The notes beneath the pieces were generated by a model, which was given only the letters and a program-made list of their open reading frames with translations, ran no database searches and was not told the DNA's origin. From Flectonema sp. DT1601 (lineage: Eukaryota), in assembly GCA_964019425.1 (NCBI GenBank), contig OZ025793.1, positions 1,240,001 through 1,304,000 on the forward strand: 64,000 bases of DNA, read 5' to 3'. This document shows, one piece after another, positions 1 to 64,000 of the stretch; the stretch's first letter is position 1, and each line of letters begins with the position of its first letter. A program made the translations under genes and the position numbers.

Positions 1-310
1 GAAATGGTTACGTCAGCATGCTGATATGAGAATCGTTTTGATTGGTAGAGAACATGACACGTCTCATGTTGGTGAGCCATCGAGATTCAAAATGCAAACT
101 ACATCACCGTATTCAGCGATACAACCGTTTGCAAGAGCTCGTATTGATCTTCCTGCAGGGGGATACACATATACAAATAGTAAGGGGAAGAGTGTCGTTG
201 CTAATTTTGGGTCTGTAATGTACATTTGTGGAAGACCACTCCAGCAGGGAGATGAAGTACTTCAGAAAATAGTCGATAACTTTATGACTAATGATGTTAG
301 TGTTGTTTGA
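1..310 (+). CDS. 3' part of a hypothetical protein (likely truncated by the window edge)
   Basis: Protein-like reading frame ending in TGA TAA, followed by A-rich non-coding sequence. Confidence 0.5.
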   Translation, partial: KWLRQHADMRIVLIGREHDTSHVGEPSRFKMQTTSPYSAIQPFARARIDLPAGGYTYTNSKGKSVVANFGSVMYICGRPLQQGDEVLQKIVDNFMTNDVSVV

Positions 311-617
311 TAAGACAAGTTAAGTGTACTAAAAAAAAAAAAAATAATAATCATAATAATCATATTAATAATTAATTGTCCCTCATCGTCATCTCTATGC
401 CTGTATGGTTTCTTTTGTAATTAGACTTTTAGCGGTGCGTTTTTTTCTCTTTTTTTCTTCTTTGATTTGTTCTGTTTTATAAAAACCCTTTCCGCAGTGA
501 AGTAGATTCCGTCAGATCATGCGGCCTGGACTGTCGTGTGGAGATATCTTTGTAAGGAAACCAGTTCAATCATCTCTTCAATTGTTTTCAGTTTTACACA
601 TTCTTCCCTTCACAAAA

Positions 618-956
618 ATGGATGTTTATTTTAATATGAAAGACAGCGTCAGACGTCATCGGTCAAACAATCGAAAAAAAAAATGGAATTTGATGGGAAA
701 GTGGACGTCAACTACAAAGACAACGGCTCTCATTAATGAATGGTCACTCGAGGCAATGACTAGTTGGAAAATATCAAACAGAATGCCAGCAAGTCAGGAA
801 AAGATGTACGACCACTGCTACAATCACCACATGACATATGACAATAGAGGTAATCGAGGAAAGGTAAAAGAAAGATACAGCGAATGTAACAAAAAGAAGC
901 TATTGCTGAAACTAAAACTTAGTCAGATTGCTGTAGACGATTTGAAACGTTTTTAA
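618..956 (+). CDS. small basic hypothetical protein
   Basis: ATG at 618 follows a pyrimidine-rich stretch with an upstream TTTTCAG; 112 aa, Lys/Arg-rich; same strand as neighbours. Confidence 0.45.
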   Translation: MDVYFNMKDSVRRHRSNNRKKKWNLMGKWTSTTKTTALINEWSLEAMTSWKISNRMPASQEKMYDHCYNHHMTYDNRGNRGKVKERYSECNKKKLLLKLKLSQIAVDDLKRF

Positions 957-1249
957 TTGACGTTGTTCACTTTTTTTTTAAACTCTGGAATCGGATAAGG
1001 GGAATCCATTATTCCCTCTTCTCCCGTTGTGATTAAAACCCTAACCCTTTAATCACAAAGATTCACCCTATTTCATCCTTTATGAACGGATCGTTAGTTT
1101 ATCACTCCGGGTGTTGTATTAAATAATATCACTTCACCCCCCCCCTCATGACTTACAGAGAGTGTTAGCATTTACTTTAGTCAGCTTTATCGTTCCAATG
1201 AATTCCTTTAATATTATTGTGGTTATTATTATTCTCAAGAAGAACACAC

Positions 1250-1969
1250 ATGGCTTCAGCTCTGATTTTCTCGGCCCTATGCGTTGGGATTCCCGACATG
1301 CCTGACTTGGCTACTATCGGAGTAGGAGGTCCTCAAATGCCTCATATCGATTCTCCGAGTGCCGTCTCTGACCCAATCCCAATGCATGAGAGCGGAGGAG
1401 AAAAACCAGTCTTTGAAAAGGTTGAAATGGAGAAGACGGAGAGTGGTGAGGCTGGTGAGTACTATAACCTGGCACAGTTTTTGAAAGACTCGGTTGGGTA
1501 TTTTCCGAAGAAGAAAATGGAAGCAGGTGAAGGGTTTCAGTTAAGCTGTCCGGATACAAGTAATGAGGATCATTGCACGTATTACATCACTGTACAGAAG
1601 AAGTGTGATTGTACTGGTGATGTTGACGGTGGGCTCACAGAAGTACTTTCGAAAGATAAGCAAGTGAAATTAATGGGGAGTTGTGGTGGCTTATTCGGTT
1701 CTGGAAGAGCTCCTACTGACACTTTTAGAATTGAGCTTCAGAATGGGGGGAAGTTTTTTACTTATCTCACTTCCCCTTCTGAAACTGTTGGTGTTTGGGA
1801 CGGATCCTACTTCAGATGTGATTCTCTCCTTTCACGGAGGTGTGCAAAGCGCTTCGACTGCAATCTACCAGAGGAATCGGGCTGCGAAAACAACGATGTC
1901 CTCTGCCCTCCTGTAAAGGAAAGCGCCTGCTCTGCATTCTGCCACAAACAATCAGAGGAAGAGCTTTAA
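1250..1969 (+). CDS. Cys-rich, probably secreted hypothetical protein
   Basis: Hydrophobic N-terminus MASALIFSALCVG; many Cys residues, clustered at the C-terminus. Confidence 0.7.
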   Translation: MASALIFSALCVGIPDMPDLATIGVGGPQMPHIDSPSAVSDPIPMHESGGEKPVFEKVEMEKTESGEAGEYYNLAQFLKDSVGYFPKKKMEAGEGFQLSCPDTSNEDHCTYYITVQKKCDCTGDVDGGLTEVLSKDKQVKLMGSCGGLFGSGRAPTDTFRIELQNGGKFFTYLTSPSETVGVWDGSYFRCDSLLSRRCAKRFDCNLPEESGCENNDVLCPPVKESACSAFCHKQSEEEL

Positions 1970-2385
1970 TCCGTTATGATAATAATTAACATCACAACTC
2001 CGTCTTGCGAAGATAATTTATGAAAAACAGAACATGGCGACACTTTGGAGATGTTCCTTCGAAGTTAAGTTGCCGTGGGATGGTTTCTCATTAATGTTTT
2101 ATTTCTTTTATTTTACTTCTTTTTTTTTTCTCTTCTTTTCTTTGTATGTGAATCTTTATTGGGGAGAATACCCTCCTTCAGAATCCTGCTGGTCTACCTC
2201 GTTTCCCAGTGGATTAGTGTTTAGCCATTTAGTCGTGCGAGTTACCAGCCCATTGCAAGTCTGGGCAGCGAAACGACACATCTTGTGGATCGTAAGCTGT
2301 ATTGTTTTGGTTTCGTACGATTGACCTCTGTAGACAATTCTTATCTTTCACAGAGTAGTGCAGCCACCACGAGAAATGCTGAAGA

Positions 2386-5300
2386 ATGAATAGGATGAGT
2401 AAGGTTGTGTGTAAGTGTAATATATTTATAATTCTTCAGCGGATGGCATTATGGAACGTTGGGTGTGGGACAAGCTCCAGCAGTGTCGGGAAGACACGAC
2501 ACTCGTATGGGAAAAGTACGCCGGGATGGCTGAGAAGATTGGTTGCGAAAAAGCATACATGCACTGCGCTATGGGAGATTGCAGGAAACTCTGGGATGAA
2601 CTAATGGAATGCGTACCTGAAAAGAAAGAAGTCATCATGGGAACCATTCCAGATGAAGAGTACGAAAACCTACAGCGACTGTGCGCAAGACTCCGACAGA
2701 CAGTTCGAAATCAGAACCAAACCGCCTACCAGGTATTAGAAGTTCTAAAAGGAAAGATTCACCGACAGACTACAACTATTGATTACATTCATAACACACT
2801 TAATAAAGAAATAGTTCTACTTAGAGAACAATTATTTAGAATGTATCATCCTGACAGTGATACTGAATTCAGTTCTGAGGAGTTTTCATTAATTGACTTC
2901 GTTAAGTACGCTGACAACAGTTTAAAGGAAGCAGCTGGTGCCATTGCGAGTTCATTGAAAGAGCACAGAGTAACGTCAACAGAAGTTGATGGAAGATCCA
3001 GTGCGCAGGTCAGTGCAGATCACAGAGCCAACAGTAGAAAACGTGATCTTGAATGGCAGGCTCGTCTCGACAAGGAACGTGAAGATGCTCAAGAAAGCAC
3101 TCGACAACACCTCTCACAAATTGAAATGCTTCGTGCGCAATTAGCGGTCAAATCACTCACTCTGAGTAACGTGAGGAACAACACCGATACTGAAGTTTCA
3201 AAATTAAAAGAAGCTCACGAACAGAAAATGAGTATGCTCGGACAAGTATGTCACACTGATGTTAATTATCCCTAATGACTTTAAACAATAAATCAAACAA
3301 AAACTAATCAGGAAACAGAAAGTAAGATATCAGCAATGGCAGAGGAAAGGGATCTGCAATCAACAGAAGTTCGTGAAAGACTTGAGAGCCAACTTCATAA
3401 TTTAGTGAGAAGACAAACTCTTCAACAGAAGGAAAGCGAAACCGAAGCGCGTCTTAGAGATCAGATGTATGAAGAAACAGCAAGTGAGCATCTCGCAGAT
3501 CAGGAACAGAGTTCGCAACATCACAAACGTCAGATTGACGCGGCTCGTAAAGAAATCGAAACAATAAAACAACGAAATGCTATCCAACAACAGAACATGA
3601 TACTTGAGTGGCAGACTGGTATGTTATCAATTCCGACCAAAGTCTTCCCTTCCAAGATCTCCCTGGCGATAACCCCACAGCCGAAGCATGCGTTAGCCTC
3701 CTAATTAAGGATTCTAATCCTCCAGAAGAAATCTTCGAAAGAATTTACTTCAGATATCTTCTGAAGCCTTTCAGCTATCGCTACTAATGGTTGGAATTTC
3801 CAGTTTAACATAATTTGTGTGAAACAATCCTCTTAGGATTGAGTTCAATCTATTTCCCCTTAATGGGGCGCTCAACCTGTAGTACGTGGTCCCCGAATCC
3901 CCATATTCGACAGCACATATGGGATTTTTTATCGCTACCAATTGTTGATTTTCTTATATTGCAACCAGGTTTGAAGGGGCCAGCTGTTTCCGCGGTATTC
4001 ATTCTGCCTGTCTGTAGGATCAAGAGAGGCCTTGCTTCATTGAGGAGGGTAGTTAACTTTTCCGGTGCTCCCCTGCAAGGTGAGTGCGATCACATGGCCC
4101 GGGGTTGTCCCGTTCCTTCCTGTCACCACTGGTGCTTCCCAACAAACAAAGCTCCATTTCAGGTCGTCTGCCATGGCTTGTAAGGCCAGTGCGTCTCCCC
4201 ACCTGTCTGTTCTGAGCGTATTGAGGTATGCTTCCGTAGTTTCTGTGTCTGAGAAAAAGCATTGGCTGAACACTTCTTGGTTTCTCGACAAACCGAACCC
4301 TATTCTCGTTTAGCCAGTTTCAAGTTGCTCTCCATTTAATATTAGAATCAAGTTATTCCTAAAAATCGTCTTTGATCCACCAAGCTATTAATCGGTGACT
4401 TTGTTGGAACCTCTCTCTAATTAATAATAACAACAGTACTCAAAGGGATGAAAGATGACCAAGCTGATGAGTTGGGCCACTTGGCAGCTGCAAATAAAGA
4501 TCTGTTTACCTTGTCGCAAAATTTAGCAAACGAACTTGCTACTTGTAAGGAAGCATTAAAAAATACTGAAAGAAATGCTGAGGTCAGGGCTCGAACTGAA
4601 GCAGCAAAGATGCTGACCGACGATCATCAAAAGGCGAAAGCTATTGCTGCGGATTATGCGTTGCTGTTAGAGAAGTATGAAATATTAAAAACTCATTGCA
4701 ATGAATTAGATTCTCGGTTACGAACTATACCAGAGAGCGTGTTACCATCTCCGAAGGGTAAGATGCAACCTGTTATGGAAACTGTTGATGCGGAATCGCA
4801 GACTAATGAAATAGATATAGAACTACTTCCAGCTTGCTTTCAGTCGAGAACAGATATGTCAGAACAGCAAGACAGTCCACAAGAAGAGAAGCAACAAAAT
4901 AGAAAACTCTCTGATGTCATTGCAGTATCAGAATCACTCCATTCAACTAGCTGTGTGATGCTACTCAGTAGTGGAGAAGTTGGTCGTATAGTTGACATGT
5001 CTGAAGATACTACTACTGTTCAATTCCTACAGAATGGGAAAACAACAATATTTCGTAACACTGCTGCAAGTCGACCCCTAAAACAGCTGACCATCGAAGA
5101 CTCTCTTCAAGAAGAACGATCAGTTTTAACAAAACTAACAAATCTGATAAAACAAAGATACGGAAGAACTGATGTTGGAGACGTCGTTAGACTTCTGTCA
5201 ATGAATGAAAACTATTATGAAGTAAAGAACCTTACTGGTGGACCTATGGAGCAACTTAAGTGCACTGATGTTGAAGTGTTGCCTTTATGTGAAGTTATTG

Positions 5301-8300
5301 AGATGGATAGAGATAGACTTCGAAAAATAGATGAGCACTACGCTGATAATCCTTTAGTATACGATGCAACAACATCTGAGACTGGATTTCTGATTAGGAC
5401 AGAAACCTCTGCGACCTTCCGAAATTTGCGAACTGGTGAATCAACAGACATATCCAACCGCATCCCCATTTTAAAGATCCTCGATCCTGGATCAGCCTGG
5501 TCAAGTATCAGAACATTTTGTACACAACTTCATAACTCTTTTCCTCAACAGTCTGACCCTGTTGCGTTTCCTAAACTACTCAACCTACTTCACACTCATA
5601 TATTTAATAATGGAATAGCGACTGTTAGTAATAGTGATGATAAGTATTCAATTATATCTCTGGATCCTGACACTGGAGATAGAGAATTAGAAAATATCAT
5701 AACAGGTAACGTTGATACCTATCCAGCTAGTGAGGTAACAGTTCTTGGGGTAGAGGCTTATTTTAATCATTTGGTGAATCCGAATGATAAAACAGAATCT
5801 GATGAAAGCATAGAACCGTTATCAGAACAACTCGATCAACTGATACGAGAATATGGTTTCTTAAGAACTCCTCAGGGAATTGGACTTGTCTACAGAACTA
5901 AAGTTTCTGAAAGACATGTGTCACAAGTACCATTGAAAAGCTCATTCAACGACAGAAGGAAATCAAAAGCCAGAACATCAACAATCTCTTTAGACGCTTC
6001 TCAAGGGGGAGTTAGTCGAAAAGGAGTCTTGTCATTTGAGTTTTTGAAAGCGATCATGGCTGAGCCAGGAACTGAAGTTAATCTCATAGACTCGAATATA
6101 TTAAAATACCAAGACCTTGTATCTGGTGACATCTATGAATTACCTGATGAAAGTACTCCCCTACTTGACATCTCTTCTACTCTCAGACTGTACCACAGAT
6201 TACTTAGTCATAATTTATCTATTTTATTTGGTTCTGGTTCTGAACAATCGAGCTGTAAGGATGTCATAGGCTGGCTTTCAGTTCTCAAAAAACCAACTAA
6301 GGGATATCGAACAACTCGTGCGCTGTCTGCGAATCGGAGTTGTCGAGTTGTAATATGTGAGCCAGGGACACCTCATGAGATTGTCACGTTGGATTCTTCG
6401 CAAATAACAAGAACTTCAGCATCCCATCCATACAGTGTTTTAACTAATGATTACAGAGAAGGTATGTTTTTATATATCTAAAGCGTTTTTTACGTTTTTG
6501 ACGTCAACATAACATCATGAAAACAGGTTATATCATTGAGTGCATTACATCTTCATACACATATGAAGGGAACGATGGAGATGTTGAAGTCGCCGACTCG
6601 TCAGATTCAAAACTGATCTACGGATCTGAGTCAATGCTGGCAGAAAATGAAAGTTTTCTATCAATTAAAAAACAGGTTAAGGATCTTGGTTATGTTCGAC
6701 ATACTTCTGGTGTGGTTGGAAGGATTATTCCATCATCAAATAACAACACTACGACACTTCACTCTATAGGTGGAGGTCTTGCAATGGATGAGTCCGTCAA
6801 GGAATCAGATTTACAATACTTGGCTCCAACTGACTGTTTGCTTAAACTTCATAAAACCATTCAATCGCTGATATATTGGGTTTCTTGTAGTGGGTTTGCG
6901 GTTATCAACTCCTCCTTTTACAAACAAGTATCTGCCAGGATTCTAACTAAGCAACTTGCTTCTTATACTTGTGCTGTTATCTCACAGAGACCTTCGGGTG
7001 AGAATGTTCAAAAAGAATACCCAAATGAAGAAGATATTCTCATGAATGAAGTCATAGTAGATGAAAAAGATTTATGCTTCATGGGAATACAACAAACATT
7101 AGAAATGTACAACAGAATCGTGCAAGACATACATAGCTTTGTAGTAAATGAAGGCATTTGTAGCATTAAAGACAAAGGATACGGACGTGCACAAGTCAGG
7201 TCCCCAACCGAACGTGCAGTCCGGTTATTGGTTAGTGGTGATTGTATTTCTGTAAGTAGGAATGAATTGGATTGGTTGTGGTTTCCTTCTTCTACTTATA
7301 TTGAGAGATTCTTTCAAAAACAACATATTAAAAGATTAGAAAATGATGTATCATCACTGACTGAAACTGCACTTCAATACATCGAATGCGGTCGACGAAG
7401 TACATTCGTCACTCAACAGAATCACACCACTGAGTCATTAGATCCCCTCGACAGTAGTAAACAAGATTCTGATCTACAAAACCTACGAGAGGCTATTCAG
7501 AATATCAGTAATGACCACAACCTACCAAAACAATTCGAATCTAAACAATCCCAAACTACTTTAGCACCAACTGATCACCCTTCACGTAAATCAATTCTAA
7601 GAAGACCACAAACAGCCAGCACCTCTACAAGAGTTCCAATATTACGTCATGAAAGTGAAGTATCATTTAGTTTAGACAGACCAAGGACTCGAGTCGCTCG
7701 AATTGAATCAGCGAATCCATCTCTTCGATCTGAGAGCAGTATTTACAGTGAATCACTTCCTGAAGGCCTATTCGAAGAAGATGAGGAACCATACGAAGAG
7801 CGAACAGATGAGGAGTCGCAGTCTGAAACACAATCGCGACGCGAGTCGCAGTCTGAAACACAATCGCGACGCGAGTCGCAGTCTGAAACACAATCCCGAC
7901 GCGAGTCGCAGTCTGAAACACAATCCCGATGCGAGTCGCAGTCTGAAACGCAATCGCGACGCGAGTCGCAGTCCGAAACGCAATCCCGATGCGAGTCGCA
8001 GTCCGAAACTCTGTCAGGACATGAGTCGCAGTGTGACACACGGTCCGAAGCTCTGTTCCGACACGAGTCACAGCGAATTTCACAACCCGAATCAGAGTAC
8101 GAAGTAGCAGATAAGAGTGCTCTTGTAAACGAGATGACCCCAACTAGGATTACCTGCAAAGATAGCTTAGCAATGCCCAGCATGCTAACACAAGATGAGA
8201 GGCAGCGGACTACTGCTGTCACTCGTGTTCAACAAAAGCAGTCGTTCAGAAATAATGTTCCAAACCTAGAAATCTATACCAACAGTGGATCATTTCCAGT

Positions 8301-9336
8301 TGATGAGTTGAAAAGAGAGAGTTCTGGTGTCGTGACAGACAGGACTGGGGAATCCGTCAAACCTCTGCGGGTAAAGCATAGTCTTCCTATGGGGATAACA
8401 AAAACAACAGCAACACCAACAGTTGTTCCTAGCCAGCAATCTGATTTCTGGAAATCTTCCTTCGTCACAAGAAAGAGAACTATTGAAGGTACTATTGGCG
8501 CTGCATCAGACGCTGTGAGTGTTGGTGATGAAATTATAAGACATCCGGAACCACCTGGTACTTCAATGGTTAATCGTAATAGTTATGCTAGTAGATCTTC
8601 AGCTTCAAGTGGCAGGTCGAGTAGAAATACTTTTGGTGACTTTGCGTCATTCGAAATTGACTGTCACAGCTCTCGCACGTCTGCGAAGTCTTCGCGCACT
8701 TCTTCGGGTATGCGCAGTCTTTGGGAGGAACCGATGCAGTCTTTAGGCGAAGAAGGGAAGAGACACGATTCTGACCTTCAAACAGCAGAAGAACTTACGG
8801 AAAATCACATCGATAACGAAGAGAAAGAATTACCGACTACTCCCCCACGTCGTAGACCCAGTTCTGGAGTTACTATCGGAGGCACTAAGAAGCCAACTGA
8901 ATTGGAAGTCGGTATTGCGGTAGTGATGACCAGCGTGAAGCTACTCAAGCGAGTAGGAAAAGGAAAAATAATAAATAAAACTCCAAAAGCTGCTGTCAAT
9001 TTGACTTCAATTGAAGATGTTCCTCATCAACAGCCTGATGAACTTCCATCAGCAACTAAACAACTCGATTTCGAAGCAATTCCACAACAGTCGAGTATCA
9101 AAGCAACAAAAACTCCACCTCCGAATCCGGCATTGCGATACCAACAACGCCTTCAAAGGAAAGCTCGTGAAAGTCGTTCAGAATCAGACCCAAACCAGCT
9201 TTGGGAAGAACAGATTGTGGAGGAAGTAGTCGCTGTGACTGAAAAGAAAAGCGACAGGAGGAAATCCCAACAAAAGATTACTGCGTTTCATCGGAAGAAG
9301 AGTCAAGTTATGGACCCTTCTTCCTTTGGATTATAA
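2386..9336 (+). CDS. large multi-exon protein (N-terminal coiled coil, disordered C-terminus); exons ~2386-2398, 2440-3245, 3312-3618, 4437-6461, 6527-9336
   Basis: Four ORF-track segments join in frame through GTATGT...CAG introns (phases checked); the first micro-exon is less certain. Confidence 0.75.
3864..4360. repeat. intronic copy of dispersed repeat C, split by a ~320-bp insert (3973-4292)
   Basis: Near-identical to ~53471-53645; the insert separates AACCAGGTTTG from CCGAACCC. Confidence 0.8.
7813..8070 (+). repeat. 30-bp coding minisatellite encoding (ESQSETQSRR/C)n, about 6 good units plus degenerate ones
   Basis: GAGTCGCAGTCTGAAACACAATCGCGACGC units seen directly. Confidence 0.9.
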
Positions 9337-9585
9337 ATGTTTATTGCAATTAGTAAACTTAATTAACATTAGTTGTATGATATCTTAAATCCATTCGGTT
9401 CGTTTCTAAGAAGTCACTTACACTGAATTCAGTTTTAATTTTCAAAAGTGTCGCATCTTACGTTCGAAGAATAATTATTTTAATTTTCTCACAGGAAACA
9501 TGTGAAGAGCCAGTTTCTAGTAATAGTCAATCTGGTTGTTGATGTTGTTGACGTCATTTTGAATAACAGTTATCAAAAAAGTAAA

Positions 9586-11004
9586 ATGTCTGACATCGAG
9601 GGAAAGAGATTTGTTTTTAAAGGAACACTTTTAAGTTCAAGAGATGATGCTGCTGCTGCCGTAAATGCTGCGGGTGGTCTGGTGCAAAAGAATATTTCAA
9701 AGGCGACAGATGTTGTTGTCGCCAGCACTGATGTAGACACCTCAAACTACACCACTACTGTGTGGACTCCGGAGAAGTTTGCTGAAGTGTTGGGAGTGTC
9801 ACCAGCATCTGCAAACTCGACACCAGGAAAGAAAAACAAGAAAATGTCAGAAGACGACCTTCTCTTGGAACGCCTCAAGCAGGTTACTGCATCAAACAGC
9901 GGTCTTAAGAAGTCCGATAAGAAGGACTCAAAGAAAGATAGGCAGGATAAGAAGAAGGCACTCATTCAACAAAAGCAAGACATGAGAGAGATGCAGGCTG
10001 AAGAAGCAAGAAAGAGAACAGCTCCATATGAACAATTGTTGGAGTTGTTGAGAAGCAGACAAATGACTTCCGACTACTTAGAAACCCCAAAAACTGACAA
10101 GGAAGTTGAGGAGGTAGAAGATGATAGATTTATGGGTTCTTCTGTTGCTATGCAGGCATGGAGAATCAGCATGGAGGATGCTCACATTATGAAACTTCAG
10201 AAATCTGATGATGACATTGCGATATTCTCTGTCTTTGATGGACACAGTGGTACTGATGTTGCTATCTACGCAGCTGAGAACTTGGAAGAGATCCTCAAGA
10301 AGCAACCAGAGTTTGATGCTAAGGACTACCCAGCAGCACTTACCAAAACTTTCATCCAACTGGATGACCAGATGAGAGCGGAATCAAAGACCGCGGGATC
10401 AACAGCAACTGTCTGTATTGTTACAAAGGATACAATCTACTGCGCTAACTCTGGTGACAGTAGAGCTGTTCTTTGTGAAGACGGTAAGACTGTTGAGTGC
10501 TCTGAAGACCACAAACCTGATCTACCTGGAGAGACTGCTCGTATTGAAGCAGCAGGAGGAACTGTTGTTGATGCTGGTGGTATCCCTCGTGTTAACGGAT
10601 CTCTTGCTGTCTCAAGAGGTCTTGGTGACTTCAGCTTTAAGGCTGGACAGGACCTTCCTCCACAAAACCAGCAGGTAACCTGCGTGCCTGATATCCGTTC
10701 CTTCCCAATCACTGATAAGACTGACTTCTTGGTCGTTGCCTGTGATGGTATTTGGGACTGTCTCTCTTCGGAAGAATGTGTTGAACGCGTCAAACCTGCT
10801 GTCGCCGAAGCAACCACCTCATCCGCACTTACTGCTGCAACTTCTAATGTCATGGATAGTATTTTGGTATGTTGTTTTATTATTTGATTAGTTTGATATT
10901 CACAATAAGAGAACACCAACACATAATAACCTTTACAGGCGCCTACCCGTAATAACATTGGTTCTGATAACATGTCGATGGTCGTCGTGAAGTTTAAGCA
11001 CTAA
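9586..11004 (+). CDS. protein phosphatase 2C (PPM family) with N-terminal BRCT-like domain; intron 10867-10938
   Basis: MQAWRISMEDAH, VFDGHSG, ANSGDSRAVL, DHKP, LAVSRGLGD, ACDGIWD, and GSDNMS after splicing; N-terminal GKRFVFKG...GG..QKNISKATDVVV. Confidence 0.92.
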
Positions 11005-12337
11005 GAAGTCAAGCAATTTCCCCTTCTCTCTGCCACATCACGAAAGTACCGGCCCCCTTCCCCATTTCCCCGTATAGCATTTTTGTAAAACGAAGGAAAT
11101 CCAGGAACCTTGCTTTAAAAAATGCATGTTTCACAAATTGTTTTTCTTTTTTTTCCTTCTTTTTTTTTTTTTTTTTTTTGCAGTCGGTTTACAGATACGA
11201 AAAAACACATCTCCCTGGAGACTTGTCGTACCTTTTGGTAAATTTGATGTGATTTCGTAGTGGATTATTCAAATTGAAGAACATTGTAACAGTCTGAGGA
11301 CCGGTAGCTTAGTTCATAAAAAGGGGAAGCGGTTTGGAACGGTGAGAAAAGCAGTGTACCTTATCAAGGAGAATGTGACAGAAAGGCCTTATTTTTATTA
11401 GAAGAACAAAAAAACTAAAGAAAAGAAAAAAAAAGAAATGGAACAACGGAAAGAAGTAGAAAACATCAGCTATTATCAAAAGTGTAGTAGTAGGCGGGGT
11501 ATTGTCCCTGTTGTTTACTTTGTGTCCTTTTTTTCATTTCTATAACTGTTCTATATCGAAGGCTCTCACAACTTGTATTGTTGGTTTATCGTGAACCATT
11601 ATTACATTTCTGGAGGGGAAAAAAAAAAAGAAAAAAAAAAAAAAATTATTAGTATTATTATTATTTTTTTGCTAAACGACGAAATCCATATGGCAATCCG
11701 TTCACTTTGAAAGTGATTAATAAAATAAGTTAATTGGGATATAAAAAAAAAAAGAGACCCATCTTTTAGTGTACTTTTAATCCCTTTTCTTTGATAGCGG
11801 TCAGCTAAACGAGTTTAGATATGTAGCTGTTTAGACCATTCGGTGATACCCGGCCTCTACGAGAGGCTCGATTCCCTCGATATCTTTGAGCAATGCATGG
11901 TCGTCGTACTCTATACGGAATTCTGTATAGTTTACGATTGATAAATAGTCCTATCACTATTAATGGTGTGAGACACAACAAATACGGTAATGAGGTAACT
12001 AAAATAGTACAAAAGATCAAAGAGATCATATTTTGGTTTTTTTTTTAAATAAAAAAAAAAACTTCACATTTGGAGGCTGATTGCAGCCGCAGTCAAAACC
12101 CCGAGAAGTTGACACCGTTATTAGTTTGTCATACCGGCTATTGGAGGTGTCTTAAAACATCTATCAATCTGTGGGTATCGACAATCCTTTATTTCCCTTC
12201 AGCAGACATCAATAAATTCTAATCGGTAGTCTGTACCATTGTCATCTTGTCAAGACTGGGGGCTGGTTAGAATTACGTTGTAGTATTCTTGTGGGTGTGT
12301 TTATCATTTATTATCAACAGACAATAAGTAACGAAAC

Positions 12338-13303
12338 ATGGCTCAGCTATACAAAAAGTGGACTCAGGTGTACAGTACCCTTGTATCGCCTATTACCTCT
12401 ACGAGGTTTATGGAAAAGGGTCAGCTAACTCCTGAAGAGTTCGTAGAAGCTGGTGATCAGCTGGTTTCCAAATGCCCAACATGGAAATGGACAGGATGTG
12501 AAGACGACAAGAAGGATGTTCACAAAACAATGCCAAGAGACAAACGGTATTTAGTTATGACCGGAGCCAGATGTGAAAAACGCGCTTCAGAAATGAACTG
12601 CGACGGAGAAGAAGAAGAAGTAGAAGGAGACTGGACAAATACATTTATAGGCATGCAGAGCTCCCAGCAAGAAACTGCAGAAATGACTGACGCACCAGCT
12701 GCATCAGCTTCTAAGAATGATGACAGTGACAGTGATAGCGCACCAGACATGGATATGGATAATGACGGTGGTGGTGTTTTGGAAGATGAAGAAGATCCTT
12801 CTGCTGTGACCTCAGCAGCTGTTGTACTCGCTAGAAACTACGACATCCATATATTGTATGATAACTACCATTACACTCCTAGGGTATACCTTCAGGGATA
12901 TAATGAAAAGGGTGATCGTCTTACTAACAGTGAAATGTTCGAAGATATTTACAAAGACTACATGGACAAGACTGCTACTATTGAAACCCATCCTTACACA
13001 GAAGCACCAATGGTGTCAATCCATCCTTGTCGTCATGCTGAGACAATGAAAAGTATGATTGAACGTCTTCGTGATGCCCACGAAACCAGACTTATCGAAG
13101 CAGGTGCTGATGAAAGCGAAATCGCAACGTTTGGCGTTAGCCCAGACAAGGCGTTATTTATTTTCCTCAAGGTATGTTTTGTAGTGTTACTTATATTAGA
13201 CTGCTGAACTTCTTTGTTTCAGTTGAGAACATACAAAAAACAGTTCATTTCGTCTGTCATCCCTACAATCAACTACGACTACACTACTACCGTTGAGCTT
13301 TAG
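12338..13303 (+). CDS. ATG3: autophagy E2-like enzyme ATG3; intron 13172-13243
   Basis: GQLTPEEFVEAGDQLVSKCPTWKW, acidic flexible region, catalytic HPCRHA, spliced C-terminus FLKFISSVIPTINYDYT. Confidence 0.95.
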
Positions 13304-14716
13304 GTTTCTCACTTTAGTAGAAGTGTGCAAAAGTAAAGGAAACAAAAGAAGAAAGAAACGAACTAAGTCGACAAACGAAAAGAAAAAGAAAACCAACTGA
13401 AGACGCATCCTGTCTTGCTGCAATGGTGGTCAGGAGCTTGCTACGCGTAGTTCTCTTTATTCCAAAATCAATTAAAGAAAACCGATTGTTGGTCATTTGA
13501 GAAAAAAGAAAAAAACAAAAAACAAAAAAATGCGCAAACTTATGTTCGTTTAAAAAAAAAAAAGGAGCTAATATTCTTTCTTTCTTTTGTTTCTTTTTTT
13601 TTTATTAAAAACGAGAAGCTATTCTCTGGTGTGGTTTGATTCTGTTTGAAAAAAGAATTGAAAAGTGGGATAAAGAAAAAAAGAATTTAAGAAATAAAAG
13701 TAAGAATGTTTCAGCTTTCTAGGAAGCTGCTGTGATCTGTGCTGTGCCTACCAAAAATGTGTGAATTAAAACTAGCCGACGTGATTAAAATACGTGAAAC
13801 ACCGTAACCATTTTCAGGATTCGCTGCTCCTACGAGATTCCAGCAAACAATTAAAATATGTTGTGTATTCTAAAATGAGGTCTCTTGTTTTTTGTTTCCC
13901 CTCCCACAAGTATTTTTGTTTCCTCCTTTTGGTTTGTTGAGCACCCTGAGAGTTTTTTTTTGTTTTTTCTCCTTTTGTTTTTTTTTTCTTTCCCGCGAAT
14001 ACTAGCCGCATTCGGAGCCCTCTTTTTTTTATTTTTTTCAACAAAAAAAAAAAAAAAAAAAAAAAATTGGGTGTAAAAACAGTTTGATTTTACTCGTGTT
14101 TTTATTTTTTTGCTTACTAGCCTCCCACTTGGTAATTAAGGACGTTAATGTTTTAGGTTCGTTATTTAAAAAAAAAAAAATTAAGTAGAGCCTTTGGTGT
14201 CTTTTTCCCCGAGTGGAGAATTCGTAACATGAAACTAAAAAAAAACATTATAAACGATTGGCAAAACGGTATTTCTTTGTGCTAAGTGTCGGAAAGAGGG
14301 ACAAGGAGAAAAGATCGTGTGACGGCGTGTGTGTGTTTTTTTCTGTTTTCGGGTCCTTAGCTACTCCGAAAAAACGTCGCATTGACCTCGTTTGGTACTC
14401 GGTTTATATACAGACTTTGACTAAGAAATCTGTTCCACTGCACTGACAAAACGTGTTGGCAGTTTGCAGATTACTTGGGTAGTCCAGTTGGGTATTCCTT
14501 GCTTCTCGTCTAAAATATTATTGTCTTTTTGCTTCGGGTCTATGCGTGAAGTCTGCAGAAGAAGAAATAGTTTTAATTTACACGATTTTCTTTCACAATC
14601 ATAAACAACCACATGAGACTTATTCTGGAAAGCCATTTGCCTGATTCAGAGCGTAAGATGAACTCTGTTTTGATACAACAGAATTATTTGAATCATCTCC
14701 AGCTACACATTTTAAT

Positions 14717-15421
14717 ATGACTCAGGTGACTTTGGAAAGCGTCAGACGCCGCATTGCAGAACCTGATGAGTCTCTCGATATGGCACTCCAGCGATATTAT
14801 GATGATCGTCAAACGTGTCGGAAGTGCGGAAGTGAGTACAACGCTTCAGCTAATAATATTGGAAGTTGTGTAGGACACACAGGAGAGTTAGTATTGGATA
14901 AAGTATCCACAGCGAGGAATGTCACAGTTGGTCTACTGTTAGGTGCTGGACTAGGTGCCAGTGTTGGAATCGCAGGGTATGGTGTCGCAAAATTAGCAGC
15001 AATCGCAACAAGCACAGGTACAGGTAGTTCAATGTCTGGATTGGGTACGGTAGCAACAGCAGCAAACGCTTCAGGAGCGACATCTGCTGGGGCCACTGCT
15101 GCTGCTACTGGTGCTGGTGTTGGATCGTTAGCAACAGCAGCAACAGCTTTTGGAACTACTTCTACAGCCACAGCTTCTCCAATTGCGATAGCAGCAGCCA
15201 GTCCTACTGCCCTAACCAGTACTGGTGCTGCTGTTGGAGGAGGTGTTGGTGGTGTTTTCAAAGGAGTTGAGTCGTCCATTCAAAAAGTTGGAGAGAAAGT
15301 TGGCTCTTACAAATGGACGTGTTGCGGATATCATCAGTATGAAGAAACTTGTGATGGACGACAATCAATGCACATCCCATTCCCACCTGCTGACTCCTCT
15401 TCAGTTGAAGTCACCTCGTAA
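14717..15421 (+). CDS. zinc-finger-like protein (CxxC...CxxHxG...WTCC...H) with a Gly/Ala/Thr-rich hydrophobic insert
   Basis: Motifs read from the translation. Confidence 0.7.
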   Translation: MTQVTLESVRRRIAEPDESLDMALQRYYDDRQTCRKCGSEYNASANNIGSCVGHTGELVLDKVSTARNVTVGLLLGAGLGASVGIAGYGVAKLAAIATSTGTGSSMSGLGTVATAANASGATSAGATAAATGAGVGSLATAATAFGTTSTATASPIAIAAASPTALTSTGAAVGGGVGGVFKGVESSIQKVGEKVGSYKWTCCGYHQYEETCDGRQSMHIPFPPADSSSVEVTS

Positions 15422-15495
15422 CTATTATTAATTACAGTTGATTGTTAGTTATATTATTTATTATCTTTAGTGCGGAAACCCTATCGTAGGGTATG

Positions 15496-15533
<38 letters not shown>

Positions 15534-15951
15534 GCATCAGTTTATGGTTTTTAAATACTTCGGAAGACATTGAAATTAATCGATATTTTCAATAAGAGGC
15601 TTCTTGTAGTTTTACCAACTGCTCTTTCTTGATTTCTGTTTCATTACACGTATTGCATTACACGATCATTTTCAATGACAGTATTTTGATTTGTTTCATT
15701 CATTCTTCTTTTTCTTTTTTTTTTTTTTTCCCGCCTCTTTTACTGGGAGGTTAGTGCTTCCGATTCCTCTCTTTTACAAACCAACAATTGTTATTCTTTT
15801 CGTGATATCTAATTGTTAAAAATACCTGTCGTGGAGTAGACGCTGTTCAACCCCACGCAGCAATTATAGAAATGATGACTATGAGTATAGACTTTGATCT
15901 TGTTTGAGTATTTTGTAATTTATATTTTTTCAGGTCACAAGTCAGTTTAGA

Positions 15952-17790
15952 ATGACTGCAATGTCGTCATCATCGGCCGATATTCATGAGTGGAGTCTTG
16001 ATGATGTTAGTAACTGGTTGGGAGCATGTGGTCTCTGCAGACTAATAGAAACCTTTAGAGACAACGGTGTTGGAGGACGAGCTCTTCTCAGTGTCACAAA
16101 ACAAGATTTAAAAGATGAATTAGAAATAACTAATTATCTTGATAGGAAGATGCTTTGGAAAGAGATAGAAGCAATTCAAGAACGAGGTGGTGCATTTAAT
16201 GGAAGCTTCTGTAGTTCTTCAGAAGTTGATATTGATGGGGAGAGTTTTGGTCATTCAGTATCATATTTACGAGCTCAGAGTTTCGATTCAACACTCACAC
16301 TAACTGAGGTATCTTCAGACGCGTCGGATTGGTCAACTGAACGACACACGAGACACAATCTACGAGTATCACCCCACCTTGTTATTGAAGCCTCAGAGCT
16401 CTCAATCGTCACCTCTCGTCTAAAAGTTTTAGCAAACGGTGCGACAGTTGAAAGATTTATAAAATTATCTTCCCAAGAAAACGGCATTCTGGAATTAATA
16501 ATGGGAACTCTACTCTACGGGTTAATTGGGAAGAAGATGCCAACAAAAGACATCGCAAGAAAGGAAATAAACCAATCAGCAATTACAATGCTCAGAGCAT
16601 ACTGTGTAATGCCTGAAGAAGGGATGACAATATTAAGTACATGTAATATACTAAGGAGACTGCCCCAGTCTCTTAGTAAGATCGTCCGTGATGCTATTCG
16701 TGTTTGTGAGGATGTATCACCTCCGAGGAATCGTCATACTGTGTTGAGTGACAAGGACTTAGGATCGCTAATTCAAATATTTAAACTTTCTGATACGATA
16801 AACAATTTGTACACAACAAATAAAAAATCAATTACCAACAATCATATTGATCCAAACAACAATAAGTCATCCGTAGTAGTACCACAACAACATAATAATT
16901 GTATGTCACAAACTGATGTTCAACAAATAACAGAACACATATCAACAAGTAAAGATGCTGCTTCGTGTATTATAATTACTTTGCTTAAGAGATTACTGCC
17001 GCAGGCCACTCCGTTGTCGTCGCTGTCTGATCATCTTCCTCGATCAGCGATATCATTACTGAGAGCTTATGGATTAAATAATTCTGCGACACCAGGTAAT
17101 CTACCAACACTCGACTCATGTGCAGAATCATTAATTATTTGTAAAGTACTTCCTCGTTTTGTTAGGGATGTTGCTAAAGCTCTTGGGATACACACAGCTG
17201 AAGCATTCCAAAGTCTACTTAACCCTGATAGTGAGAAGTATATCAGACAAACTAAACCAAAACCGCCGACGAAAGACTTTAAACCTGGTGACTTGATTGT
17301 TATCTCTTCCAATATTGATGAGGCAAAAGTTGCCTGCGAATCAAATAAGAAGATCGGTTGGTCACTTGAGATGGGCGCGTATATCGGAAAGACTGGTTAT
17401 GTTAAAAGATTCTTTAAGGATACTGACAAAGTCCGCATCCTCCACGAGGATGATGTTATATGGACATGGCCAGCATCGTGTTGTAAGGGTGTTGCTAGAC
17501 CGTTGGCGCTTCGTAAAATGACTTTAAATGCTCTCTCTACTTCTCCTGCTCAGATTCACACCACTCCATCACTGAAGTCACCAATTGTCTCGAAGGTATT
17601 TCCTGGTAGCGATATCACAGTCGCTGAAAGTAAGGAATCTTGGCTCCGACTTCACGGCGGCGGATGGACTCCAGACTCTCCTTACTGGGCAGAAGATATG
17701 CCGCAGCCAAAATCACCACCGATGCTCTCCCTTCCTTCTGATTCCTCTACCTCGGTGGAAGTATCACTCCCAAGTAGTCCTTTAATTTAA
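15952..17790 (+). CDS. SAM-domain protein with C-terminal SH3-like (Mind-bomb repeat-like) modules
   Basis: WSLDDVSNWL...FRDNGVGGRALLSVTKQDLKDELEI (SAM); WSLEMGAYIGKTGYV...WTWP. Confidence 0.8.
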   Translation: MTAMSSSSADIHEWSLDDVSNWLGACGLCRLIETFRDNGVGGRALLSVTKQDLKDELEITNYLDRKMLWKEIEAIQERGGAFNGSFCSSSEVDIDGESFGHSVSYLRAQSFDSTLTLTEVSSDASDWSTERHTRHNLRVSPHLVIEASELSIVTSRLKVLANGATVERFIKLSSQENGILELIMGTLLYGLIGKKMPTKDIARKEINQSAITMLRAYCVMPEEGMTILSTCNILRRLPQSLSKIVRDAIRVCEDVSPPRNRHTVLSDKDLGSLIQIFKLSDTINNLYTTNKKSITNNHIDPNNNKSSVVVPQQHNNCMSQTDVQQITEHISTSKDAASCIIITLLKRLLPQATPLSSLSDHLPRSAISLLRAYGLNNSATPGNLPTLDSCAESLIICKVLPRFVRDVAKALGIHTAEAFQSLLNPDSEKYIRQTKPKPPTKDFKPGDLIVISSNIDEAKVACESNKKIGWSLEMGAYIGKTGYVKRFFKDTDKVRILHEDDVIWTWPASCCKGVARPLALRKMTLNALSTSPAQIHTTPSLKSPIVSKVFPGSDITVAESKESWLRLHGGGWTPDSPYWAEDMPQPKSPPMLSLPSDSSTSVEVSLPSSPLI

Positions 17791-18519
17791 TATTTCTTAA
17801 CCTAACACCTAAACACTTCATTCATTTGGTGTTTTCAATTCTTTTTCCCCTTCCTTTCAACCTGCCTACAGTTGCGGATGTACCCTCGCAAATGTAAAAA
17901 CTGTTTTTTTCGTAAATTACTAATTCCCGTCAGCTGGTTTGTCGCAGCTTCCCAAATTATTATTTTAAACAAAAGAGTCGTGGATCGCAATGAAAGAGAG
18001 GGATTGGTGCATAAAGCCGAAAAAGTCCCCTTATTGGTATGGACGAGTCTACTCTTCTGCTTTCTATTACCCTTTAAAATGAAACTTGATGAGGGTTGGC
18101 AGATGTTGCGATCTTACATCGTACTGCGATAGTTCGAATCGCTTTGGAGTTTTATTTTGTTGTAATTCCTCCGATTTATTATCCATCGTGAGCTTAGCTG
18201 TTTAGTTGGATCTTTGGGAGCTTTGATGTATCAAGTTGCTCCGTTTTAAGAAAAAGAAAAAGAACCATTTACACTAGTGAACTCCTAGTGAACGATACAG
18301 CTGGCGGTTCCCCGCAAATGTTTTCGTTCTACTCAAACTTAATATTTCAGGCTGTCGCCTTTCTTATGTTTCTGAGTTTATTGATATTTATTTGTGAGCT
18401 CAAGTGAGCTGTCAAAGTGTTGATTCCTTTAGGAGAGTCTTATCATAAACTTTACGACTACTAATTATTAATATCAATTCCTCTTTTTAGATTTATTTTC
18501 AACTACTAGTGGAGGCTAA

Positions 18520-19041
18520 ATGGGGCTACTTCCGGTCCCTGACGGCGCCACGGCATGGGCAGCAGGCTTTGCATCTGCTGGAGTGGCACTCTACGCTGGA
18601 GGAACAGGTTGGATGCGAAAAGCATACGCTACGAGATTAAAGAGAAAGGTTGACAGACTTACAGTATACTATGAAGACTCATTTCGGGAAAGAGAGATAA
18701 ATTGGATCGATAGCATCATACGAACAACAGTCTCCCTTGAAGGAATGACAGTATTAGTATGCAGAGCTGATGAAATTACCAGCGACATCGTTCTCCATCC
18801 GATCGACGGAGCATTCGCATGTACACCAGAAGCAATATCTGACTATGTAAATAACAGAGAAGAAGCAGCCATAATATTTTCACCGATTGACAGTGCTTCA
18901 TTAGAACGTATATCCGGAGAGGGTTATCTAGACTCTCTTGCCTGTTCCCAACCAGAGTTACTGGCTTGCAATAATATATTTTATATAAATCAAAGAAGTC
19001 TTCGTCTTATACGACTCTCTCAAACTGTACCCTGCGACTAG
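18520..19041 (+). CDS. hypothetical protein with N-terminal membrane anchor
   Basis: Pyrimidine tract-AG at 18490; hydrophobic AWAAGFASAGVALYAGG. Confidence 0.65.
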   Translation: MGLLPVPDGATAWAAGFASAGVALYAGGTGWMRKAYATRLKRKVDRLTVYYEDSFREREINWIDSIIRTTVSLEGMTVLVCRADEITSDIVLHPIDGAFACTPEAISDYVNNREEAAIIFSPIDSASLERISGEGYLDSLACSQPELLACNNIFYINQRSLRLIRLSQTVPCD

Positions 19042-20063
19042 ATAAAGTTGTTTAGTTGGCGATCTATTTGTTGGGTACGTACTTGGATTACCGGAGGGCG
19101 TTCTTGTACCATAAAGCTTTGATTAATAGCCTGTCTATTGTTTTCGCCATGCCTTACGATTTCATTCATGCAGAAGATAACCTTAAATAGGTGTCTCACC
19201 TCTGATTATGTACCATTGTGACTGATTGTTCATCACATCGATAAAAAAAAAGAGGGGAAAAAGACATACGAGAGAGTGAGAGGGGAAAAAAGTTTTGTTA
19301 TGTAATTTACTCATTACACTTCTGTTTTGTTCAAATACCAATTAATATTGGATGCTTTTCATATTACCTTTTTTATTTTTTTCTCTCCCTTTCCCCCCCC
19401 TGTGGTTGTATTTTCTGTTTTCTATGTTGCGTCCGCAGCGTTCCTACAACTCCCGAAAAGAAGGTATCGAGCATTTGATGGAGTCAGTTTTGTGTAAAGC
19501 AAAATAAGTGTTGTGGTCATGATAAACGTTAGTTCAGTTGAATTAACGTATTGAACCAGCGAAGGTGTTCATCTCTGTTTGAGCTCTACTCTATCTCAGA
19601 ATAGTATTTTGAAGGATTGTTATGTGTTCGTATCGACTCTAGCCATTTGGATACAATTATATTGTGAACCTACTTGTCAGCGTGTCTAACCTGTACTGCT
19701 CTACATCAGTTACCTCTAATTTATCCTGTTGTTGATTAGCTTGACTTGTAGTCTAGACTGCACTACTTTGAGAGTGCTGTCTTTTTTATGTGCAACCTTC
19801 CCATTCCCAATTTCCTCCCTTCCTCTCAGATTAAGATTTAAGAAATACTTTTACTGAAGCACTTAGATGCTTCGATATGTTGTCCGTTTTATATTTCCAC
19901 TCAGCAACTATCTTGAGGCGGGGAATGTGATTTATTGTTTTTGATGTGTTTTGAAATTTCATTTTTTTTTTTTTCAACTTAGGACGACCTTCATAATCGC
20001 AGATCAAAAAGAATGACGCAAACTGTTGTATTTTTAATAAATTAATTCCACGACAGGTATTAC

Positions 20064-20741
20064 ATGTCATCTGTATTAGGCAACGGGATGGAATTGAAAT
20101 TACTCCCGCCACTGGGAGAAGCTACCTGTCGTGTGTATTTCTGTCGTCATGGAAGAACGACATTAAACGCGCAGAATATCGTTCAGGGAGGTGGAATGGA
20201 CGCTCCTTTAGATGATGTTGGTATAAAACAAGCAGCTCAGTTAGGTAAGGCATTTAATCATATTGAAGTTGATACGGTTCTGACTTCAGCAATGGCTCGT
20301 GCAATTGACACAGGAAAAGAGATAAAAACTAAAAACAACCGTCTGATCGACGCTCGACTAAATGAAATGCATTATGGAGAACTGGAAGGACATCCGATAT
20401 TTGTTGGAGAAACGAAGCGAAAGATTGCTGTGGCATATTCTCATTGGCTGAAGGATGATGCAGACTATTGTCTTCCTGGACCTTTAGGAGAATCTTTCAC
20501 GATGGTTGTTGATAGGAGTAAGGCTGCTGTTCATGATTGCATTGAAAAGTTCAACCCAAATCATCTGGTAGTAGTTTGTCACTCTCGTTTAATAAGAGTT
20601 TTACTCGCACACCTTAATAATAGTGGTCCTTCTGGAATGGATAAGGTACAATCTGATAATTGCAGTATCGCTGTATTCGATTTTTGTAAATCAGCTCTGA
20701 AATCTAAAATGGTAGCAACAAACCTTGTTTCACACTTGTGA
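20064..20741 (+). CDS. histidine phosphatase / phosphoglycerate mutase family protein
   Basis: RHG motif, TSAMARA, LNEMHYGELEG, GESF, VVCH, NCSI. Confidence 0.9.
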   Translation: MSSVLGNGMELKLLPPLGEATCRVYFCRHGRTTLNAQNIVQGGGMDAPLDDVGIKQAAQLGKAFNHIEVDTVLTSAMARAIDTGKEIKTKNNRLIDARLNEMHYGELEGHPIFVGETKRKIAVAYSHWLKDDADYCLPGPLGESFTMVVDRSKAAVHDCIEKFNPNHLVVVCHSRLIRVLLAHLNNSGPSGMDKVQSDNCSIAVFDFCKSALKSKMVATNLVSHL

Positions 20742-21051
20742 TAGCAGTCAGTTTTAAGAAAGTTTTTTTATCAAATTTATTGTTTCTCGATGATATGTTC
20801 CGATTTATATCATTGTTGTTGCAGTCAATGTTGTCTGTTCACATTAAATATGACAGCTTTAAACTAAACCACAACCATGATCTAGTTTGTATTCTGTTTT
20901 TTTTTTTTAATTTTTTTTTTTCACGTATTTTCACAGTCACAACTTTTTTGTTGCTGTTCGACTGATTAGCTGATTGTGTTTTTTTTGTTTGTTGACAACC
21001 ATTGAAAAGTTAAATATTTTATCAATCAGTTTTATTAACTAAAAAAAAAAA

Positions 21052-21495
21052 ATGATGACATGTCACCAATGCTCGAAAGCGATTACTGGTGAGCACCTGT
21101 TGATAGAGTTCCCTGGTAAAGGAGAGATACCAGTTCATGAAGAATGTTATGAACAGATGGTTCCAAATTGCTCATGGTGTCGTATTGACTTAACAGACTC
21201 ATACGTAATGTATAAAGGTGATTATGGTATTGTTAATCTTCACGAAGGTTGTAAAGATGCTTTTGTTGCTGCGAATGTTAATACGAAATCAGCAGACGCG
21301 ATCAAATCGATTTCAAAACCATCTGAACAGCGTGATGCAGGTGGCAGTAACGACCGTCTCTTTATTGATAAGTATTCAATTACAGAACTTAAAACAGAAC
21401 TATCTCGTAGATCAATTCAATACCCAACAGGAGCGAAACGATCTGAACTCCTAAAAGTTCTTAGGGATAATTGGGATGCTTCAATTACTTATTAA
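21052..21495 (+). CDS. LIM-like double zinc finger plus C-terminal SAP/HeH-like domain
   Basis: CxxC..HxxC twice; YSITELKTELSRRSIQYPTGAKRSELL. Confidence 0.7.
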   Translation: MMTCHQCSKAITGEHLLIEFPGKGEIPVHEECYEQMVPNCSWCRIDLTDSYVMYKGDYGIVNLHEGCKDAFVAANVNTKSADAIKSISKPSEQRDAGGSNDRLFIDKYSITELKTELSRRSIQYPTGAKRSELLKVLRDNWDASITY

Positions 21496-21689
21496 TTCCT
21501 TCACACGTTTGACCAAAGCTCCTTAATTGGAAAGCCTTCTAACTCACATTATGAAAGTCATGCGAAATATATTATTAGTGACATGGTTGACTATTCCTAT
21601 TGTTATTTTGAATTACTTATTAACCAACAATCAGAAAACAATATTTAAAATGAGGATATTCATAATCACAACTCCATAAGGTTTATAAG

Positions 21690-22355
21690 ATGGATATTGA
21701 TGGGGCATTCAGTGGGTGGGAAGGAACTGCAAACAGTGAGCAGATATTCGACGCGTGTCAGCAGCTAACCAATAAGCAATTAGACCCTATACCACCTCCT
21801 CCGAAGTTAAAAAAGAAACACAGCAGAGATTTTATAAAACGAAATAAAACACTTCACAGGGACAGGGAGGACAAGCATAAAAGCTCAGCTGTAATAATAA
21901 AAAATAAACTCGAATTCAATCTCAGTGGGTGGATACCTGAAGTACCTGCGGAAAGGATGAGGGAGCCGTTTTTGCCGAGAAAACTTCAGAAAGCTAAACT
22001 GCAGCCATTGCCCCCTCCGGTAGCTAATTCAGGTACTCGATCGCAGCAGTTTCGACAAAAGCTTCATGACGTTCATCCACCGAGAAAGCAACGCAGCTCA
22101 GTTTGTCATTTAATTCTCAGAATTGAAGAAGAACGCGAGCGTATTGAAAAGCAATCAACTCAACTAGCTGACATGCTCGTTAAGGAACGCCAACAAGAAC
22201 GACTTGCTAAACAGCAAGCCGCTGAATGGAAGAAGAGTGGCCGACTGCGTACACTTGGCCACGTGCTACCGCTACTACCACCTCGAAAACTCCACCTTCC
22301 CGTAGATATGTCTAAGGAAGATGATAGCGAAGTTCTCATTGGGAAAGGTTATTAA
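21690..22355 (+). CDS. basic, Pro-rich hypothetical protein with coiled coil
   Basis: 221-aa ORF on the cluster strand. Confidence 0.6.
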   Translation: MDIDGAFSGWEGTANSEQIFDACQQLTNKQLDPIPPPPKLKKKHSRDFIKRNKTLHRDREDKHKSSAVIIKNKLEFNLSGWIPEVPAERMREPFLPRKLQKAKLQPLPPPVANSGTRSQQFRQKLHDVHPPRKQRSSVCHLILRIEEERERIEKQSTQLADMLVKERQQERLAKQQAAEWKKSGRLRTLGHVLPLLPPRKLHLPVDMSKEDDSEVLIGKGY

Positions 22356-23688
22356 TAGGTCACGCAATCACACATAACAACACATGAAGTATTCGTGTGT
22401 TGGTATTGCGACTGTCGCTTGTCTTCCCAATTCAACTCGCAGATACCTAACACCTCTTCGAAGTATCGATTACGTGTAAATTAACTACAATAAGAAAGAA
22501 GACGATGATGAGTGTCGCTACGTTTATTCAATCAAATATATAAGATAATGTTCCCATCACGTTGTGTTTGTTATCCTTGTCTACCTGACTACTATATTTC
22601 TATAAACTCTGAAGAGAGCTTTAGTACTTTGTAATCACATCAAATTATTTCACTAGTATTCATCATAACAAAACTTGTTGAGAGAGTGCTGAGCGTCTGA
22701 TGACTGGATACCCACAACTGGGACTTTATATAAGAAAGAAAAGAAAAAGAAAAATCAGTGTGCGAGTACGCAGTAAATAATACGAGCAGACTTTATATTA
22801 TTACTTACTCGGCATTTTATTGTCTTGAGTTCTTAAGACCTGCTGTTCGACACGTTTTCAACTTAAACAATCAAATAAAAAAAAATATTTTAATAAAATA
22901 GTTTATTCTACAAACAAACTCTCATAAGTCTGATATTTCACTTTGCTGAGTATTCTTATGTTTAGATATGGTGAATTCTTTGTGTGGAGAGCCTTATTTC
23001 TTTTTTGTGAGTGTTGATCTTTGTGTCATCCAGGTGTTCTGACTGTAAAAGAGATGACTCTCTTTGTCGAATAACGAGTGTGTTTTTTTTTTTTTTTTTT
23101 TTAACCATTTCATGCAGCAAGACCGCGCAGCAAAACGAAGTATCAAGCAACATGAAAAATCCAGTTTTTTTTGGAACCAGTAATTTGTTGTTGTCGTTAT
23201 TGCTATCGTACAAGGCTGAAGTGCTTCCGTTAGTAGTACAGCAGTCGGCGTGGACTGACTTTTTATTTTTGTCTAATTAATTTCGCTATCAATGTTACTG
23301 CATTGAAACTCTTTTGATAGGTGACTAACTCTTGGCACGGGTCAGCTTTCACAAACTCGACTTCTTTTCTTTCAGTGAGTCATTCAGCTATTTTCTTGCT
23401 TTTTTTTGTAATTGTTTAACAGTGGCTTTTTATCTCATTCACTTAGTCGCTCACTCACACTTCACCGCGGCTTCAATACAGCTGTTAGCCAGCCAAGTGC
23501 TTTTTTTGCCTTCAGTTTCCTGCCGAGCTTTGGTTTATTTTTCTTAAGCAGTAACTTATTTTCTTTTTTCGCTTCTTTCCTTCGACAAACTAAGATTTTT
23601 CTTAAAAAAAAGAGTATTCTCGAAAATTACAAAATGTTAAAGGTTATTTCTTTTCTACAGGACGACGTTCCGTCATCTTTGACATAAG

Positions 23689-26600
23689 ATGCGCCGCATC
23701 GTTGGATCGGGGATAGCAATCTCATCATCTACTACTCGGACAGTCAGATGTTGTAAACTCCGAAGAGATCTTGAACAAATGCTTGGCGATGCAGCAAAAG
23801 AAGCCACAACGAACCCGCTCCCAATTGACATTAGGAAGGAAAAAGCTGAACATTTTCGGGAATTGAAAGCATCTGGAGCTACGGTGACAAAAAAAGGATC
23901 TAACCAAGCTTTAGATAAATTACTTAATATGGTCAGTGGCGGAGTTGCCTGGCCAGACCCAACTAAGAAAGTATCCGCTGATGACCTTCCTTCATTTATG
24001 AAACACGCAACCGATCCATCTCAGCCACTCGCTGACTCAATGGGGATGGAAGCTCCGTTGCCTGAGGAAGAGATGCCAGACTTTCTGAAGAAAGGTAAAA
24101 AGACAAAGTCGGTGAGTAGTAAAGATGATTCCCCATCACAAAAACAGCCGCAACAAAAACGCGACACGTCTAAACTCCACTCGCTTTCGGTACCTGGAGG
24201 AGAAGAAGAAGAGGAACCTGAACTCGAGCCCATCCCCGTCCGCCGAACAGAAACATCTGTTAGTCGCAATCGGGAAAATGTCAAAGCTGCTGATATTTTG
24301 AAAAATAAAAACACTGAACCCTTTATAAAGAATGATGATTCTGAGCTCCCAGACTTCTTAAAAGGAGATCACCCACCAAAGATTCCAAGCGGCAAATCGG
24401 AGAGCAAGCGGAGAGCACCTTCGAGCCCGCAAAAAAATGGCGAGCCGAAGCCAGAAGTGACAAGCGATAACAATAATAACGATGATGATTTGCCAGACTT
24501 TCTTAAAGCAAACGAAGGAAAGCGGCTATCAAACGAGCAGCCTGAAGACTCCGACGCTGATCTTCCTGAATTCCTAAAACCGAAAACATCAAAACAAAGT
24601 GAAGCTATTGAAGACGATGATGACCTCCCTGACTTTTTAAAACCTCAGAGTGCCTCACGGCAAACCCCAAAGAAGGCTGCACTGTCTGCAGGCGAACAAA
24701 TGCAAGACAGCGACGACCTTCCTGATTTCCTAAAACCTCAACAGACTTCATCAACGAGACAATCCGAACCTGCATCGACGGCGCAAGATAACGATAGCGA
24801 CCTTCCAGATTTTTTAAAGCCGCAGCAAAATGATTCGCAGTCTCCGGAAAGAATCGACAACTCTGACGACGATCTTCCCGACTTCCTGAAGCCCCAGAGC
24901 AATTCGACTCAGGTTGACTCTACGAAACAACCACATCAAAAAACTTCTGAAAGACCTGTGAGGCCATCTGCTGACATACCAAAGCAACAGTCGGAGGCGA
25001 ATAAAAGCATCGACAACTCTGATGACGATCTTCCTGATTTTCTGAAGCCTCAGCAACAAAGCACTTCACCACCAACCAAAAGCATCGACAACTCTGATGA
25101 CGATCTTCCTGACTTTCTGAAGCCTCAGCAGCAAAGCACTTCACCACCAAAGAAAAGCATCGACAACTCTGACGACGATCTTCCCGACTTCCTGAAGCCC
25201 CAGAGCTATTCGACTCAGGTTGACTCTACGAAACAACCACAGCAAAAAACTTCTGAAAGACCTGTGAGGCCATCTGCTGACATACCAAAGCAACAGTCGG
25301 AGGCGAAGGAAAACATCGACAACTCTGATGACGATCTTCCTGACTTCCTGAAGCCTCAGAGCAATTCAAGTCAGCAAAAAACTTCTGTAAGACCTGTGAG
25401 GCCATCTGCTGACATACCAAAGCGACAGTCGGAGGCGAAGAAAAGCATCGACAACTCTGATGACGATCTTCCCGACTTCCTGAAGCCCCAGAGCAATTCG
25501 AGTCAGGCAGACTCCACGAAACAACCACAGCAAAAAACTTCTGAAAGACCTGTGAGGCCATCTGTTGACATACCAAAGCAACAGTCGGAGGCGAAGGAAA
25601 ACATCGACAACTCTGATGACGATCTTCCTGATTTTCTGAAGCCTCAACAACAAAGCACTTCACCAACCAAAAGCATCGACAACTCTGATGACGATCTTCC
25701 TGACTTCCTGAAGCCTCAGAGCAATTCAAGTCAGCAAAAAACTTCTGAAAGGCCTGTGAGGCCATCTGCTGACATACCAAAGCAACAGTCGGAGGCGAAG
25801 GAAAACATCGACAACTCTGATGACGATCTTCCTGACTTCCTGAAGCCTCAGAGCAATTCAAGTCAGCAAAAAACTTCTGTAAGACCTGTGAGGCCATCTG
25901 TTGACATACCAAAGCAACAGTCGGGGGCGAAGGAAAACATCGACAACTCTGATGACGATCTTCCTGACTTCCTGAAGCCTCAACAACAAAGCACTTCACC
26001 AACCAAAAGCATCGACAACTCTGATGACGATCTTCCTGATTTCCTGAAACCTCAGAGCAATTCAAGTCAGCAAAAAACTTCTGAAAGACCTGTGAGGCCA
26101 TCTGCTGACATACCAAAGCAACAGTCAGAGGCGAAGGAAAACATCGACAACTCTGATGACGATCTTCCTGACTTTCTGAAGCCTCAGAGCAATTCAAGTC
26201 AGCAAAAAACTTCTGAAAGACCTGTGAGGCCATCTGCTGACATACCAAAGCAACAGTCAGAGGCGAAGGAAAACATCGACAACTCTGATGACGATCTTCC
26301 TGACTTTCTGAAGCCTCAGAGCAATAATAATTCGAGTCAGGCGGAGTCCGCAAAACAACCACAGCATCGATCAGAACAAGAGAATATTTCGGATGACCTT
26401 CCTGACTTTCTGAAACCCCAAACAGGAAATCATTCCAATAAAGATGATAACAATGATGATTTGCCTGACTTCTTGAAACCTTCAGCGGGTAAGTCAGTCC
26501 CCGCTGAATTGAATACAGAAGAACTACGAGAGGAAAGTAACCATAACTCAGATGATCTTGCTGACTTGCCTTTACCGAAATCGTCGTCCAGACCAGTTCG

Positions 26601-28603
26601 ATCTGCAACAGAACCAACTGAGCAAGATACACTAACCAGAGACGATGACGATCTGCCTGACTTCTTAAAACCTTCGCCATCAAAGGACGCAAAGCTGCCG
26701 GAGTTCTTGAAACCAAAACCGAAACCGAAGCCCGTCTCGGATATCGATTTGGGTGACGAGCTTCCGGATTTTCTAAAACCGCAATCACAACGACGCGATT
26801 CTCAAAGAGATGACCCACCAGAGTTTATTAAGAATGATCCGCATAAGCTTCCGGATTTCTTACAGCCACCGTCTGATGTGATAAAAACTGTTAAAGAACA
26901 GTCTGAAGAAAAGACAGAAGACAAAAACCTACCGGACTTCTTGAAGGGTGCAGGAGTACCTCCGAGGGAAGTTCCTGCGGCGGGTTCTTTATTTGAAGAG
27001 GAAACTGATTTACCGGAATTCTTGCAGCAGGGGAAAGCTCCCCCAACTGATTTCGGGAGCACCTCATCAAGGGATGATAAACCGTTTGGCGAGTTTGGTG
27101 TTCAAGCCAACCCCACTATTCCACCGGAATCAAAGAGCACCCCTCCGTACACTCAGAAGCAGGACGACAGCGATTCAGATTTGCCTGAATTTCTGCGTGG
27201 CTTTAGTAAGAATTTGGAACGCACCGAACAAAAGCTTCCTGAGTTTCTTCGTGAAATTGAGTACAAGGAACGCCGTCAACCAGTCCGCGACCAATACTCA
27301 CCACCAGAATATGTTAAAGACTATCGCTACCCACTGACTACTGGTCTTTCAACTGAAAAGACTTCTGGCATAGTTGTGTTGGACGCAATTACCTGTGAGC
27401 CTAAGGACGGAAAGTCTTGGGAAGGAGTGAAAGGAGCGATCTCGTGTCACAGGGGGAAAGTTGCTTTTGGAGTAGAAATTCTGTGGGGAAGACTCGCAAG
27501 AGTTGGATGGAGTGCTGAAGGCTCATCGCTTACATTGGGAAGTGACTCTAAATCATTCGGCTACGGTGGAACTGCTAAGAAATCTCACGATGACAAATAC
27601 GAAGACTATGGAATCACTTACAGTGCTGGTGATATTGTTCATTGTTTGATAGACTTCGATGCAAAAGAGATTTCTTTCACTGTTAACGGAGAAAATCAAG
27701 GAGTTGCATACACTATTCCACCAGGTATCAGGAATTCGTCTTTCACTCCTCATGTTTTGACGAAAAGTGCTCGTCTGAGACTCTTCTTTGGCGATCAAAA
27801 ACAATCACCTCCTGACGGTATGTCACTCGTTACTTTTATCTATTTTGATGTTTTGTATTTTTGTACGGCAACTTTAATTATATCACTGGACTTGTAGAAA
27901 ACATGAATCCCAACACAGGATACGAATGGATAAGCACTGCTGGTAGTAAAACAGTAACACAACGTGTTGTGGATATTGGTAAGCAGAAGACATGCGCACT
28001 ATGTGGGCAGAGTCGGACACAACGGGACATGGAAGAGATGGGAGGTGGAAGTGGATTTTTTAGGTGTCAAGATGGCATGCAGAATGACAAATGCTCTGCG
28101 GAACGTCTCGGAAGGAGGGAAATCTCTGAAACACACACCCCCGTCGAAAAGAAAGAGAGGCCAATCGTTGAGATTACTGAAGCAGGTAAATTTGCTGAAC
28201 GCGCAGCGAACTCAATGTCGAGATCTTGGCAACGTTCGAAACCCACAAAATCAGGCGGAAGTGGAACATCTTGGAGAGACCGCGCATCGAGTATGTAATA
28301 ACATAACATTTCCAAAGGTAGTTAGTACATTATTTATCCACTAAATCAGGTTCCTCATCTGCGGTAGCAAAGCAACGATGCCGAGAATGTTGGACACTGG
28401 TCCCTGAATCGGAACTACTAACTGAAGGCAATGGTATCTTTTACTGTGACAGTAACAAGCCAAAGCCGTGCAGGTATGTCTCAATAATGTACCCGTTGTG
28501 ACACCCGTTGTAACAATTTCAAGAAATAATAAACAGCGAAAAGAGTGGAGAAGAAATAGCGAAGGAAACGAAGGACTTCACGCGATCAATGGTAGGCTGG
28601 TAG
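23689..28603 (+). CDS. repeat-rich protein with SPRY domain (hnRNP-U/DDX1 type) and two C-terminal Cys4 fingers; introns 27818-27918, ~28291-28349, ~28474-28536
   Basis: RVGWS...LGSDSKSFGYGGTAKKSH...YGITYSAGDIVHCLIDF; in-frame splicing gives PPDGYEW; CALC..C..C and CREC..C..C. Confidence 0.8.
24850..26330 (+). repeat. complex coding tandem repeat (IDNSDDDLPDFLKPQ core with alternating spacers)
   Basis: ATCGACAACTCTGATGACGATCTTCCTGACTTCCTGAAGCCTCA recurs more than ten times. Confidence 0.95.
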
Positions 28604-28881
28604 TGATGATAAAGTGAAAGTTGGATTCAAAGGTAATATTATTACGAAAGTCATACGCCACATTTGCTGAGGCAAATGCGTTGATCTATCGTCGGCATCA
28701 AGGGAATATTTTTATAATGATTTCTTTTTATCAATCTGTTGTAAATGTTGTCAATTATTACTACGCTCGTCTAAGTTGCATAGCAAACTACGGAGCTACT
28801 TGATGTCTGTCGAATGTTGTGTAGTTAACAGTAAATTAGTTTGGTTTCCCTTCACAGCAATTGTAACTACACACTAATAAC

Positions 28882-29987
28882 ATGAAAACCGCAGCCGTTA
28901 TGTTGATGGGACTGACCGGTCTCGCCCATGGTCTCACTGAGGAGTACGTTCTGGCCAACGCTAAGAGCATGTGGGCATCTTTCAAGAGAGACTACAACAA
29001 GGTATACACCCCAACTGAAGAGGTGAGAAGATTTCAAGTCTTTCAGGACAACATGATTAAGGCAATCAGTCTCGAGAAGGAGACCGGAGCCAGCCACGGA
29101 GTCAACGGCTTCTCGGACATGACCGCCGAAGAATTCAAGACTTACCACAACCTCGACGTTCCTGAGAAGGAGAGTCCACCTAGCACCTACACAGCTGAGG
29201 AGTTGAAGAAGGCCCAAGCCACTACCGTTGACTGGAGAAGTAAGGGTGTGTAGTTTTATTTATTAATGAGATCGTCTTATTGAATTAATTTTTTACATCG
29301 TCCTGAAGATCTATTGAACATATCGATCAAATAGTAATGTGAGTTATAATAGAAATGAAAACAAAAACAGGAGCTGTCACTCACGTAAAGAACCAGAGAC
29401 AGTGCGGATCTTGCTGGGCATTCTCCACCACTGGAGGAATTGAAGGACAATGGTTCCTTGCTGGTAACTCGTTAGTTGCACTTTCGGAACAGGAATTCGT
29501 ATCCTGTGATAAAACGGACAGCGGATGTAAAGGAGGGTTAATGGACAATGCTTTCAAATGGGTCATCAAAGAAAACAAGGGAGAGATTGTCACCGAAGAG
29601 TCCTACCCATACACTTCGGGAGACGGATTTTCCGGAACCTGCAAGGGATTCGTCGACAAGAAGATCGGAGCCAAGATCAACAGCCACAAAGACATCGCTC
29701 ACAATGAGGCTGACATGCAAGCATTCGTCTCCACTAGCGGTCCACTTTCGATCGCTGTTGATGCTGCTAAGTGGCAGTCATACACTGGTGGAATCCTCAC
29801 CCACTGCTGCGAGGTGTGCACCCTTGACCACGGTGTCCTTATTGTTGGATACGGTGAGGACTACTGGATCATCAAGAACTCTTGGGGAGCAAGCTGGGGA
29901 GAGTCTGGATACATTAGAGTTGCCAAGGGAAAGAACGAGTGCGGACTTAACAAGTCCCCATGCACTTCCATCGTGAACAAGAAGTAA
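28882..29987 (+). CDS. papain-family (C1A) cathepsin L/F-like cysteine peptidase; intron 29246-29370
   Basis: Signal peptide, I29 propeptide (HGVNGFSDMT), DWR..GAVT, QCGSCWAFS, LDHGV, YWIIKNSWG. Confidence 0.95.
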
Positions 29988-30336
29988 AGAGTGAATATAA
30001 GAATGAACATCCCAACCTGATTAATATACTACAATAACTTCCCTCTCTTATGTCTTTTTTCTTTTAAGTATGAGACCAATTTTTTTTGAAATATTCCATT
30101 CTCGTTCCTTCGTGAATATTTTTAATATCGAGTGAACATGTCGTGTTTTGGATCTCGTACGTCGTCCGACCGAGTTTAACACTTGGTTGTTGTCAGTTGC
30201 TAAGTGTTTCCTGAGTTTCAACATCGTTCCCTCACAGATTACCGTTGTCCATGATTACAAAGACACGAGGCTGAGTTCATGTGTTTCTGAAGGACTGTTT
30301 TTTTTTACCTTCTTCCACAGGCATCATTGACAGCGA

Positions 30337-31353
30337 ATGAACTCAGAAGAATGTAAGTGCCCACTGTGCCATGACTTGTTACTGAATCCTGTAGTCTTGC
30401 CGTGCGGGCATGTATTTTGTAGAAGATGTGCGATGGATGTTGATTGCCACTCGAAACAAGAGATGCCTAAATGTCCTGTGTGTAGACGAGTTATGATGTC
30501 AACGGTAATGCCTGAATGTACATTACTTACTGCTTTAATAAAAAGAGCTTACCCGGAGCTGCATCAGCAGCGACTCGAAGAATTAGCTGCGGATGGTCCC
30601 AATGAGCAACTGGAGCGAGCAACAATACCAATTTTTGTACTGGACGCGACACTCCCAAAGGAAGAGAGATATCTGCATATATTTGAAGAGCGATATCAAA
30701 TTATGATGAGACGGGTTCTAGAAGGAGGCAGATGTGCGAAATTCGGAATGAAAGCACAAAGCGAGCGAACTGGCACCGAAGTAGAAATAATTGAATGCCG
30801 ACCCCAACCCGGAGGACGCATGAACATGAAGATAATTGGAAGACGTATATTCACCATCCTCGAGGAAAGCATGACAGATGGGTACATAACTGGGACTATT
30901 GAATACAGGAAAGATTTTACGGATAATACTTCGTCTGCGGCCCCTGGGCTTTCTGATAAAATCGATACTTGGACTCAATTAATGACTTCAGGACACTGGA
31001 TATCACCAGTACAGCTCAGTACCATAAAACAATCCCTGGGTCCAATCCCACATTCGCAGTATGAAGTAGCAACCTGGATTGGTGTCTTACTCAGCCACCG
31101 CGGACCAATGGGAGATCCATCCCTTAAAGCCCGCTTGATATCTGCAACTCCTTCGGAGTGGTACCAAATTTCAACTTCTGCATTAGATAGATCGATTACT
31201 ACGCTGCAATCGGGTAATCACACTTCGTGGGCCCAAATCAGCCGCTTTTATTACCGCTACCCAGCTTTGTCTCAATACCTTCCTATACTATTAGTTCTGT
31301 TTCTGCTGCACTTCTTTGTTCACGGGGACAGTGATATCACTGATCCAGAGTAG
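30337..31353 (+). CDS. RING finger plus LON substrate-binding domain protein (LONRF-like) with C-terminal TM segment
   Basis: CPLC..PCGHVFCRRC..CPVCR; LHIFEERYQIMMRR; GRRIF. Confidence 0.88.
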   Translation: MNSEECKCPLCHDLLLNPVVLPCGHVFCRRCAMDVDCHSKQEMPKCPVCRRVMMSTVMPECTLLTALIKRAYPELHQQRLEELAADGPNEQLERATIPIFVLDATLPKEERYLHIFEERYQIMMRRVLEGGRCAKFGMKAQSERTGTEVEIIECRPQPGGRMNMKIIGRRIFTILEESMTDGYITGTIEYRKDFTDNTSSAAPGLSDKIDTWTQLMTSGHWISPVQLSTIKQSLGPIPHSQYEVATWIGVLLSHRGPMGDPSLKARLISATPSEWYQISTSALDRSITTLQSGNHTSWAQISRFYYRYPALSQYLPILLVLFLLHFFVHGDSDITDPE

Positions 31354-31691
31354 TTCTGCAGGTCATTCACGTTGTTGTTCCACCTGATTGAAGGCCACTG
31401 TTGCCTTGAATGACCAAACAACCTGACCAAAAGATTTTGGTTAAAAGTTTACTTCAGTCACATCTGAAGTAACAAGTTTGAACCTTTCCGCGTGTTTGTT
31501 GTGTACCACCTGTTCCAAAATCCAGAGAGAAGAAGAAGAAAAAAGTAACTCGCATGGCGGATGAAATCGGAGACCGTCACCTGGTTCCATTTCAGAGGGC
31601 AGAGGTTATTGTGTTCTTATCGTCATAGTCAGGTGTACGGTTTCTTTGTTCTCTAAACTTCACTTCCACAGGGCTGGGAGGGGGGAGGGGA

Positions 31692-32682
31692 ATGCGTCGA
31701 TTGTTCCGCGCTGCAGTGCCACGGGCGTTTGAGAGAACATTGATAGCTTCCGATGGCGTGACCGACGACGATAGAAGATGGTGGGAGTGGCATATTCCAG
31801 CAAAGCTGCACAAGGGCAGAGACACGACGGTGTTGTACTGCGACGGTGTTGGGAAGTACACGTGGAAAATGTTAATAGAAAGAGAAGTGTTTACAATTGA
31901 ACAGTTATCAAAAATAACAGATGATCAGGTAGCCGAGTTGGAGCGTGATGGATGCACTCAAGTATTAACTGCCCGCGAGCACGCAAAGGTTTTCATTGAA
32001 ACCATGGATGAAAGAGAACGAGAGCTTACTCTTCAACAGTCATCTTGGGACAAAGAAGTTGAGCGCCTCATTGAACAGCGTGAGCAGACAGCGTCATCGT
32101 TCCGCAGGGGTCTTGAAGCAAGCAGCGACAAGTTAAAGGCGGTTTGTGACATTTCCCTTTTTTACAATGAAACGTCCGAGTGTCGAATCATACAAATAAA
32201 ACAGATACAAATAAAACAGGAACGAGCAGCGGTCGGCATGGAACAGCAAAATGAAGTGCAAGCGGTTGTGGACGCCTATGACTTCGGAAAAATGAAATCA
32301 AGGCGTCATACACAAGAAAGATATGATCAGGAGCTCGGAAGGGTATGTTCATTTATTTTCACAAGAAAAAATTAAAGTATTAAGTGATTCAGTTTCAGGC
32401 TTTACCATGCATGCCGGAAAGCTGACAGCTGATGCGTTGTGAAGACTGAGGATGTTAGGTGGCAAGCTTGTTTCGGAACGGCGTCGTTTTATTGTCTCTG
32501 GCTAACTGATACTGTTTTTATAACTTTTCTTTTTTATATTTTATTGCGTTTTATTTAGTTTTATAATAAACTCATATTCAAACTGATACGAATCAACCCT
32601 TCCTGTACTGGAAACAATCAATAACAACCAATAGGAAGTCAACATTGAAGACGATGAACCCGTTGATGACCCATTCAAGTGA
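31692..32682 (+). CDS. hypothetical, possibly mitochondrial protein; introns 32142-32219 and 32343-32634
   Basis: Presequence-like MRRLFRAAVPR; GT..AG introns restore the frame to TGA at 32680-32682. Confidence 0.65.
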
Positions 32683-32812
32683 AGGGAGAATAAGGCCTTT
32701 CGACATCAGTTTCTTGAAACTTAATTTTCGGTATTCAGTGTTTGTGCTTGTGCTTGTTGCTTGTCAGCAGGTTAAATTTCATTCTTTAACAGTTCAAAAA
32801 AATAGAAAAAAG

Positions 32813-32885
32813 TGGTCACAATGGGGCTCGAACCCATGGCCAATGGCTTATTAGACCAACGCTCTACCGACTGAGCTATGCGACC
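32813..32885 (-). tRNA. tRNA-Ile (anticodon AAT)
   Basis: Minus strand reads GGTCGCATAGCTCAGTCGGTAGAGCGTTGGTCT-AAT-AAGCCATTGGCCATGGGTTCGAGCCCCATTGTGACCA; cloverleaf with one anticodon-stem mismatch, followed by a T6 terminator. Confidence 0.9.
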
Positions 32886-33389
32886 TGTATTCAAGAAAAC
32901 TGTTTTTTTTTTTCTGGTTACACTCGTCTGTGCTACCAAACTCTTTGTTTTTGTTCTTTTCACTTCTATGTTTTGTCTTTCTTTAATACTTTCTTTTTAA
33001 CTTAAGTCTGACAAATTGGAAAACACGGGAAACATAGGTAGGCTCCGCCTGAGGACGTAAGAAGAGCGGCAACGGAAAAAATAAATGGTCACGCGTCCTT
33101 GAAATTGGATACATGAAGCTAATTCGGTTGCCATTCCTACCATCGATAAGGAAAACAAAGAGTCGAGCATATAACTAGAGCGGTGGTCAAAGACCACTTG
33201 AACAGCCCGAAGGCCTGCCCTCAAGAGAAATTTATAAGGAGAATAGGAGAAGAAGGAGACAGGAGTGTTGGATGAGACACTGCTACAACACCGAAGGTGA
33301 TGTGCAGTTACCCAACCAGGAGATGATTGATAATGATGAAAATACTAAAATAATAACAAATTGATATTGGCGACTACATGTCACCTACT

Positions 33390-36300
33390 TTACTTCCAAA
33401 GTCTAAGGTTAGATGTTTGTTCCATCCACCTTATGATCAACGCGAGTGATGGAAGCCACGCCAAAGTGAAGAGAGCTTCAAGGTTAGGAATTTCGTTGGC
33501 AATAATAAGTTCTCGATCGCGATCCCACTTGCCGGTCAGTGTTGAGAAGCCCAGGATTTTGAACCTGGCAGAGTCGAGTTTGGGAGATTGACATCCCTGC
33601 AGCAGGTGAACCTGTGAGGACGGTTCGCCACAAAATGGGCAGTCGATCGTCTTGCGCCAGTTCTGAATTAGCGGGTGACATCCTGTCCGGAAGTTCGCTA
33701 TCCGTATCTCGTCGGCTCTTTCCATCCCAGGAGGGTATTTAACGGAACGGCCTCTGATGAGGTGTTTGTAGCAGGTGTAACCACTCACGTTAAGCAGATC
33801 CTTTTTGATGCAGCGCTTCACATGTGATGATCGCGAGAAGTACGTGCCTTTGACTAGCACAGGTCGGATGTTCTTGTTGTGCGCTGCTTCCTTTGCAAGC
33901 GCGTCAACTTCATCGTGAAACTCGATTCCAATGTGCGAGGGGATGAATTGCAAATGCACTTTCATCTCACACATGCGCAGGTATTCCAGTATCTTGAGGG
34001 ACTCGGTATTCCTCTGTCTGCACCTTCCACCCAGCAGTTCATCCAGAAGGGATTTTGAGTCCGTGAATATCCTCACAGATTTCATTGAACGATCTTTGCT
34101 AAACACTGTTCTCAGATGTCTAGCCGCGTTCTTCAGAGCATGTTGTTCAGCCCTGTAGCTGCAGTCAGCTTGATAAAGCCTAGACGCGTAAGCAGATCGA
34201 AGGCCGCTACGTGACTTGGCAATATGAGCCGCACCGGCCGCGCCGGAAGCAGAGTAGGAGCCATCGCAGTTGATTACCATGTCGACAGGAGGCAACGTTC
34301 CAATGTACGACATGAACTTTTCTTTGTCCACCGCAGGGTTCGCGGACTTCGGAAATCCGCAGCTGTTGCTAATCCTAAGGTTCGTCGGAGATACCCAGGG
34401 TTCCATCGAGTCAGGCTGCACAAGGCACTGGCTTTCACGCTGACTATCAGTGCCAGGGATTAGGCCAGCCCAGTAGCTTTGTGTTGAGGCGAGTCTGTTT
34501 GTATTAGGTATCCAAGTCATGGCTTTATACCGGTAGTACGCAATTTTTGTCTGCTTTTCAATCTGACGTTTAAAAGGATACATGTCAGACTCCCACAACA
34601 GTAACTCTCTTGGCGTACACTTGCTGCATCCAGTAACCAGTCTGGCGACCTTCCTCAGTTCGAAGTCGATGCTGTCAACGCTGCTGCTTATCAGCCAACC
34701 AAAACTGTCAAGCGCATACGAGATTCTCGCGGTTACATAAAGGTTCTTAACCATGTTAAGAGTCTTGTAGTCCAGTTCGTACGGCTGGAGGCACTGCAGA
34801 AGTGATATCCCCCTCTTTAATTCTTCGTGAATCTTGCCTACTTGTTTGTGGAAGGTGAGCCTGTCGTCGATGTGAACCCCGAGGTATTTTACTGAGTCGA
34901 CTATCGGTAACAGAAAGGCAGTTTTGAATATTGTTCTCACAACCATAATGCTGTCCTCACGAACGACGTATTGCAGCATCAAGTTGTCGAGTTCTTCTTG
35001 TGTCTTGATTGGGATTCCTCCAATTTCAAGAATAGTTTCGCCACTTTGAAGCATGGGTCTGGGTGATTTGAGATTGATATGCTTCTCGATGTCACCATAG
35101 TCAAGTTTAAGCATGCGTTCCTCAACAGATCTAGAGAAAAGCAGTTCGCGATTACACGTATCGTTTAGTACTATGCCCTTCGAGCGAACATTCATCTTAA
35201 GCGCACAGGTTTTGGAGACTGATAAGGCCATGTCGTTTTCAAAACACCATTGATCCACTTTGTCGAGTACTAACTGAGCATTCGAAAGAGCTTCTTCCAT
35301 GTTTGATCCTGACACCACACATGCTGTGTCATCCGCATACAGAGCAGACGTCGTTGTTTCCTTCTCTAGTTCCAAAATCTTGCAGAGGTCATCAACGTAG
35401 ATAAGATAGAGAAGAGGACCCAGGATCGATCCCTGGGGAACCCCCTTAGCCAGAGTACGGAATTCGCTAAAGTAACCATTCGCTTCAACTCTAACCTTCC
35501 TGTTTGTAAGAAAGTCTGTGATCCATCTGATAATAACATTCGGAACACCCATCTTTACTAATTTTAATAAAAGTATCTTATGGTTGATCCTGTCAAACGC
35601 AGCAGTAAAGTCGAATGACAAGAACACTGATCTCTTTTCTTCCATGTGGCTCCTTACGATAGCATCTACTAGAACGGTGATCTGCTCGCAGGTATTTCTC
35701 CCCTTTCTGAATCCAGCCTGTAGTGGGCTGAGCGACGAATGTTTTGTGAGCCAGTGCATGAGTCGGTCATACACGAGCCTCTCCGCAAGTTTCCCAACAA
35801 CCGAGGTGAGCGTTATTGGTCTGAAACTCTTTAGTTCATTACGAGGTTTCCCTGCCTTGAACATGGGCTTGATTAGTCCCTGTTTCCATTGGTACGGTAC
35901 TTTTGAAGTCTTCCAGGAAGTGTTAATAATTCTCAAGAGGTATTCCACTGTTGCCGGAGTGAAGTTTTTGATCATCTCATTGTGAACTCCATCAGGTCCT
36001 GCAGCCTTGCGGGTCTTTAGGTTCTTAATCGCAGCTTTAATTTCAGCCATTGTGAAATCACAGCAAATATCTATTTCATTATCACCTTCTGAGAGTGCGG
36101 GGGCCTCTAGCGATAATATTTCCGATTTCGAGACAAACAGGTCCAAGAATGCTGATGGTAGATCGCAGTCAGAGATGTTGTTGACACTGATATCTTTACC
36201 GGCATCTTGCTGCAGTTCTTTGATCTTCTTAAACGCAAAGGCAAAGTTGTTACCCTTGTCAAGTTGATCACGTAGGTGGACACCCTTCGATTTGGTAGAA

Positions 36301-37301
36301 TCAGGGGTTGACGTCTTCCACTTTCGTCTCCGTTTCCCTTTGAAAAGGAGACGTCGACGAATGAATTTAGCCGCCACTTCATGCAGTATGTTGTTAAAGA
36401 GCTTGGCATTCGCAGTTGCATCAACGGAGAGTCTTGATTTTCTAATTCTCTTTTCGAGCATGGTCCCAAAGCAGTTCCAGTCCGTAGACTTGAAGTCCCA
36501 TACAACGCGTTTCTTCGAACCTATCGTGGCCCGTGCAAGTTGGCACATGGGATCCAGTACGGTGTAGAGAGGTCGATGATCTGACCCATGTTTATTATCT
36601 TCTTCAATTGCACTAAATTCTTCAAGAACCATCGAGTTTGAAAAGAATACTACATCTGGCGAGGTACCACCCCCCGGGACGTCAGGAAAAGGCCTTGTGA
36701 TTGACCCCATCTTGTTAGCAACCAGTAGATCATTTTGAGCTGCCCATGCATGTAGAGTTGAACCTGCTCTCGTCGATTTAAGTGACCACACCGGATGATG
36801 GGCATTAAAGTCACCCGCGACGATTGCTTTCGTTGAGACTGGAAGATCTGACTCTCTGATCATGCATCCCGGGGGAGCATAAACATTGATGATGTCAATC
36901 TTTCCACCTATGTTGACCTTCACGACCTCGACATCATTTAAGTGTGGCGGAAGCTCCATGTTCAAACGCTGCTGAGTGTGGCATTTTTTCACCATAGAAA
37001 TAACCCCTCCACCTCGTGTTGCCCTATCATTCCGATAGGTGAAATAGTCCGTGTGCGAAATTACATCATTCGTCCAAGTCTCCTGTAGGCACAGTACGTC
37101 AGGCGCATAGGCATTAAGCAGCTTGTGAATATAAGCGCCTTTGTTCCCCATCGATCGACAGTTCCAGCTCAGTAGAGATATGAGAGAGTTGTCAGGGCCA
37201 GGGTTGCGTTCGACGTCGCCTGCCTTTAGCAGCAGTTCACGAGCCGTATCCTTTTCCACAAGTGAGTTGGTCGGACTGAGTTCATCCTCATCGTCATCTA
37301 G
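33390..37301 (-). CDS. A1 ORF2: acidic linker, 2A peptide, AP endonuclease, RT, RNase H, C-terminal CCHC
   Basis: GDVERNPGP; SWNCRS, LQETW, GDFNAH, SDH; GVPQGSILGP, YADD; DGS, FTDS, HIGIEFHDEVD; CPFC..H...C. Confidence 0.95.
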   Translation of the reverse strand, partial: LDDDEDELSPTNSLVEKDTARELLLKAGDVERNPGPDNSLISLLSWNCRSMGNKGAYIHKLLNAYAPDVLCLQETWTNDVISHTDYFTYRNDRATRGGGVISMVKKCHTQQRLNMELPPHLNDVEVVKVNIGGKIDIINVYAPPGCMIRESDLPVSTKAIVAGDFNAHHPVWSLKSTRAGSTLHAWAAQNDLLVANKMGSITRPFPDVPGGGTSPDVVFFSNSMVLEEFSAIEEDNKHGSDHRPLYTVLDPMCQLARATIGSKKRVVWDFKSTDWNCFGTMLEKRIRKSRLSVDATANAKLFNNILHEVAAKFIRRRLLFKGKRRRKWKTSTPDSTKSKGVHLRDQLDKGNNFAFAFKKIKELQQDAGKDISVNNISDCDLPSAFLDLFVSKSEILSLEAPALSEGDNEIDICCDFTMAEIKAAIKNLKTRKAAGPDGVHNEMIKNFTPATVEYLLRIINTSWKTSKVPYQWKQGLIKPMFKAGKPRNELKSFRPITLTSVVGKLAERLVYDRLMHWLTKHSSLSPLQAGFRKGRNTCEQITVLVDAIVRSHMEEKRSVFLSFDFTAAFDRINHKILLLKLVKMGVPNVIIRWITDFLTNRKVRVEANGYFSEFRTLAKGVPQGSILGPLLYLIYVDDLCKILELEKETTTSALYADDTACVVSGSNMEEALSNAQLVLDKVDQWCFENDMALSVSKTCALKMNVRSKGIVLNDTCNRELLFSRSVEERMLKLDYGDIEKHINLKSPRPMLQSGETILEIGGIPIKTQEELDNLMLQYVVREDSIMVVRTIFKTAFLLPIVDSVKYLGVHIDDRLTFHKQVGKIHEELKRGISLLQCLQPYELDYKTLNMVKNLYVTARISYALDSFGWLISSSVDSIDFELRKVARLVTGCSKCTPRELLLWESDMYPFKRQIEKQTKIAYYRYKAMTWIPNTNRLASTQSYWAGLIPGTDSQRESQCLVQPDSMEPWVSPTNLRISNSCGFPKSANPAVDKEKFMSYIGTLPPVDMVINCDGSYSASGAAGAAHIAKSRSGLRSAYASRLYQADCSYRAEQHALKNAARHLRTVFSKDRSMKSVRIFTDSKSLLDELLGGRCRQRNTESLKILEYLRMCEMKVHLQFIPSHIGIEFHDEVDALAKEAAHNKNIRPVLVKGTYFSRSSHVKRCIKKDLLNVSGYTCYKHLIRGRSVKYPPGMERADEIRIANFRTGCHPLIQNWRKTIDCPFCGEPSSQVHLLQGCQSPKLDSARFKILGFSTLTGKWDRDRELIIANEIPNLEALFTLAWLPSLALIIRWMEQTSNLRLWK

Positions 37302-38960
37302 TCAGTTGAGATCAAAGTCCGAATCGTTACTTTCCATTTCTACGTCACGGTTTTTATCACTATCCTGCTTAGCAGCAGATTCGGTGGGCGGTGTTGTTGT
37401 TTGTGCTGTTGCTGGTGCTGGCGTTGGTGTTGGTGCTGATGGTGCTGGCGCTGGTGTTGGTGCTGATGTCGGCTGCTGAGTTGGCTGTTGTGGTTGAGGA
37501 GTTGTTTTTTGTCTCTTCAGGGTTCCCGTTAGTTTTTGAGCCGCGTCGCCTGGGTTGTAGGTTGGGCCTAGCGGTTTTCTGTCAGTTCGTTTAACTTCTT
37601 TGTTTATCACAAGGTATTCATTAGTACCTATGCTTATGAAGTTGGGCGGTTGAGATTTCGCAATTGCAACAATTGTAGTACTCCCTCCTTTATGGAAAGA
37701 AGCAACAACTGTGTGTTCCCAGTTGTGTGAGGACTTCAAGAAGTCGCTGATCTGCGCTGTCGAGTACTTACGAATCGCCATCGAATTTATAACAAACCTG
37801 TCGCCCGAGGGCAGTGCAGGCTTGATTGCCGCGTTGAGCTTAATGCTGACCCTGATATTACAGTCAGGGTGGACTCGGAGTCCAAAACAGCTTTTAAACC
37901 TGCACATGTAGAATTTTCCTTTGAATTCATCAAGTGCAGAAGTCTTGGACTTCGCTGCCAGGAAGCCAAGGTCGTTTTTGAATTGCAACGTTGGCCAAAC
38001 GTCACTTCCGTTCGACCAACTCGGGTTTCTGAAAAAGACATTCTTGGGTTTGTCAGTTTCGGGTTCGCTGTTGTTGTATTCCAGAACCTCGTGTACTTGG
38101 TTTCTGGGGACTCTGAAAGCCATCGAGGTGTGGGACTCGTTCTTTCTGTAGCTAAAGGGGTCCGCCTTTATCTTCAATTTCTTTAGAATATCGGTCGTTT
38201 TGACGGTCAATTCTTTCTCAGCTGATTTACCCCAGTCTTGGATGAATAGAACTGGGTTGGGAGTTGGAATCTGGTGGCTAGTTGCTGCTTTAGAAAAGTC
38301 GTCACCAAATACGTGCGTGTAAAATACGCGCCTGATCTCGCAGACGCCACCCTTTTTTATCACCGGTAATGCTACTGGAACGGTGCTCTTTGTGAGCGGG
38401 ATTTTGCTGATAGCAGCCCAACGGCCGCTCTTCTTTGTTTGGCGGAGTGCTTCTAAGTCTAGCTTCGAACGAACTAAAACAAGACCAGAGGTAAGGTTGT
38501 TTGTAGCATTAGCTGCTACGTCGTAACTGATGGTGGCCACAGCGCCTGCCCACGCACCGTGAATGTGCCACTCCGGGTAGCTTGCTTTTGCCTTTCCCTT
38601 CGTGGTTTGATTGTCCTTCATTGCTGTCGGTATCGGCAATGAGAACGGCTTCGTACTCGTTTGTTGATTAGAAGCTGTAGATGCTCCTGTAGTTGGTTGG
38701 TTGACACCTGTAGTTGAGGGTGTCGTCGCTTCTGCTGCCGTCGTCGCGGTCGCTTCCGTCCCACCACTCCCATCGAGTGTGTCCGGTGTCCTCCTCTTCA
38801 TCTCCGGGTTCCCACCTTCTGACCCAGCTACGAATTGAACGATCTCCATTAGGAGATTTGCCACCCTTCTTTCCTTCTCTTGCTCCGGGATCCCGTCTTC
38901 TCCCACTATCTTCAGGAGGTTTATTGCCTCCGATACCAACCTCTTCAGGTTGTCTCTCAT
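37302..38960 (-). CDS. A1 ORF1 (552 aa from first ATG), ending in TGA-CTAG
   Basis: Open frame; its C-terminal half is conserved in copy A2. Confidence 0.85.
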   Translation of the reverse strand: MRDNLKRLVSEAINLLKIVGEDGIPEQEKERRVANLLMEIVQFVAGSEGGNPEMKRRTPDTLDGSGGTEATATTAAEATTPSTTGVNQPTTGASTASNQQTSTKPFSLPIPTAMKDNQTTKGKAKASYPEWHIHGAWAGAVATISYDVAANATNNLTSGLVLVRSKLDLEALRQTKKSGRWAAISKIPLTKSTVPVALPVIKKGGVCEIRRVFYTHVFGDDFSKAATSHQIPTPNPVLFIQDWGKSAEKELTVKTTDILKKLKIKADPFSYRKNESHTSMAFRVPRNQVHEVLEYNNSEPETDKPKNVFFRNPSWSNGSDVWPTLQFKNDLGFLAAKSKTSALDEFKGKFYMCRFKSCFGLRVHPDCNIRVSIKLNAAIKPALPSGDRFVINSMAIRKYSTAQISDFLKSSHNWEHTVVASFHKGGSTTIVAIAKSQPPNFISIGTNEYLVINKEVKRTDRKPLGPTYNPGDAAQKLTGTLKRQKTTPQPQQPTQQPTSAPTPAPAPSAPTPTPAPATAQTTTPPTESAAKQDSDKNRDVEMESNDSDFDLN

Positions 38961-39018
38961 AATTGCTTTTTCCTGTGAAACGTACCCACTGATTCTTACC
39001 AATATTAGGTTGCGAAAT

Positions 39019-39034
39019 CAATAAAGTACAGAAA
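39019..39034 (-). other. spliced-leader remnant at the 5' end of A1
   Basis: Reverse complement is TTTCTGTACTTTATTG, the 3' 16 nt of the Leishmania/Diplonema-type SL exon. Confidence 0.85.
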
Positions 39035-41755
39035 ACTGACGGTATTGGTTTCAACCAAACTTCTTATCGGAAAACGCGTTCTTGCCGGGAAAACATCCTA
39101 TATGTTACGGACAGACTTAGATTTCTTAAACACCAAAAAAAGTCAGCGGCCCTTGTTCTTCTTGATATCGAAAAAGCTTTTGATAGTGTGAACCATGATC
39201 TTCTCCTTCAAAGGATGGTAGATCTTGGAATACCAAAACATTTTATAGCCTGGATTCAGGCCTTTCTTAAAAAACGAAGAGCAGCGGTTGTTGTTAATAA
39301 TGAAAAAGGTTCTTACCACAATGTTTATTCTGGCGTTCCACAAGGAACAGTTTTGTCGGCTCTACTTTTTACTCTGTATATTGAAAAAGTCGCAGAAAGA
39401 CTAGATATTACGGTTGCTAAGTATGCGGATGATATTGCTTTTGTAGTTGATGATGAAGGGAAAGGTTTTACTTATCATTTGGCAAAAACGAAATATTTCT
39501 TTAATGAGATTGAAAAGGATCTAAACGAATTAAAATTAAAAGTAAGTTATGAGCCTGACAAAACAAAACTTGTGTATTATCCCTACTCCCCAAATTCCCC
39601 ACTACAAACACCTTTCACTTTTACTTCAAATTTAACAAAAAATATTGTTCCATGTGTTGATAGCGCCAAGCTTCTTGGGGTGATCCTTGATAACAAGCTC
39701 GATTGGAAACAGCATATCTCGTATATTTGTAGAAGAGTTAATCTTCGCTTAAGGTATCTGAAGCTTGTCGCATCAAAAGCATGGGGACAGTGTACTGCAA
39801 CTTTGCGTGAGGTGTATGATTTGTATATTCGACCTGTCATAACAAACTCGTGTGAAGCTTTTTATCCTGAAGTTAGGTATAAAAAGATTCACATGGACAG
39901 GCTTCTCTCTTTACACCTTAGGGGTGCGTGCTATGTCTTAGGTGCCTTACCACCAACAAGGGAAACAAGAGATAAGATCTTTTTTGAGGCACAACAACAA
40001 AGTATCAACACCCATTTGAGACTTGAAACTGGTAGATGGTTCGCCAAAATGGCGCGAATCACGTCCCCTTTATTAAATGTCTTTATTCCACCTGAAAGAA
40101 TATCCTCAACACCCATTGATTCTTTTACTCGTTTAGGAATGAATGTTCTGAAAGAACACAACCTTCTATCACTCAGTTTTGAGAAATATCCCATTTACGT
40201 TCATCCTCCATGGAGTTTTTCAAATGATTTCAATGTTTTTAAACCAGAAATGCATGTTAGAAAAAAAAAAGACAAAAAGAAAAATAAAAAAGCCTGTGAA
40301 GCTGTTCTTAATGAAATAAGGAAAGATTATGAACCAGTCTTAGAGGTATATACCGATGGTGCCGTTGTTGAAGAACGCGGTGCTGCGGGTGTGTACATCA
40401 TAGACAGCGAAGGAAATGAATTTCTCACAAACAAAAGTGAAGCAGGAATAATCTGCACCTCTTTTAGGGCTGAAATGATGGCGATCAAAAACGCTTTTGT
40501 TTTACTTTTTAAGGAATTTGAACCGCCGGAAAATGCGTCAGTTTTATTTGTGTCAGACTCCTCCAGTGCCTTGATGGAACTGGAAAAAGGGGGAACAAAA
40601 CAGAAAACGAGACTAGGAAGCCGCATCTGGCAGTTTATTGAATTTTTCAACAATAAATTCAAAACAAAGTTTATTTTCCAGCATGTCTTTTCTCACTGTG
40701 GTATTGTCGGAAACGAAGAAGCAGACAAACTAGCCCAAAACATTTCATTAAAAAAAGATGAAGAAACCCTTTTAAAACAAAAAAAAGTTCCCATAGACTA
40801 CAGCACCCATGTAGCTAAACTAAAACACAGAATAAAAGAAAAATTTGACCCCCGTCCTTTCCCATCTGAAACTGAAAGAGCGGAAGAAATTCTGATTTCA
40901 CAACTCAGAATTGGCGACTGTAAACAAACACAAGGGAAATGTCCTAGGTGCAGAGAAAAAGACTCTGTAGAGCACCTGTTAGCAAAATGCTCAAAGTACA
41001 GAAAAGAGAGGAGGATGTATCTCCAGAAAGACTCTCTAACACAAGAAGAGTTAAAGGATTGTCTTTCCACTGTACAAGGACTAGAGAATGTTTTTCTTTT
41101 TATGTCATCTGCAAGAAGATATGTTTTTCCAGAAAAAGAAAAGAAAAAAGAAAATTTGAGTCAGGAAACAAAGAAAGAAAATGAAGAAAACGTTATCCTT
41201 CAACCCACACTTTTCAATACTGTGATTCAAAACTCACAACTGACTTGATTTCTCAAGCTTCCAAATTAACCAAAGTAGCACCTACACCATGGGGATGGTC
41301 TGATTGTTGATTGACTGATGGGCCGATATAGATTGGACACAGATCGAGAGTTTTTGAGAGATCTTAGATGAAAGTCCGCACCTTTCAGGCCATCCCCAAA
41401 AAGCACATAGCAGCTACAGCTATGTCAATTCAAATTGCGACGAGCTGCAACTTCGACATGAAGTTTTTCGTTATTGTTCTTACCTTCTCCACATATTTAC
41501 ATATGTGATAAGTATAAGTCATATCTTACGATTGACAATTCCTCCCCATAAATAAATTTCTTTTTATTATTTTATTTTACACCTGCCTTACTAACTTGGG
41601 GAGAAAGAAAGGAAGAACAATGGGCCTCTTATGAGGTGGGCAATTGCCCTGGACCCACATTAAATGTACGCGTGTTTTGCGTCAGCCCGTTGCTGTAGAA
41701 AAAGAAGAGACAGTTTCAGGTAGTAATGAAAAAAAAAAAAAAAAAAAAAAAAAAA
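39030..41755 (+). mobile_element. non-LTR retrotransposon family B, copy B1 (5'-truncated inside RT; RT-RNase H-CCHC open to 41248; 3' UTR; poly(A))
   Basis: GVPQGTVLS, YADD, YTDGA, HCGIVGNEEAD, CPRC..H...C; poly(A) run of about 27 nt; near-identical to B2. Confidence 0.93.
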
Positions 41756-41780
41756 TTCAAAAAAAGGTTTTATTTATTAC

Positions 41781-41940
41781 TGATCCTTCGCTTTATATTA
41801 ACTGTGTCTTGAGATTCCTATCCGGGGAAGTCCTCCAACGGACTCAGGACAGTTGCGCTTGTTTTTACTTATTTACTTTATCAAAAAATAAGAAGGGCAA
41901 GAATGCTCAGAATGAAGAAAAATAAAGTGGAAAGACAGGG
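41781..41940. repeat. structured dispersed repeat D, copy 1
   Basis: Shares TTCCTATCCGGGGAAGTCCTCCAACGGACTCA and flanking hairpins with 54189-54332. Confidence 0.75.
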
Positions 41941-42053
41941 GGGATGTGACTAAATAAATAAATAAAAAAAAAGGTTTTTTTTCTTTCTTTTTTTTTCTTT
42001 TTTCGGGAAGATAAAATGGAAACTACTTTCTTTGTCCTTTCTCATTATACATA

Positions 42054-45000
42054 TTTTTTTTGGTTACACTCGTCTGTGCTACCAAACTCTTTGTTTTTGT
42101 TCTTTTCACTTCTATGTTTTGTCTTTCTTTTATACTTTCTTTTGGCTTAAGTCTGACAAATTGGAAAACACGGGAAACATAGGTAGGCTCCGCCTGAGGA
42201 CGTAAGAAGAGCGGCAACGGAAAAATAAGTGGTCACGCGTCCTTGAAATTGGACACATGAAGCTAATTCGGTTACCATTCCTACCATCGATAAGGAAAAA
42301 ACAAAGAATCGAGCATATAACTAGAGCGGTGGTCAAAGACCACTTGAACAGCCCGAAGGCCTGCCCTCAAGAGAAATTTATAAGGAGAATAGGAGAAGAA
42401 GGAGACAGGAGTGTTGGAAGAGACACTGCGACAACACCGAAGGTGGTGTGCAGTTACCCAACCAGGAGATGATTGATAATGATGAAAATACTAAAAAAAT
42501 AATAACAAATTGATATTGGCGACTACATGTCACCTACTTTACTTCCAAAGTCTAAGGTTAGATGTCTGTTCCATCCACCTTATGATCAACGCGAGTGATG
42601 GAAGCCACGCCAAAGTGAAGAGAGCTTCAAGGTTAGGAATTTCGTTGGCAATAATAAGTTCTCGATCGCGATCCCACTTGCCGGTCAGTGTTGAGAAGCC
42701 CAGGATTTTGAACCTGGCAGAGTCGAGTTTGGGAGATTGACATCCCTGCAGCAGGTGAACCTGTGAGGACGGTTCGCCACAAAATGGGCAGTCGATTTTC
42801 TTGCGCCAGTTCTGAATTAGCGGGTGACATCCTGTCCGGAAGTTCGCTATCCGTATCTCGTCGGCTCTTTCCATCCCAGGAGGGTATTTAACGGAACGGC
42901 CTCCGATGAGGTGTTTGTAGCAGGTGTAACCACTCACGTTAAGCAGATCCTTTTTGATGCAGCGCTTAACATGTGATGATCGCGAGAAGTAAGTGCCTTT
43001 GACTAGCACAGGTCGGATGTTCTTGTTGTGCGCTGCTTCCTTTGCAAGCGCGTCAACTTCATCGTGAAACTCGATTCCAATGTGTGAGGGGATGAATTGC
43101 AAATGCACTTTCATTTCACACATGCGCAGGTATTCTAGTATCTTGAGGGACTCAGTATTCCTCTGTCTGCACCTTCCACCCAGCAGTTCATCCAGAAGGG
43201 ATTTTGAGTCCGTGAATATCCTCACAGATTTCATTGAACGATCTTTGCTAAACACTGTTCTCAGATGTCTAGCCGCGTTCTTCAGAGCATGTTGTTCAGC
43301 CCTGTAGCTGCAGTCAGCTTGATAAAGCCTAGACGCGTAAGCAGATCGAAGGCCGCTACGTGACTTGGCAATATGAGCCGCTCCGGCCGCGCCGGAAGCA
43401 GAGTAGGAGCCATCGCAGTTGATTACCATGTCGACAGGAGGTAACGTTCCAATGTACGACATGAATTTTTCTTTGTCCACCGCAGGGTTCGCGGACTTCG
43501 GAAATCCGCAGCCGTTGCTAATCCTAAGGTTTGTCGGAGATACCCAGGGTTCCATCGAGTCAGGCTGTACAAGGCACTGGCTTTCACGCTGGCTGTCAAT
43601 GCCAGGAAGGAGGCCAGCCCAGTAGCTTTGGGTTGAGGCGAGTCTGTTGGTACTAGGTATCCAAGTCATGGCTTTATACCTGTAGTACGCTATCTTGGTT
43701 TGCTTTTCAATCTGACGTTTAAAAGGAAGCATGTCCGCTTCCCACAGTAGAAGTTCTCTCGGTGTGCACCTGCTGCATCCAGTAACCAGCCTGGCAACCT
43801 TCCTCAGTTCGAAATCAATACTATCAACGCTGTTGCTTATCAACCAACCAAAGCTATCGAGCGCATAAGAGATTCTCGCAGTTACGTAAAGGTTCTTGAC
43901 CATATTTAGCGTTTTGTAGTCAAGATCATACGGTTGAAGGCATTGAAGCAGAGATATTCCCTTTTTCAGTTCTTCATGAATCTTAGCCACCTGTTTGTGG
44001 AAAGTGAGTCTGTCGTCGATGTGAACTCCGAGGTATTTCACTGAGTCCACGATTGGCAACAGAAATGCGGTTTTAAAACTGGCTTTCACCACCATCACGT
44101 TGTCTTCGAGAACAATATTCCGCAACATCACGTTGTCAAGTTCGTCTTGCGTTTTGATCGGAGTTCCATCAACCTCGAGAATAGTTTCGCCGCTTTGAAG
44201 CATGGGTCTAGAAGAAGTTAAGTTGATACTCTTTTCAATGTCACTATAGTCCATTTTGATAACGTTTTCCACAACAGATCTGGAAAATAGTAATTCGCGA
44301 TTGCAGGTGTCGTTGAGAATCGTATCCTTCGTACGGACTTTCATCTTAAGAGCACAGGTCTTTGAGACCGACAGGGCCATGTCGTTGTCAGAACACCATT
44401 GATCCACTTTATCAAGTATTATTTGAGCATTTGAAAGAGCTTCTTCCATGTTATGTCCAGATACTACACATGCTGTATCATCCGCATACAGAGCAGACGT
44501 CGTTGTTTCCTTCTCCAGTTCCAAAATCTTGCAGAGGTCATCAACGTAGATAAGATAGAGAAGAGGACCCAGGATCGATCCCTGTGGAACCCCCTTAGCC
44601 AGAGTACGGAATTCGCTAAGATAACCATTCGCTTCAACTCTAACCTTCCTGTTTGTAAGAAAGTCTGTGATCCATCTGATAATAACATTCGGAACACCCA
44701 TCTTTACCAATTTTAATAAAAGTATCTTATGGTTGATCCTGTCAAACGCAGCAGTAAAATCAAACGATAAGAACACCGATCTCTTTCTCTTCATGTGCAT
44801 CCTTACGACGGCATCTACCAAAACGGTGATCTGTTCGCAGGTATTTCTCCCCCTTCTGAATCCAGCCTGTAGTGGGCTGAGTGACGAATGTTTAGTGAGC
44901 CAGTGCATGAGTCGGTCATACACGAGCCTCTCCGCAAGTTTCCCAACAACCGAGGTGAGCGTAATGGGTCTGAAACTCTTCAGCTCATTTCGAGGTTTTC

Positions 45001-47290
45001 CAGCCTTGAACATAGGCTTGATTAAACCTTGTTTCCACTGGTACGGTACTTTTGAAGTCTTCCAAGAAGTGTTAATAATTCTCAAGAGGTATTCCACTGT
45101 TGCCGGAGTGAAGTTTTTGATCATCTCATTGTGAACTCCATCAGGTCCTGCAGCCTTGCGGGTCTTCAGGTTCTTAATCGCTGCTTCAATTTCAGCCATT
45201 GTGAAATCACAGCAAATATCCATTTCATTATCACCTTCTGAGAGTGCGGGGGCCTCTAGCGATAATATTTCCGATTTCGAGACAAACAGGTCCAAGAATG
45301 CTGATGGGAGATCGCAGTCAGAGATGTTGTTGACACTGATATCTTTACCAGCATCTTGCTGCAGTTCTTTGATCTTCTTAAACGCAAAGGCAAAGTTGTT
45401 ACCCTTGTCAAGTTGATCACGTAGGTGGATACCCTTCGATTTGGTGGAATCTGGAGTTGACGTCTTCCACTTTCGTCTCCGTTTCCCTTTGAAAAGGACA
45501 CGTCGTCGAATGAATTTAGCCGCTACTTCATGCAGTATGTTGTTAAAGAGCTTAGCATTCGCAGTTGCATCGTTGGAGAGTTTCGATTTTCTAATTCTCT
45601 TATCGAGCATATTTCCAAAGCAGTTCCAGTCCGTAGACTTGAAGTCCCACACTACGCGTTTCTTAGAACCTATCGTGGCCCGTGTAAGTTGACACATGGG
45701 ATCCAGTACGGTGTAGAGAGGTCGGTGATCAGATCCATGTTTATTATCTTCTCTAATTACAGAGAATTCTTCCAGAATCATCGAGTTTTGAAAAAATACT
45801 ACGTCCGGCGAGGTACCGCCCCCCGGGATATTAGGAAAAGGCCTTGTGATTGACCCCATCTTGTTGGCTACCAGTAGATCATTGTGTGCTGCCCATTCAT
45901 GTAGAGTAGAACCTGCTGGCGTCGATTTTGATGACCACACCGGATGATGGGCATTAAAGTCACCCGCGACGATTGCTTTCGTTGAGACTGGAAGATCTGA
46001 CTTTCTGATCTTGCATCCCGGGGGAGCATAAATATTTAAGATGTCAATCTTTCCACCTATGTTGACCTTTACAACTTCAACATCATTTAAGTGAGGCGGA
46101 AGTACGATATCAGAACGCTGCTGAGTGTGGCATTTCTTCACCATAGTAATAACCCCACCACCCCGTGTTGCCCTATCATTCCGATAGGTAAAATAATCCG
46201 TGTGTGAGACTACATCTTTTGTCCAAGTTTCTTGCAGGCACAGTACGTCAGGCGCATAGGCATTGAGCAGCTTGTGTATGTAGGCACCTTTGTTCCCCAT
46301 TGATCGACAGTTCCAGCTTAGTAGTGATATGAGGGAGTCGTCAGGGCCAGGGTTGCGTTCGACATCGCCTGCCTGAAGCAGCAGTTCACGAGCCGTATTC
46401 TTTTCTGTGAGTGAGTTGGTCGGATTTAAATCATCGTCATCTTCATCTAGTCAGTTGAGGTCAAAATCCGAGTCATCGTCTTCCATTTCAACATCGCCGT
46501 TCTTATCACCTTCTTGTTTAACAGCAGATTTAGTGGGTGGTGGAGCTGATGCTGGTGTGGGTGCTGGCGCTGGTGTCGGTGCTGCTGCCGTCTGATGTGG
46601 TAGCTGAGTTGGTTGTTGTGGTTGAGGAGCTGTCTTCTGTCTCTTCAGGGTTCCTGTCAGTTTTTGAGCCGCGTCGCCTGGGTTGTAGGTTGGGCCTAGC
46701 GGTTTTCTGTCACTTTTCTTAACTTCCTTGTTTATCACAAGGTACTCATTGGTGCCTATGCTCACGAAGTTGGGAGGCTGCGTGTTTGAAATCGCCACAA
46801 TCGTAGTGCTTCCACCTTTGTTAAACGATGCGACCACTGTGTGCTCCCAGTTGTGAGAGGACTTCATAAAGTCGCTGATCTGCGCTGTTGAGAATTTCCG
46901 TATCGCCATTGATTTTATAATGTACCTGTCACCGGAAGGCAGTGCAGGTTTGAGTGACGCGCTTAACTTAATACGCACTTCAGTGTTGCAGTCGGGATGA
47001 ACTCGGAGTCCATAACAGGTTTTGAACTTACACAGGTAGAATTTACCTTCGAAACCTTCCAGTATTGATGTCTTGGACTTTGCTGCCAAGAATCCAAGAT
47101 CGTTATTGAATTGAAGAGTTGGCCAGACATCGCTTCCATTTGACCAGCTCGGGTTTCTGACAAATACATTCTTAGGTTTGTCGGTCTCCGGGTCGTTATT
47201 GTTAAACTCCAGAATCTTGTGTACTTGGTTTCTGGGAATTCTAATAGCCATTGAGGAATGTGAATCATTTCGTTTGTAACTGAAAGGGGC
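42054..47290 (-). mobile_element. family A copy A2 (5'-truncated in ORF1; ORF2 intact)
   Basis: Same 3' UTR and terminus as A1; ORF1 C-terminal half, TGA-CTAG, 2A and ORF2 all present. Confidence 0.95.
42539..46450 (-). CDS. A2 ORF2 (linker, 2A, APE, RT, RNase H)
   Basis: In frame with the ORF1 stop; RELLLQAGDVERNPGP. Confidence 0.93.
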   Translation of the reverse strand, partial: LDEDDDDLNPTNSLTEKNTARELLLQAGDVERNPGPDDSLISLLSWNCRSMGNKGAYIHKLLNAYAPDVLCLQETWTKDVVSHTDYFTYRNDRATRGGGVITMVKKCHTQQRSDIVLPPHLNDVEVVKVNIGGKIDILNIYAPPGCKIRKSDLPVSTKAIVAGDFNAHHPVWSSKSTPAGSTLHEWAAHNDLLVANKMGSITRPFPNIPGGGTSPDVVFFQNSMILEEFSVIREDNKHGSDHRPLYTVLDPMCQLTRATIGSKKRVVWDFKSTDWNCFGNMLDKRIRKSKLSNDATANAKLFNNILHEVAAKFIRRRVLFKGKRRRKWKTSTPDSTKSKGIHLRDQLDKGNNFAFAFKKIKELQQDAGKDISVNNISDCDLPSAFLDLFVSKSEILSLEAPALSEGDNEMDICCDFTMAEIEAAIKNLKTRKAAGPDGVHNEMIKNFTPATVEYLLRIINTSWKTSKVPYQWKQGLIKPMFKAGKPRNELKSFRPITLTSVVGKLAERLVYDRLMHWLTKHSSLSPLQAGFRRGRNTCEQITVLVDAVVRMHMKRKRSVFLSFDFTAAFDRINHKILLLKLVKMGVPNVIIRWITDFLTNRKVRVEANGYLSEFRTLAKGVPQGSILGPLLYLIYVDDLCKILELEKETTTSALYADDTACVVSGHNMEEALSNAQIILDKVDQWCSDNDMALSVSKTCALKMKVRTKDTILNDTCNRELLFSRSVVENVIKMDYSDIEKSINLTSSRPMLQSGETILEVDGTPIKTQDELDNVMLRNIVLEDNVMVVKASFKTAFLLPIVDSVKYLGVHIDDRLTFHKQVAKIHEELKKGISLLQCLQPYDLDYKTLNMVKNLYVTARISYALDSFGWLISNSVDSIDFELRKVARLVTGCSRCTPRELLLWEADMLPFKRQIEKQTKIAYYRYKAMTWIPSTNRLASTQSYWAGLLPGIDSQRESQCLVQPDSMEPWVSPTNLRISNGCGFPKSANPAVDKEKFMSYIGTLPPVDMVINCDGSYSASGAAGAAHIAKSRSGLRSAYASRLYQADCSYRAEQHALKNAARHLRTVFSKDRSMKSVRIFTDSKSLLDELLGGRCRQRNTESLKILEYLRMCEMKVHLQFIPSHIGIEFHDEVDALAKEAAHNKNIRPVLVKGTYFSRSSHVKRCIKKDLLNVSGYTCYKHLIGGRSVKYPPGMERADEIRIANFRTGCHPLIQNWRKKIDCPFCGEPSSQVHLLQGCQSPKLDSARFKILGFSTLTGKWDRDRELIIANEIPNLEALFTLAWLPSLALIIRWMEQTSNLRLWK

Positions 47291-47357
47291 TGCAAAAGGT
47301 TTATTTATTTATATTGTTTTATTTACTTTATTCAAAAAAGAACTTAAAAGGAAATTC

Positions 47358-48313
47358 TTTTTTTCTTTTTTTTGGTTACACTCGGGGGCGTCATAGTGCA
47401 GTGGATGGGGTGGTGCCCCCGCACCCAATCGGCCTCGGTTCGAACCCCGCTGTACGCACCGCGCCTCACAGCGCAATCAGTTTCCGTGTCGCATCCCCCA
47501 TTGTCTCGAAAAAGTGAACGGCCACCCAGTAAGGGCAGCGCCTAAGCAATTATAGTAGTAACAAAAAGAAGGAGAAACACAGTAGTGAAACACTCAAAAA
47601 AAAAAAAAAAAAAGGTTACACTCGTCTGTGCTTCCAGACTCTTTGTTTTTGTTCTTTTCACTTCTTTGTTTTGTCTTTCTTTTATACTTTCTTTTGATTT
47701 AAGTCTGACAAATTGGAAAACACGGGAAACATAGGTAGGCTCCGCCTGAGGACGTAAGAAGAGCGGCAACGGAAAAATACATGGTCACGCGTCCTTGAAA
47801 TTGGACACACGAAGCTAATTCGGTTACCATTCCTATCATCGATAAGGAAAAACAAAGAATCGAGCATATAACTAGAGCGGTGGTCAAAGACCACTTGAAC
47901 AGCCCGAAGGCCTGCCCTCAAGAGAAATTTATAAGGAGAATAGGAGAAGAAGGAGACAGGAGTGTTGGAAGAGACACTGCGACAACTCCGAAGGTGATGT
48001 GCAGTTACCCAACCAGGAGATGATTGATAATGATGAAAATACTAAAAATTATAACAAATTGATATTGGCGACTACATGTCACCTACTTTATTTCCAGAGT
48101 CTAAGGTTAGATGTCTGTTCCATCCACCTTATGATCAACGCGAGTGATGGAAGCCACGCCAAAGTGAAGAGAGCTTCAAGGTTAGGAATTTCGTTGGCAA
48201 TAATAAGTTCTCGATCGCGATCCCACTTGCCGGTCAGTGTTGAGAAGCCCAGGATTTTGAACCTGGCCGAGTCGAGTTTGGGAGATTGACATCCCTGCAG
48301 CAGGTGAACCTGT
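47358..48313 (-). mobile_element. family A copy A3 (short 3' fragment) interrupted by a SINE
   Basis: 3' UTR and last ~75 codons match A1/A2. Confidence 0.9.
47385..47613 (+). mobile_element. tRNA-derived SINE with poly(A) and 11-bp TSD
   Basis: A box TAGTGCAGTGG, B box GGTTCGAACCC, A18 tail; GGTTACACTCG at 47374-47384 and 47614-47624. Confidence 0.85.
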
Positions 48314-51300
48314 CCTGGAAAATGGAAAGGGAAAAAAGGAAAGAAAGGAACCAAGGGAGAGAGCGGTAAAGGAAAAAAAACTGTTTTGTCACCACCGTCA
48401 ACCTCAGTAACCCCGTCAATAGAACAAAACGGACATTTTAAACCAGCTAAAATTATTATTAGATGCACAAACAAAGCATCTAACAACAAAGATCATTGGC
48501 ACTTTTCTAGCCGATGATCCGAAAAAGCAAGCAGAAGCTTGGGATGCGGAATTAAACCCGCAAGAAAAAGAAGGTTTTCAACAAGGATCGATGGACGAAG
48601 ACATCGATCTTGTGAAGCTGAAGCTGGACAAAGAAAACAGTGATAGTGATGACAACACAAAAAGAAAAAAAGAAGAACCTCCGAATTGACTGTTTCCTTA
48701 TAATTTTTATCTTTTTTATTTCTCGAACCTTCTTTTGTGTGGAGACATCCACCCGAACCCGGTCCACAAAAAAAGCGGGAGGAGATTGTTAAAGTGGAAG
48801 GAGGAGAACGGTAAGGAAGTCTCACAGGCGGTAACAAGCACACACGAGAAAAATATTGTGCCTGAAACCACCACGGAGCCTACCATGGACCATGACTCAG
48901 ACAAGATGACGTCAGACTCGAGCTCGATCTGCTCCCCACCGACACAAGAAGACCGCCCCCCCAGTAGGGATGTGTGGGTGCGGAAAGGAGATACCGCAAG
49001 CAGCGATCAAGAATCCGGTGAAACACCCGACGAAGGGATGGTGTGATAGGTGTGGAGAGCGGATCGCGAAGGGAACACGGGTAGTCATGTGCGTGAAGTG
49101 TGACCACGCTGAATGCTGCGGATTGTTGGAGAGATCGCGGCGTGGGAAAGAGAAGAGGAAAAGGAAATCACGGGGATCGCGATCGAAAAACGATGCCATG
49201 TGAGAAGCATGAAACGGAAAGTGAATGAACGGAAAAAATTAAATGTAAAGAAGTGAACTTGTAAAAAATGTAAAGAAGCAAACATGTGAAAAGAAAAATG
49301 AAAAAAAAAAGAAGAGTGAAAAGGAAGACAGAGTTGTATGTAAACTGTATGTAAATGTAAGAAGAAAGAAAAAACACGCTGGAAGTGGGAGTGCAACCAT
49401 CAGCGCAAACACAACCACAAATATTGTTTTTTTTCCTTTTTCTTTTCTTCGCTTCGGCGACAGATATGGTAGGACCTAGAAAACCGGCCCAAAACTTGTG
49501 TTGCAGTTTATCTTTTTAGCGCACACTCATGTAACATAAGGATCGCTGGTTCCGAGGGTTTGCTCTCCTGCCATACTTGCCTCTCACCTGCCTCAAAAAA
49601 AAAAAAAAGCAAAAAAACAGTGAGTTGAGAATTGTATCTTTTAATGTTTGTGGTCTCAAGTCGAAATCCGACGAAATAACTTTTTTTTACAAAATATAAA
49701 ACCTGACCTATTCATGGTTCAGGAAACTTTGTTAAAGGATAACGACGAAACCATTAATTTTAATGGGTACAAGTGTCTCAGAAGAGACCGGAGAATTCCG
49801 GTAAAAAAAAACGCACCCGTCAGAGGTGGTGGATTGGCAATTTTTTACAAGAACAGCCTAAGCGTGACGTCACAGCTGTTGCACAACACAGCCAAGACTG
49901 CACTGAAGTCCAGGGCATTTTGTGTCAAATTCAAAACAAACTGTAAGGGTATACAACGTGTACAGACCACCGGTAAGCCAATCAACCTCTGATAGGTCCC
50001 CCTCTTTTGATATGAATAGTATTTTTCTTTTTAATAAAAATGATAAAGTAGTTATCGCGGGGGATCTTAACGCAAGGCATCCACTCTGGGACCCGAGAGA
50101 CGAGTCAAACACAAATGGCCATGAAGTCTCGACTTTTCTAAACAATAACCAGTTTGAATGCTGCAACGTTAAGGAAATCCCCACAAGACCAAAATCAAAC
50201 ACTTCTCCTGATGTTGTTCTCCAAAAAAACTGTGATATTGGCAACTGGACGACGCTCGAATCTCTATCAAGCGATCATGTACCAATGTATTTTTCTCATT
50301 CTTTTTTTTCGGATTCGATAAACAGAGCGAACGGTGCAACGGTTTTTTCTTATAATTGGAACAGGGCACTGTGGCCAAACTACAGCTCCCACCTCGAAAG
50401 GGTGGCGAAGCGACTTGAAAAGATTCAAGATAACCAGAAATTATCAATGGAATTCATAAGAGAATTAAAAAATGCGCTACGGATCTTTGTACCAAGGATT
50501 TATTTGAAAGGAAAGTCACCAAAGAAGTGGTGGAACACGACGGTTGCATCTAAGTTTCATGAGTTCAACGAGTCACATTGTGACAAACGGGATGATCTTA
50601 CAGATCTGTCGCAACAGGGAAAGTCAATTTTTACATCTTTAAAAAAAGAACTCAAAAAAACAGTCGTTGATGCCAAGAATCAACAGTTTAAAAAAAGCCT
50701 TAAAAAAGACAAGTCTATTATTGAAGCTTTTGAAGACATAAGAGGCCTTGATGGAAGATCAAGGCTTAAAGAAATTCGAGAAATCACCTGTGGTGATAAA
50801 CTTGTTACAGATGATGTGAAAAAAGCATCAATTTTCAATAATCAATTTTTACAACGTGTTGGTAACATCGAAGAAAAAACAAAGACAAAGAAAATAGAAA
50901 CAGACCCTTCTGATTTTACACCATTTACACAACATGAACTTAGAATCCAATTGAGAGGAATGGCTCTGGAAAAGAACTCACCAGATGGCGTTCAAGGTAT
51001 TCTTCTTAACCATTTGGGACCTAGAATGCTAAACATTTTACTTAAGATTTTTAACAATTCGTGGAAACATTCTGTTGTCCCGAGTGATTGGAAAGACACA
51101 CACTGGATCCCTGTTTTAAAAAAAGGAAAACCCCCAAACCTCCCCTCTTCATATAGAATGATCTCTCTCACCCCTTTTATTGCGAAATTGATGGAAAGAA
51201 TGGTGAAGGAACGTCTTACGTATTTTATGCAATCACCGAATGAAAAGAAAACTGACGGTATTGGTTTCAACCAAACTTCTTATCGGAAAACGCGTTCTTG

Positions 51301-53234
51301 CCGGGAAAACATCCTATATGTTACGGACAGACTTAGATTTCTTAAACACCAAAAAAAGTCAGCGGCCCTTGTTCTTCTTGATATAGAAAAAGCTTTTGAT
51401 AGTGTGAACCATGATCTTCTCCTTCAAAGGATGGTAGATCTTGGAATACCAAAACATTTTATAGCCTGGATTCAGGCCTTTCTTAAAAAACGAAGAGCAG
51501 CGGTTGTTGTTAATAATGAAAAAAGTTCTTACCACAATGTTTATTCTGGCGTTCCACAAGGAACAGTTTTGTCGGCTCTACTTTTTACTCTGTATATTGA
51601 AAAAGTAGCAGAGAGACTAGATATTACGGTTGCTAAGTATGCGGATGATATTGCTTTTGTAGTTGATGATGAAGGGAAAGGTTTTACTTATCATTTGGCA
51701 AAAACGAAATATTTCTTTAATGAGATTGAAAAGGATCTAAACGAATTAAAATTAAAAGTAAGTTATGAGCCTGACAAAACAAAACTTGTGTATTATCCCT
51801 ACTCCCCAAATTCCCCACTACAAACACCTTTCACTTTTACTTCAAATTTAACAAAAAATATTGTTCCATGTGTTGATAGCGCCAAGCTTCTTGGGGTGAT
51901 CCTTGATAACAAGCTCGATTGGAAACAGCATATCTCGTATATTTGTAGAAGAGTTAATCTTCGCTTAAGGTATCTGAAGCTTGTCGCATCAAAAGCATGG
52001 GGACAGTGTACTGCTACTTTGCGTGAGGTGTATGATTTATATATTCGACCTGTCATACCAAACTCGTGTGAAGCTTTTTATCCTGAAGTTAGGTATAAAA
52101 AGATTCACATGGACAGGCTTCTCTCTTTACACCTTAGGGGTGCGTGCTATGTTTTAGGTGCCTTACCACCAACAAGGGAAACAAGAGATAAGATCTTTTT
52201 TGAGGCACAGCAACAAAGTATCAACACCCATTTGAGACTTGAAACTGGTAGATGGTTCGCCAAAATGGCGCGAATCACATCCCCTTTATTAAATGTCTTT
52301 ATTCCACCTGAAAGAATATCCTCAACACCCATTGATTCTTTTACTCGTTTAGGAATGAATGTTCTGAAAGAACACAACCTTCTATCACTCAGTTTTGAGA
52401 AATATCCCATTTACGTTCATCCTCCATGGAGTTTTTCAAATGATTTCAATGTTTTTAAACCAGAAATGCATGTTAGAAAAAAAAAAGACAAAAAGAAAAA
52501 TAAAAAAGCCTGTGAAGCTGTTCTTAATGAAATAAGGAAAGATTATGAACCAGTCTTAGAGGTATATACCGATGGTGCCGTTGTTGAAGAACGCGGTGCT
52601 GCGGGTGTGTGCATCATAGACAGCGAAGGAAACGAATTTCTCACAAACAAAAGTGAAGCAGGAATAATCTGCACCTCTTTTAGGGCTGAAATGATGGCGA
52701 TCAAAAACGCTTTTGTTTTACTTTTTAAGGAATTTGAACCGCCGGAAAATGCGTCAGTTTTATTTGTGTCAGACTCCTCCAGTGCCTTGATGGAACTGGA
52801 AAAAGGGGGAACAAAACAGAAAACGAGACTAGGAAGCCGCATCTGGCAGTTTATTGAATTTTTCAACAATAAATTCAAAACAAAGTTTATTTTCCAGCAT
52901 GTCTTTTCTCACTGTGGTATTGTCGGAAACGAAGAAGCAGACAAACTAGCCCAAAACATTTCATTAAAAAAAGATGAAGAAACCCTTTTAAAACAAAAAA
53001 AAGTTCCCATAGACTACAGCACCCGTGTAGCTAAACTAAAACACAGAATAAAAGAAAAAATTGACCCGTCCTTTCCCATCTGAAACTGAAAGAGCGGAAG
53101 AAATTCTGATTTCACAACTCAGAATTGGCGACTGTAAACAAACACAAGGGAAATGTCCTAGGTGCAGAGAAAAGGACTCTGTAGAGCATCTTTTAGCAAA
53201 ATGCTCAAAGTACAGAAAAGAGAGGAGGATGTAT
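48314..53234 (+). mobile_element. family B copy B2 (ORF1 end, TGA, 2A-like motif, Cys-rich region, APE, RT, RNase H; frameshifted; 3' end interrupted)
   Basis: LLLCGDIHPNP, SFNVCG, VQET, GDLNARH, SSDH, YADD; frameshifts near 48760, 49650, 49900 and 53065. Confidence 0.9.
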
Positions 53235-53910
53235 AGGCGAAAGCCGCCGGTACCGAACTGGTCATTGGCCAGGCCCCTCTTCACGGACTGGAAGTCCCTC
53301 CAGGGTATGTTGAAAATCTAAAGACCACACCTATATGGCGTCTGGTTTTTTTGGGGGGGGTCTGGTTGCAGGTTGTGTGTCCTGCTTCGCGGGGGCTTTG
53401 GTCACGTTTCCAACCTCGCTCCCGCCGTTTTTTTTGAATACTATTTTAAGCTGTAACGGGCTACAGGGCATGGGGCGCTCAACCTGTAGTACGTGTCCCC
53501 CGAATCCCCATATTCGACAGCACATATGGGATTTTTTATCGATACCAACTGTTGATTTCTTATATTGCAACCAGGTTTGGCCGAACCCTATTCTCGTTTT
53601 TGCCAGTTTCAAGTTGCTTTCATAATATTAGTATCAAGTTACCTCCCTAGAAATATTTTTTTTCTTTCTAAAAATTTCCTAAATATTTATTTGATTTTGA
53701 AGTGTAAAGAAATAGTTTTTATGCTGTAACGGGCTACAGGGCATGGGGCGCTCAACTGGCCCCCGAATCCCCATATTCGACAGCGCATATTGGATTTTAT
53801 CGATACCAACTGTTGGTCTCTTTTCATTGCAACCAGGTTTGGCCGAACCCTATATTCGTTTTAGCCAGTTTCAAGTTACTTATATTTAATCGTGTCAAGT
53901 TACCTCCTGC
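53235..53910 (-). mobile_element. repeat C element: two tandem ~200-bp units plus a GC-richer coding-like remnant
   Basis: Units at ~53450-53647 and ~53723-53907; a third copy lies in the intron at 3864-4360; strand is tentative. Confidence 0.6.
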
Positions 53911-54188
53911 AGGTAATATCCCAGACTTGCCCCCTAATTTAATTGGACACCAACCTGCACTAAAGTGATTTCTGTTTTTTTCTTCAAAATCATAAGTTGG
54001 TAAGGCATCTGAACTGCAGCACAGCTTATGCCCAATGTACTTACACTAACATTTGGAACAATGGACGGCACCAAGTTGTTATCGGAGGTTACAATCTTTT
54101 TAGTATATCACATCACTCCTAATTCGTCTCCTAATAACTCTCTGAGGACATTCGTAGAGCTTTATGGCTCGTAGGTAACCGTCCGAAT

Positions 54189-54332
54189 TGATCATTAGCT
54201 TTGTATTTACAGGGTCGTGAGCTTCCTATCCGGGGAAGTCCTCCAACGGACTCACATAATTGCACTCGTTGTTGCTTATTTACTTAGTTATAAAATAAGA
54301 GGAGCGAGTATGCTCAGAAAGTAGAAAGACAG
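54189..54332. repeat. structured dispersed repeat D, copy 2
   Basis: Homologous to 41781-41940. Confidence 0.75.
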
Positions 54333-54386
54333 GAGATTAATAAATGTTTATTTGTTCAACCCCCGTAGCAGACCTCCCACTCCTTT

Positions 54387-54398
54387 TGTACTTTATTG
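54387..54398 (+). other. spliced-leader remnant upstream of the 1177-aa ORF
   Basis: TGTACTTTATTG ends 16 nt before the ATG at 54415. Confidence 0.7.
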
Positions 54399-54414
54399 AA
54401 ACCAACACATTCCA

Positions 54415-57400
54415 ATGAGCGAAATGGAGGCTATGACCCCCCTGAAAGACATTATGAACTTCAATATTAAAATGGTGAAGAAGGGTTTTGGAAGTGATCG
54501 TGTATTCGATAAATACAAGGATGTTAAGGAGGTAATTGAGAAATTTGCAGGAGTAGGGGATAAAGCCGCAGAGATGATATTGGAAAAAAAACCAATATCA
54601 ATAGCATCTGACTTTCCTGACAGAGTAGCTGAGATCACCATCGAAGGGAAAGAGCTGAAGCTGTTAGCACCTCATTCCTTTGTTGAGGGATGGGTTACTG
54701 CTTGCTCAGAAAGCAATTGCCCTCCTGTTTTCTATTCTCTGTATACGAGGAAAGTAAAAGATGAGTTAGACTTCATGCTCTTCGACAGCAATATTCCTGT
54801 TCTCACACTGATTCAAAAGGACCGTGAGAACGACAACATCCACTACTTCGATGGAATTAAAGATCACTTCAAGGATGCCATGAGGGATGCCGTACATGAC
54901 AAAACGTTCTTTGTTGTACTCCCGAGGAAGTCTCCCGGGTGCACTGCCGCACATGAGTTCCTACGACTACTGTATCTGACTCTGAGGAAGGAATGTAGGA
55001 ACGACAGCATGGATCTCTTTATACTCGCTGATGATGACATCAAGGGTTCACGTTGTCACGTTCGGAATGAAGTGGGAGAAAAGTTCACTAAAAAGACTGC
55101 GGATGGTAAGATCTCCGATTTGGTGCGCAACCTTACAGAGTTTGTGGATCAACTTGATGAGAAACCCCTCGTGTTGAGTCTGAATCGTGCCCACACTGCA
55201 CTACTGCTTCCTACTATTTACAATGAACATGGTGATCCTAATCCCCCAAGGAGAGGGACAAAGTCTGATTCGTTTCTTCTGATCCACGCACGCGACAATA
55301 ACATAATTAGCAATCTTCCGTTCTGTTCCTCCAGTCAGCTCTTGTTGGATGATGACACGAGACAGGTATTCAAGTGGTTAGTGGGAAATACGAAGAGCGG
55401 AATGGAAGTATTAGAGATTGAGATAGAAGGAAAGAAGATCGATGTGAAGGCGACCAGGATATTCTCGCAGTTCGAAGACTACTTCTTCCACATGTTGCTC
55501 GCACACACGAACAAAATTAAGCCGGGTTTGCCACGATCATGGATGATTGCGGGGGCGAAACTCTTAAAGTCTGATTCAAAAGGAAACACGACTAACATAG
55601 AAAATGATGGCTTAAAGGTAGCACAAAATAAACTAATACCCTATTGCCGCCTGGCATCTATGCTGCAGATCGATCCGTTTATTGAAAAAGCCAACAAACT
55701 AAAAGTACAATTAAGGATCCTTGATGGCAACGAAGACGCATTTTCCATCCGACAGTTTTTTCTTCGAAGAATAAAAATTGAACGAGTTTCTGCGAAATTA
55801 TTTCGGCCGGCTTTTAAGTTACCACTGATACCGTTGACTATGGTGTTGTGTTTTGCGGTGTCTGTGAATGTATTTCACTTTACTACTGAACAGATGTCTG
55901 ATTACGTTGGCGCAACAATACTTGCACACTTAGGAGCAAGGTTTATGACTCTTATTTTCGCAACGATGCCAATCCTTTACGTCTTGGGTGTGATCCACAA
56001 AGTTATTAGAGATTTTATACGTGGGTTTGATTGGCGCAGCCCAATAAAAAACAAATCTCCTACGGGGAATAATCTTTCATGGAAACCGAGCGCAACAGAT
56101 TCGTATAAGTTTAATTTTGAAATCGCAGACGGGTATACTAAGAATTCCATAGTCATAACACGGGAAGGTTGTACTCTAAAGCTGAAGGAATCTGCTCTAA
56201 AGAAATGGAACAAAGGGATTCAGGAAAAAAACCCTCTCTTCTTCGACTTGGGGTTTGATAAAAACAGAAATTCGTGGCAACTAACGGACCGCCCGATACT
56301 TGTGCTCACGAACTTCAAAATACCGATGGACAAACATGCCCTTTACGTATTCAGCAATAAGTGTGTCAGTTGCGGGAGGTGTAATGAGCTGAAAGCGTGT
56401 GAAGAATGCAATCAGAAAGAATGCGAGTGCACGAGTTGCGAGAAATGCAAAAAGCAACTATGCAAGGAGTGCCGGTGGTGTGATTGTGAGTCGGTGTCAA
56501 TAACTAATGCACAGATTCTACGCTTGATATTCTTTATTATGGCTGCACACCAACGAGGCAGAAGTTCATCTGAAAACAATCTTTTTAATCCGATCAGTCA
56601 ATTCGTTATCGCGGAGGAATGTAGTTTTGAGATACCTGTTTTTAATGACGACGAGTTAGATTTCACGTTGCGGGGTGCACCTGAGCACGTGGTGGTGGAA
56701 CTATTTAAACAGAAGCAAAGTGACCTTGTGCTGTCATTCTCGGACGTTTCCGGCAAGCGACTTCCTGTTTCCCGCATTCAACACCACGAATTGGTACTGA
56801 AAACTATCAGAGAGGAGATTGAAGGAACTCTTAAAGAAAACACGAGCAGTTTATTTCAGCAAAAACTTAAAGATTACACTTCGTCGTTGTCCATGAAAAA
56901 TAAACAAGATAGAGAAGTGGAGCGTCGAGAAAGAAAAGAATCAGAAAGACGGGCAGTTGAGGAATGCAAACGTCAGGCGAGAGAAGAGGAGGAGCGCCAA
57001 AGGCAAGAAGCCAATTGTCGAGAAGTGGAACGTCGAAAGAGAGAAGAATCAGAAAGACGGACAGCTGAGGAATGCAAACGTCAGGCGAGAGAAGAGGAGG
57101 AGCGCCAAAGGCAAGAAGCCAATTGTCGGGAATTGGAACGTCGAATGAGAGTAGAGGAGGAGCGTCGAGAAAGAGAAGAATCAGAAAGACGGGCAGTTGA
57201 GGAATACAAACGTCAGGCGAGAGAAGAGGAGGAGCGCCGAAGGCAAGAAGCCAATTGTCGAGAAGTGGAACGCCGAAGGAGAGAAGAGGAGGAGCGTCGA
57301 AAGAGAGAAGAATCAGAAAGACGGGCAGTTGAGGAATACAAACGTCAGGCAGAAGAGGAGGAGCGCCGAAGGCAAGAAGCCAATTGTCGAGAAGTGGAAC

Positions 57401-57948
57401 GTCGAAAGAGAGAAGAATCAGAAAGACGGGCAGTTGAGGAATACAAACGTCAGGCAGAAGAGGAGGAGCGCCGAAGGCAAGAAGCCAATTGTCGAGAAGT
57501 GGAACGTCGAAAGAGAGAAGAATCAGAAAGACGGGCAGCTGAGGAATGCAAACGTCAGGCGAGAGTAGAGGAGGAGCGCCGAAGGCAAGAAGCCATTTGT
57601 CGAGAAGTGGAACGTCGAAAGAGAGAAGAGGAGCACCAACTGCAACTGCAACAACAGTGGATTCTACTACGGCAGCAAGGACAGTTAAGGCAGCCTCGGT
57701 GTTCATATGAGAATGAATCTAGCTCTGATGACGGATACGGAAATAGCTGCTCTAATAATTACTCATCCCCACCTTCGAGAACATCACATCCGGGATCATC
57801 ATGTTCGAGAGGTCAATTGCAAGGAATGTCAATCTCAGAGTTGCGTACGTTTGTCGGACAGAACGGACTCGATGTTCGCACGAATACTGGTGGGTATGAA
57901 TGTCGGACAAAGAACGATATCGTTAATGACATTTTGCGTGAGATCTGA
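54415..57948 (+). CDS. intronless multidomain protein: putative GT-A (TAGT/GREB1/JGT-like) glycosyltransferase, two TM-like segments, Cys cluster, charged repeats, SAP/HeH-like C-terminus
   Basis: VVLPRKSPG, FILADDDI, FEDYFF; CxxC series; MSISELRTFVGQNGL. The ORF is clear; the domain call is by eye. Confidence 0.65.
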   Translation: MSEMEAMTPLKDIMNFNIKMVKKGFGSDRVFDKYKDVKEVIEKFAGVGDKAAEMILEKKPISIASDFPDRVAEITIEGKELKLLAPHSFVEGWVTACSESNCPPVFYSLYTRKVKDELDFMLFDSNIPVLTLIQKDRENDNIHYFDGIKDHFKDAMRDAVHDKTFFVVLPRKSPGCTAAHEFLRLLYLTLRKECRNDSMDLFILADDDIKGSRCHVRNEVGEKFTKKTADGKISDLVRNLTEFVDQLDEKPLVLSLNRAHTALLLPTIYNEHGDPNPPRRGTKSDSFLLIHARDNNIISNLPFCSSSQLLLDDDTRQVFKWLVGNTKSGMEVLEIEIEGKKIDVKATRIFSQFEDYFFHMLLAHTNKIKPGLPRSWMIAGAKLLKSDSKGNTTNIENDGLKVAQNKLIPYCRLASMLQIDPFIEKANKLKVQLRILDGNEDAFSIRQFFLRRIKIERVSAKLFRPAFKLPLIPLTMVLCFAVSVNVFHFTTEQMSDYVGATILAHLGARFMTLIFATMPILYVLGVIHKVIRDFIRGFDWRSPIKNKSPTGNNLSWKPSATDSYKFNFEIADGYTKNSIVITREGCTLKLKESALKKWNKGIQEKNPLFFDLGFDKNRNSWQLTDRPILVLTNFKIPMDKHALYVFSNKCVSCGRCNELKACEECNQKECECTSCEKCKKQLCKECRWCDCESVSITNAQILRLIFFIMAAHQRGRSSSENNLFNPISQFVIAEECSFEIPVFNDDELDFTLRGAPEHVVVELFKQKQSDLVLSFSDVSGKRLPVSRIQHHELVLKTIREEIEGTLKENTSSLFQQKLKDYTSSLSMKNKQDREVERRERKESERRAVEECKRQAREEEERQRQEANCREVERRKREESERRTAEECKRQAREEEERQRQEANCRELERRMRVEEERREREESERRAVEEYKRQAREEEERRRQEANCREVERRRREEEERRKREESERRAVEEYKRQAEEEERRRQEANCREVERRKREESERRAVEEYKRQAEEEERRRQEANCREVERRKREESERRAAEECKRQARVEEERRRQEAICREVERRKREEEHQLQLQQQWILLRQQGQLRQPRCSYENESSSDDGYGNSCSNNYSSPPSRTSHPGSSCSRGQLQGMSISELRTFVGQNGLDVRTNTGGYECRTKNDIVNDILREI
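56915..57632 (+). repeat. coding tandem repeat, ~38-aa unit (ESERRAVEEYKRQAREEEERRRQEANCREVERRKRE)
   Basis: About six near-identical units seen directly. Confidence 0.9.
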
Positions 57949-58818
57949 TAATAAATAAAAAAAGCGAACGCATTCAAAAAAAGAATCGGCAAACTTCACT
58001 TTTTTACTTACTCACTCACACTTTTATTTGTGAGCAACCTGTAGAAAATCCTAATAAAGGAATAGGTTAGTTACACTGCTACAATTCTCTTTCTACCGAA
58101 CAATAGGTTTCTAAGTACAATTTTTTTTTTCTTTTTTCAAAAGTATTTCTCTGTGAAGAAGCAATGGAACAACCCACACTCGTCGTCGTTTTCTCTTTTC
58201 TTTTGTGAAGTGTGTTCCCTTGCTTCCAGACTTTCGAATTTCGTTCTCTGATTCTTCTGATCACCTACCCTCTGGAATTACCTGGTAACTAACGAAGAAA
58301 AGCCTAAACCCAATCATCCCCTGACAACTCGTTTTTATTCTTGACCTTCATTTTATTTTGCTTTCAATTTTCTTTCCGGCTGGAACCGTTCGTGTACTTA
58401 TCTCTCGTTAGAACAGGTCTGCGCCAAATTCTTTGGTTCTCACACTTTTGTATTTAACGTGGTTGTGCCTACAAGTGTCGTGTTTCTTCTTAATTATTGA
58501 TGGAAAATAAGATTATCTCCCCATCAAGTAATCCCCTTTGCAATGGATAGCTTTTATTTTTGGATACCAGCACGTACTGCTAAGGATTTGGTTTATTCTT
58601 GGTTGTCATTGTTGTTATTGTTTCTATTTATTTTTTGATATAGCACACTGCTACATCATGTTGTTATGTTTCGCATCTAATTCTCACCAATTTGTGTGGA
58701 ATTGATAGATGTCATTCTCACTCCCCGTTTTTATTTTTCCACTCCACTACCAACAAGTAGTCCCCGAATTACCAGAGTCGACAACGTCTTCTGGACAATA
58801 AGACAAAGAAATATATAT

Positions 58819-60932
58819 CAGTCATTCTTTTTTTTTGCGACCAAATTCTAGACAATGAAAAAAAATTTCAAAAAGAAATGGTAAAAATTTCGATCGAAGC
58901 GGCATTTTAATGCTCTGCATCGTTCGGTTCATTTCCGTCCGAAATCTGGAGGTTGGCATCACACCCGAATTGAGAAAGAAATTTTGTGGTTTTCTAGATC
59001 AGCTCAGCCGTGGACAAGTACCAAAACTAAAAATTAATCGAAGGGTCTAATTTTACACTGTGGCCAAGCGGGATCCAGAGAAAAAATAATCGAGCAAAAA
59101 TGTATTAAAGAGTACTAAGCATGTGCCGGTGAAGCAGATTGTTACTACTAGTCTTTTTGGACCTACTTTGATACTTAATGAAAACCGTTGTACAACACTT
59201 TCTTAAGATGAAGTCACAACTTATGATGAATTATGAGCTATCTGAGCCACATGAAGTGATATCATCATCATCATCATAGCTAGTGCTGATGGAAGAACTC
59301 TCATACTCGGAAAGTGCTGTCTGACTCCTCAGTAGTGCTATCTGACCCCTCGGAGGTACTACTTGGCGGGTGAGATTTGACTATTTTATCCAACAGATCC
59401 CTGTATTTGCTCACAAAGATCGTAGTCACCTCTGATGCAGAGGGTGCAAAAGCATGAAACGGCGTGATATCCCATTGTAAAGTCTTGTACTTCATTTTGA
59501 TAACCCCTCACTAGCAGCGGAAGAAGAAGTTACTACGGATACCGGTCAAGATTATCTCCCCGTGTCAAGGGGATATGTCGGTAATGTCAGGTAGTAAATT
59601 AAATACTTGGGTTTGGAGGAATCAGCGATAGCCATCTCTAGTGCGGGCAACTTCAAAAAGAGATTTCGCATCACTTATTTCACCTGTCAAGTTGTAGCGA
59701 TGTGCAGAGCGCTCAATGTCAAGAGCAACCTCTTCAATTGGTAGCCCTCAGAATCTCATGGTCCCTTACCATGTCCTGTAGGAAAGCAGTCCCATGTTAC
59801 ATCTATATCTATTGCTGCCATCCAGTCAAGCATGTATTTAACTTTGAAGCGATTACCTCCATCGCTAAATGTGAAAGTGAGCAAAATCATCCTGCAGCGT
59901 ATCCAGCAAGTGTGACAGAGCCTTGCAGACAGCTGGAAAAGTCTGACTGAGATTGTTTGATATATAATAGTGAGTAGTGTATTGAATTATCCGTGTGATG
60001 AAAAGTCTGAGTGATTGCAGGTTTGCTGCTTAAGCCTTTTTATTACTGGTGTTGATGGAGGGTCCCTCTTGCACTTTGCGGCATTTCGCAAGTGCGAATA
60101 ACACGTAGTGCAAATACAGTTTTCAGGGAACCTGAAGCTTCCTGTAGCATGCGAGATGCCACCTGCAGTGGCAACGGGTTAAGCTTGGTATCCTACATAT
60201 ATTCCGTGGTCTCAATGAAATGAAATATGAGTAGGATACCTCACTGCGATATTTGCAGTACTCGCTCCAAGCATGTTGATACGGGTGTCTGCACCACCTC
60301 CTAAAGACTTTAATTCTTTCCCCGTCTCTTATTATCCAGCGTTCTTTGCGTGACTCGTCTGGTTCTGATGCCTCGGACATCCACCATTCGGTGATATCCT
60401 GAGTGGGGCTCCGGTTTCCTGATTTACACGAGGGCGTAGTTGGTGATGGTGACACGTGACTCAGAAGTAACATTCTCAGCACGTCGAACCAATGTTTTGA
60501 CAACTACTTCAGGGAAGCTTCCAACAAGTGGGCCATTATCACCACCACAGACGCAACATTTTCCTGCATAATTGCTACTAGGGTTGATTAGTTAGTAAAA
60601 AAGTGCATATTTCTTGAGTGCGGGAGGGGGGGAAAAAATAGTAAAAAAAAAAATTAGGGGTGTTTTTTACTCAGATTTTCTCGATCTTTCCATTCCAGGT
60701 CTGGGATTAATATTTATCATATAGTAGTACCAAGGAAATCTTGCAAAGAGACGTTTATCTCTTTTTAGCAGCACTTATCATGTTTAAAAGTATATCCCTA
60801 TGTCTAATTTTACAGATCGCACCCTCCCCGATTCCAAAAAATAAAAAAATCGAGCAAAAGTAACATATCGTGTAACCTTGCTCAGGCGGTGGGAAAATGG
60901 TGTTTTTTGGTCGCAAAAAAAAAGAATGACTG
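58819..60932 (-). mobile_element. decayed DNA transposon with perfect 27-bp TIRs and ATAT flanks (Sola-like, tentative)
   Basis: CAGTCATTC-T9-GCGACCAAA at 58819-58845 and its reverse complement at 60906-60932; broken minus-strand coding remnant YF.SLRP...CHCRWH. Confidence 0.8.
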
Positions 60933-61371
60933 ATATTTCCCTTTTGTTTCCTGTTTTTGTAAACGTAACTTTTCTTTGATGAGCAGCTACAAATATTTTT
61001 TTCAGTTACTGTTTTTATGTTGTCAAAGTTTCCTATACCTAACTTTAGTCAACTGATTATAAATTACTAATGTTAATTTACTCTGCATTAGAAATCTTCT
61101 CAAACTGTTATTCACGCGCGTGAAATGCGACTACGCGGAATGCTGGAGAGATCGCGTCGTGGAAGGTTGAAGGAGAAGAGAAAAACAGAAACTCTTTTTT
61201 CTATAACAGTTCAACGTTATTATCAAAAACCTTTTTCCATTTATAAAAGAGATCTAATATTCTCCATTTATTTATCTTGCTTTTTCATATCGGGTGAATC
61301 CTTAGAGATGGATATTCGCAATGTTCATTTGGTTCCTGTTAAACTTTAATTCCAGTTATGTATTTTAACAT

Positions 61372-62373
61372 ATGGCGATACTGACATTGTTAGTGGCTGT
61401 TTGTGGGACTGTAATCATTCCTTTAGGAGATTCAATAACTCAGGGGATTTCACCTTACAATTCTTATCGCAAGTACTTGTGGGAAATGTTGCAGGACAAC
61501 AGTAAGGAAGCCAGGTTTGGGGGCAGTAAGTGGGGTGCCTGCGCGCTGGGGAAGCCGTGGAAGCAAGAAGTTACACCTGATTTCGATCAGAACCATGAAG
61601 GTCACTGTTCTATTGATACGAGTAGTTTACTGCGGCACGTGAAACGTACACCCAAGGAAGAGATGGTTAAAATTAATTCTACATTCGGTCATGAAACTGT
61701 AACCATCAATGACGTAGGTATTATATTACTGCACACTGGTAGTAACGACATTTTCGATGTTGTCAGGAAGAAGAAAAAGTTGCAGTCACTGAATCGTGTG
61801 GTGGATCAAATTAACTTGCTGGTTGACCACTTGCTGTCAACTTTCCCGAATTCAACAATCTTCGTGGCGCAGATACTCAAAACAACTTACCCTGATCAGA
61901 CTGAGTATTTAAATAATCGAATTAAGACTCATGTGAATGAAACTAGTAGAGTGCGTCAGGTGACTTTCCCTGACTTCACCACTGAGAGGCACACGTTTGA
62001 CACTACGCATCCCAATAATCTCGGAGCTCGTTATATTGCTGAACGCTGGTACGACGTTATTTACCCTTTAGTTCCAACACGAGTCTCGCAGGGCAGCACA
62101 CCGATGAAATCAAGTCAAAAACAAACTGTTGTGACTCCATCCGAGCAGAATGGTCGTGTCAACGTTGTGCCCGATACAGTGGCATTTGCGGATATCAATG
62201 TCTCGTTCTCTTTTGTAATTCCGTTGGCCATATATATTCTTCAACTTCTTGGTTGTATAAAAAAGGGATGGGTTTTAACTATGGCTTACGGATTTATCTT
62301 GTCGCTGTTATATATTACGTGGGGATTAAGCAACACCGCATCGTCTCAAGTGAAGCTGCAGCAAGCTGGTTAA
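61372..62373 (+). CDS. secreted or membrane-anchored SGNH/GDSL hydrolase
   Basis: Signal peptide, PLGDSITQG, HEGH, HTGSND, DTTHPN, two C-terminal TM segments. Confidence 0.88.
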   Translation: MAILTLLVAVCGTVIIPLGDSITQGISPYNSYRKYLWEMLQDNSKEARFGGSKWGACALGKPWKQEVTPDFDQNHEGHCSIDTSSLLRHVKRTPKEEMVKINSTFGHETVTINDVGIILLHTGSNDIFDVVRKKKKLQSLNRVVDQINLLVDHLLSTFPNSTIFVAQILKTTYPDQTEYLNNRIKTHVNETSRVRQVTFPDFTTERHTFDTTHPNNLGARYIAERWYDVIYPLVPTRVSQGSTPMKSSQKQTVVTPSEQNGRVNVVPDTVAFADINVSFSFVIPLAIYILQLLGCIKKGWVLTMAYGFILSLLYITWGLSNTASSQVKLQQAG

Positions 62374-63299
62374 CAAAGCAACGCAGGTTTCTTATGGTTA
62401 ACAGTGCTGCAGCTTCTGTAATTTATTGACTCATGGGTTTGTGGTGCACTCAAAAAAAAAAAAAACTATGAAGGAAGTTGATAAGACAGAATGAAGTGTA
62501 GAAACATAACTAAGCCCCGCTGAGCTGAGTAATTCCGTGTTCATAACGGGTTTCCCTCTGATTTGAGTGGGAGATGAAAGGGGAATCAGTTTCTGGTTAT
62601 TATGGAACTGATTTGAACCTTAATAATATGCTACACTAGAACCGGTTAGTTAATTCCTTATTTCATAACCGCCTCTACTGCGTACATACACTGTTGAAAT
62701 AATTTCTGTTTCCATTGAAGTTGCATCCATAAAAATTACTGTTATTGATAAACAGAGGACCAAGCCTTGGATACAGATGGCAGATTAGTATTGGAGCTTC
62801 CCGTCTGGAGGTCTTCAGCGTAGTGAGAAGCTGATCCATCCGAAACAACGGGAAGACCTTGTCCCTCCAAGAGTATGTTGTACATTATTCGGTAGGCTGC
62901 CTTCGCATCACTTGTTTCTCCGGTTATCTAACATGATGATCACAGAAGGCTCAGAAAAAAGAGAACGCGCTACGCACCCAAACGGGGACAAGCCTGAAAA
63001 CAGCTGTAGTGGAAACTGGCTGGTCCAGTTTTCTGCCGAATGTCGTCTTTCCCGACATTTCATCAACTTATTGTCATCAATTTTTAGTTTTTCTGCGGTA
63101 GAAACTCTTCTTCCGTCTTGCTCCTTGAAATGTCTTAGCCAACACTAATAATCTAATCATTGGCGCGAATATCCAGTACTCCCAGTATACGCCAAATTCT
63201 AGATTTGCTTCAGTCAAACGATTCTATAACGTGAAGGTGAAAAAAACGATTTTTCTTTTTCTTAGCTTAAACACCGTGCCACCAGATTTAACTCAGAAT

Positions 63300-64000
63300 T
63301 GTGTTCTTTTTTGGTTTTTTGCTAGTAGACTCAGAAATGAGTCTGTGTCCTTGGGCCTGATGTCCGTCTTTCCTGCGACAAGAGTGATCAACGTCTGATA
63401 CCCTTTGATTGTACGAATGTGATGAACGCAAAGAAGTTCGAGATCCCGAAACCGACAAGCAAGCATCCACTGACACGCTAATGCAACGTTTGATCCATTT
63501 TAATAATAAACAATCCGATCATATTATACCTCGCCAACGGCAACTGGTCAATAGAGAAGACGGAGTTTCTAGCCATTGGCACACGGTTTAACCCTGGCAG
63601 GGGGCTCTGTAGATTCCCTAGACTGTATCTTCCATCAATTATAAATCTGGAGTCCATTTCAATCCCAATGGACCTTTTAGATGATTTAGACATAGGACCT
63701 GGAGCACAACTGAATCGCGATGGAAGAACACTGTGAACGGAAAGAAGATGTCAACTCGTTCAGAATTTCGAAGCAGAGTGAGTAAGAAGGCTCTCACGAT
63801 GACTACAGCCAAGCCTCTCAGGCGCGTGGGACAAGCGAGATCTGGGTGTGTTGTCGACGACCGTCTCTCCTTTATTCTACAATTGAACAAAATGGAAAGC
63901 AACTGAAGCGTGGAATTGGTCTTCTAAAGATGATCTCATCCTTCAGGATCAAGACGGAAACTCTGAGACAACTGGTGAATGGTTTGGTCATCCAATTCAC
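63300..64000 (+). pseudogene. decayed RT fragment related to family A (left boundary uncertain; runs off the window)
   Basis: Across frameshifts it reads LGV.VDDRLSF...QLKRGIGLLKMI, compared with YLGVHIDDRLTF...ELKRGISLLQCL in family A. Confidence 0.55.

Follow-up and report, generated by a model that had tools for sequence, protein, structure and literature searches.

A probable retrocopy of a trans-spliced mRNA, marked by a spliced-leader relic, in a diplonemid genome

We propose that an intact single-exon gene within the 64,000-nucleotide stretch of DNA analysed here (the window) is probably a retrocopy of a trans-spliced mRNA, likely made by the reverse transcriptase of a host LINE, which kept the last 12 nucleotides of the leader in front of its open frame. 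The host is a classical diplonemid, the Atg3 encoded in the window being 84% identical to that of Flectonema neradi, as compared to 61% for Rhynchopus euleeides and 55% for D. papillatum. An earlier, sequence-only reading had described a 15-mer followed directly by a 16-nt UTR and an intronless 3.5-kb ORF, and this arrangement was confirmed (15-mer at 54384-54398 on the + strand, ATG at 54415, TGA at 57946-57948). The features of the locus, from its 5' flank to its 3' end, are as follows.

54189..54337, + strand: decayed dispersed repeat, 81% identical to 41781-41920, a possible insertion target
54338..54345, + strand: 8-mer that may be the 5' copy of a target-site duplication, with its partner at 57949-57956 (chance 0.05-0.12, not significant)
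54367..54371, + strand: two AG dinucleotides after a pyrimidine-rich run, possibly a new trans-splice acceptor
54384..54398, + strand: spliced-leader 3' relic, exact over the 12 nt at 54387-54398 and 14/15 over the whole stretch
54399..54414, + strand: 16-nt 5' UTR without AG, its length resembling the AG-to-ATG distance of host genes
54415..57948, + strand: unbroken ORF in a single exon, coding for 1177 aa counted from the first ATG and closed by TGA
57949..57982, + strand: A-rich stretch directly after the stop, beginning with the 8-mer also found at 54338-54345 and continuing with two A7 runs

The 12 nucleotides at 54387-54398 are the 3' end of the leader published for Diplonema sp. (table and supplement rows of PMC3795323), and this reference, which may differ from the host's own leader, is matched exactly at 12/12 positions and at 14/15 of the leader end. 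The 15-mer has a single occurrence in the window, while the exact 12-mer was observed twice against a mean of 0.01 in 100 shuffles, none of which (0/100) reached two; on this count and on the Diplonema sp. match we regard the relic as real and as fitting the leader of the host's lineage. With up to one mismatch allowed there are three matches. All fall in the repeat-rich half (32801-64000), the core gene cluster having none, and two of them stand where a long coding unit of their own strand begins. At the gathering score the Rfam search gave tRNA-Ile alone, and 47000-64000 likewise yielded no RNA that convinced; the window therefore holds no leader RNA gene.

Ordinary host genes have a pyrimidine run and an AG at 7-28 nt from the ATG (9 genes, read by eye), whereas the retrogene candidate has the leader end there instead; the AG pair in its flank lies 13-16 nt upstream of the relic, and the 16 nt behind the relic are not shared with any other repeat there. 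In D. papillatum essentially all mRNAs are described as leader-bearing and genes as co-transcribed in arrays (PMC10161547). The ORF is one open frame of 1177 aa without introns, but introns are present in only about 41% of the genes of D. papillatum (PMC10161547), so their lack is weak evidence for a retrocopy.

That such copying takes place in this genome is seen from a second element of the window, which carries the 12-mer at its own 5' end. This LINE and a further relic are placed as follows.

32903..39029, - strand: full-length LINE with ORF1 and an APE-RT ORF2, starting with a leader relic (39030-39019)
62410..62428, + strand: third, decayed leader relic (17/19), followed by 23 nt and an A14 run

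The LINE ends in an A11 tail, and a target-site duplication of 9 bp (32894-32902 / 39030-39038) lies exactly at its two junctions. Bearing the same relic together with an A-tail and a duplication, it serves as an internal positive control and shows that trans-spliced RNA does get retroposed in the host genome. It also has, before the APE domain, a motif which we take to be 2A-like.

The gene's 3' end is less clear. The sequence-only reading had noted A-rich sequence after the ORF, and this is present; a clear poly(A) tail is not, as the stretch amounts to two A7 runs (57957-57963 and 57976-57982) and the window's + strand has 58 A-runs of at least that length. No poly(A) of more than 7-8 nt was found within 950 nt of the stop (only runs of A7, A7 and A8), as compared to tails of 11 to over 20 in the LINEs of the window. 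The A-rich stretch is either an internal priming site or the tail of an interrupted repeat. For a retroposed mRNA it would be unusual to leave a copy that stops at the stop codon and lacks a 3' UTR, which speaks against retroposition.

The search for a target-site duplication, which the same reading had recommended, gave only the non-significant 8-mer, 38 nt upstream of the relic, and none at the relic junction. Repeats of 7-8 nt of the relic-junction sequence further downstream were rejected as duplications, there being no A-run before them. The gene was also said to sit next to a nest of LINEs; there is indeed a cut-off LINE end (53234) 1.15 kb upstream, with two decayed dispersed repeats between, but the gene is not inside the nest. 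The copy of the flanking repeat at 41781-41920 ends in an A-rich tail. No terminal repeats surround the ORF, and the sole long perfect inverted repeat nearby (58815-58845 / 60906-60936) is downstream and does not enclose it.

A parent gene was likewise looked for, and neither parent nor close paralogue was found among the called proteins. In the protein collection the ORF's 90% cluster has one member on one contig; among near-length candidates 2/5270 scored, namely the protein itself and a lipase, and among shorter candidates 0/3883 did. There is no second copy of the gene in the window. The word-based protein search covered proteins up to 2060 aa, and in the 50% library search a close parent would be hidden in the query's own cluster. 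Relic-tagged retrogenes of dinoflagellates are also mostly orphans, a parent having been assigned for only 6.4-9.8% of them (PMC6050394).

We can suggest a route by which the gene might have arisen. A parent belonging to a diplonemid gene family would have been cut from a polycistronic transcript, the 39-nt leader being added at an AG 16 nt before the ATG. The LINE machinery would then have primed on A-rich sequence directly after the stop, which may be the A-rich tail that an older repeat had left, and copying would have run nearly to the cap and stopped inside the leader. The copy would need no promoter, as it points the same way as the + strand gene array around it, with AG sites a short distance upstream; re-splicing could give an mRNA with the leader plus the relic. 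The parent may since have been lost, have diverged or be missing from the gene calls. The leader-tagged, LINE-made retrogene that had been put forward is supported in part: the relic stands, as does the LINE with the same tag, an A-tail and a duplication, while a parent among the called proteins, a long poly(A) and a significant duplication were not found.

The encoded protein is a composite, with the following parts.

54463..55677, + strand: domain at the N-terminus (aa about 17-421) with a predicted GT-A fold, belonging to a small diplonemid family
55771..56043, + strand: hydrophobic piece of two helices (aa 453-543), sharing 74% identity with a stretch of the lipase-like protein P0002
56359..56487, + strand: Cys-rich cluster, aa 649-691, without a family match
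56912..57629, + strand: in-frame tandem array of 105-132 nt units coding for a Glu/Arg-rich coiled coil
57826..57945, + strand: 40-aa module at the C-terminus, for which only a weak lead (E 0.21) points to endonuclease VII, in its C-terminal part

The counterpart of the 91-aa hydrophobic membrane piece is in a multi-pass class-3 lipase-like protein; homology between the piece and the membrane hairpin of D. papillatum DIPPA_19183 was rejected, with 98/2000 shuffles scoring as high. The middle region (aa 548-835) had no usable match in the Atlas, and the C-terminal module may resemble HeH-type DNA-binding modules. No Pfam domain was found in the ORF, nor a reverse transcriptase or transposase, and Pfam, PF20691 included, matched neither the ORF nor five relatives. 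Codon use in the N-terminal and middle parts is like that of LINE A and unlike that of most host genes (scores of -0.03 and -0.05, where host genes span -0.02 to 0.11, from small samples). The product might be a membrane-anchored or scaffolded sugar transferase acting on a DNA base, a protein or a glycan.

These observations bear on other origins for the locus. We consider it unlikely that the relic arrived as DNA, a 5' fragment of some other leader-tagged retro-insert (the start of a LINE or a short retrocopy) having landed or recombined beside a gene that itself moved or arose by DNA rearrangement in a repeat-rich zone. The leader-tagged inserts nearby (39030, 62410), a flank that is a patchwork of decayed repeats, an ORF that shares a piece with a lipase, and the want of its own poly(A) or significant duplication would all suit such an origin, but the relic stands exactly at a normal 5' UTR distance, with the AG replaced, and the 16 nt behind it correspond to no other repeat of the window. 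Alternatively, the gene might not be a one-off retrocopy but a retroelement or passenger that is non-autonomous and present in many copies, its RNA being trans-spliced and put back by LINE enzymes time and again. The LINE A-like codon use, the variable C-terminal parts in the family, the clustering of two of three D. papillatum paralogues and a relative in a non-diplonemid metagenome bin agree with this, while the single member on a single contig, the lack of a second copy in the window and a D. papillatum family of only three among the matches make it improbable. The mobile-passenger alternative raised by the sequence-only reading gained no support in an ORF without reverse transcriptase, transposase or terminal repeats. 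Lastly, a chance match upstream of an ordinary single-exon gene is very improbable: the 12-mer is short and AT-rich, a match at any place in the window is expected with a probability of 0.01-0.02 and single-exon genes are common in diplonemids, but under a Markov model it would turn up in the 60 nt upstream of a given ATG with a chance of only 5e-6 to 9e-6 (about 1e-5), and the window has three relics, of which one opens a LINE that is cleanly flanked by a duplication.

Turning to the cargo of the probable retrocopy, the family of the N-terminal domain is characterized by the conserved motifs SPG..AH, DDD, D.FLL and Q.EDY..H, with D206-D208 and E354-D355 invariant in 6/6 sequences and in the same order as in phage TAGT proteins. 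Three members from D. papillatum were found among the matches, two of which share one 90% cluster and lie each on a contig of 381 kb; the D. ambulator member comes from a transcriptome, and the C-terminal parts differ among members. One relative, MBB20826.1, is in a 'Rickettsiales' metagenome bin that may be tied to a pithovirus-like genome misannotated as Rickettsia. A pithovirus-like genome so misannotated has been reported (PMC6520786).

A single-sequence fold prediction was unusable (pLDDT 31). The model of the N-terminal domain (pLDDT 64.6, pTM 0.74) has a predicted GT-A fold: its best structural match gave Z 10.8 and rmsd 3.4 over 186 aligned residues, and 76/48161 chains reached Z of at least 8, those among the matches listed being nearly all GT-A or nucleotidyltransferase folds. 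Five of the 15 viral structure matches at E of 0.001 or below were labelled TAGT, including rank 1 (E 8e-7), with TM-scores over the query of only 0.28-0.39, and TAGT made up 23/30 of the language-model matches. The modelled domain appears closest in structure to TAGT/base-J-type DNA glucosyltransferases, yet it fails their sequence profiles. The ORF scored no better than 2000 shuffles against a profile of 10 phage TAGT sequences, hhalign of the domain with TAGT gave probabilities of 0.5 and 0.2, and sequence profiles gave no link to TAGT. A tblastn search of phage records with the domain gave only E of 5 or worse, sequence searches of the PDB nothing significant, and scans of viral contigs, metagenome contigs and prokaryote genomes no related loci. 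A diplonemid family so far annotated only as hypothetical nevertheless gains a fold prediction, GT-A, with DNA-base glucosyltransferases as its apparent nearest neighbours.

TAGT was reportedly defined in a computational paper of 2013. With the TAGT/JGT/GREB1 proteins (PF20691; PMC7968844) the domain has in common the predicted GT-A fold and, in matching order, an acidic triplet that follows a strand and an ED motif further on. It differs from them in having His for an invariant Arg (by-eye alignment), an N-terminus longer by about 100 residues, fusion to membrane, Cys-rich and coiled-coil parts, and no Pfam or profile match. We speculate, as a broad idea that we ourselves hold to be improbable, that a promoter-free cycle of trans-splicing and LINE retroposition moves diplonemid genes, the LINEs included, that its cargoes include glycosyltransferases of DNA bases, forming an undescribed family that is related to phage TAGT and the base-J glucosyltransferase and occurs also in a possible giant-virus bin, and that such a retro-mobile enzyme could write a J-like mark altering polycistronic transcription stops.

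The control LINE is likewise similar to the trypanosomatid L1Tc/ingi elements, being of the APE-RT type with a 2A-like motif before the APE domain, and a 2A sequence is mentioned for L1Tc (PMC1874656). In contrast, the diplonemid copy begins with a leader relic, whereas L1Tc and ingi transcripts are there described as unspliced and driven by the internal Pr77 promoter (PMC1874656). If our reading of the LINE is true, diplonemid LINEs would exploit host trans-splicing and not an internal promoter, which is the reverse of the reports on trypanosome L1Tc/ingi.

Processed retrocopies made by LINEs have an mRNA-shaped 5' end, no introns, a poly(A) tail and a target-site duplication. The gene shares with them the 5' end, the lack of introns and a position among LINEs, but has no long poly(A), clear target-site duplication or recognisable 3' UTR.

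Relic spliced-leader retrogenes were reportedly described in dinoflagellates by Slamovits and Keeling in 2008, and the gene likely belongs to this known kind. In the literature searched, of which full texts were covered in part only, we found no report of leader relics or retrogenes in diplonemids or kinetoplastids, and the supplement to the D. papillatum genome (repeats, leaders, base J) may bear on this novelty. As in the retrogenes of dinoflagellates and Perkinsus (PMC6050394), a DNA-encoded 3' remnant of the leader stands directly before the coding sequence at a 5' UTR distance, the frame is intact and the parent is often not found. The present case differs in its euglenozoan (diplonemid) host, its 39-nt leader and the absence of tandem relics, and there is no sign of the relic acting as a promoter, for which a polycistronic genome would presumably have no need. 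Should leader relics be a sign of retrocopies in diplonemids, as in dinoflagellates, a simple motif scan could date and count gene retroposition independently of intron loss, in what is one of the most abundant groups of marine protists.

We note that an intact gene, the single-exon ORF on the plus strand at 54415-57948, stands behind a real relic of the spliced leader (SL). The 15-mer picked out by the sequence-only reading is present at 54384-54398, 14 of its 15 nucleotides being those of the leader and the last 12 exact, and the short UTR and intronless ORF described behind it also hold: 16 nt without AG, then the ATG at 54415, 1177 codons and a TGA at 57948. The host is a classical diplonemid, since Atg3 from the window is closest to that of Flectonema neradi (84% identity), as compared to Rhynchopus euleeides (61%) and Diplonema papillatum (55%). 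In D. papillatum, genes lie in arrays that are transcribed as units, and a spliced leader is added to essentially every mRNA (PMC10161547); for Diplonema sp. the leader is given as 39 nt with the 3' end CAGTTTCTGTACTTTATTG (PMC3795323). Nine host genes, read by eye, have a pyrimidine run plus AG 7-28 nt upstream of the ATG, and in the present gene the leader end occupies this place. Two AG sites downstream of a pyrimidine-rich run, at 54367-54371, could act as a new trans-splice acceptor.

The window opens with 32 kb of ordinary eukaryotic genes, on the plus strand throughout, followed by a tRNA-Ile gene and a LINE nest, which begins about 10-20 bp upstream of the tRNA gene (window 32812-32902). 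The features are:

23683-27897, plus strand: long ORF with many DDLPDFLKP repeats, then a possible SPRY-like domain (by eye)
32903-39029, minus strand: control LINE, in the order relic, 59-nt UTR, ORF1, APE-RT ORF2, A11 tail
38993-41750 and about 49600-53234, plus strand: two copies of a second LINE family (APE-RT-RNase H), sharing 99% identity across 1991 bp; one has lost its 5' part, and the other has a frameshift near 53083 and breaks off at 53234
53444-53907 and 3863-4366: dispersed dimeric repeat, about 270 bp long, with a 320-bp insert in the copy near 3.9-4.4 kb
58815-60936: perfect 31-bp inverted repeats flanking 2.1 kb of degenerate sequence full of stop codons, perhaps a dead DNA transposon

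Several junctions have strings resembling TTCAA(G/A)AAAA (32890, 41757, 57973, and reversed near 53430), a possible shared insertion preference.

The second exact match to the relic 12-mer (39030-39019, minus strand) is the 5' end of the full-length control LINE, which has a 9-bp duplication exactly at both junctions. The duplicated 9-mer is similar to the leader sequence immediately upstream of the relic part, which suggests that the 5' join may have been guided by microhomology. A relic-headed LINE with tail and duplication implies that this genome takes up DNA copies of trans-spliced RNA, and that the relic 12-mer is very likely the 3' end of the host leader. This LINE is probably a cleaner case, as a trans-spliced retrotransposon, than the relic-tagged gene. 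In both long copies of this LINE, ORF1 and ORF2 share one frame with a single TGA between them (37302-37304 and 46451-46453, minus strand), and a motif about 30 codons past it, upstream of the APE domain, is one we take to be 2A-like; together these suggest stop read-through plus ribosome skipping. A third, decayed relic (62410-62428, 17 of 19 nt, 0.05 matches expected at up to 3 mismatches) lies 37 nt past the stop codon of a gene for a GDSL lipase and is followed by 23 nt and an A14 run, so that 62410-62466 (plus strand) looks like a miniature retrocopy.

We consider it probable that the relic-tagged gene arose when LINE machinery copied a trans-spliced mRNA. The A-rich sequence said to follow it is present as two A7 runs, but the window's plus strand has 58 such runs. 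The relic junction has no target-site duplication; a candidate 8-mer duplication elsewhere (chance 0.05-0.12) pairs 54338-54345 with the sequence directly 3' of the stop codon. The upstream 8-mer ends a decayed repeat that shares 81% identity with 41781-41920, a copy with an A-rich tail at its end, and excising the sequence between the 8-mers would restore a similar tail, with 38 nt upstream of the relic left unexplained. DNA-level juxtaposition of relic and gene is the foremost alternative, and an unlikely one. The expected parent was not found among the called proteins searched, in which 2 of 5270 near-length candidates scored, the gene's own protein and P0002 (multi-pass, class-3 lipase-like), and none of 3883 shorter candidates did. 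The mobile passenger that had been offered as the other possibility, in the form of a recycled multi-copy gene, comes next and is also improbable, the protein's 90% cluster having one member, on one contig, with no further copy in the window. A chance match is very unlikely, with two exact 12-mers in the window against 0.01 expected (at least two in 0 of 100 shuffles), three matches with up to one mismatch, every one of them in the repeat-rich half and outside the core gene cluster, and a probability of 5e-6 to 9e-6 (Markov orders 1-4) of the 12-mer within 60 nt upstream of a given ATG.

The protein is, judged by its sequence, composite, since residues 453-543, which match part of P0002 at 74% identity (73 of 98 columns), are missing from all five relatives of its N-terminal domain. 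In small samples, codon use is less like the host's in the N-terminal and middle parts than in the lipase-shared piece. A Cys cluster follows, then a tandem array, in frame, that codes for a coiled coil, and last a 40-aa tail for which profiles gave only a weak lead. A HMMER search with residues 1-828 against 1.84 billion representatives gave seven matches at E 0.001 or better: the protein itself, P0002, and the five relatives (D. papillatum DIPPA_10271 and DIPPA_19223, whose cluster includes DIPPA_19183, a D. ambulator transcript, MBB20826.1 and an ENA protein). The supplement of the D. papillatum genome paper annotates all three DIPPA proteins as hypothetical, and DIPPA_10271 as a diplonemid gain common with the species coded Sspe. 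Two family members are non-diplonemid, P0128 (MBB20826.1) and P0129; the former belongs to a bin that carries the label Rickettsiales but may in fact be a giant virus, and putative virus-host exchange within the family is possible.

Motifs SPG..AH, DDD, D.FLL and Q.EDY..H are kept across six aligned family sequences. A model of the domain from a 7-sequence alignment (pLDDT 64.6, pTM 0.74) matched GT-A folds with a best Z of 10.8 (rmsd 3.4, 186 aligned), and Foldseek also ranked glycosyltransferases top. Among viral models, 15 matches reached E 0.001 or better, and 5 of these, the top one (E 8e-7) included, carried the label TAGT, a glycosyltransferase family including phage enzymes, with low TM-scores (0.28-0.39), and 23 of 30 Atlas feature matches (best 0.91) fell in TAGT clusters, the top three being unnamed clusters. 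Pfam gave no match for the ORF or the five relatives, the ORF scored no better than shuffles against a profile built from 10 phage TAGT proteins, hhalign probabilities for the link were 0.5 and 0.2, and TAGT's invariant Arg appears, by eye, as His. The domain is by prediction a GT-A sugar transferase, which implies neither TAGT membership nor action on DNA. TAGT is related to both the base-J glucosyltransferase and GREB1, and the substrate of GREB1 is protein, not DNA (PMC7968844).

The literature listings and excerpts searched contain no description of leader-relic retrocopies from diplonemids, and passages from PMC7789003, PMC6053224, PMC9546926, PMC7049700, PMC7052976 and bioRxiv 2026.09.29.755400 held nothing on them. 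In euglenozoans, reverse-transcriptase footprints are discussed as intron loss (PMC11613528). Trypanosome L1Tc/ingi transcripts are reported to be unspliced, with an internal promoter driving them (PMC1874656), whereas the control LINE has a leader relic at its 5' end. Orphans are common among the relic retrogenes of dinoflagellates, of which 6.4-9.8% are paired with parents (PMC6050394).
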